Shown here in pieces: positions 1 to 38,354 of a stretch of 38,354 nt of DNA. Position numbers and translations under genes: made by a program. The DNA is from Promethearchaeota archaeon (lineage in GTDB: Archaea; Asgardarchaeota; Lokiarchaeia; Sigyniarchaeales; SOKP01), in NCBI GenBank assembly GCA_048940645.1, contig JBHLOI010000034.1, positions 1 through 38,354 on the forward strand. Reading direction: 5' to 3'. The stretch's first letter is position 1. Each line of letters starts with the position of its first letter. The notes under the pieces are model-generated. The model worked only from the letters and a program-made list of their open reading frames with translations. It did not search any database and had not been told where the DNA came from.

Positions 1-825
1 TTAACGTTACATACTGCTGAAGCGCTTATTCAAAGCTCAGGATTTAATTTGGATAATTTAATTAGAGAATATATAAAATGGTTAGATGACCCTCCTATTG
101 GTCCGGGGTATGGATGTCTGACTTCGATTCATAAATTAAGATATGGAATTCCTTGGCAAAAAGCAGCTTCTAATTCTGGCGGAAATGGTACTGCAATGAG
201 GATATCTCCCATTGGTTTGTTCTTTTCTAATAACCTAAAAGCATTAAAAACTATCGCATTAAAGTCTAGCATAATAACTCATTCTCATCCTGCAGCTTCA
301 GCAGGAGCAATAGTGGTAGCGAGAGCGATCGCTTATTTAATAGATAAATCCCCAAATGAAGGATTTTCTATTGATGAGTTCTTTGAAGTAATTACTTCTT
401 CAATTTCTAATTCTAAAGAGGATATTTGGGAAGAATTTATTGAGATTCTGGGTAAAGTAAAAAAGAATTTGAATATTTCAATTGATTCGGGATTGATTAA
501 GTTTTCACAAATTGGAGTTAAGTCACCCTACTTTATTGAGCAATACTTTGGGAAAGCATTTGTACATCCATATACTTTGAGCACTGTTGCATGCGCAATT
601 TTCATATTTTTAAACAAATTAAATTCATTCGAAGAATGCATCTTTGAATTAGCAACAGCAGGCGGAGATAGCGATACTGTTGGTGCTATAGGAGGGAGTT
701 TAGCAGGAGTTTATTTTGGGTTAGAAAACATACCATTTGAATTAAGAAAACTAGTAAAGAATCATAAATATATTCTAAAAGTTAGTGAATCTTTGTATAA
801 CAAGTTTAGGAATAGATATGGCTGA
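1..825 (+). CDS. ADP-ribosylglycohydrolase (DraG/ARH family), 5'-truncated by the window edge
   Basis: Frame is open from base 1 (LTLHTAEAL...). GNGTAMR, THSHP and GGDSDTVGAIGGSLAG motifs are typical of the ARH family. Confidence 0.9.
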   Translation, partial: LTLHTAEALIQSSGFNLDNLIREYIKWLDDPPIGPGYGCLTSIHKLRYGIPWQKAASNSGGNGTAMRISPIGLFFSNNLKALKTIALKSSIITHSHPAASAGAIVVARAIAYLIDKSPNEGFSIDEFFEVITSSISNSKEDIWEEFIEILGKVKKNLNISIDSGLIKFSQIGVKSPYFIEQYFGKAFVHPYTLSTVACAIFIFLNKLNSFEECIFELATAGGDSDTVGAIGGSLAGVYFGLENIPFELRKLVKNHKYILKVSESLYNKFRNRYG

Positions 826-829
826 TTAA

Positions 830-1387
830 TTAAGTTTTATTAAGAAATAGTTCTAATTTTTGCAAGCAATCTTTACAAAATCTAATTGGTTTATTATCAG
901 CTTCCATTAAACTATTAGAAAATTGCATAACGCAATGACTTTGACAATGGGATAAACCAAAAGTATGACCAAGTTCATGTATCGCTTCTTTTAAGATTCT
1001 TTTTTCAAAAAGAGACTTATCTTCAGTTCTACTATAAAAAACTTCGTCCAATCGGGTTACAGAAATTAAGGCGATTTTAGAAATTATTCCATCAGCGCAT
1101 CCAAATATGAAATTAAAAGTTCCTGAATAAATATCTTCATTCAATATTCCTAAAACTCGAAAAAAGTCATAATCTAATAGATATTCGTTCATCGCTTCAA
1201 TAATTCGATTGGCATTATATTTCTTTTTTTCTAGATGATAATAAGAATTTTTTAAATCAAGTTCATTAGGTAGTATTCTGACTTTTATGCGAAAATCTTT
1301 AAATACCCATTCTAAATTTTTTTTTAATTTTACTAGAATTAACTTATCAACTTGGCCGATTTTTAGTAATAAGATTCTTTTTGTCAT
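830..1387 (-). CDS. amzA: Archaemetzincin (M54 zinc protease)
   Basis: HELGHTFGLSHC followed by CVM and C-x2-C (Cys4 Zn site); FNFIFG motif. Confidence 0.92.
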   Translation of the reverse strand: MTKRILLLKIGQVDKLILVKLKKNLEWVFKDFRIKVRILPNELDLKNSYYHLEKKKYNANRIIEAMNEYLLDYDFFRVLGILNEDIYSGTFNFIFGCADGIISKIALISVTRLDEVFYSRTEDKSLFEKRILKEAIHELGHTFGLSHCQSHCVMQFSNSLMEADNKPIRFCKDCLQKLELFLNKT

Positions 1388-1586
1388 CTTTAATATGAAT
1401 AATATTTTAAAATTGAAAATATTATTAATAGAAAATTTAATGATTAACGGAAAAATTTTTTTATTTAATTAATTTTTCATATCTATACCAACCTATGAAT
1501 AAGAGAAGTTATTTAACTTTTATTTTATCTTTAAAATAAGAGAGAAGCTAAATATTCTCTTTCAAACCTGAGACTAGTTTCTTAAT

Positions 1587-1687
1587 GGGAGGGTGGTCTA
1601 GCTTGGTATGATTCTGTAGAATTTTTTCTACAGCGTAAATCTTGGTTTGGGACCAAGGGGTCGGGGGTTCAAATCCCCCCTCTCCCA
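1587..1687 (+). tRNA. tRNA-Pro(TGG) with a 27-nt intron (1613-1639) at position 25/26
   Basis: Acceptor stem GGGAGGG/CTCTCCC-A, D-arm GTCT-AGCTTGGTA-TGAT, anticodon arm CTTGG-TT-TGG-GA-CCAAG, T-arm GGGGG-TTCAAAT-CCCCC. The insert forms a bulge-helix-bulge. CCA is not encoded. Confidence 0.95.
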
Positions 1688-1711
1688 TATTTTATAAATC
1701 AAGAAATTAAT

Positions 1712-1999
1712 TTAGAACTTCACGGATTTTTCAATTTCTATTGAATTTTCTTCTTTAAAATAAATTTCAGGGATTAAATCTTGTATCGTTGAAAAAAGAG
1801 ATAATAATATCGCGGGATTATCAGAAGTTATCAGATAATATGGTCGTATTTTTCTCTTTTTAGATATAACAATTTGATCTTTAAAGAATTGTAATATTTG
1901 CTGAATATCTTTCTTAAAATCCGTATGTCTTTGTATCCAGAGAAAGATTTGATTTTGGTTTGTCTTTCGGTTAGTTTTTATCATTAATTTTAAAATCAT
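1712..1999 (-). CDS. Small hypothetical protein
   Basis: 95-aa ORF filling the gap, with protein-like composition; no motif recognised. Confidence 0.6.
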   Translation of the reverse strand: MILKLMIKTNRKTNQNQIFLWIQRHTDFKKDIQQILQFFKDQIVISKKRKIRPYYLITSDNPAILLSLFSTIQDLIPEIYFKEENSIEIEKSVKF

Positions 2000-2207
2000 T
2001 GTAACTCAAATCTAATTTATATAAAACTAATTGATTTACCATATTTCTAGTTTAAAATATATAAATTCTAACAATTTTTTAGAAAATCAGCAGATTCCTG
2101 AGAGTTGGGTTTTTATACAAAAAAGTTGTATTAAATGTTTTTAAATCTTCTATTTAACACATAATTTAGTAAGTTTAAATCTATTAATACATATCTGGTA
2201 TATTATT

Positions 2208-2981
2208 TTGGAATCTAAAGGTTTAGATGGTTTATGGTTTAATTCTGGTAATTCAAAATGGAGAAAACTATTATTTATAATTATAAGTGTATTACCTGTC
2301 TCCTTTCTCATGAAGTTTGTATCAGAATGGACGCACGAATTTCTTGGCCATTGTGGAATTGGTTTTTTAGCTGGGGGACAGCCAATAAGTTATTATGTAT
2401 CATGGATTTGGCCATTAGAATTTGGGTATGCATTTGTTTCATTCCCCGCAGGAGCAAGTGATCTCTCAAGGGCATTTATGGCAGGTGGAGGGATTATTGC
2501 TTGCCTTATAGCGGGTATTTCTTGCCACATTATTATATATTATGTAGTAAGAAAAAGGGCAATGAAATCAAATATAGTATTCATAATACTTCACATCTTA
2601 TTCTGGTATGGATTTTGGGCGTTTATGAACTCAATAGGTTATCTCTTGGTTGGAAGTCTTTTAAATTTCGGTGATATTAGATTAATAACAATGTACACCG
2701 ATATTTCTAATTGGGTGTTTTTAATCCCTGGATTTTTAGCCCTAATTTTTTTTTATTACTTGATTTCCAAGAATTTCAATTTATTATTTAAACCCTTCTC
2801 AAGTTTAAAAGCTAAATGGAAATTGTTTATATTTTGGTTACTTCTTCCTGTTATTTTTATATTAGTTTCTTTAAATCCTTCTATAGCTATTTCGTTAAAT
2901 TTATTCTTTATTGTTTTTCCCTTAATGCTTATACCTAGTATAATTTCATTAATTTTTTCAAATAGAGTTTTTCCTGATTAG
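2208..2981 (+). CDS. Polytopic membrane protein, probable M50-like intramembrane metalloprotease
   Basis: About 7 hydrophobic segments; HEFLGH in the first TM, then AGGG and a downstream GD motif. Confidence 0.65.
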   Translation: MESKGLDGLWFNSGNSKWRKLLFIIISVLPVSFLMKFVSEWTHEFLGHCGIGFLAGGQPISYYVSWIWPLEFGYAFVSFPAGASDLSRAFMAGGGIIACLIAGISCHIIIYYVVRKRAMKSNIVFIILHILFWYGFWAFMNSIGYLLVGSLLNFGDIRLITMYTDISNWVFLIPGFLALIFFYYLISKNFNLLFKPFSSLKAKWKLFIFWLLLPVIFILVSLNPSIAISLNLFFIVFPLMLIPSIISLIFSNRVFPD

Positions 2982-3002
2982 TATTTAATCATTAGTGGAT
3001 TT

Positions 3003-3011
3003 AAAAAAAAA
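3003..3011 (-). terminator. Oligo-T terminator candidate
   Basis: T9 on the minus strand just after the polyferredoxin stop codon. Confidence 0.4.
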
Positions 3012-3019
3012 GAGTAAAT

Positions 3020-4087
3020 TTACTCTAAATGTTTTTTCAATTCTTTTATAATTTTATCTACTTTTTTATCTTTAATCCAATATCTAATTTTTGAAGATTT
3101 AAGAAATTCTTGAATTTTGCTATTTAATTCTGCTAGTTTTTCTCTATCTTTTTTTGATAATTGAGGAATCTCTTCTTCGACTTTTTCTTTTACTTTCTTA
3201 ATTTCTTCCTCAATAATAGGAATTTCAATCTGTTCTTTTCCTTCAATTAATCTTCGTCTCAATATTTCTTTAATATTATTAATCCATCCTTGAATCCATG
3301 GGTAATTTCCTTTTTTCTTGGGATCTTCAATTTCAATATCTTTTCTATTTATAATAATCAAATCGTCTGGGCAGGAATTTACACAAGCTCCACAATAAAA
3401 GCATTCTTCTTCATTGCAGGCTATTTTCCCATACTTTATTACATCTTCAGCGCATTCTGGTATGAAAAAAGATTCTGTTGGGCAAATATTGACACATGCT
3501 TTGCAACCTTGGGGATCACATTTATGGAGCATGTTTTTTTTAATAATAACTTCTCCTTGAATTGGAGAGTTTATATGAAAACATTTAGTAGGACATTCTT
3601 TTTCTATCTGGTAATATTCCTTTATAGCATTTCTTTCACGAACGCTTAGGCATAATTTGCATATTTCATTTTTTTTATCTTCAATGCATTTATCCATATC
3701 AATTACATAAAATTTTCCGATTGAGGGAAATTCATCTAAAGATATTTTACCTTCAGGTTCAATATTCTCATGGAATGCATCAGTAGGACACACTATTACA
3801 CATAACATACAATAACAACATTTTTCATGATCAATGAAAAGTTTAGGATTGGAATCATCCAAGATATTTTGGGCAATTTCAGGAATAGGTCCTAAATCTA
3901 TTGCATCCACAGGACATACTAATTTACATAAACTACAACCTATGCATTTTTTAATATCATAAGTCAGTTTCTTATTAACATCTTTATATTTCCAATTAAG
4001 AATTAACTGATTGGGTAAAATTCCAAGACTTTTTTCAATAGTCTCTTCTTTATTTTCTAGTTCCTCTTTTTTTGAAGCATTCGAAAT
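3020..4087 (-). CDS. FwdF-like polyferredoxin (about five [4Fe-4S] motifs); start extended upstream of the ORF-track call
   Basis: Frame stays open upstream of 3910 and adds CIGCSLCKLVCPVDAIDLGP. Further motifs: CCYCMLCVIVCP, CDPQGCKACVNICP, CFYCGACVNSCP. The AIxLGP..IA spacer resembles FwdF. Start codon uncertain (ATT at 4087 proposed). Confidence 0.8.
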   Translation of the reverse strand: MSNASKKEELENKEETIEKSLGILPNQLILNWKYKDVNKKLTYDIKKCIGCSLCKLVCPVDAIDLGPIPEIAQNILDDSNPKLFIDHEKCCYCMLCVIVCPTDAFHENIEPEGKISLDEFPSIGKFYVIDMDKCIEDKKNEICKLCLSVRERNAIKEYYQIEKECPTKCFHINSPIQGEVIIKKNMLHKCDPQGCKACVNICPTESFFIPECAEDVIKYGKIACNEEECFYCGACVNSCPDDLIIINRKDIEIEDPKKKGNYPWIQGWINNIKEILRRRLIEGKEQIEIPIIEEEIKKVKEKVEEEIPQLSKKDREKLAELNSKIQEFLKSSKIRYWIKDKKVDKIIKELKKHLE

Positions 4088-4175
4088 TTTAATTCTACCG
4101 TATTTTCAGTTGATTAATATTCTAATTAATCTAAATTATACTGATTAAATAATTTTAACTTCATAAAGAAATAAG

Positions 4176-4676
4176 TTAAGAAAAATACGTTTGGCTTTCT
4201 CTATCAAATCCATGCACATATTCAATAGGGATTCCTTCAGGGCGTCTTTCTGGAGGGACGTAAATCAATTTTAAGTTAGGAATAAAAGCTCCAATTCCAT
4301 TTTTGGCAAGTATCATAGCGGGATGGTTAGCTTCCTTAAAAATTTCTTCAGTTACTTTTAAAGTAATTTCTCTACACTGATATTCATCAATTTTTCCCAA
4401 TGAGTGAATATATTCATGGAGAAGGATATGGTATGTATAAGCCCATACAATTTCATATGGTTGCGACTCTAGGATTATTTTTAGTGGAGCTTTATTCATC
4501 ACAATTTCATAACCAGGATAGAAGTGCATCCCACCTACAAAACCGCCTTGGTACATTCCCAATTCTGCTAAACCAAGGCTTAATCCCGCTCTATGAAGTT
4601 TTAAGATTTTTCTAACATCTTTTTTAACTTTTTCGAAAATTTCAGGCATTTCTTTTTTAAATTCTTGGAGCTTCAT
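4176..4676 (-). CDS. Small HExxH putative zinc metallopeptidase (conserved archaeal type)
   Basis: ILLHEYIHSLG motif; GAGGT SD before the ATG. Confidence 0.7.
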   Translation of the reverse strand: MKLQEFKKEMPEIFEKVKKDVRKILKLHRAGLSLGLAELGMYQGGFVGGMHFYPGYEIVMNKAPLKIILESQPYEIVWAYTYHILLHEYIHSLGKIDEYQCREITLKVTEEIFKEANHPAMILAKNGIGAFIPNLKLIYVPPERRPEGIPIEYVHGFDRESQTYFS

Positions 4677-4708
4677 AAATTACCTCGTTTATTTTATGTA
4701 TAAACTGT

Positions 4709-5536
4709 TTAAAAGTCAAAAAACCAATCATCCTCATCTTCACGTAAAAAACCCATTAATCGTGATAAATCTTCTAATAATGGTCTATAGAGCGAACCAA
4801 ATCTTCTATTTCGTTCATATTTATCCATATCTGAGAAAAATAAATCATCCATCAATGCATCGATGCGAAATCCTTTAAAGTATCGCTCTGGTTTAAAAAA
4901 CATGGTAGTTAGAATTTCCTCAGTCAGATTTAAACTAGCTCTTAAATTTTTATCTTTAATATCTTCATATTTACTTCTTAGCATTGTTTCTAATTTCTCT
5001 TTAAATTGACCATGCATTAGATTTTTTATTTCTAATATTAAACATTCTTTCTGAGTAAGAAATTCTTTTCTTTTATTTTCTAAATCGATTATACTTTTCT
5101 CTACTTTTCTTATCTCATCTCCTAAATATCTAATCTTATCATTTGGGGTCTTAATTTTGGAATAATTAATTGAACAACTCATATCCTTAAATTCAACAGT
5201 CTCTGATTCACTATCAGACATGCTAGTATTATATTTGATATTATAATAATCAGGAGATATATCAATATTAACTGAAATATTACTTTTTATTCTATATTTA
5301 TCTCCCCTAGTTTCATCTGATTCAATAGCTTCAATGATGTTGTTATTTTGAAGGAGAGATAATTGACTGTGAACTGCTTGTCTTGAGATTCCTAATGAAC
5401 TTGCCAATTCTGGGGCAGAATGTGGAACTTTTGATAGTTTTGTCAATATTGCTCTTCTTGTTGGATTACCTAATATTTCTAATAAGGAATCTAAACTGAT
5501 AAATTGATACTTTTCATCTTCTTCCTCAATTTCTAT
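4709..5536 (-). CDS. ArsR-type winged-HTH plus coiled-coil regulator, Phr/HSR1-like heat-shock regulator; start extended
   Basis: The in-frame upstream extension encodes LLEILGNPTRRAIL (ArsR helices 1-2), then ELASSLGISRQAVHSQL HTH and a coiled coil. Lies directly downstream of hsp20-cdc48. Proposed ATA start at 5536 after AGGTGA. Confidence 0.8.
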   Translation of the reverse strand: MEIEEEDEKYQFISLDSLLEILGNPTRRAILTKLSKVPHSAPELASSLGISRQAVHSQLSLLQNNNIIEAIESDETRGDKYRIKSNISVNIDISPDYYNIKYNTSMSDSESETVEFKDMSCSINYSKIKTPNDKIRYLGDEIRKVEKSIIDLENKRKEFLTQKECLILEIKNLMHGQFKEKLETMLRSKYEDIKDKNLRASLNLTEEILTTMFFKPERYFKGFRIDALMDDLFFSDMDKYERNRRFGSLYRPLLEDLSRLMGFLREDEDDWFFDF

Positions 5537-5574
5537 CTTTATCTCACCTTTTAATATTATTAAATATAAAAAAA

Positions 5575-7917
5575 TTATCTATACATATCCTCAGCTTCTT
5601 TCGCATAGCTGTCATGTGCTCTTTTTGCTCTATCCGCACCTTTAAGAATTTTTGCTATTGCTTGTTCAAAATCAACATTTGAAAGGGCAATCTTATCAAC
5701 TAATTGAGATTGAAGTTCTCCAATTTTATCTTCCAAATCTTTAATTTCACTATCCAAACTTACTATACTACTTGTTGATTGCTCATTTTTTAATTGTTCT
5801 AATTGATTGTTATATTCTTGAATTTTTTGCTTTTTCTCATTAATTAAGGGCACAGCGTTCCTTATTGTTAATAAGGTTGTCTCTTCACATATAGCTTGAA
5901 TATCAGCACCTGTATATCCATCTAAATCCTCTGCTAATTTATCTATATTGACATTATTCGCTAGAGGCTTGTTTCTTAAATGTATTTTAAATATTTCCTT
6001 ACGAGTTTCTAGATCTGGCATAGGAATTTCAATATGTCTCCCAAATCTACCTGAGCGTAATAATGCGGGATCTAGAAGTTCAGGACGATTAGTTGCCGCG
6101 AGTAAGATAACATCTTTTAGATCTTCCATTCCATCCATTTCAGTTAATAATTGAGATACAACTTGTTCTGTTACTTCGGAACTTGCAAATCTTCCCCTCA
6201 TCCCAGCAATCGCATCGACTTCATCAAAAAATATGATACACGGTGCTGCTGATCTAGCTTTTCTAAATGTTTCTCTAACTGCTTTTTCACTTTCTCCCAC
6301 CCATTTTGATAAGAATTCAGGTCCTTTTACAGATATAAAATTTACTTCACTTTCATGAGCTAAAGCTTTTGCTAACAATGTTTTACCGGTACCAGGGGGT
6401 CCAAATAATAGTATTCCATTCGGAGGTTTTGAATTTAAATGTTTATATAATTCTGGATATTTCAAGGGCCACTCTATTACTTCTCTTAATTGTTGTTTTG
6501 CATCTTCTAAACCTCCAACATCATCCCAGGTTTCCTTAGGTTGTTGTATTAAGACTTCTCTCAGAGCAGATGGTTCAATACTATTTAAAGCATAGAGAAA
6601 GTTCTCCATTTTTATCTGAAGTTGTTCTAATATTTCCATAGGAATAGGTTTATCAAAATCAAATTTGGGCAAAATTTCTCTAATAGCTAACATTGCTGCT
6701 TCTTTACATAAAGCTTCTATATCTGCTCCTACAAATCCATGGGTTCTCTCAGCAATTAATTTTAAATCGACATCTCCATTTAAAGGCATTCCACGTGTGT
6801 GTATTAACAATATCTCATATCTACCATCAGTATCGGGGACTCCAATCACAATTTCTCGATCAAATCTTCCTGGTCTCCTTAATGCTGGATCAATATCGTT
6901 AACTCTATTAGTTGCTCCGATTACAATTATTTCACCTCTTCTTTCCAATCCATCTAGCAATGATAGTAATTGGGCTACAACTCTTCTTTCTACCTCTCCA
7001 GTGACTTCTCCTCTTTTTGGAGCAATAGAATCTAGCTCATCAATAAATATTATAGAGGGAGCCATTTCTTTAGCTTCTTCAAACTTTTTTCTTAGATTTT
7101 CCTCACTTTGACCATAAAACTTGCTCATTATTTCAGGTCCGCTAATAGTAATAAAATGTGCGTCGGTCTCATAAGCTACTGCTCTCGCTAATAATGTTTT
7201 TCCCGTACCAGGAGGGCCATGCAATAATACTCCTTTGGGAGGTTCAATTCCTATCCTTTTGAATAACTCAGGATGTCTTATTGGCAATTCAATCATTTCT
7301 CGAATTCTCTGAATTTCTTCTTCTAACCCTCCAATATCCTCGTAAGTTACCCGAGTTCTCTCTAATTCTTCAAGTTCCTTATGGCTTTTAGGTGATAGAA
7401 GAATTTTAGTTTGATCATCTATTCTTACAGCATCTGATTTTGGTGTATAATCAATAACTACTAAATTCACTCTACTACCCATAGCATAAAAACTAAGGAT
7501 ATCTCCTTTAGTGATCACTCTGTTTTCTAATATATTTGCCAATTGTTGAGCGTTCCGTAAAATGATAGCTTCTTCTAAGCCTGCAAAGGTAACTCTTTCA
7601 GCAATACTAGCTTCTATTTTAGAAATCCTTACAATATCATCAATGGAAGTATTGATATTTCTTCTTATTGAAGAATCAATTCTTATTATTTTTGTACCTT
7701 TGTCTTCTTTATAATCACTCCAAAATAAAGCAGCTGTACGTTTATTTGATGATGGATGGATAATTTCTATAACATCTCCAGGATGAATCCCCATTTCTTT
7801 TACAATATCTGCATCTATTCTTATAAATCCTTTGCCTACGTCCTCCTTTAATGCATCCTTTACTCTTACTTCCACGGAGTTTCTTTTATTCTCTCCCGCT
7901 AAACTACTACTCATCAC
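5575..7917 (-). CDS. cdc48: Cdc48/VCP/VAT double-ring AAA+ ATPase
   Basis: N-domain, two GPPGTGKT Walker A motifs, FIDE/FFDE Walker B motifs, RPGRFDRE and RSGRF arginine fingers, C-terminal HbYX (MYR). Confidence 0.97.
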
Positions 7918-7972
7918 TCAAAACCTCTATTTACATATTTAATTCTTTTTTCTTATATATTAAATTGATTAT

Positions 7973-8602
7973 TTAGATTTTATTAATTTTTATTATATTT
8001 AGTTTTAAAATTGCTATACCATTATTAATATCTAAACTATAGTTATCCATGGTACATTTAAATGGTAATTTAATCTCTTTTACGAATCTGCGTAATTGGC
8101 TTTCTGCACTTATTTTTAATTTTCTTCCATCTTCGCTAAGACTCAGTAAAAAGTGACCTTTCTCTACTCCCGGTACTTCTGTAACAATTTCTATAAAATC
8201 TTCATGTTCAATCAATTCTGAGTAAGGTTCTAAGATTTTAATTTTGTTATAGTTTTTCGTGGGTTCTATTTGGAGTTCTTCAGCATTAATCTCTTTAACT
8301 TTAGCTTTTTCAGGTAATTGATGAAAATTAGAATATTTAGATAGATTTAGTCTTTTTAAATAATCTTGAAGTTTGTTCTGATCAAAATCTCCTTCGATCC
8401 TTACTTCAGGTTTGTCCATACCTGGCTCAAAATGGTAAGTAACCTTAAATGCTTTTCCTTTCTTGTCCTTAGGATCTTTTGTTTGATTTAAACTTGGCCC
8501 AGGTAGAAAAAAGAAATCCACATCGAAATTATCCCAATTTAAACCAAAATTTTCCTTAATCTTCTCAAAAAAATCATCAATATCATCATAATCATCAGAC
8601 AT
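7973..8602 (-). CDS. hsp20: Small heat-shock protein (Hsp20/alpha-crystallin domain)
   Basis: EVPGVEK...INNGIAIL alpha-crystallin motifs and an acidic/Phe-rich N-terminus. The ATG at 8602 follows a GGTGAG SD and is preferred over 8644. Confidence 0.85.
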   Translation of the reverse strand: MSDDYDDIDDFFEKIKENFGLNWDNFDVDFFFLPGPSLNQTKDPKDKKGKAFKVTYHFEPGMDKPEVRIEGDFDQNKLQDYLKRLNLSKYSNFHQLPEKAKVKEINAEELQIEPTKNYNKIKILEPYSELIEHEDFIEIVTEVPGVEKGHFLLSLSEDGRKLKISAESQLRRFVKEIKLPFKCTMDNYSLDINNGIAILKLNIIKINKI

Positions 8603-8638
8603 AAACTCACCATATAAAAGATTTTGTAAATTCTTGCT

Positions 8639-8670
8639 TGACAATTAATAGATGTCACTTAAAATATAAA
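8639..8670 (-). promoter_or_regulatory. hsp20 promoter: TATA box (8663-8670) plus TGACA-N9-TGTCA inverted repeat (8639-8657)
   Basis: TTTATATT on the minus strand, with the palindrome between the TATA box and the expected transcription start. Confidence 0.5.
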
Positions 8671-8766
8671 TATCTATCGATTTTAAAAAATAAGAGTTCG
8701 CGGTTTAAAAATCAATTTTATAAATCAAAAGTAAAAAATTAGATTTCATAGTTAAAAATATAAATC

Positions 8767-9831
8767 CTAATTTATATCATTTTTAACTTCTTCAATGACT
8801 TCTTTAGTTCGGAGCAATAATTCAAACGCTACTTCAGGAATTCGCCAACCTCCCAATCCGCAATCTGGTCCAATAAATTTTAAACGATCCCCATATAGCT
8901 GTATCGCATCTAAGAGATTTTTTTTAATTTTCTCTTTTGAATCAATTAAACTTATCATGCCATTGATTGTGTTTAACTCATCCCATTTAGCGCCATTATC
9001 TATCGCTTCTGCGATAATATGGTCGATGTTTGTTCTGGTTATACCAACTCTAATAAATTTATCGAATTGTTCTAAGAGTTTTTCTGAGATTTTGTTAGAT
9101 TTATTAGCTGCATATTCACAAGTTATAACATCGAAATATTTAGTTTGAAGTGGAATGTCAGCCCTATTAAGAGTATGGATATGCATTTGAGTAGTGTTAT
9201 TATTATTCTTAATACCCTCCAAAGATTTATCATATATTTTAATTAAATCTTCTTCAGTTATGTTCACAATATCAACATAACCAAATGAAGGTTCATCAAT
9301 AGAAATAATTGATGTCTTTATATATTTAGTATACATTACAGAGTTTTTCAAAATTGAATTTATAGATTTTGCAAAATTCATTACCATATCTGGATAAATA
9401 GAAAATTTGAATCGCTTAACGTATAAATCAATAGGTCCAGTAACACATACCTTAATTTGTAAGCATTCACCCGTTTCTTCATAATAATGTTTGGCGAAAT
9501 CTTCTATTATAAAAACTTCAGGGATATAGGCTTTACTTGGATCGATTAAATTAGGCTCAATTTCAAAGTCCGCTATAGGATGTAAGAATTGTGTGTACAT
9601 ATCTATATGTTGAGGGTAATTTATAACTTCAACTCCAGCCTTTAATTTTAATTTGAAAGAATCAAGCATTGGTTCAATTAAATGTATTTGAATACCTTTG
9701 TTGGTAAAAATATTTTCTTTATTCGCAAGGGCTTTATAGGCTATCCAATAAAATCTAATGAAATTTTCTTTAGTAATTTTTTCAGGTAACGGAAAACTAC
9801 CTACATCATCAAACTTAGGAAATGCACACAA
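8767..9831 (-). CDS. Core (single-barrel) methionine synthase, MesC-like
   Basis: FDDVGSFPLP N-terminus, KVCVTGP, ISIDEPS, HxH (MHIH) and GPDCGL metal-ligand motifs; lacks the MetE N-terminal barrel. Confidence 0.8.
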   Translation of the reverse strand: MCAFPKFDDVGSFPLPEKITKENFIRFYWIAYKALANKENIFTNKGIQIHLIEPMLDSFKLKLKAGVEVINYPQHIDMYTQFLHPIADFEIEPNLIDPSKAYIPEVFIIEDFAKHYYEETGECLQIKVCVTGPIDLYVKRFKFSIYPDMVMNFAKSINSILKNSVMYTKYIKTSIISIDEPSFGYVDIVNITEEDLIKIYDKSLEGIKNNNNTTQMHIHTLNRADIPLQTKYFDVITCEYAANKSNKISEKLLEQFDKFIRVGITRTNIDHIIAEAIDNGAKWDELNTINGMISLIDSKEKIKKNLLDAIQLYGDRLKFIGPDCGLGGWRIPEVAFELLLRTKEVIEEVKNDIN

Positions 9832-10058
9832 TCGAATTAACCTTCTTTTTAATTAAGAAGTAAATAAACTAAAAAAGTAAATTTCTCAATTGTATATTAT
9901 TCTTTTGATTTCGTTTTCTATAACTTTAGATTCTTTCGATTTTATTCAGAATTCATAAAATTGTTCTCTTAAATCACATATTTTTTAGCACTATAAATAG
10001 GTGAAAGCTTTAAAAATACGGCATTCCATTATTTTATTTAAACTAATTTTAGAAAGAA

Positions 10059-11198
10059 ATGAATATTATGTCAAAAACAGAAAAAATGCCAAAAGAATGC
10101 GAAGAATATATGACTCCCATGGAAAGGATAACAGGTCTTTTATTACGAAAGAAACTTGATAGAGTACCATGCTTTCCATTTGTTTCAGCAGCAGCAGCCC
10201 AACTTAGAAGGTTAAACTATGGAGAATATGCTACAAAACCGGATTTATTTTTAAGATGTCAAATAGAAGCTCAACAACTTTTTGGTTATGATGGTATTAC
10301 AGCAATGCCAGATCTTTGCGTTGAGGCTCAAGGTTTTGGGGCAAAAATTATATATCCACCAGACAACGCCGCTTATCCAGATCCTTATAACCCAGTTCTT
10401 AAATCACCAGATGATTATAAAAACATAGATAAATTATTTGATTGGTCCCATGCTGATAGGATGAAAAATCAAATAAAAGTCGTTAAAACTATAAAAGAGG
10501 AATTACCTGGTTTAATGATAGGGGGAATGACCATAGGACCATTAGGATTAATAAGCCGACTTCGTAATATCAATGAACTCGTACGAGATTTCACCTATCA
10601 TAAGGACAAACTTCATGAAGCACAAGATATTATTACCGATATTCAAATAGAATATATTGAAAAACAGATTGAGGCAGGAGCTCGAACAATAATGGTTCCA
10701 GTCGTTTTAGCTGAGAGAGAACTCATGAGTAAGGAAATGTGGTTAGAATTGGATATGCCTTACCAAAAGAAAATTGCCAATTTTGTAAGAAAAAAACGAG
10801 CTTTTTATATGGTCCATACTTGTGGTCGAGGTCCCTATTTTGATCTCTTAATTGAACATCTCCGACCAGTTCTCATACAAAATGCATTCTTACCCGATGG
10901 TGTAAAAACTGAACAAGAAATGGTTGAAAAATATGGGAAGAAATTGATTTTCTTAGGATTTTTAAGCGTTTCATTACTTGCATGGGCTTATCCTCATGAA
11001 GTCATAGCAGAATGTAAAAGACAACTTGAAGTTTTTGAAAAGTCGCCCGCTGGTTATATTCTTGGAGCATCTTGTGAATATCCTCCCTATGCACCTCTAT
11101 ATAATGCGATGGCTGTTGTGAAAGCAGCTAGGACATATGGTAAAGATTTTCAAACCGGCAAGGGGGCAAACTATGAAGGAAAAGAAGAAGGGGGCTAA
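10059..11198 (+). CDS. URO-D family methylcobamide methyltransferase (MT2; MtaA/MtbA/CmuA-like)
   Basis: MTPMERI...DRVP N-terminus, DLCVEAQGFGA, HTCG Zn motif and C-terminal GYILGASCE. Confidence 0.85.
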   Translation: MNIMSKTEKMPKECEEYMTPMERITGLLLRKKLDRVPCFPFVSAAAAQLRRLNYGEYATKPDLFLRCQIEAQQLFGYDGITAMPDLCVEAQGFGAKIIYPPDNAAYPDPYNPVLKSPDDYKNIDKLFDWSHADRMKNQIKVVKTIKEELPGLMIGGMTIGPLGLISRLRNINELVRDFTYHKDKLHEAQDIITDIQIEYIEKQIEAGARTIMVPVVLAERELMSKEMWLELDMPYQKKIANFVRKKRAFYMVHTCGRGPYFDLLIEHLRPVLIQNAFLPDGVKTEQEMVEKYGKKLIFLGFLSVSLLAWAYPHEVIAECKRQLEVFEKSPAGYILGASCEYPPYAPLYNAMAVVKAARTYGKDFQTGKGANYEGKEEGG

Positions 11199-11202
11199 AA
11201 AT

Positions 11203-11874
11203 ATGTCAGATGAAAAAATTTTAAATTTACTTAAGGAAAGCGTTTTAAATTTTGATGAAGAGGGTGCCGTAGAAGCTGCTAATCGAGCAATAGGGGCAGG
11301 AATTGATCCATTAAAAGCAATAAGGGAGGGCCTATATCTGGGTTTAAAAGAAATCGCAGATCAATATGAAGACACAATCTATATAACAGACATGATCATA
11401 GCTTCAGATGTGTTTTATGCAGGTGCTAATATTTTAAAATCTAAAATAGATCCAGAAAAAGCCAAGGCACACAGTAAAGGAACAGCTGTTCTTGGTGTAG
11501 TGAAAGGGGATGTTCATGATCTTGGCAAGAATATGGTGAAGTACCTATTTGAAGCTGAAGGTTTCGAAATTATTGATCTAGGCTTTGATGTTCCCGCTGA
11601 GAAATTTATTGAAGAGGCAGAGAAAAACAATGCGAATCTTATCTTAATCTCAGCAATGCTAAGCTCAATGTTTCCTGAAATCGGAAAAATCGTTAATTTA
11701 GCTAAAGAAAAAAAACTGCAAGCAAAGGGAGTGAAAATTATGGCAGGTGGGGGACCTGTTTCAGAAAGTATAGCTTATCAACAGGGTGCTGATGGATGGG
11801 CCTTAACAGCTCCTTTAGCCGTGAAAAAAGCATTGAGTTTGCTTAAATCAATTAAAAATCATAAAAAAAGTTAG
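11203..11874 (+). CDS. Corrinoid (B12-binding) protein, MtaC/MtbC-like
   Basis: Four-helix cap followed by GDVHDLGKN (DxHxxG), SAM and MAGGGP. The ATG at 11203 lies 4 nt after the upstream stop. Confidence 0.92.
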   Translation: MSDEKILNLLKESVLNFDEEGAVEAANRAIGAGIDPLKAIREGLYLGLKEIADQYEDTIYITDMIIASDVFYAGANILKSKIDPEKAKAHSKGTAVLGVVKGDVHDLGKNMVKYLFEAEGFEIIDLGFDVPAEKFIEEAEKNNANLILISAMLSSMFPEIGKIVNLAKEKKLQAKGVKIMAGGGPVSESIAYQQGADGWALTAPLAVKKALSLLKSIKNHKKS

Positions 11875-13708
11875 ATAATAGATTAATCTCATTTTCTTTT
11901 ATCCCAAATAAATCGAAAATCAATTCATCAGTTCTTCGCTGAATTTCTTTTCTATTCTCACTGGATTGAATTAATTGGTTTGTTAATTTTTTGATAAAAG
12001 AAATTTTTTTACAATCTATTTTTGATGTAAAGTTTTCTATAGAAGGGATAGGCAAATCATCTTCCAATTTTGTCTTGCTTCTCTTTAACTGAATATTTTT
12101 TGCATTAAATAAAAAACGGACTAATTTAGAATTCAAATATGCTAACATAAATATGTAATCAATAGGTTTTTGGTTTAATCTTGGCCATAAGAAATATGTA
12201 TCAGATGTAGCAAAATATGAAGATTTTGAATATCCGAAAATATTAACATTTGAGATATACTTAAAAAAAATCTTTTTATCATTTTCATAAAAAGCTTCAA
12301 GATCGATTAAGTTTTCATTAGATTTTTTTTCATTGCTTCGAATAAACGTCCCTCTTCTTGGAAAAAAATAATCATTTGGATTCTCTTTTGCGTTGATTAA
12401 AATATTTTTTAATTCTGTTTTATATTGTTTTAGATATTGAATTAGATTTGGATATTTTTCTTCATAAAATCGATTTCTTTCCTCTATATTTGCACTATTA
12501 AATTCATTTTTATTAAAGTATATAGCAAATCCAATATGTTCTCCTTCCCTATAACCGTAAGCCTTTATAGATTTACTTTTATAAATTTTCTTAAGTCTTT
12601 TTTTCTCAGCATCTTTAATTTTTATAAACTTATTGTAAATTTTTATGTAGACATCTTGCTTCTCTATTTTAAGATTTTTTCCTTCATTAAGAATAAATAT
12701 ATTATCTTTAATGAAAATTAGTCCATTGCGAACAATAAATTTATCCTTGAGATAAGAGATTTTACCGTTAACGATGCACTTTTCTTCAATATTGTTAACA
12801 ATCTTCTTCATTTCTACCGGATATAGTAAGTTCCAACTTCTATCTGGTTTCAAATCATTATTTGTTATAGCAGATCTATATTTTCTTATGTTTTCATTAT
12901 AACTTCCTAATAATACCTGTTTAAAGATCTTAATATTGAATTTTTCACCAACATGGTTTGAATTTCCATTATTAATAATCTGAATTACTTGAATAGGCAT
13001 ATTTATAGATCGTTGCTTCTCCTGAGCTGTTTTCTTCCTTAGAACAAAAATGCAACTATGTTGACCAGTTGCATCTTTAAATATTCTTAAGTTCCTTAAG
13101 TCGATATACTGGATAATATAACAATCATCTAGAATATGTGGTTTCAGTAACTTTATACCAGTTTTATCAGACTTTGTAACCCAATAGTTTGTTGTAATAA
13201 ATGAAAGTAGTCCTCCTGGATTGAGCTTTAAAATTCCTAAATGGATAAAAAAGTAAAATAAATCCATGTTACCAACAAAGTATTTAGCACATATAGGATA
13301 CTTTTTCACATAATTCTGAAAAATTTCGGCATTATAATTTTGTCCTAAGTATGGTGGATTGCCTATTATTATATCATATGAATCATTTAAATCAGATCCA
13401 AGAAAATTTTCAAATTTAAATTTAACTGTTGGATAAGATTTCATTAATTTATGCTTCAAATTAACATCCATTTCATAGGCTGTTATATCTGAGAATTTGT
13501 TTCCAATTAGGAACTTTAAAAATACCCCTTTACCAGCAGAGGGTTCTAGAATTCTTAAATCAGATAAATTCTGCTGTTTATTTTTAAAAAGATTATTGCT
13601 TTTTATTAGTTGAACAGTGTTTTTTACCATGAATTCAGCTATATATTCTGGTGTAAAAATTTGACCTATTGAATTGTTCTTTAAATTAATATTACTTTTT
13701 AAAACCAT
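11852..13708 (-). CDS. Gamma-class N6-adenine DNA methyltransferase (TaqI/Eco57I-like), no adjacent endonuclease
   Basis: GQIFTP (motif X), LEPSAGKGVF (motif I), IIGNPPY (motif IV), C-terminal TRD with YLNSKL. Confidence 0.9.
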   Translation of the reverse strand: MVLKSNINLKNNSIGQIFTPEYIAEFMVKNTVQLIKSNNLFKNKQQNLSDLRILEPSAGKGVFLKFLIGNKFSDITAYEMDVNLKHKLMKSYPTVKFKFENFLGSDLNDSYDIIIGNPPYLGQNYNAEIFQNYVKKYPICAKYFVGNMDLFYFFIHLGILKLNPGGLLSFITTNYWVTKSDKTGIKLLKPHILDDCYIIQYIDLRNLRIFKDATGQHSCIFVLRKKTAQEKQRSINMPIQVIQIINNGNSNHVGEKFNIKIFKQVLLGSYNENIRKYRSAITNNDLKPDRSWNLLYPVEMKKIVNNIEEKCIVNGKISYLKDKFIVRNGLIFIKDNIFILNEGKNLKIEKQDVYIKIYNKFIKIKDAEKKRLKKIYKSKSIKAYGYREGEHIGFAIYFNKNEFNSANIEERNRFYEEKYPNLIQYLKQYKTELKNILINAKENPNDYFFPRRGTFIRSNEKKSNENLIDLEAFYENDKKIFFKYISNVNIFGYSKSSYFATSDTYFLWPRLNQKPIDYIFMLAYLNSKLVRFLFNAKNIQLKRSKTKLEDDLPIPSIENFTSKIDCKKISFIKKLTNQLIQSSENRKEIQRRTDELIFDLFGIKENEINLLSNFFYDF

Positions 13709-13787
13709 CTAATCTTAATATTAGATTAAAATATCTAAAAATATGATGATTTTTCAATTAATAATAATTTGAATTAAAAAAAAAGAA

Positions 13788-15329
13788 TTAATCTTCATGA
13801 TTATGATCGTGGTGATGATGCTCCATTTTAATATTAACTGGTCGTAGAGAACCAATTGCCCATCCTGTTACTTCATTTAATGAGGGATGAATTATCATAG
13901 ATTTATAAATCGGCATGAATGAACCACCTTCTGGGCATACGCGTTCTAATTTTGGTACATCTGTTTTTTCAGAAAATTCGGGTAAGATGCATGTAAATCC
14001 TGAATTCATTAAATACACAAATGGTTGAACTAAGACTGCCGCATGAGATCCAACAACATGTGCTCCTAATATTCTATAAGATTTGTCAACGATTAACTTA
14101 ACAAAACCATCATCATCATCCTCTTGATTAAAACCCATAGCAAAACCTTTTGCTACGGTTGAATAATTTTTTAATGCTACAAAGATTTCATAACCTTTTT
14201 CGATTGCTTCAGCTTCAGTCATTCCTACATGTCCTATTTGGGGATAGGTAAAAATAGCCCATGGAACGGCAGAATAATCAACTGATTGCTTATTTTCTGG
14301 GAGTCCAAACATATTATTTGTACAAATTTCTGATTCATAATTAGCTTTATGTCTAAATTGATATAATCCGTTTGCATCACCAATACACCATATATTTTCC
14401 TTGGTTGTTTCTAAATACTGATTTATTGTTATCCATCCACTATTGTCAACTTCAACCCCTGTTTTCTCAACTTTTAGACGATCTGCATTTGATTTTCGGC
14501 CAGTAGCTATGAAAATCTCATCAGCTTTAACTTCTACCTTCTCGCCAGTTTTTAAATTCTCTGCAATTACAATTTTAAGGTTCTTTTTAGTTTTTACTTC
14601 AATCGCTTTATGATTTACTAAAACCTTCATATATTTCTTAAAATTTTGCTCTAGAAATGTACTAATTTCAGGTTCCTCAGTTGCAACCAAATTTGGAAGC
14701 ATTTCAATGATCGTTACTTCTGTTCCCACTGCAGAAAAAATATGAGCAAATTCAGCAGCAATTACTCCGCCTCCTATAATAATTAGACTTTTCCATGGTT
14801 TATCTGGAAATCTATCGTCAAAAAAAGACTCGTTTGTGATATAGTCAACTCCATTTAATCCTTTAATGGGTGGAATGAATGAACGTGCTCCAGACGCTAA
14901 AACGAATTTATCTCCCTTAAATCTCCCAAGACTTTGCTCACCATCGTGAGTTTTTACTTCCATTTCATACTCTCCGATAAATTCACCCACCCCTCGATAA
15001 AGCTTCAGATTTGGGACTTGAGATAGTCCAATCTCCATTTCATTACTCTCATCGATTTGAGACCACATCCGCTTTGAGATTAATTCCCAATTTATATTTT
15101 CTATGTTGACATCAATGCCCACCTTTTTTGCATGTTGAGCTTCTCGAATTACATCGGCTGGATAAACTAATACTTTTGAAGGAATACACCCACGTGTCAA
15201 ACATGTAGCACCAAGCTTAGTATCCTCAATAAGGGCACATTTAAGGCCCATTTGAAGTCCAGTATTAATAACATTAAGACCAGCTCCACTGCCAATTACA
15301 ACTAAATCATATGTCTCCATACATTCCAT
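13788..15329 (-). CDS. Flavoprotein disulfide reductase (dihydrolipoamide dehydrogenase/mycothione reductase-like)
   Basis: GSGAG FAD motif, TCLTRGCIPSK redox disulfide, GGGVIAAE, HPSLNE, His-rich tail. Confidence 0.9.
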   Translation of the reverse strand: MECMETYDLVVIGSGAGLNVINTGLQMGLKCALIEDTKLGATCLTRGCIPSKVLVYPADVIREAQHAKKVGIDVNIENINWELISKRMWSQIDESNEMEIGLSQVPNLKLYRGVGEFIGEYEMEVKTHDGEQSLGRFKGDKFVLASGARSFIPPIKGLNGVDYITNESFFDDRFPDKPWKSLIIIGGGVIAAEFAHIFSAVGTEVTIIEMLPNLVATEEPEISTFLEQNFKKYMKVLVNHKAIEVKTKKNLKIVIAENLKTGEKVEVKADEIFIATGRKSNADRLKVEKTGVEVDNSGWITINQYLETTKENIWCIGDANGLYQFRHKANYESEICTNNMFGLPENKQSVDYSAVPWAIFTYPQIGHVGMTEAEAIEKGYEIFVALKNYSTVAKGFAMGFNQEDDDDGFVKLIVDKSYRILGAHVVGSHAAVLVQPFVYLMNSGFTCILPEFSEKTDVPKLERVCPEGGSFMPIYKSMIIHPSLNEVTGWAIGSLRPVNIKMEHHHHDHNHED

Positions 15330-15497
15330 TTTAATTATATGACTTTTAAAGTTTATAGTAATATTTTAAAGGAATTTTAAAAGAATGAAAAACTGAAATC
15401 TAATAGGAATACCATAATCGAATTTAACAAGTTATTTAATCTTGTTAATTTTTAACTATTATAACAATGAATAATAAAAACATAGAGGTGTTTTCTA

Positions 15498-16760
15498 ATT
15501 AAAATTACCAGAGATGTTGTCCCTAACGAAAAGATACGAACTATTATCAATTCAGATTATAAGGATAATGAATTCATAGATTTGATGAGAGATGTCATAA
15601 AAGAATCTATAGATTTAAATTCTATCTATAGGGACCTTGCTAAAAAGGTAAATTTTAATGTAGATGATTTGAATAAATTAGAAGATTTGGCCATAATCCC
15701 TTATGTGTCGGCTGTTTCTTTTAAAGAATCGAATGGTTTATTTGAAAAATTGTTAAAAATCCCTTTAAGATCCCCTGAGTTTGAGACTTGGAATGTTTCC
15801 TCATGTACCACTGGAGATCCATCCATAGTGGGACGTTCAGAAGACGATATAGAATTGTTGGCGAGTATGACCATCAAATGTATTTATGATTTTATTCCCA
15901 TTCCCAAAGATGAATGGTATAATACAATCTCATTTGATTTCTCTCCAAGTGTTACTTTCTTAAACAGAATTGCAATGAGATATACAAAAATAAGACCCGT
16001 CAAATTATATGGGAGTGTTCTACATGAAATATCAACAAGAATGTCGAATCCAAAATTTTTGGTTAAATTTTTCATTTTTAAAGCTCTTAAGGAAATTATT
16101 AGAAGACGAAGTCTTGTGGGCGCTTTTGGAATAAATTCAAAATTCGTAATTAAAAAAGTCAAAAAAAACTTAGAAAAAACGAAAGAGAAACAAAAACATA
16201 TCTCATTTGGGGGAAGTCTCCAATTACTAAATAGGTTTATGAACGTCTATATGAAAGAAAATAATGTAAAATTTGAATTACCGGATAGTGTTGTTAATAC
16301 TGGAGGTGGTGGATGGAGCGGGCATAAATCTCAACTGAAATATCCACCTATAGATAAAACACAATTTGTTACGGCCTGTATTGAGTCGTTTGGGACTAAA
16401 GCAGATAGAATTACCGATATGTATGGCTTTACGGAAACACCAATAGTATTTGGTAGTCATTGGTCAGATAAACACCAAGACTTTATATTTCATTGTCCAC
16501 CTCAAGCTAGAATTATTATCAGAGATTTGAATACTCTAGATCCTCTTAGAAAGACTGGTGATAGGGGTTTTATAGAAGTGCTTACACCATTTGGTGTAGC
16601 TACTTCAGTAAATCACGCAATATCAATAGATGATTTAGTCGAATTGGTTTCAAAAAATAAATGTCCTGAATGTGGATATGAAGGTGATACATTTATAGTT
16701 CATGGTAGAATTAGGGAAAAAGAAGGATTAGGATGTTCATCCATAGTTGAGTGGATATAG
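15498..16760 (+). CDS. LuxE-like acyl-protein synthetase / adenylate-forming enzyme; start extended
   Basis: SSCTTGDPS P-loop variant, TGGGGW, DMYGFTE, GR and C-terminal GCS. Proposed ATT start at 15498 after GAGGTG; the ORF track starts at 15582. Confidence 0.72.
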   Translation: MKITRDVVPNEKIRTIINSDYKDNEFIDLMRDVIKESIDLNSIYRDLAKKVNFNVDDLNKLEDLAIIPYVSAVSFKESNGLFEKLLKIPLRSPEFETWNVSSCTTGDPSIVGRSEDDIELLASMTIKCIYDFIPIPKDEWYNTISFDFSPSVTFLNRIAMRYTKIRPVKLYGSVLHEISTRMSNPKFLVKFFIFKALKEIIRRRSLVGAFGINSKFVIKKVKKNLEKTKEKQKHISFGGSLQLLNRFMNVYMKENNVKFELPDSVVNTGGGGWSGHKSQLKYPPIDKTQFVTACIESFGTKADRITDMYGFTETPIVFGSHWSDKHQDFIFHCPPQARIIIRDLNTLDPLRKTGDRGFIEVLTPFGVATSVNHAISIDDLVELVSKNKCPECGYEGDTFIVHGRIREKEGLGCSSIVEWI

Positions 16761-16945
16761 ATCTCAAATTTTTAAATTACTCATTTTGCTTATCTGAAGA
16801 TATTGCTTTACATTAAATCATATTAATTCAGATATGTTTTATTAATCTTTAAGAAAAATGTTGCAGATGAGTTAAAATATAGAAGTTTAGTTGAAATAAC
16901 TTATCGTTAATTAAAATAATGAGAAAAAGAAAATCTTGTTATATT

Positions 16946-17866
16946 TTATGATTTTACAATTTCTACGAGTTTTGGAAAGATTCGAGTGTAATGTACACTC
17001 ATTGCATGTACACCGCTAAGAAGGTCCTTCCTTTTGAGCTCCGTTATGAATGGTTTAAAGAATTCATAATTAGCTTGGTCATAAGCTTCTTTTTGCATTT
17101 TTTTATCAGTCGAATAATCCGTTTTTATCGATTTCCATTTCGTAAGAATGTCTTTGGGCACAGATACACCCGGAACGAATGTATCGAAACCTTTAGCAAT
17201 TCCATAGTTCTTCATTGGAAATAAACCTAAGAGAATAGGCACTCCGTACTTTTTTATTGCAGTTAAAAACTCAATAGTACGATCTAAGTCATATACAACT
17301 TGAGTTTGTAAGAATTCAGCACCAGCTTCAGCTTTTCGACCTATCTTTAATACTTCTGCTTCCATTGGTTCTGCATTTGGATTTGCCGCAGCCCCAACAT
17401 GGAGAGTTGGAGGATGTTCAATTTCATGTCCATTAATCTTGCCAGTATCTACCATTTCCCTTACAAGTTTTACTAATGTTGCAGAATCCAAATCAAAAAC
17501 AGGCTTACTTTCAGGCATATCGCCCAATGCTGTATGATCTCCAGTAAGGGAAAGGATATTACGTAATCCTAAAGCATGACCTCCCATTACCATGCCAGCA
17601 ATTCCAAGTTTATTTACATCTCTTACCGTTAATTGCCAAATAACCTCTAGATTTGCTTCCCTTTGAATAATATGTGATGCCGCCATACTGTTAATAGTAA
17701 CAATACCAAGTGGACTATCAGTAACGTTAGCTGCAACAACATAAGGAGCCATTTCTCTCGCTTCTTGGATAGTATGAGAGAGATCACAAGTCTTTTCTGG
17801 TTCAAGTTCGCCAGTAAGCACAAATTCACCTTTTTTTAACATTTCTCCTAATTTTGAATATGCCAT
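16946..17866 (-). CDS. metF: Methylene-THF reductase catalytic subunit, copy 1
   Basis: TGELEP, ANVTDS, QLTVRD, LTGDH, AANP, QTQ motifs of the MTHFR barrel. Confidence 0.93.
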   Translation of the reverse strand: MAYSKLGEMLKKGEFVLTGELEPEKTCDLSHTIQEAREMAPYVVAANVTDSPLGIVTINSMAASHIIQREANLEVIWQLTVRDVNKLGIAGMVMGGHALGLRNILSLTGDHTALGDMPESKPVFDLDSATLVKLVREMVDTGKINGHEIEHPPTLHVGAAANPNAEPMEAEVLKIGRKAEAGAEFLQTQVVYDLDRTIEFLTAIKKYGVPILLGLFPMKNYGIAKGFDTFVPGVSVPKDILTKWKSIKTDYSTDKKMQKEAYDQANYEFFKPFITELKRKDLLSGVHAMSVHYTRIFPKLVEIVKS

Positions 17867-17877
17867 TTAGTCCACCT

Positions 17878-18549
17878 CTATCTAAATACCACTTCTTGCT
17901 GGTGACCAGATTCAGACCAATCTCGAGCATCACGCAATCTGCTGAATAAATCTAATCTATTTATAGCTTTCAAGCGATTAAAGATCAAAATCCAACCACA
18001 ATCTTTCTCATAATTACCCACTTCACATTTTCCATCAACCATTCCACCACAAGGACCATTCATAAGTCCTTTAGCACATGTTGCAATAGGACAAACTCCA
18101 CCTGTATAATTTAAATAACAATCACCACATGCTCGGCATCGCATATAAAATCGTCCGATTCTCTCCGTCATCCCAATAAATTTTGTATTATTTGAAATAA
18201 GTACAGGCTTTTCTGGATATTTATTTTGAAGAACTTCTACGATTGATTGAGCTCCAAGACCACAACTAAGAGTGAGTATTGCATCAGATTCTTGTATCTC
18301 ATCATCAATTCTACGTAAATCTTTCTTCATAACCCTATTGTCGCACACATCTTCTGAGACAATTACAGCCTCTATTTCATAACCTCTTTCCTCTAATTTC
18401 CTTTTCCAGTCTTCTGCTCCTTCAGTTCCCCCAGTTTGGCATAAAGCAGCACAAGTTCCACAAGAAACGAGAGTTAGTTTTTTAGCTTTATAATTCTGAA
18501 GAGCTTCAAATACTTCCTCATCTGGTTTTTTAGTTGTAATTACAACCAT
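17878..18549 (-). CDS. metV: Methylene-THF reductase Fe-S small subunit, copy 1
   Basis: CGTCAALC, SCGLG and CRACGDC...GVCP...CAKGLMNGPCGG...CE...CGW (MTHFR_C). Confidence 0.9.
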   Translation of the reverse strand: MVVITTKKPDEEVFEALQNYKAKKLTLVSCGTCAALCQTGGTEGAEDWKRKLEERGYEIEAVIVSEDVCDNRVMKKDLRRIDDEIQESDAILTLSCGLGAQSIVEVLQNKYPEKPVLISNNTKFIGMTERIGRFYMRCRACGDCYLNYTGGVCPIATCAKGLMNGPCGGMVDGKCEVGNYEKDCGWILIFNRLKAINRLDLFSRLRDARDWSESGHQQEVVFR

Positions 18550-18838
18550 TATAATTTTACTCTTTTTACAATTTTGATTTAATTGAAAGTTAAGTAGTGG
18601 AATTAATAAATTTATTAAAATTTAATTATTATTTTTTAAACTTTTTAGTTCAAAACAAAAATTTTTAAAGATAAAATTAGTTGTAATTATGACAAATTTT
18701 TTTCATTTTTCCATCATTTATTCCTTTTTATATAAATTCAGAAATTTTCACGAATGAAATTAGTAATGTAATTTACCTAATTGAATCACACAATTACCAT
18801 ATTTCATAATTGGATATAAAAAAAGTTGAATCCATCAA

Positions 18839-20536
18839 TTATTTTAGCTCTGGCATATACTTCTCATAGTCCTTTTTCGTAGCTTCTCTTAAACTTGCTT
18901 TACCTCCGCAATTTTCACAATATTCTGTAAAAGTATGGTTAAATTTCTTACAAGTTTCACAGAAATACAAGAAAGTCTTCTTATATGTCTTTCTCCGTTC
19001 TTTTGTTATTTTATCTGCTTTATCTGTAATAGGTTGTAGCCTGCGCCTATGTCTGATGTAAAAAATTGTTACTAAGGAAATTATGCTAATAATAGCAATA
19101 ATCACAATAATTAAAACCATATCGAATGCAGGCGGTATTTCTGTAAGTCCACGGGCATAATATATATCCAATTCATTATCTCTTCCATCAGACCAAGCTA
19201 CATGAGGAATACCATTATTATCCAGTTGAATAGCAAAATATTCTCCCGGTCTAAAGAATGCACTACTAGTATCTCTATCTGCTATTGCAATCTGATCAGA
19301 AAATTCCGTCTCATTTCGATAGGAACCAGTAAAATTAACGGTTCGGTAATAAGGTTTGTAATTTTCTCCTACTTCACTATAATAAACAATATGAAGACGC
19401 CCAGTTTCGTCAATTACCATGTCTGGATTCCATTGCTGTCCAGATGTTGAAGGATTAATACGTATCCGCTCACTCCAAGTTGATCCGAAATCATCTGAGT
19501 ATCGTAAATATACATCCCAAGTGTCAGTTGGTTGATCATATCTGTCAGCCCATAATAGATATAATCTATCATTTTTATCAAATTTAATGACAGGCAATGT
19601 TGCTTTACTAGGGCTATTTCCTATGCCTTGAAAGAAACAATAATTTCCATCTTGATTTACAAGTTGCGGGGTATCAAATGTTATAGCACGATCTAAACTC
19701 TTTGTAAAATATAAATTTCCACCTTGATCAGGAGCCCAAGTCCAAGCAAGAAAAACATCTCCGTTAGTATTTAATGTCACATAGGGTCCAAGGAAATAAA
19801 AATCTTCTCCTAAATTTGAAATTTCTTGATATGTATCCCCACCATCTATAGAACGTGAAATTCGTACTGTTGCATTACCTGTTGGAGTAATGTCTACATC
19901 ATCGTATGCAACATAAATAGTGTTGTTTTCTCCTACAACCATGGTTTCTTTATCGGCAAAATACGTACCATTTGTAGCCTTAACTGGTGTCCATGTATTT
20001 CCATAGTCAATACTCTTTGCTATGGTTATTTGGGTCAGGTAATCTCCCGATGGGTTTGAAAAGTAACCAGACTCAAACTCTAGATAAGCATAATAAATGG
20101 TTCCATTATACCAATAAAGCCAAGGATCTGATTGGCGAGTAAATCTCCCAGCATACATCGGCATATTATATGGATTAGACCATGTCTCACCATTATCAGT
20201 AGACTTTACAATACTAACCCTAGCGCCCCCGCCATAATGAGTTTCTGAATTTTTCCAACCTACAAAAATTACTTCATTGGGAAAATCACTTATTGCCATT
20301 GATACTTCAACATGATGTGCATAGATACCATCATCTATCGATAAAAGCCTATTGTCTGAAAATGCTAAGATTTCTGGATGATCTTCCTGTGATGATCTAA
20401 TTTCATTACTACCATTAAAACTAACAACGAATTTTATAAAAAAGGATAATGAATATAATGTAATTAATAGAAAAATAGCAAAATACTGAAGAAATTTATT
20501 TCTATTTGATTTTTTCATATTCTTTAAAATATCCAT
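18839..20536 (-). CDS. Secreted Asp-box/BNR (sialidase-like propeller) protein with C-terminal TM and cytoplasmic zinc ribbon
   Basis: N-terminal hydrophobic segment; Asp boxes STDNGETW, SIDYGNTW, SIDGGDTY, SLDRAITF, SDDFGSTW; TM followed by RHRRR; CETC..CENC. Confidence 0.8.
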   Translation of the reverse strand: MDILKNMKKSNRNKFLQYFAIFLLITLYSLSFFIKFVVSFNGSNEIRSSQEDHPEILAFSDNRLLSIDDGIYAHHVEVSMAISDFPNEVIFVGWKNSETHYGGGARVSIVKSTDNGETWSNPYNMPMYAGRFTRQSDPWLYWYNGTIYYAYLEFESGYFSNPSGDYLTQITIAKSIDYGNTWTPVKATNGTYFADKETMVVGENNTIYVAYDDVDITPTGNATVRISRSIDGGDTYQEISNLGEDFYFLGPYVTLNTNGDVFLAWTWAPDQGGNLYFTKSLDRAITFDTPQLVNQDGNYCFFQGIGNSPSKATLPVIKFDKNDRLYLLWADRYDQPTDTWDVYLRYSDDFGSTWSERIRINPSTSGQQWNPDMVIDETGRLHIVYYSEVGENYKPYYRTVNFTGSYRNETEFSDQIAIADRDTSSAFFRPGEYFAIQLDNNGIPHVAWSDGRDNELDIYYARGLTEIPPAFDMVLIIVIIAIISIISLVTIFYIRHRRRLQPITDKADKITKERRKTYKKTFLYFCETCKKFNHTFTEYCENCGGKASLREATKKDYEKYMPELK

Positions 20537-20622
20537 TGGAAATTTATAAAATTTGTGTAAGGAAAGACAAAAGAAATTGAAATAAAAATATTTGAGGAAA
20601 AAAATTGGATAGAAGGATTTAA

Positions 20623-22101
20623 TCAGATGCCTATAATATATGGCAGAATTTTTACTAGAGGAACAGCCAAACCGCCAAGGAGGGAGCCTATTGAGGTGAA
20701 TTTTTTAAAGTAGGCTTTAAAATTTTTTGTCACTTTTATGGTTCTTGTTTTACCTTCAATAATAGTTCCATCCTCCGAGAGTAGAAACACTTGAATTGTT
20801 TGTTCTCCAGTCTCTCTAGGTTCTAATGTTAACCACGTCGTATCCCCATTTTCTAACATGGTAGACAAAGTCCCAGCAATATCTTGCTCCTCAGAGGATA
20901 TTAAGGGTATTGGGCTACTTGGAATTAAAAAATTACCACGCCCCTCCACCTTTATGTCAAGTTTTAATTTTCTTGGTTCAAATCCGGGGGCATTTACATT
21001 TATGATATATTTTTTATCATTAGGAGCATTATTGTAGAGAAAAATCATAATATTTAACTCACTTCCAAGATAAACAACTTCTTGTGCCGTGGAATCCATA
21101 TAAATGGGATCTTTAGAAATTCTTTCAATATTATCTGCTAATTCTAATTGGAGTCTATCTATAATGTTAAAGAAACCTGGATTATACTTTTTAATATAAG
21201 TGAAAAGTTTGTATATATCTCTGGTTGAAAAATACCAAGAGCCTTCAATTAGTAGCCCTTTTTCTATATCAAAATCAATTGAATCAACATTGATAATTTC
21301 TTTCAATTCTTTTGTAAATTGTTCATCAGTTAGAACATTTTGATATCTTAGATAATATAGGAATAAAATTGATTCAACTGCAAATGTCACAGGTAACTCT
21401 TCTTCCTCTTGCTCTCTAACTTTTTGAATAAATGATGATTTTAAGATTTTATTCAATCCTACTAAATATTCATCCCATTTGAGAAAAGTAACGGGATCGA
21501 GATGGTCTGAAAACACTTCAGCAAAAAAATTATCTAAGAAAATTTGGTGGGTCGTAGGTTTATAAAAATCTTGTAAACCATTAACATCATGAATGTTTAA
21601 ATTTAAACTCCGAATAAGAATTGCTAATCCTAAACCTACAAGGGAAAAGCCTGCTGCGAGGAATCCAATATTTAAATCAACTAAGACCAACATAACAATA
21701 AATAACCCAAGAGCAACGAAACAAATAAATGCAATTATTTTCAATAAATTTACCACTCTTTTTACACTACTTGATAACATGTCAAATCCATCTAAACTAT
21801 CTATTGGCCTACCACGCTTTCGTTCAAATTTAAGTCGCATTCTTAGAGAAGAATTTGTTGAACTTGCGCCTAGAAGTAGCATAAATGAATTAAATGCATA
21901 TAGAGCTAAAATAGCTAAAAAAACTATTTGTAGAGTAAAATCAAGAGCTTGAATAAGAGCAAGCAAGGTTACTACAACAAGAGCAACCGGTAGAATGAAT
22001 AATAAAAGTTTACCAACTTTCGAGATATAAGAAACCATTTTACCCTGAAATCTTTCTTTCTTGATAATTTTTGATAAGTCTTTTTCTAATTCATTTTCCA
22101 T
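20623..22101 (-). CDS. Hypothetical membrane protein (4 N-terminal TMs, soluble helical plus beta-rich domain, hydrophobic C-terminus)
   Basis: 492-aa ORF; topology judged from hydropathy by eye. Confidence 0.75.
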   Translation of the reverse strand: MENELEKDLSKIIKKERFQGKMVSYISKVGKLLLFILPVALVVVTLLALIQALDFTLQIVFLAILALYAFNSFMLLLGASSTNSSLRMRLKFERKRGRPIDSLDGFDMLSSSVKRVVNLLKIIAFICFVALGLFIVMLVLVDLNIGFLAAGFSLVGLGLAILIRSLNLNIHDVNGLQDFYKPTTHQIFLDNFFAEVFSDHLDPVTFLKWDEYLVGLNKILKSSFIQKVREQEEEELPVTFAVESILFLYYLRYQNVLTDEQFTKELKEIINVDSIDFDIEKGLLIEGSWYFSTRDIYKLFTYIKKYNPGFFNIIDRLQLELADNIERISKDPIYMDSTAQEVVYLGSELNIMIFLYNNAPNDKKYIINVNAPGFEPRKLKLDIKVEGRGNFLIPSSPIPLISSEEQDIAGTLSTMLENGDTTWLTLEPRETGEQTIQVFLLSEDGTIIEGKTRTIKVTKNFKAYFKKFTSIGSLLGGLAVPLVKILPYIIGI

Positions 22102-22307
22102 ATTTAAATCCTTATTTTTATTTGAAATTTATATAACTAACTAATAAAACTAGAAATTTATAAGATTGTGGATCAGTTAATAAGAACTCCAAATTAAAGT
22201 GAAATGTGAAATTTAAAAAATTTTATATCTAATTTTGTATTAAAATAATAATTATTTTTAGTTGATAGAATTATTTAAGTTCAAGAAATTGGGGTCTCTT
22301 ATATAAA

Positions 22308-23420
22308 ATGAGAAGAATCCGTAGTATTGATACTATTCGTGGCGCTTGCATGTGGATTATGATATTTGGGCATATATTAGAATGGTGGATTAGTTATGAT
22401 AGTTATTGGTTTAAAGATTGGATGTTTGCATTTCTGGAATCGGTTGGTGCTACAGGATTCCTTTTTGTTTCAGGAATTAGTACTGCTTTAGCTTATAAAA
22501 GTAGTTTAATTAAAACTAATAATTCAACGAATTTTAATCTATTGATGGCTAGAAAAGTATATTTCATTAGAGCAATAATAATTTTACTTATAGGTTTTCT
22601 TTATAATACTCTTTTCGTAATAATTTGGAGTGGTGATATAGCAGATATTTGGACTTGGTATGTTCTTCAAACAATTGGATTTTCGCTTATACTAGCTTGG
22701 CCTTTCTTAAAAATGCCTAAATATATAAGAATAGTTGTAAGTATTCTTGTATTTGCCATAAATTTGATACTTTTAGATTTATTATTACCTTATGAAGGAC
22801 AAGCTAATTTTTTTGGTATCTTCTTTCATATATTATATAATCCTTCAGATCAATACATAATTCTAACTTACTTTGGGATTTTCCTTTTAGGAACTGTAAT
22901 AGGCGATATTCTATTCGAGATTAGTAATATACAAGATCTAACAAAAAAAAAACAATTTTTTAAAAATAGATTCATTTTACCCTCTTTAATCATTGGAACG
23001 GGTGTATTAATGTTTGGGATTTTCTTTCATTTTCCAAATTTTTTAATTTTAGGTACTCTATCATCATTAGCTTATTCCTGGGGTTTGATCTTAATTGTTT
23101 TTTCAATATTTATTGCGATTGAGGTATTTGAAGTATTTAAAACTACAAAAAGCTATAGGCTATTATATTATTTTTCATTTTACTCTTTTACTATCTATCT
23201 ATCGCACTATGTACTGTATTTTCTTTTCCCTGGACAATTCAACTTTATCGAGATTTTAATCATTTGGATAATTGGAACTGCTTTATGTGGGGTTTTATTT
23301 AGGTTAGTATACCATAAATTAGGTGCAAAAGCTTCACTAAAAGCTGTTATTACCATCTTAAGTTATAGATTATCAATGAAAATTAACTTACAAGAGGTCT
23401 TGAAATTTAAAAAAAAGTAA
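22308..23420 (+). CDS. Membrane acyltransferase, HGSNAT/DUF1624-like
   Basis: RIRSIDTIRG...H, FLFVSGIS, VLQTIG, SFTIYLSH; about 10 TMs. Confidence 0.8.
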   Translation: MRRIRSIDTIRGACMWIMIFGHILEWWISYDSYWFKDWMFAFLESVGATGFLFVSGISTALAYKSSLIKTNNSTNFNLLMARKVYFIRAIIILLIGFLYNTLFVIIWSGDIADIWTWYVLQTIGFSLILAWPFLKMPKYIRIVVSILVFAINLILLDLLLPYEGQANFFGIFFHILYNPSDQYIILTYFGIFLLGTVIGDILFEISNIQDLTKKKQFFKNRFILPSLIIGTGVLMFGIFFHFPNFLILGTLSSLAYSWGLILIVFSIFIAIEVFEVFKTTKSYRLLYYFSFYSFTIYLSHYVLYFLFPGQFNFIEILIIWIIGTALCGVLFRLVYHKLGAKASLKAVITILSYRLSMKINLQEVLKFKKK

Positions 23421-23434
23421 TGTGAATCATCTAC

Positions 23435-23443
23435 TTTTTTTTT
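23435..23443 (+). terminator. Oligo-T terminator candidate
   Basis: T9 located 14 nt after the stop at 23420. Confidence 0.45.
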
Positions 23444-23952
23444 CATTATTTTTGAAATCAAAAATGATATTAACAATTTTGATTATGAAATTTCAAAAAA
23501 ATACCGAATACATTAATGATTAATTCCAGTAATGATTCAAAAAGTATAATTTGATCAAGAAGTCAATAAGTTTCAATAAAAAATTTTTCAGTTCAAAAAA
23601 ATTCAGAAAAAATTTGTGAAGTTTTGATCATTTTTTCATAACTTTTTTTTGTAAAAGAAAGACCCATTTCTTACTCGTCTTTTTAAATTAGTCAGGAATT
23701 GGTCAAGATAATTCCGAAAAAGTAAAGAAAAAATACTTTGAAGAGTAAATAACCATGAAAAATGAGATAGTTCTACCATAAATTTAAGCGATTCCGGATT
23801 CTGTCAAAATCGTTCCTAAAATGATTAACTTTTCAAGAATTCGCCTGATCTCGTAAAATGGGAAGCGGAAAAAACCCCAATACATTTAAATATGAAATTA
23901 TTCCTACGTTAGTTAGTAATAAAAAAATAATAGTAAAAAAAAGTGAAAAAAA

Positions 23953-24285
23953 ATGGAAGTAATTAAATCAAAAGCAGAAGTTTTAACATTAACTGATGAA
24001 CAAATAGAAAAGGTTTATCAATTAGCAAGCAATGTTAACATAGAAGTTATTGAAGAAGTAGCTCCTTTACTTTTGGACGTTTGTTTAAACGCCGAAGGCG
24101 GCGTCCTAAAAAATGAACTAGGAAGAGTTATTTTCCATTTACAAAAATCTGAAAGACTAAACACACGAATTGGTTTTGAAAAACTCTTAGATGGAGCCTT
24201 AAGGGTTAATGCGGAAGAAGTTTTCAAAATTCTTGAGGATGCTGAAGCAGGAGATTTTTCTAAGAAAATAAAAGCACTTTTATAA
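23953..24285 (+). CDS. Small alpha-helical hypothetical protein
   Basis: 110-aa ORF with its own TATA-like TTTAAATA (23885-23892) and a downstream T8 tract (24294-24301). Confidence 0.8.
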   Translation: MEVIKSKAEVLTLTDEQIEKVYQLASNVNIEVIEEVAPLLLDVCLNAEGGVLKNELGRVIFHLQKSERLNTRIGFEKLLDGALRVNAEEVFKILEDAEAGDFSKKIKALL

Positions 24286-24462
24286 GATTAAAATTTTTTT
24301 TAACCTTCTTATTTTATTCAATTTAGTTAAATGTAAATTTATTCGTCCTCTAATCTAACACTTTCGGTTTAAGGATACAACTAATACAATTCTATTAAAT
24401 TAACTAGAGAAATGTTATAAATTGTATTGCATTTTTTTATCTAACAAACTTTTGATTTAGCA

Positions 24463-24753
24463 ATGATGACTGACATTAAAAAGGAAACTGATATAGATAG
24501 AGCGTGGCAATATTATGAAAAAATAAGAGATGCCCTCACAGGGTTATACGAAATTTTAAATATGAGTATGGACGAAAATAATATTTTTTATCAGTGTGCA
24601 GTCGATAATTTAGAAAATTTAAAGGAAACTATCATTGATATGTTGAAAAAAGATTATAATCCAGCAGAAATAAAACGAAAATTACGAGAACTTGAGTTTG
24701 ATATGAAAAAGTCTCTTTTTTTTGAACATGATGAAAAACAAGATCAAAAGTAA
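24463..24753 (+). CDS. Small acidic helical hypothetical protein
   Basis: 96-aa ORF with amphipathic helices; no motif recognised. Confidence 0.7.
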   Translation: MMTDIKKETDIDRAWQYYEKIRDALTGLYEILNMSMDENNIFYQCAVDNLENLKETIIDMLKKDYNPAEIKRKLRELEFDMKKSLFFEHDEKQDQK

Positions 24754-24772
24754 TTAGACTCAATTACATAAT

Positions 24773-25387
24773 TTAATCACTTTTTATCATAATCCAACTA
24801 ATAAAATTCGTTTTTGGAATGATTATTTCTTCAAATACTTCAAATCCAAAATGTTCATAAATAGAAAGATTTTTTCTAGATTGTGTTTCTAACAAAATAG
24901 GTAAATTTTCCCAAAAGATACGTTTTAGCATGGGTTTTATTAACTTGCTTGCAAAACCTTTTCCTTGATATTTTGGGTCAACACCTATTGATCCCAAATA
25001 CCAGTATGGAGTTTTCATAAGATGGTAACGCATTGATACATTCACATCTTGAATATACATTAATTTTTTTGTAGATTTAATTCCAAATCTAAAAGGAAGA
25101 ATTAAACCACCATTTAAAATATATTTCCAATAAGAGATATTTATCATTCCTGGAGGATGCCATATAGCAATTCCTTCCAAGTTTTCTGAAGTAGTATATA
25201 CTTCTCCTAATTTTATCCCAATTTTTAAAATCATCTGCCAAATACAATGAAATTTGGCTTTTCTTTTAGACTTATCAGGAATTTGCCAGCAAACAACAGG
25301 ATCATTAAAAAAAGCTCTTGATAAAACCATACTAGCTGGTTTTATATATTCTTTTGAGAGTCTGATTAGATTTTCTTGTTCAAACAC
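24773..25387 (-). CDS. GNAT family N-acetyltransferase
   Basis: AFFNDP, WYLGSIGVDPKYQGKGFAS (AcCoA motif A), NLSIYEHFGF. Confidence 0.9.
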   Translation of the reverse strand: MFEQENLIRLSKEYIKPASMVLSRAFFNDPVVCWQIPDKSKRKAKFHCIWQMILKIGIKLGEVYTTSENLEGIAIWHPPGMINISYWKYILNGGLILPFRFGIKSTKKLMYIQDVNVSMRYHLMKTPYWYLGSIGVDPKYQGKGFASKLIKPMLKRIFWENLPILLETQSRKNLSIYEHFGFEVFEEIIIPKTNFISWIMIKSD

Positions 25388-25553
25388 TACTTCTCGATGA
25401 TCTTTTGGGTCGAGTAAATAAATATTTTAATGTTAATAGTTCAATATATTCTAATCTATTTATTTATAAACTGGGTTGAGTTTAATATTATTAACATTTT
25501 TAATATACAAAATTGAATAATTAGTTAATCACTATATCATTGGTGAGAATGGT

Positions 25554-26258
25554 TTGCTTGATTTTTTAGGATGGATTGATGGGATTACTGCCTCTGGAGT
25601 AGTGATCTTTGGTATAGTTTTTGGTTTATTTTTTATATACAAAGCAAGAAAAACAAATGCTAGGATTTTAGATTATTTAGGTTTGGCAAATCTTTTTGCA
25701 GGATTGATGTTTTTAGGAGTATTTTTAGACTTTTTATTTGTGTTAGCAACAACAATAAATATGGATAATACTTATGGGATAGTCGGAATTTTGAGTTATA
25801 TATGGCTTGCCCCTGCAATCATCACAGCAATATATATCGGAGCGGAATTGCTAATACCCAAAGCAAAGTGGTATATTGCTATAATCTTTATCATTCTGAG
25901 CATAATATTTGAAATTTTAATTTTTATAGATCCTTTTAGTGCATTTAAATTTCAAGACCCTCCTTCTCCAGGACGACTTCTAATTAATTATAGCGTGCAA
26001 ACTTTTTCTATAGCAGGTATTTTAATGGCAGTTTTTCTCCTTACTATAATAGTTTTGCTTGGAGTTGGATTTTTAGTCAAAAGTTTTCAATCAAGTGGCA
26101 TATTAAAAACTAAATTTTTTTTGTTATCTATGGGTTCAATATTTTTCTGTGTTTTTGGGTTAATAGAAGGATTATTTGAACCAGACATATGGGTGATATT
26201 CGTGAGAATTGGATATTTAAGCAGCTTTTGGCTGATGTATTACGGATTAAAAACCTAA
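25554..26258 (+). CDS. Stand-alone ~7-TM membrane protein
   Basis: Seven hydrophobic segments and no soluble domain; GGTGA SD 7 nt before the TTG. Confidence 0.75.
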   Translation: MLDFLGWIDGITASGVVIFGIVFGLFFIYKARKTNARILDYLGLANLFAGLMFLGVFLDFLFVLATTINMDNTYGIVGILSYIWLAPAIITAIYIGAELLIPKAKWYIAIIFIILSIIFEILIFIDPFSAFKFQDPPSPGRLLINYSVQTFSIAGILMAVFLLTIIVLLGVGFLVKSFQSSGILKTKFFLLSMGSIFFCVFGLIEGLFEPDIWVIFVRIGYLSSFWLMYYGLKT

Positions 26259-26387
26259 ATTAATTTAAAAAAATTCCTTCATATACTTTTTATTTATAGA
26301 AACCAAATCTAGTTCATTTTTCGGAAAATACAAAAATCTTGAAGCTTTTTCATATTAAAAATAAAATAAAACATTCAGGCTTATAGA

Positions 26388-27410
26388 TTGTACAATTTTA
26401 AATCTAAGGTAAGTCAAATACAAGAGGTATACCAAATAAAGATCGATGTGCCCTTTGCTGTCAAATTTGTATGTCTTTATCTTTTTGAGATTGATGATCA
26501 GAAGGTCCTCATAGATTCTGGGCTTAATATGGGAAATTGGAGTAAAATTTTCTTCTCAACTCTTAATGATCTTGACTATAGTATTCAGGATATTGATTAT
26601 TGCTTAATTACACATATGCATTTAGATCATATTGGATTGGTAAGAACTCTTAAGCGAAAAAATAAGAAAATTAAGATTATAATGAATGATATCACACATC
26701 AAATTCTACAATGGGAAACAAATAATGAAAATCTTGGAGAATTGAAAGAACAAGCTAAGAAGGTCGCCAATCTGATGATAAAGTATGGACTTAATGTTGA
26801 TGAGGGAAAAAAAATTGTGCAATTTTTTACATTCTGGCCCAGGTATTTGCGATATCAGAAACCTGATTTAATTGTGCATGATGGTGATAAAATTTTGAAA
26901 CATTTAGAGATTATTTGGACTCCAGGTCATAGTTTTGGTCATATTTGTGTATTTAATAAGGAAAAAAAGTATCTTTTTTCTGGTGATCACATACTCTCTC
27001 GGATAACGCCTCATATTGGAAATTTTATTGTACCGATTAACTTGTCCGAAAAGTATGCAACCTATAATTTCGAGAATATTTTAAATCATTATCTGAAATC
27101 TTTAGATCGAATTGATGAGTTAAATGCAGAAATTATTTTTCCAGCTCATCAAGAAATTATATTTAATCCTCATGAACGAATTTTAGCGATAAAGGAGCAT
27201 CATAGAAATAGATTATCAGAGATATCAAAAGTAATTAAGAATAACCCAAAAACACCATTTGAAATCTCACAGATACACTTTGGAAAAGATTTAGATGAAA
27301 TAAATTCATATATGGCATTAAGTGAAGTGTTAGGACATTTAATTTATCTGGAAAATGAAGCAAAAGTTCAAAAAATTGAAAAAAATGGAAAATTTTATTA
27401 TAAGAGTTAA
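26388..27410 (+). CDS. Metallo-beta-lactamase-fold hydrolase with C-terminal winged helix
   Basis: LIDSG, THMHLDH, TPGHSFGH, SGDH, PAH motifs. Confidence 0.9.
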   Translation: MYNFKSKVSQIQEVYQIKIDVPFAVKFVCLYLFEIDDQKVLIDSGLNMGNWSKIFFSTLNDLDYSIQDIDYCLITHMHLDHIGLVRTLKRKNKKIKIIMNDITHQILQWETNNENLGELKEQAKKVANLMIKYGLNVDEGKKIVQFFTFWPRYLRYQKPDLIVHDGDKILKHLEIIWTPGHSFGHICVFNKEKKYLFSGDHILSRITPHIGNFIVPINLSEKYATYNFENILNHYLKSLDRIDELNAEIIFPAHQEIIFNPHERILAIKEHHRNRLSEISKVIKNNPKTPFEISQIHFGKDLDEINSYMALSEVLGHLIYLENEAKVQKIEKNGKFYYKS

Positions 27411-27441
27411 ACTGAATTTTAAATTTTTACCTAAATCTTAA

Positions 27442-28563
27442 TTATTTGCCATGTTTTCTACTTAGGCGATAGTTTCTAATTTTTGTCTCTGTAAAACACC
27501 ATAATACGCCAATAATAACACATGTGATTATGGCAATGATATCATAAAATATACAGAATATTAGATCAGATGTTTCATATGGGTCCGGAACAATACATGC
27601 AAAGTTTCCAGTAAACGCTTTCATTAAGCCGAAATAGAAAATTTGTACTAAGAGGATATGATATGATGACTTTCCAATCCAGGCTATACCTTTCGCAAAT
27701 TTATTCTTTGGATTACTTGGAAAAATTAACATTACAATTAGAAATAAGAAAGCTGTATAGGTATAAAAAATAATGTTATAATCACTTCTCAAATACTCAA
27801 TTTCATAATCATGGAATTGAAAGAGATATATATAGTAGGCACATAACGGAAACACGATCCACATGAATAAATTATGCAAACTAAATAGTTTATGGTTTCT
27901 AGAAAACCACATCCCCAGTCCAATACCACCAATATACATAAATATAGTCATGTAATAGAAAACCATGGTATGCCAATCCATCGCAAAGTAAAACATAAAT
28001 AAACTAGTAATAAAATTAATTAGAAAACATAAAGTTAGGGTGAATAAAGCCCAGGCAGTTCTTCCAGAGAATCCTTTATAAATAAGTGGCATTACTAATA
28101 TTGTTTGGAAAAGAAAAGGAATAAACCATACCCCCGGTCCCCAAAAAGGAGTAATGCCCAAGTAAAGATGTTTTTCGTTCATAACAGGATATAATTGATT
28201 TAAAATCATATTACAAAAGGAACCATAGATGATTAAACCAATAATTGTTGATATGACATATAAAAGGAGATATGGAAAAACATACCTCCAAAATTTTTTC
28301 TTAAAATAATGCCATGAATAAAGTTCTTTTAATGAGGATTTTCCAGTTCTTTTAAAAGACAACCCCATATTAAATCCCAAGATAACTACAAAAAACGGAA
28401 TTGAAAGTCTTTGCCATAAATGAACAACCATCAGATCTCTTATTTCTGGTGGAAGTCTAACAAGCGCATGCTCAGAAATAACAAAAATTATAAAAATAGC
28501 TTTTAAGAGGTCTACCTGAAAGTAATAATTACTCTTTTCATTTATTTCCTTCATGTGAACCAA
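27442..28563 (-). CDS. Acyltransferase-3 family membrane protein
   Basis: VDLLKAI..VISEH, IPFFVVILG, WFIP, IGKSSYHILLVQ. Confidence 0.82.
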   Translation of the reverse strand: MVHMKEINEKSNYYFQVDLLKAIFIIFVISEHALVRLPPEIRDLMVVHLWQRLSIPFFVVILGFNMGLSFKRTGKSSLKELYSWHYFKKKFWRYVFPYLLLYVISTIIGLIIYGSFCNMILNQLYPVMNEKHLYLGITPFWGPGVWFIPFLFQTILVMPLIYKGFSGRTAWALFTLTLCFLINFITSLFMFYFAMDWHTMVFYYMTIFMYIGGIGLGMWFSRNHKLFSLHNLFMWIVFPLCAYYIYLFQFHDYEIEYLRSDYNIIFYTYTAFLFLIVMLIFPSNPKNKFAKGIAWIGKSSYHILLVQIFYFGLMKAFTGNFACIVPDPYETSDLIFCIFYDIIAIITCVIIGVLWCFTETKIRNYRLSRKHGK

Positions 28564-28708
28564 TTTTTAAAAATTCTGACATTAATGTATTTCTTATTAA
28601 ATTTTAATATTTAAAAAAGTTATGAAACTATTATTACAAAAATTATTTACTGAAATTTCAAATTTAATAAAACTTGAGCCATTAATCCGTAGTATTAAAT
28701 AATCTTAT

Positions 28709-29170
28709 TTAGTAGGGGTTTTTGCCATTCTGAGAAATTGTTTTAATAGGTTTAAGTACTACACAAACTCTTTCAACACTTTTTACATCGCTTCTACCCC
28801 GAAAATTTTCAATAAAGGCGTCAAGTTCTGTTATTTCTGGGACGTTGACTTTTACTAAAATTCCACATTCTCCCGCTAGAAAATATACTTCCTCACATTG
28901 AGGCAATATTTGGGTTTCTCTTATTAATTCTTTGATTTCAGACTGATTTTTAGGTAACAAGGTTATAAATGCATAAATGCAACGCTCTTCTTCTCTACAA
29001 ACCTTAATTGTAAATTTCTCTATTACACCGTCTTCTTGCAAACGTATTACTCTTTTACGAACAGTTGATTCTGAGAGTTCCACTTCCGTTCCAATCTCAT
29101 GATAAGGTCTTCTTGAATCTTCAATTAGCATTTCCAATATTTTTTTATCCTTCTCATCTAAATTTTTCAT
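28709..29170 (-). CDS. Lrp/AsnC family transcriptional regulator
   Basis: LDEKDKKIL..L..DSR...LSESTVRKRVIRL..GVI HTH followed by a RAM domain. Confidence 0.93.
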   Translation of the reverse strand: MKNLDEKDKKILEMLIEDSRRPYHEIGTEVELSESTVRKRVIRLQEDGVIEKFTIKVCREEERCIYAFITLLPKNQSEIKELIRETQILPQCEEVYFLAGECGILVKVNVPEITELDAFIENFRGRSDVKSVERVCVVLKPIKTISQNGKNPY

Positions 29171-29278
29171 ATTTAATCATTTTCTATTATTTATTATCCT
29201 TCTTAACTTATTTTTTTAAAAAAAAATATAAATTTTAAGTGTAAAAAAATTGATTTTATATTGTAGATTCACCCACTC

Positions 29279-30217
29279 CTAGAAATCTTTTAATAATGGA
29301 TCGAATAACCTTTCATATTCAACAGCCATGCAATGAATACCTGCTGCTTTAGTGCTTTTCTTGATCTCTTTGATAAATGGTTCAAAGAATTCAATATTTA
29401 TCTTATCGAGTGCCGCATATTTAGCTGGTTTATTCCCCTTATTGTCTTTTTCTGCTTTTTTAAGTGCTTTAAGAAGGTCTTTTGGAACAGAAACACCAGG
29501 TATATAATTATCAAAATACCAAGCAATCCCATAAGATTTCAGGGGAAATACTCCCAAAAGCACTGGGACATTGAATTGCTCCAGATCTTTAAGAAAATCC
29601 TTTGCTTCATCAATATCAAATGCTGTTTGTGTTTGAATAAAATCAACACCTTGTTCCACTTTACGGCCAACTTTAAGGATCTCTGGTTCACGTGGATTAC
29701 TATTTGGATTAGCAACACATCCATAGTTCATTTCAATCTTACCACCCTCAAGTTCATTTCCTTCATAATCAGTGCCTTCATCGATCATAATCGAGAGCAT
29801 TTCACAGAACTGGGTACTATCAATATCATAAACAACTCTTCCTTTTTTGTGATCTCCAAGCGATGTATGATCTCCTGTTAGGGTTAAAATATTTTTTAAT
29901 CCCAATACAGCTCCCGCTATTACATCTCCAAAGAGGGCAACACGATTGCGATCCCTTACTGTAACTTGCCATACTGCTTCGAGCCCTACTTTTTCCTGAA
30001 CTAAATAACTCGGTACTAATGAACACATATAAGCATCTCCCTGCGGTCCATCAGTCACATTTGCTGCTACGATCTTCCCAGTCTTCTTCATTTCTTCAGC
30101 AGAATGAAATATTTCCTTAAGACTAAGTATCTTTTTAGGTTCTAGTTCGCCAGTAAATATAAAATGCCCCGTCTCAATTGCTTTACATAAATTACTATAA
30201 GCTGGTCTTTTTCCCAT
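29279..30217 (-). CDS. metF: Methylene-THF reductase catalytic subunit, copy 2 (Hdr-linked)
   Basis: TGELEP, ANVTDG, QVTVRDRN, LTGDH, QTQ. The start abuts the metV stop (TAA-ATG). Confidence 0.93.
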   Translation of the reverse strand: MGKRPAYSNLCKAIETGHFIFTGELEPKKILSLKEIFHSAEEMKKTGKIVAANVTDGPQGDAYMCSLVPSYLVQEKVGLEAVWQVTVRDRNRVALFGDVIAGAVLGLKNILTLTGDHTSLGDHKKGRVVYDIDSTQFCEMLSIMIDEGTDYEGNELEGGKIEMNYGCVANPNSNPREPEILKVGRKVEQGVDFIQTQTAFDIDEAKDFLKDLEQFNVPVLLGVFPLKSYGIAWYFDNYIPGVSVPKDLLKALKKAEKDNKGNKPAKYAALDKINIEFFEPFIKEIKKSTKAAGIHCMAVEYERLFDPLLKDF

Positions 30218-30916
30218 TTAGCCCTTCACCTCTTCTTTTTCTTCTTCTACATTCGTATATTCTTTATAAACTTCCAAATATCCTGGACTTGTAGAAGTTC
30301 TGTAATCCCTTGGACCCCTATATTTTTTAAACAAATCTATTCTATTGAATTCCTTTAATCTTTTCCAAATTTCAACCCATGCACATGGTACTGTATATCC
30401 TCTTACTTCACACATGCCATCAACCATTCCTCCACAAGGTCCATTACTTAAATGTTTAGCGCAGCCTGCACGAGGGCACACCCCACCAGTTTCTCCAATA
30501 ATACAATCTCCACATGTTTCACATAACTCAATAAAGTTATTTTCTCCATTACTCTGTGCACCACCAAACATACTATTTTGAGTTGGAAAGGTTAATTTCT
30601 GTGGTAAAACTTTATTCATCATAACAACCCCTAATCCGCAAGCTAATGTAAGAATCGCTTCATAATCTTCTACTAAAGGCCTTACAGTTGTCGCAGCAAT
30701 TCTGTCATCACATTGTCTTAAAACAGTAATAGCTTTCCATTTTAGATCTTTTCCCTTAGTTCTTGCTTTTAATTCTAAGAGTTGTCCGAGCAATTTTGCC
30801 TCATTTACACTTCTGGGTGGTTGGCAGCATCCATCGCAGCCTGCTATGAGGATTTTGTTGTATGGCTCTATATACCCATAAATTTCTTCAATATCTTTTA
30901 ATTGGGTTATAATCAT
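30218..30916 (-). CDS. metV: Methylene-THF reductase Fe-S small subunit, copy 2
   Basis: GCDGCC, ACGLG, CETCGDC...GVCP...CAKHLSNGPCGG...CE...CAW. Confidence 0.9.
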   Translation of the reverse strand: MIITQLKDIEEIYGYIEPYNKILIAGCDGCCQPPRSVNEAKLLGQLLELKARTKGKDLKWKAITVLRQCDDRIAATTVRPLVEDYEAILTLACGLGVVMMNKVLPQKLTFPTQNSMFGGAQSNGENNFIELCETCGDCIIGETGGVCPRAGCAKHLSNGPCGGMVDGMCEVRGYTVPCAWVEIWKRLKEFNRIDLFKKYRGPRDYRTSTSPGYLEVYKEYTNVEEEKEEVKG

Positions 30917-31002
30917 TTTTCAAAACTCCACATTTTTTCATTTATTTTTAGATTTTCATAAAAATTTTCAATTTATTTTATATATCAAAAAAGTTCTCAT
31001 AT

Positions 31003-31899
31003 TTAGGTCGTTAATTTTTCAATTAACTTATTAGGTTTCACACTTCTAGTAGAAAGACTAAGATCTTCTAAAGCTACTCCCAATGCAATTGCCATTATTT
31101 CAGGCAGATATAATACCGGGATATTCAGTTCTTTTCCCGTCCTACGAGCAATTATCTTTTCTTTTCTGTCATACTGGGTTACACAAGCGGGGCATACTGC
31201 AATTAAAGCATCAACTTCTTCTTCAAGTTCACATAACTCTGTCATTTTGTCTTCAACAAGTTTTTCGCCAATTTCTTCCTGTAAACGAGCACAAAAACCA
31301 CAGCATTCTAATTTATTAGCAAAATCAATTGTTTTTGCCCCAAGAGTTTGAAGAATAAGATCAATTTTTTCAGGCTTTTCTGGGTGATCAAATCGCATTA
31401 TTTTACTCGGTCGGACTAAGTGGCAACCATAATGCACAGCAAGATTTAAATCATCAAGGGGTTTAATCACTAAACTTTTTATTTTCTCAAGCCATTCTGG
31501 TTGGGTGAACACTTCTACAAAATGATAAACATTTATTTTTCCGGTATATTTATAGTTTATTTTCTTTAAGATTTCATTAATTTTCTTCAAATGCTCAGGA
31601 TCCTCTCCTAGAAGAACATTTACAGTTTTTAAGGTTTCATAACATCCCGAACAAATGGTTAGAACATCTAATCCTATTTTTTCTGCAATAGCAAGATTTC
31701 GAGCTCCTAAAGTTAACCAGGTATCAATATTTAATGATTGTAATGATACTGGCTCTGGACAACAACTAACACCCTCCATCTCTTTTAATCCAACACCTAA
31801 AATGCTTGCTACATCTCTAAATGCTTTCTCTAGCTGTGGCATTTTTAGTGGTATTGTACATCCTATGAAAAATGAGAATTCTTTACGGCTATTCGTCAT
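31003..31899 (-). CDS. hdrB: Heterodisulfide reductase subunit B-like (two CCG domains)
   Basis: FIGC, CCPEP, TICSGC, HYGCH, CCG, VCPAC. Confidence 0.93.
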   Translation of the reverse strand: MTNSRKEFSFFIGCTIPLKMPQLEKAFRDVASILGVGLKEMEGVSCCPEPVSLQSLNIDTWLTLGARNLAIAEKIGLDVLTICSGCYETLKTVNVLLGEDPEHLKKINEILKKINYKYTGKINVYHFVEVFTQPEWLEKIKSLVIKPLDDLNLAVHYGCHLVRPSKIMRFDHPEKPEKIDLILQTLGAKTIDFANKLECCGFCARLQEEIGEKLVEDKMTELCELEEEVDALIAVCPACVTQYDRKEKIIARRTGKELNIPVLYLPEIMAIALGVALEDLSLSTRSVKPNKLIEKLTT

Positions 31900-32433
31900 T
31901 TATTTATCATCCTCCTTTTTTATTACAAGATCACCTAATCCTGTTTCGTTTATTATAAATCTTATATCGTTAAGATTTGGTGGAATAATTTCTGGCAATC
32001 CCATTCTTTCCCGCCTTCTATCGATATTTTTCTTCATTCCTTCGGTATAAGGTACTACAAAACCATTATCATAAATGACCTCAACCGTGCTCGAATATTC
32101 TTTTGGTATTTTTCCCACTTTTGCCGCCATATTTCTCAATAACGCTAAAATGAAAGAATAATCTACATTTTTAGGACATCTTTCAGTGCACCTATGACAC
32201 AACGAACATGTCCAAATTGCGCTACTGGATAAAACTTCTTCTTTTAACCCTAAAAGGCATGATGCAACTACTCTATGTGGTTGCATATCGACATATTCCG
32301 TTACTGTGCAACCAGAGCTACATACACCGCATTGAATACACTTTAAAAGGGATTTTGCACCAACTTTTTCGGCTATCTCATAACGGAAGTTTAAATCTAA
32401 CTCATTTGCGTTTTTCTTTAACATTTCAGTCAT
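31900..32433 (-). CDS. hdrC: Heterodisulfide reductase subunit C-like (2x[4Fe-4S])
   Basis: CIQCGVCSSGC and IWTCSLCHRCTERCP. Confidence 0.93.
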   Translation of the reverse strand: MTEMLKKNANELDLNFRYEIAEKVGAKSLLKCIQCGVCSSGCTVTEYVDMQPHRVVASCLLGLKEEVLSSSAIWTCSLCHRCTERCPKNVDYSFILALLRNMAAKVGKIPKEYSSTVEVIYDNGFVVPYTEGMKKNIDRRRERMGLPEIIPPNLNDIRFIINETGLGDLVIKKEDDK

Positions 32434-32436
32434 TTT

Positions 32437-35400
32437 TTATGCTCCCTCCTTTGCTTTTTCTTTTTTGGGTTCAATTCTATCACCAGTTTTAGCTAAAGGT
32501 CCAAGTTCTTTCACTTTATTTACAAATTCGGTTACTAACTCTGAGAAACGTTTGCCTTCACTAGCGGATACCCACTCAAGTCTATAACGATCAGGATTAA
32601 TCCCTACTTTTTCAATTATTTCATGAAGTTCATTATAACGCATTTGCATATCATAATTACCTTCCAAGTAATGACAGTCACCAATATGGCATCCACCTAC
32701 TAATACACCATCAGCACCTTCTAAAAATGCCTGTAAAATGAAGTGTTTTGGTATCCTTCCTGTACACATTACTCTTATTGGTCTAATGTTGGTTGGATAT
32801 TGGAAACGGCTTACACCACATGTATCTGCTCCAGCATAACTACACCAATTACATAAGAATGCCACAATACGAGGTCTCTCGTCAACAAAATTTCCTCGAA
32901 CAGCCTCTCTAATCATAGGATATATCTGTTCGTCTGCAAAATGACTCATGGTAATAGCTCCTGCTGGACATGCAGCAGCACAATCACCACATCCTTTGCA
33001 TAGTAAAGGATTGGATTCTGATACTAAAATTTCATTATCAAAATTTACGCCAATCGCTCCAAAATTACATACTTCCTCACATTTTTGACATGCTATACAT
33101 AAAGCAGGATTAACTACTGAAATTAAAGGTTCATTTTCAACCTCTCCAGAAATAAGTGGGATTAAAGCATGAGCTGCTGCGCCTCTCCCTTGAGAAATCG
33201 AATCTGCTATTCCTTTTGGGCTATGACACGTTCCTGCTAAATATATTCCATCAGTGGCAAAATCAACTGGTCGTAATTTTACGTGTGCCTCTAAAAAGTA
33301 TCCATTCTGATCTCTTGCACATTTAATCATTTCACCAAGTTTTTGAGTATCATGAGGAATTAAAGGTGTCGAAAGAACAACCTTATCTGCCTCTATTTCT
33401 AGATCAGTTTGAGTCAAAATATCTTTTACTTCAACCTTTAATTTATTATTTGCTATATCTACAGTTGGATAATCATTGAATCGTATATAATTGACACTTT
33501 CGCGTGCTTTCCAATAATAAGTTTCTTCATCAGTTCCTACTCGTATATCCCTATATAGTACATAAATATTTGAATTTGGGTATGTCTCTTTCACATATAA
33601 GGCATGTCTAATTGATTCAGAACAACATATTAAAGAGCAATAAGTTACTCCATTTCCTCCTACAGGCTGACGTGAACCCACACAATGAATAAACACGAGT
33701 GTCTCACCATCTTTTAATTCATTATTCTTCAATTTCTCTGATAGTTCTAATTGGGTCATTACTTTGTCGCTCATATGTTTCTCTCCATAATGATACCACC
33801 CTTCAGGTTTTAATTCATATGCTCCCGTTGCTGTTATAATTACTCCTACGTTTAAATCAGTATTTTTGGCTTCTACTTTACTCTTAACCTTTACTTTGAA
33901 ATCTCCGATGGAACCTTTCACATCTATTACTTCAGAATTCAAATAAGTAGTAATATTTTTATGAGAATTGAATTCTTTAAGGTGATTCTCTAAATATTCC
34001 TTAGAATCAATTCGATCAAAGTTAATTTTGTAGATTTGGTTCAATTGGCCTCCTAATTTATCTTCTTTTTCGATAAGATGAACTTTAAATCCTTTATTTG
34101 CAATCTCCATTGCAGCATTAATTCCTGTAACTCCCCCACCTACTATTAAGGCTTCTGGAATCACGCTCCCCTTAATCTTGTATTCAGGTCTCTGACGAAT
34201 TACCCGTGCAACTCCCATTCTTATTAGATCTTTTGCTTTATCAGTTGCTCTTTCATTATCTTTCATATGGACCCAAGAATCTAATTCGCGAATACTTACA
34301 AAATTAAAGAGATACTCATTTAGTCCAGCCTCTCGGATTGTTTTTTGGAATAGAGCTTCATGAGTTCTAGGGGTACATGCAGCTACCACTACTCGATTTA
34401 GGTTAAGTTCTTCAATTTTTTCTTTAATAATATCTTGTGTTAATTGAGAGCAGCTATATTTATTTTCCATGGAATAAACTACATTTGGTAATGTTTGAGT
34501 GTATTCAACTAAATTAGGTACATCTATATACCCTGCTATGTTAATGCCACACCTACAAATAAATACTCCAACACGGGGCTCATCTCCAGGATTTATTGGT
34601 ATTAATGGCGGTAGCTCTACTTTAGTTTCTTCCTCACTTAGAGGGACAGCATGAGAAGCCGCTAAAGCAGCAGCGCCTCCAGCTTTTGCTACTGAGTTTG
34701 CTATATCATCAGGAGACTGACAAGAACCAGTTACATACACACCATTCTTTGTAGATTTTAAATCTTCCGTAGAATCTTTCGTTTTAAAAAATCCTAACTG
34801 ATTCCTTTCTATACCCAGAATTTCTGCTAATTTTTCAGCATCTTTTCTTGGGGTTACAGCATTAGCAAGTACGATAAGGTCAAATTCTTTTGTCTCTACT
34901 TCCCCAGTATCTAGATTAGCCGCTTTTACATATAAATTATGATTCTCTGGATTTTCACGAACATCTCCAGGAACTCCATGGTGATAATGTAAATTATATT
35001 CATCTTTAGCTCTTTCTATGAATTCTTCTTGATTTTTACCAATTACTCTAATATCATTAAAATAGATGGTAACATCTGTGTCTGGGGCGTGTTCTCGTGT
35101 TACTACCCCCTCTTTTGCCATGTACATACAGCAAAATTTAGAACAATAAGCACATATATCTTCATTTCTAGATCCTACACAAGCAACAAATGCTATATTA
35201 TGAGCAAGTTCCTTATCTGATGGACGTAATAATTCTCCCCCAGTAGGACCTGAGGCGCTCAGTAATCGTTCATACTGCATAGCATTAACAACATTAGGAT
35301 ATTCACCAAAGTGATACCGATCTAAAACACGCGAATCTATTTGATCATAACCAGTGGCTACAATAATTGATGCAACATTATACTCAACTACTTCGTCTTT

Positions 35401-35934
35401 CATGTCGAAATTAATTGCTCCTGCCTCACATTCTTTTTCACACAACTGGCAAGCTCCCTTTGTCAAATATAAGCATTTATCAGCATCAATAACAGCCTTC
35501 CTTGGAACTGCTTGCGGAAATGGAATATATATCGCCGTACGATTGCCCATCCCCTCCTCAAATTCACTAGATATTTTTTTCATAGGACATTTCTCTTGAC
35601 AGGCTGCACATCCCGTACATATATCCCAATCTACATATTTTGCTTTTTTAAGTACTTTAACATTGAAATTTCCGGCTTCTCCATTCAGTTCTTGCACTTC
35701 GGAATATGCTATAAGTTCAACGTTTGGATGACGAGATACTTCAACCATTTTTGGTGCTAGAATACATATTGAACAATCTAATGTAGGAAAAGTTTTATCT
35801 AATTGTGCCATTCGACCACCAACTGAAGATGTCTTCTCTACAAGAATAACATTATATCCTTGCTCAGCCAGTGTAAGGCTTGCTTCTATTCCTGAAATTC
35901 CACCACCAATAACCATTATATTGCTATTTGCCAT
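32437..35934 (-). CDS. hdrA: Tandem HdrA (two FAD modules) fused to C-terminal MvhD
   Basis: GGGISG...QLDKTFPTLDC, inserted ferredoxin, CVGSR..CSKFCC; internal RVGVFICRCG and ACTPRTH; second GGGVTG with CVGSR..CSLICC; 2x[4Fe-4S]; MvhD motifs FLCNWCSYAGAD, VMCTGR, GCHIGDCHY, SASEG. Confidence 0.95.
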   Translation of the reverse strand: MANSNIMVIGGGISGIEASLTLAEQGYNVILVEKTSSVGGRMAQLDKTFPTLDCSICILAPKMVEVSRHPNVELIAYSEVQELNGEAGNFNVKVLKKAKYVDWDICTGCAACQEKCPMKKISSEFEEGMGNRTAIYIPFPQAVPRKAVIDADKCLYLTKGACQLCEKECEAGAINFDMKDEVVEYNVASIIVATGYDQIDSRVLDRYHFGEYPNVVNAMQYERLLSASGPTGGELLRPSDKELAHNIAFVACVGSRNEDICAYCSKFCCMYMAKEGVVTREHAPDTDVTIYFNDIRVIGKNQEEFIERAKDEYNLHYHHGVPGDVRENPENHNLYVKAANLDTGEVETKEFDLIVLANAVTPRKDAEKLAEILGIERNQLGFFKTKDSTEDLKSTKNGVYVTGSCQSPDDIANSVAKAGGAAALAASHAVPLSEEETKVELPPLIPINPGDEPRVGVFICRCGINIAGYIDVPNLVEYTQTLPNVVYSMENKYSCSQLTQDIIKEKIEELNLNRVVVAACTPRTHEALFQKTIREAGLNEYLFNFVSIRELDSWVHMKDNERATDKAKDLIRMGVARVIRQRPEYKIKGSVIPEALIVGGGVTGINAAMEIANKGFKVHLIEKEDKLGGQLNQIYKINFDRIDSKEYLENHLKEFNSHKNITTYLNSEVIDVKGSIGDFKVKVKSKVEAKNTDLNVGVIITATGAYELKPEGWYHYGEKHMSDKVMTQLELSEKLKNNELKDGETLVFIHCVGSRQPVGGNGVTYCSLICCSESIRHALYVKETYPNSNIYVLYRDIRVGTDEETYYWKARESVNYIRFNDYPTVDIANNKLKVEVKDILTQTDLEIEADKVVLSTPLIPHDTQKLGEMIKCARDQNGYFLEAHVKLRPVDFATDGIYLAGTCHSPKGIADSISQGRGAAAHALIPLISGEVENEPLISVVNPALCIACQKCEEVCNFGAIGVNFDNEILVSESNPLLCKGCGDCAAACPAGAITMSHFADEQIYPMIREAVRGNFVDERPRIVAFLCNWCSYAGADTCGVSRFQYPTNIRPIRVMCTGRIPKHFILQAFLEGADGVLVGGCHIGDCHYLEGNYDMQMRYNELHEIIEKVGINPDRYRLEWVSASEGKRFSELVTEFVNKVKELGPLAKTGDRIEPKKEKAKEGA

Positions 35935-36081
35935 TTTTCATCAATTTTGATCATTTTTTTGCATATTTCCATTTTTTTTTATTAAATATCGTTGTTTCTC
36001 TAAAATTTTCGCTCCTTTTTGAAAATAATTGTTTAAATAATAAACTAATTTCTTTATAATTTACTTATTATAACATGCATC

Positions 36082-36096
36082 TATATAAATATTTCC
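36082..36096 (-). promoter_or_regulatory. Candidate BRE/TATA of the hdr-met operon
   Basis: GGAAAT-A-TTTATATA on the minus strand, about 150 bp upstream of the hdrA ATG. Confidence 0.45.
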
Positions 36097-36329
36097 ATAA
36101 TCTTATTTTTTCTGTTATTTTTTTTCCGAAATTAAAAAATTATTAGGAGAAAAAAGAACGAATTCGGAATTATCAATTGGTTTTAATAATCTTTTTAATT
36201 GAAAAAAGTTAAATTAAACAATTAAGCCACCATCTTAGAAAATTTCAATGACAAGAAAAATGACTTTTTACTAATTTTTAAAACAAAAAATTCTAAATTT
36301 TTGAAAAATTTTTTTAAGCTTTTTTTAGC

Positions 36330-36968
36330 TTACAACTTGAGTAGTTCTTTTAAAAGTTCCTCTGCCGTAATAATGCCTTTTAACCTTTTTTCTTCATTAA
36401 TGATTAAAAACGGAACAGTTGATACATTATATTTTTCACCAATATCAGGATGTGCCATAACATCTACAATAATCGTCTTTATTTTACCTTTTGACGCTAA
36501 AGCGTACTGACTGCAGATTGATAAAATAGTAGGACAATAAGCACAAGAATCCGTAATCAATACCTTAATAACAATAGAATCCAATTTATTTAGGTTTTGC
36601 CTTATAACAGCCTCATAATAATTAGGAGTTCCAGTAAACACCATTAATGCCTGTACAAATGGTTGGATTTCTGCTGCCATGGGCACCGCTAAATAACGTA
36701 TAATTTCTAATCCTTGGTTATTCATTAGCAAAATCGCAGGTACTCGTTGAATATCATACTTTTTAGCTAATTCAGAATTTGTTTCTATCTTATATTCTTC
36801 GATTTTTAACATTCCATTGGAACCTTTTTGATAAGTATCCAAGGTATCCATCATATATACAGATTCTTGGAGATTATTTGATGATGTAAAAACTTTTAAA
36901 GTAACTGGTTTCGTAAGTTTTTTAATCTCATTACGAATCATCTTTTTATAAATATAGGAAACTGGCAA
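36330..36968 (-). CDS. Two-thioredoxin-fold protein disulfide oxidoreductase (PDO/AhpF-NTD-like)
   Basis: Two Trx folds with cis-Pro motifs (RVP, TVP); CAYC present only in the second fold. Confidence 0.85.
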   Translation of the reverse strand: MPVSYIYKKMIRNEIKKLTKPVTLKVFTSSNNLQESVYMMDTLDTYQKGSNGMLKIEEYKIETNSELAKKYDIQRVPAILLMNNQGLEIIRYLAVPMAAEIQPFVQALMVFTGTPNYYEAVIRQNLNKLDSIVIKVLITDSCAYCPTILSICSQYALASKGKIKTIIVDVMAHPDIGEKYNVSTVPFLIINEEKRLKGIITAEELLKELLKL

Positions 36969-37084
36969 GTTAAACTTTCAACTCTATTTGTTTTTATAAA
37001 AAAAATAAAAGAAAAATCGTTTATACACATTGCTACTATTATCTAAAAATTCTATTTATAACTTAATTTTTCTTATAATGTTTT

Positions 37085-38050
37085 ATGGCTGTAAAAAGAA
37101 AAACTGACAATTTTGCTCCAATCTATTCTTTACATCTTTTATATCTAAATGGTTGGGGCGGAAAAATGCCTAAATTAGTATTTAAAGCTGAAAGAGAATT
37201 ACTTGACAATAATATTAATAAAGCAATGAAACATTATCATCGTGCTCTAGAAAGATTTCCTCAATCATTTCATCTTTTACATGACTTATATGTTATTTAT
37301 AACGAAACTGAGAAAAAAAAAGAAGCTTTAGATATATATAAAAAAATCACAGAAATTAAGCCAAAAACAGCAATTGAAATGAGATTATTAAGCATCATTT
37401 ATGTTTTAAATGAAGAATATGAAAAAGCGAAGGAATGTATTATGAATGCTTTACAAATTGAACCTAATATTCCACAATATTGGAATGACTTGGGATTAAT
37501 ACACTTTTATTTAAATGAATTCCAAGAAGCGCAAACCGCGTTTGAAAAATCTTGGATGAGCAATGATTCTCGAACACCCGCTATGGATTTCAGTTCCCTT
37601 AAGACTTATTCCTATTTAATTTTTAAAACTTATTATGAATTGGGAAATTATGAAAAAGCGATTAAAACTTCCAAATCATATTTACAATTTTATCCTGATG
37701 ATCCTATAATGTTGAATAATCTTGCTTCGGCATATAATAGAGCATGTGATTATGATAACGCTATAGAAGCTGCAAGAGTTGCTTTAAAAATAGATAATAA
37801 TTTAGGTACTGCATGGAGGCATTTAGGTTTTGCGCTTTACAATAAAGGTGAGTATGACAAAGCTTTGGAATATATTAAGAAAGCGTTAGAGCTTAAAAAG
37901 GATTATGATGAAGCATGTTATGATTTAGCTCAAGTCTATTTCAGCTTGGAAAAATATGATAATGCTTTAAATGCATGTGATAGGTGTTTAGAATTAAATT
38001 CGAACCATAGTGAATGTTTGAAATTAAAAGAGATGCTATTAAAATTTTAA
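37085..38050 (+). CDS. TPR-repeat protein
   Basis: Repeated 34-aa units (YEKA...AL.I.P..; W..LG...Y..G.YDKA). The true start may be the later MPKL Met. Confidence 0.88.
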   Translation: MAVKRKTDNFAPIYSLHLLYLNGWGGKMPKLVFKAERELLDNNINKAMKHYHRALERFPQSFHLLHDLYVIYNETEKKKEALDIYKKITEIKPKTAIEMRLLSIIYVLNEEYEKAKECIMNALQIEPNIPQYWNDLGLIHFYLNEFQEAQTAFEKSWMSNDSRTPAMDFSSLKTYSYLIFKTYYELGNYEKAIKTSKSYLQFYPDDPIMLNNLASAYNRACDYDNAIEAARVALKIDNNLGTAWRHLGFALYNKGEYDKALEYIKKALELKKDYDEACYDLAQVYFSLEKYDNALNACDRCLELNSNHSECLKLKEMLLKF

Positions 38051-38114
38051 ATAATTGCAAACTAGCCTTTAAAATTTCAACAAAAAGTTTTTAACGAGCT
38101 TATAAGCATAAATC

Positions 38115-38354
38115 TTATCTTTTTTCAATTCCTTTTATGTTATTGAGCAAATTTATTAAGAACTTCCAAATTTTTTCAACACTACTAATTTTTAAGCGCT
38201 CATCTGGAGAATGACCATCTTTAATTGTAGGTCCAACCGCAATCATTTCCATATTAGGGTAATATTTCGTAAAAGAGTTACATTCACAGGTTCCGTGTGA
38301 TGCGTTGACTTTAACATCTATGTTAAATAATTTCTGATAAACCTCTCGCGCTAA
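38115..38354 (-). CDS. pepD: M20 peptidase, PepD-like aminoacyl-histidine dipeptidase, C-terminal fragment (not in the ORF track)
   Basis: Manual translation: LAREVYQKLF...ASHGTCEC...PNMEMIAVGPTIKDGHSPDERLKISSVEKIW...KR*. Runs off the window edge. Confidence 0.82.
   Translation of the reverse strand, partial: LAREVYQKLFNIDVKVNASHGTCECNSFTKYYPNMEMIAVGPTIKDGHSPDERLKISSVEKIWKFLINLLNNIKGIEKR

Follow-up and report, generated by a model that had tools for sequence, protein, structure and literature searches.

A conserved hdr-metVF operon in Lokiarchaeia is an archaeal variant of the bacterial Hdr-type methylenetetrahydrofolate reductase

Results

Five co-oriented genes join an Hdr module to MetVF

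The window, that is, the whole 38,354-nt stretch of DNA analysed, comes from an Asgard archaeon (Lokiarchaeia/Promethearchaeota), the host that the first-pass annotation had thought probable. It contains five minus-strand open reading frames (ORFs) in the same orientation, and a recheck of the ORFs returned exactly the arrangement annotated earlier, with intergenic gaps of 3, 0, 86 and 0 nt. The features of the locus are as follows.

32437..35934, minus strand: hdrA::mvhD (ORF1), 1165 aa, tandem HdrA fused to MvhD
31900..32433, minus strand: hdrC-like gene (ORF2), 177 aa
31003..31899, minus strand: hdrB-like gene (ORF3), 298 aa
30917..31002, minus strand: hdrB-metV spacer, 86 nt
30218..30916, minus strand: metV (ORF4), 232 aa
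29279..30217, minus strand: metF (MetF1, ORF5), 312 aa, MTHFR-family TIM-barrel flavoprotein
28709..29170, minus strand: AsnC/Lrp-family regulator, 153 aa, 108 nt 3' of metF and in the same orientation
16946..18549, minus strand: second, Hdr-free metV2-metF2 pair, 223 and 306 aa, a paralogue outside the operon

The regulator and the second metVF pair were both absent from the earlier annotation; MetF2 is 45% identical to MetF1.

Searches of Pfam and NCBIfam bore out the five gene identities proposed before (hdrA-mvhD, hdrC, hdrB, metV and metF). ORF1 carries two FAD/TrxR-like modules, Fer4 domains and an MvhD/FlpD domain (Pfam, 175.6 bits, residues 1023-1145). ORF2 is HdrC-like (NCBIfam TIGR03290, 99.6 bits, under the 160-bit cut-off), with two CxxCxxCxxxC motifs at Cys32-42 and Cys76-86. 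The HdrB-like ORF3 has two CCG domains in Pfam (NCBIfam TIGR03288, 272 bits, under the 345-bit cut-off) and keeps all ten cysteines (C14, C46, C47, C83, C86; C159, C199, C200, C236, C239). ORF4 is a cysteine-rich MetV (13 Cys) with a DUF5981 C-terminal domain (96.9 bits), for which a PDB search returned no sequence relative, and ORF5 matches the MetF family (PF02219 in Pfam, 88.8 bits). Among the scanned window ORFs of at least 100 aa there was no hydrogenase large subunit, Fdh or Mcr, as had been noted, and no electron input is encoded at the locus, in agreement with the earlier remark that none was obvious there. Genes for an MtaA/URO-D-like methyltransferase and for a corrinoid protein lie elsewhere in the window.

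Complementary losses in the two halves of HdrA

The HdrA portion of ORF1 was mapped by residue alignment to 5odc_A and 5odc_D, by a cysteine map and by half-against-half BLASTP. Half 1 (residues ~1-450) has a TrxR-like FAD module, whose Cys54/Cys57 correspond to Cys194/Cys197 of 5ODC HdrA, a bifurcation signature (E222/K274) that aligns to E356/K409 of 5odc_A, and a TrxR-domain cluster (Cys252/264/268/269). It also contains an inserted 2x[4Fe-4S] ferredoxin domain (Cys106-169), residues ~100-175 aligning to the insertion in 5odc_A with eight cysteines conserved. Neither the N-terminal domain nor the C-terminal ferredoxin domain is present in this half. Half 2 (~451-1010) retains the HdrA N-terminal domain (Cys460/462/495/520) and a C-terminal 2x[4Fe-4S] ferredoxin domain (Cys946-989); its TrxR-like FAD module lacks both Cys197 and the ferredoxin insertion. 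In this half the lysine position of the signature is Arg776, and the alignment of the glutamate is ambiguous. MvhD follows at residues 1020-1147. The mapped HdrA::MvhD Fe-S cysteines, Cys54/57, E222 and K274 were invariant in 15 sequences with identities down to 48%. The losses of the two halves thus complement each other, a pattern that Chadwick et al. (PMC9012536) read as a built-in heterodimer.

The match to the methanogen MvhADG-HdrABC complex (PDB 5ODC) is extensive: the HdrA halves align to 5odc_A with E = 7e-204 and MvhD to 5odc_D with 5e-49, and the clusters, Cys197 and the E/K residues are the same. In contrast to the HdrA homodimer of methanogens, however, the Asgard protein is one tandem polypeptide, MvhA and MvhG genes are absent from the locus, MetVF is encoded at the place expected for the donor module, and a source of CoM-S-S-CoB is not known in the Asgard archaeon. 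Membership of the Mvh-Hdr class was rejected because the locus has no hydrogenase genes. The F420H2-dependent HdrA2B2C2 of Methanosarcina acetivorans (PMC5296606) likewise has HdrA fused to MvhD and no hydrogenase, but only the Asgard HdrA is linked to metVF. ORF1 exceeded the HdrA2 cut-off (NF040770, 1167 against 1100 bits), but this score is summed from three stretches over a duplicated protein; HdrA2 membership was rejected on the duplicated architecture, 1165 aa and two modules as compared with a 777-position one-module model.

Linkage of hdr genes to metVF is conserved

Related loci were found with a six-sequence MetF1 alignment, a search that returned Lokiarchaeial MetF1 loci only. The hdr genes lay directly 5' of metVF in 80/80 named Lokiarchaeial MetF1 loci, in two gene orders. 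The order hdrA-hdrC-hdrB-metV-metF was found in 57, seven were incomplete but consistent, and 16 had a second order, which in Loki_b32 reads hdrC-hdrB-hdrA-hdrA-mvhD-hdrA::mvhD-metV-metF, with metV starting 17 nt after hdrA::mvhD. Another Asgard family shows a third order, metV-metF-hdrA-hdrC-hdrB. The AsnC regulator was 3' of metF in 79 of the 80 named loci. An HdrB orthologue (at least 54% identity) was present in 45/61 genomes of the family, about 1 kb from metF wherever coordinates were given; it was missing from four genomes of genus g3, which also lack MetF1. Recurrence in all 80 related named loci places the arrangement far beyond chance. The synteny search suggested at first pass therefore came out in favour of a conserved linkage, with three gene orders and co-absence in g3. 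An upstream thioredoxin-like gene was found in the closest relatives only and was rejected as a conserved partner.

The hdrB-metV spacer has a T6 run 13 nt past the hdrB stop codon, and its GGAG precedes the metV ATG by 9 nt. Across 74 related loci the spacer measured 46-117 nt (median 86), with a T5-8 run and GGAG conserved. Partial termination or an internal start would fit these features, and the conserved T-run makes separate transcription of metVF possible. When MetV, MetF and HdrA residues 935-1165 were submitted together to complex prediction, three runs scored 0.65, 0.65 and 0.66, while partner-replaced controls scored 0.00 and 0.00; a MetF-replaced control scored 0.59 and is uninformative in this three-chain design, and the scores are taken neither for nor against a complex.

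The genome has an H4MPT branch that lacks a true Mer

The genome (89.6% complete) encodes Ftr (180 bits), Mch (360), Mtd (366), CdhC (210) and RFAP synthase (311), together with FolD (330 bits), DHPS (203.6 bits, cut-off 162.6) and at least seven HdrB paralogues. Nothing in it exceeded 348.7 bits for Mer (TIGR03555). The best scores, 138-140 and 107-108 bits, belong to generic F420 LLM proteins; for two F420-type LLM paralogues Mer was the best match, below threshold. Nor was Mer above cut-off in any of the other 40 family genomes (0/41 with this one), 38 of which have Ftr. Mer is present in other Asgard families (17/19 genomes of f12, 3/3 of f13, 6/6 of f19, 5/5 of f8 and 4/4 of f15), so that those families conform to the expectation of Mer as the usual archaeal enzyme, and the present one does not. 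Genus g3 lacks both Mer and MetF1 and keeps MetF2 and Ftr. Fhs, the formate-THF ligase, was absent from the genome and from all 61 family genomes searched, which cover 13 genera. No McrA was found, and an Mcr-linked heterodisulfide role was rejected for that reason.

In the MetF tree, which held no named ANME-1, Moorella or Sporomusa sequences, MetF1 formed a 100%-supported clade within a 99%-supported archaeal clade. The archaeal clade takes in a Bathyarchaeota-named representative, and a Clostridioides-named representative falls across the split. In a representative search the best full-length sequences were 46-48% identical to MetF1, none being close, and clostridial-type representatives were 36-37% identical; of ten representatives looked up, two carried organism names. 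Comparison with acetogen homologues, also proposed at first pass, hence put clostridial MetF on the other side of the split. Sequences of the archaeal clade accompany Ftr, essentially without FolD, in six Asgard families (f9, f12, f13, f16, f18 and f21); in f5 and f14, which have FolD and lack Ftr, none was found. The distance between metVF and a bona fide mer (399-500 bits) is 0.3-3 kb in families f9, f13 and f19, and in f18 such a mer shares one cluster with metVF-hdrACB.

The bacterial-type THF methyl branch first assigned to this archaeon was consequently not upheld: Fhs is missing, Ftr, Mch, Mtd, an archaeal CdhC and RFAP synthase are present without a true Mer, and across Asgard archaea the MetF clade tracks Ftr, often without FolD, with mer nearby in four families. 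The substrate may nonetheless be a folate, since FolD and DHPS are both present.

Comparison with bacterial and archaeal MetVF systems

The fourth, Hdr-type methylene-THF reductase, HdrCBA-MvhD-MetVF, is that of Moorella thermoacetica and Sporomusa ovata (Mock et al. 2014, per PMC9430772). The likeness to the proposed acetogen complex pointed out in the first-pass annotation stands, as the parts list matches this type (PMC9430772): the same six functional parts lie in one cluster, and the HdrB and HdrC cluster ligands are likewise intact. As in S. ovata, HdrA has two TrxR-like flavin modules with a clear E/K signature in one only. The bacterial proteins were compared by description rather than by alignment; on this basis the Asgard operon differs in its archaeal host and archaeal-clade MetF, in the fusion of MvhD to HdrA, in the inserted ferredoxin domain of HdrA, reported missing in both bacterial HdrAs (PMC9430772), and, as compared with Moorella, in having no GltD/NAD(P)H domain. 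Judged from gene content, its carrier is probably H4MPT rather than THF. We conclude that the operon is an archaeal variant of the bacterial Hdr-type MTHFR, and new as a variant.

MetFV has been proposed to replace Mer in ANME-1 and Ca. Syntrophoarchaeum (Chadwick et al. 2022, PMC9012536; PMC10322722), and the ANME-1-type MetF clade includes Asgard sequences (PMC9012536). As in ANME-1, metV adjoins metF, and Mer is absent while the rest of the H4MPT branch is kept. Clusters of MetFV, HdrA and MvhD also occur in Ca. Syntrophoarchaeum, and a tandem HdrA with complementary loss of Cys197 and of the N-terminal domain is common to all. The Asgard host differs from both in being non-methanogenic and Mcr-free, and in a reversed HdrA module order, with the Cys197-bearing half first. 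Unlike ANME-1, in which metFV is unlinked to hdr and FolD and DHPS are not present, it has the full hdrA::mvhD-hdrC-hdrB set linked to metVF and has both folate proteins.

Discussion

The reading that we prefer, and to which we give about an even chance, is that the operon encodes an Hdr-coupled, ferredoxin-linked methylene-H4MPT reductase, or a methyl-H4MPT dehydrogenase if it runs in reverse. The flavin TIM barrel of MetF would interconvert methylene- and methyl-tetrahydropterin, most probably H4MPT, and the Fe-S clusters of MetV would wire MetF to the Hdr module. Pull-downs from Sporomusa ovata have shown MetV binding HdrA and MetF (PMC9430772). The tandem HdrA would be its own heterodimer and a single bifurcation unit, in which half 1, bearing the E/K signature, would hold the bifurcating FAD. 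Electrons would leave to ferredoxin from the cluster of the half-2 N-terminal domain, completed by Cys57 of half 1, through the inserted ferredoxin domain of half 1. The C-terminal ferredoxin domain and fused MvhD would form an input/output arm, and a further route would lead to HdrC and HdrB, where the ligands of the disulfide-reducing cluster are all intact. A single bifurcation unit with these arms would tie the methylene/methyl-pterin couple, through flavin-based electron bifurcation or confurcation, to ferredoxin and to a third partner, which would be a thiol/disulfide at HdrB or else a donor docking at MvhD. In the H4MPT Wood-Ljungdahl methyl branch, which is otherwise complete, the complex would stand in for F420-dependent Mer. 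It may work in the reductive direction, where it would serve as an acetogenic electron sink, or in the oxidative direction, on methyl groups.

The methylene/methyl-H4MPT couple lies at about -310 mV. This makes it a poor high-potential acceptor for bifurcation, and the scheme therefore requires a further disulfide. Several Asgard families have MetVF alongside Mer, f18 among them with an Hdr-linked MetVF, so that replacement of Mer is no general rule.

Methylene-THF, at about -200 mV, is thermodynamically favoured as a bifurcation acceptor. The operon might encode a folate-specific electron-bifurcating methylene-THF reductase, in which methylene-THF replaces heterodisulfide as the high-potential acceptor, a hydrogenase, an FrhB module or NAD(P)H donates at MvhD, and ferredoxin is co-reduced. 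The MTHFR family is known with folates alone, FolD is found in 38/40 family genomes, and the AsnC-type regulator hints at C1 units from amino acids. With FolD and DHPS encoded, a folate pool probably exists, and methylene-THF could then be a substrate of MetF1 or MetF2. In cultured Loki strains, metF belongs to the partial H4F branch that these cells use (PMC12222021). We nevertheless consider this reading improbable, if by no means far-fetched: besides the lack of Fhs throughout the family, metVF shows no linkage to folD or folP, six Ftr-positive, essentially FolD-free Asgard families have related MetFs, which cluster with mer, and Ftr-Mch-Mtd and Cdh would be left disconnected if there were no methylene-H4MPT reductase.

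It is distinctly unlikely, in our estimation, that the stand-in for Mer is instead the Hdr-free MetVF2 or a divergent F420-dependent LLM protein, with Hdr-MetVF1 serving as a methyl-oxidation module in which methyl-pterin is the bifurcation donor, for example on methylated or methoxylated substrates. Genus g3 has MetF2 and Ftr in the absence of Mer and MetF1, and MetVF2 may be the real stand-in; f16 and f21 similarly have Ftr, no Mer and Hdr-free MetVF only. The methyltransferase and corrinoid protein in the window, the LLM paralogues, and the docking of donor modules at MvhD in structures of methanogen Hdr complexes are in keeping with such an arrangement. The operon itself, however, has no linked substrate-specific methyltransferase, the LLM paralogues score 107-143 bits as compared with 399-500 for true Asgard Mer, and sequence does not reveal in which direction the reaction runs.

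That hdrACB and metVF are neighbours without a complex, forming separate transcription units and enzymes with regulation or history alone in common, would fit the conserved oligo-T after hdrB, the spacer and own GGAG of metV, the promiscuity of Hdr modules implied by at least seven HdrB paralogues, and the looseness of the S. ovata complex (PMC9430772), but is most improbable given a linkage preserved through three rearrangements and among sequences that diverge by more than 50%, the co-absence in g3, and the 17-nt gap between hdrA::mvhD and metV in the second order.

Returning to the methylene-H4MPT reductase, a more specific form of it can be tentatively put forward, although we think it rather unlikely in its details. 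MetVF would replace hydrogenase on the Hdr core, with MetV docking at the arm formed by MvhD together with the C-terminal ferredoxin domain. The C1 couple, rather than H2, formate or F420H2, would exchange electrons with the bifurcating flavin, in a reversible link to ferredoxin and an Asgard thiol/disulfide at HdrBC. The bacterial Hdr-type complex has never been purified, and its electron donor and mechanism are yet to be established (PMC9430772).

Published Lokiarchaeial Wood-Ljungdahl reconstructions list 'mer' (e.g. 10.1101/826495, following Sousa et al. 2016). The present family contrasts with these, having a conserved Hdr-MetVF operon and, in 41 genomes, no true Mer. If the operon carries out the methylene-H4MPT step, electron carriers and ATP balance would shift, from F420 to ferredoxin and a thiol; the numerous 'orphan' Hdr complexes of non-methanogens would acquire a concrete substrate, and the bacterial Hdr-type MTHFR would have a simpler relative for study, with HdrA as a single polypeptide. 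Should MetVF indeed sit on the Hdr core, Mcr-free Asgard archaea would gain an F420-independent, energy-coupled Wood-Ljungdahl methyl branch, and their retention of many Hdr complexes would be explained.

Genes of the operon and its surroundings

The five hdr and met genes are co-oriented, with gaps of 3, 0, 86 and 0 nt, exactly as described in the first-pass annotation; this was confirmed from the ORF coordinates and Pfam/NCBIfam matches. The same searches identified every part of the acetogen HdrCBA-MvhD-MetVF complex, namely HdrA, HdrB, HdrC, MvhD, MetV and MetF.

35934..32437, minus strand: hdrA::mvhD, 1165 aa, HdrA-like with a C-terminal MvhD/FlpD domain (175.6 bits; Pfam, NCBIfam)
32433..31900, minus strand: hdrC-like (TIGR03290, 99.6 bits)
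31899..31003, minus strand: hdrB-like (TIGR03288, 272 bits), two CCG domains
30916..30218, minus strand: metV (DUF5981, 96.9 bits)
30217..29279, minus strand: metF, encoding MetF1 (PF02219, 88.8 bits)

A gene for an AsnC/Lrp regulator lies on the same strand, 108 nt downstream of metF. No hydrogenase, Fdh or Mcr was found among the other window ORFs scanned, as had been noted before. The window holds a second, Hdr-free metV-metF pair (encoding MetV2 and MetF2), which the first-pass annotation did not mention.

18549..16946, minus strand: metV2-metF2, with neighbouring ORFs at 13788-15329 (minus) and 15582-16760 (plus)
10059-11198 and 11137-11874, plus strand, overlapping by 62 nt: methyltransferase of the URO-D family, MtaA/CmuA-like (sub-threshold at about 100 bits), and B12-binding corrinoid protein
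5575-7917 (minus), 11852-13708 (minus), 20623-22101 (minus), 22308-23420 (plus), 27442-28563 (minus): other ORFs, encoding a CDC48-like double AAA ATPase, an Eco57I-type DNA methylase, a 492-aa protein that matched no Pfam family and two acyltransferase-3 membrane proteins

Only metF1 and metF2 represent the MTHFR family in the organism's own genome (3.83 Mb, 89.6% complete). The neighbours of metV2-metF2, which recur in relatives, encode a flavoprotein resembling dihydrolipoyl dehydrogenase (520 bits to NF004947, whose cut-off is 592 bits) and a LuxE-like acyl-protein synthetase. In many genomes of the organism's own family, f1, the two metVF pairs lie 8-16 kb apart on one contig. ARAGORN found no tRNA genes in the window.

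The linkage of hdr and metVF is conserved

MetF1 homologues at 87-98% identity carry names such as Promethearchaeota and Lokiarchaeota. The window proteins were compared by tblastn with 40 further genome loci and 80 named genome loci, and hdr genes were directly upstream of metVF in every MetF1 locus surveyed. The order hdrA-hdrC-hdrB-metV-metF(-asnC) was present in 57 of the 80 named loci and a further 7, cut by contig ends, were consistent with it; the remaining 16 had a second order, represented here by Loki_b32.

Loki_b32, NJBH01000016, L120 682-10933: hdrC-hdrB-hdrA(431 aa)-hdrA(554 aa)-mvhD(256 aa, extended)-hdrA::mvhD(1153 aa)-metV-metF-asnC

In Loki_b32, where metV starts 17 nt after hdrA::mvhD, the Hdr set is doubled. 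In f18, a different Asgard family, a third order was seen: metV-metF-hdrA(1206 aa)-hdrC-hdrB. The proposed linkage was therefore upheld in relatives, with 80/80 named loci consistent and three gene orders.

Orthologous HdrB (at least 54% identity) was detected in 45 of 61 f1 genomes, about 1 kb from metF in every f1 genome with both coordinates listed. Both orthologous HdrB and MetF1 were missing from four genomes of g3, a genus of f1. The survival of the linkage through rearrangement and the joint absence of the genes in g3 are strong evidence that hdr and metVF form one functional unit. The only MetF1-type match outside f1 (75% identity; G136:C450:1713-2630, family f22) is possibly mis-binned, since its contig is short and its family otherwise has neither MetF nor Ftr.

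The spacer between hdrB and metV (30917-31002) was conserved in 74 loci (46-117 nt, median 86); a T5-8 run closely follows hdrB, and GGAG precedes metV. Since these elements are conserved, the spacer may carry an attenuation or (partial) termination signal, or an internal start. In relatives, a short inverted repeat (GTGT/ACAC) often brackets the oligo-T run.

MetF1 belongs to an archaeal clade

In a tree of 124 MetF sequences (LG+G4, SH-aLRT; none a named ANME-1, Moorella or Sporomusa reference), MetF1 formed a 100%-supported clade. MetF1, the MetF2 of f1 and f2 (another Asgard family) and the Hdr-linked MetF of f18 formed an unresolved three-way split within a 95%-supported group. The enclosing 99%-supported clade contained other Asgard families and a Bathyarchaeota/Hecatellales-named representative. 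MetF1 fell on the archaeal side, with a Clostridioides-named representative across the split. This placement indicates that MetF1, which is 45% identical to MetF2, is an Asgard-internal paralogue of it, with no recent import from acetogens; it agrees with the earlier placing of Asgard sequences within the ANME-1-type MetF clade (Chadwick et al., PMC9012536).

Distribution was assessed in a sample of 201 Asgard genomes, which are related, so that the counts are not independent; absences rest on MAGs, many of which are 95-100% complete. True Mer, the F420-dependent methylene-H4MPT reductase, was found in 0/40 f1 genomes in the sample, while Ftr was present in 38/40. Mer is frequent elsewhere (f12, 17/19; f13, 3/3; f19, 6/6; f8, 5/5; f15, 4/4). 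In six families (f9, f12, f13, f16, f18 and f21), the archaeal MetF clade is accompanied by Ftr, with FolD essentially absent; in f5 and f14, which are FolD-positive and Ftr-negative, the clade was not found. In f9, f13 and f19, metVF has bona fide mer genes (399-500 bits) at a distance of 0.3-3 kb, and in f18 the series metV-metF-hdrA-hdrC-hdrB is continued by two mer genes, all on one strand (G025). Loci with mer (399-500 bits) beside metV-metF in four other Asgard families are as follows.

L036 8312-11119
L040 6984-9854
L037 8238-13569
L033 8241-17638

Judged from gene content, this pattern of co-distribution with Ftr rather than FolD, together with mer-metVF clustering, connects the archaeal MetF clade with the metabolism of methanopterin, not of folate. 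By the same evidence, MetVF and Mer can coexist, and outside f1 they are linked. 'Replacement' of Mer is therefore a family-specific loss of Mer (f1, f16, f21) and no general rule.

The organism encodes an H4MPT route

The organism's own genome encodes an H4MPT route, comprising Ftr (180 bits), Mch (360 bits) and F420-dependent Mtd (366 bits), along with archaeal CdhC (210 bits) and RFAP synthase for methanopterin synthesis (311 bits). Fhs (formate-THF ligase) was not found there or in any of 61 f1 genomes, which span 13 genera. Together with the archaeal placement of MetF1, these results speak against the 'bacterial-type THF methyl branch' of the first-pass annotation. FolD and dihydropteroate synthase (C36:11167-12030, L138; 203.6 bits, above cut-off) are present, and a folate pool is therefore likely. 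The dihydropteroate synthase gene adjoins, in divergent orientation, the gene for a CofE-like gamma-glutamyl ligase, which at 183 bits is slightly above the F420 CofE cut-off and also matches a putative folate gamma-glutamate ligase family.

No true Mer was found in this genome (89.6% complete), where the best matches to Mer models scored 138-140 and 107-108 bits against a cut-off of 348.7.

C28:47765-48889 (L003): LLM oxidoreductase, 140 bits
C52:106125-107198 (L004): LLM oxidoreductase, 108 bits

Mer models are the best matches of both, but at scores far below 348.7 bits; the two are generic F420-type LLM oxidoreductases, and are probably the source of 'mer' labels in Lokiarchaeum papers (10.1101/826495). 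The C52 copy adjoins lysine-fermentation (Kce-like) genes.

Cofactor sites of the tandem HdrA, HdrB and HdrC

Residues of HdrA and MvhD were assigned by alignment to the solved 5odc_A (E = 7e-204) and 5odc_D (5e-49). HdrA is a tandem of two modules. Half 1 (about 1-450), matching 5odc_A positions 146-513, has an FAD/TrxR-like domain, whose Cys54/Cys57 correspond to Cys194/Cys197 of 5odc_A; it also contains an inserted two-cluster ferredoxin domain and the TrxR-domain cluster. Its Glu222/Lys274 sit at the positions of Glu356/Lys409, a residue pair of the type that constitutes the bifurcating-flavin signature (PMC9430772). In half 2, Arg776 occupies the signature Lys position and the Glu alignment is ambiguous. 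The MvhD domain spans residues 1020-1147 of the fused protein. These ligands of the two halves are invariant across 15 orthologues, down to 48% identity. The losses in the two halves are complementary, a feature of fused HdrAs that has been read as a built-in heterodimer (Chadwick et al., PMC9012536), although here, unlike in those proteins, the half with Cys197 is the first. In HdrB, the two CCG motifs retain ten of ten Cys, and in HdrC both ferredoxin motifs are preserved.

Comparison with known systems and proposed mechanism

Among known systems, the Hdr-type MTHFR of Moorella and Sporomusa, compared by its published description, comes closest; as a complex it has never been purified (PMC9430772). 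It and the present operon share a parts list and a two-flavin HdrA. However, the present operon belongs to another lineage (the archaeal MetF clade), its MvhD is fused, the ferredoxin-binding inserted domain is retained, there is no GltD/NAD(P)H domain, and the carrier is probably different. MetF in place of Mer, with MetFV perhaps joined to Hdr, has been proposed for ANME-1 and Ca. Syntrophoarchaeum (PMC9012536, PMC10322722). A literature search found no published description of the operon in Lokiarchaeia.

We propose that MetF would carry out the methylene/methyl-pterin step and that the MetV clusters would link it with the Hdr core. MetV might dock at the MvhD arm, at HdrBC or at the half-2 cluster; in pull-downs from S. 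ovata, HdrA and MetF bound to MetV but HdrB did not (PMC9430772). The tandem HdrA would supply one signature flavin. The ferredoxin exit would run from the half-2 N-terminal cluster, completed by Cys57, to the half-1 inserted ferredoxin domain, and MvhD plus the C-terminal ferredoxin would form one arm of the tandem HdrA, with a route to HdrCB.

On H4MPT the methylene/methyl couple lies at about -310 mV, and on THF at about -200 mV. With H4MPT as carrier, reversible bifurcation/confurcation with a disulfide at the intact HdrB site would fit better, because the couple is approximately midway between ferredoxin and a CoM-S-S-CoB-like disulfide. McrA was not found in the organism's own genome, and no matching thiol is known in the organism. 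Were THF the carrier, the pterin could act as the high-potential acceptor in classical bifurcation. At 36330-36968 (minus strand), co-oriented with hdrA and 395 nt upstream of it, the window encodes a thioredoxin/glutaredoxin-like protein that has two domains and one CAYC motif. As its gene holds this position in the closest relatives only (84-87% identity, tblastn), it is a weak candidate for the thiol/disulfide partner of HdrB.

Elsewhere in the genome there are genes for three group-3-like NiFe large subunits, as well as for at least 7 HdrB paralogues, and external donors are therefore available. The operon could act as an acetogenic sink or in methyl oxidation. Oxidation is a possible direction given that the window encodes the MtaA-like methyltransferase and the corrinoid protein, a pair that may constitute a methyl-transfer or O-demethylase system supplying methyl groups to the C1 pathway.
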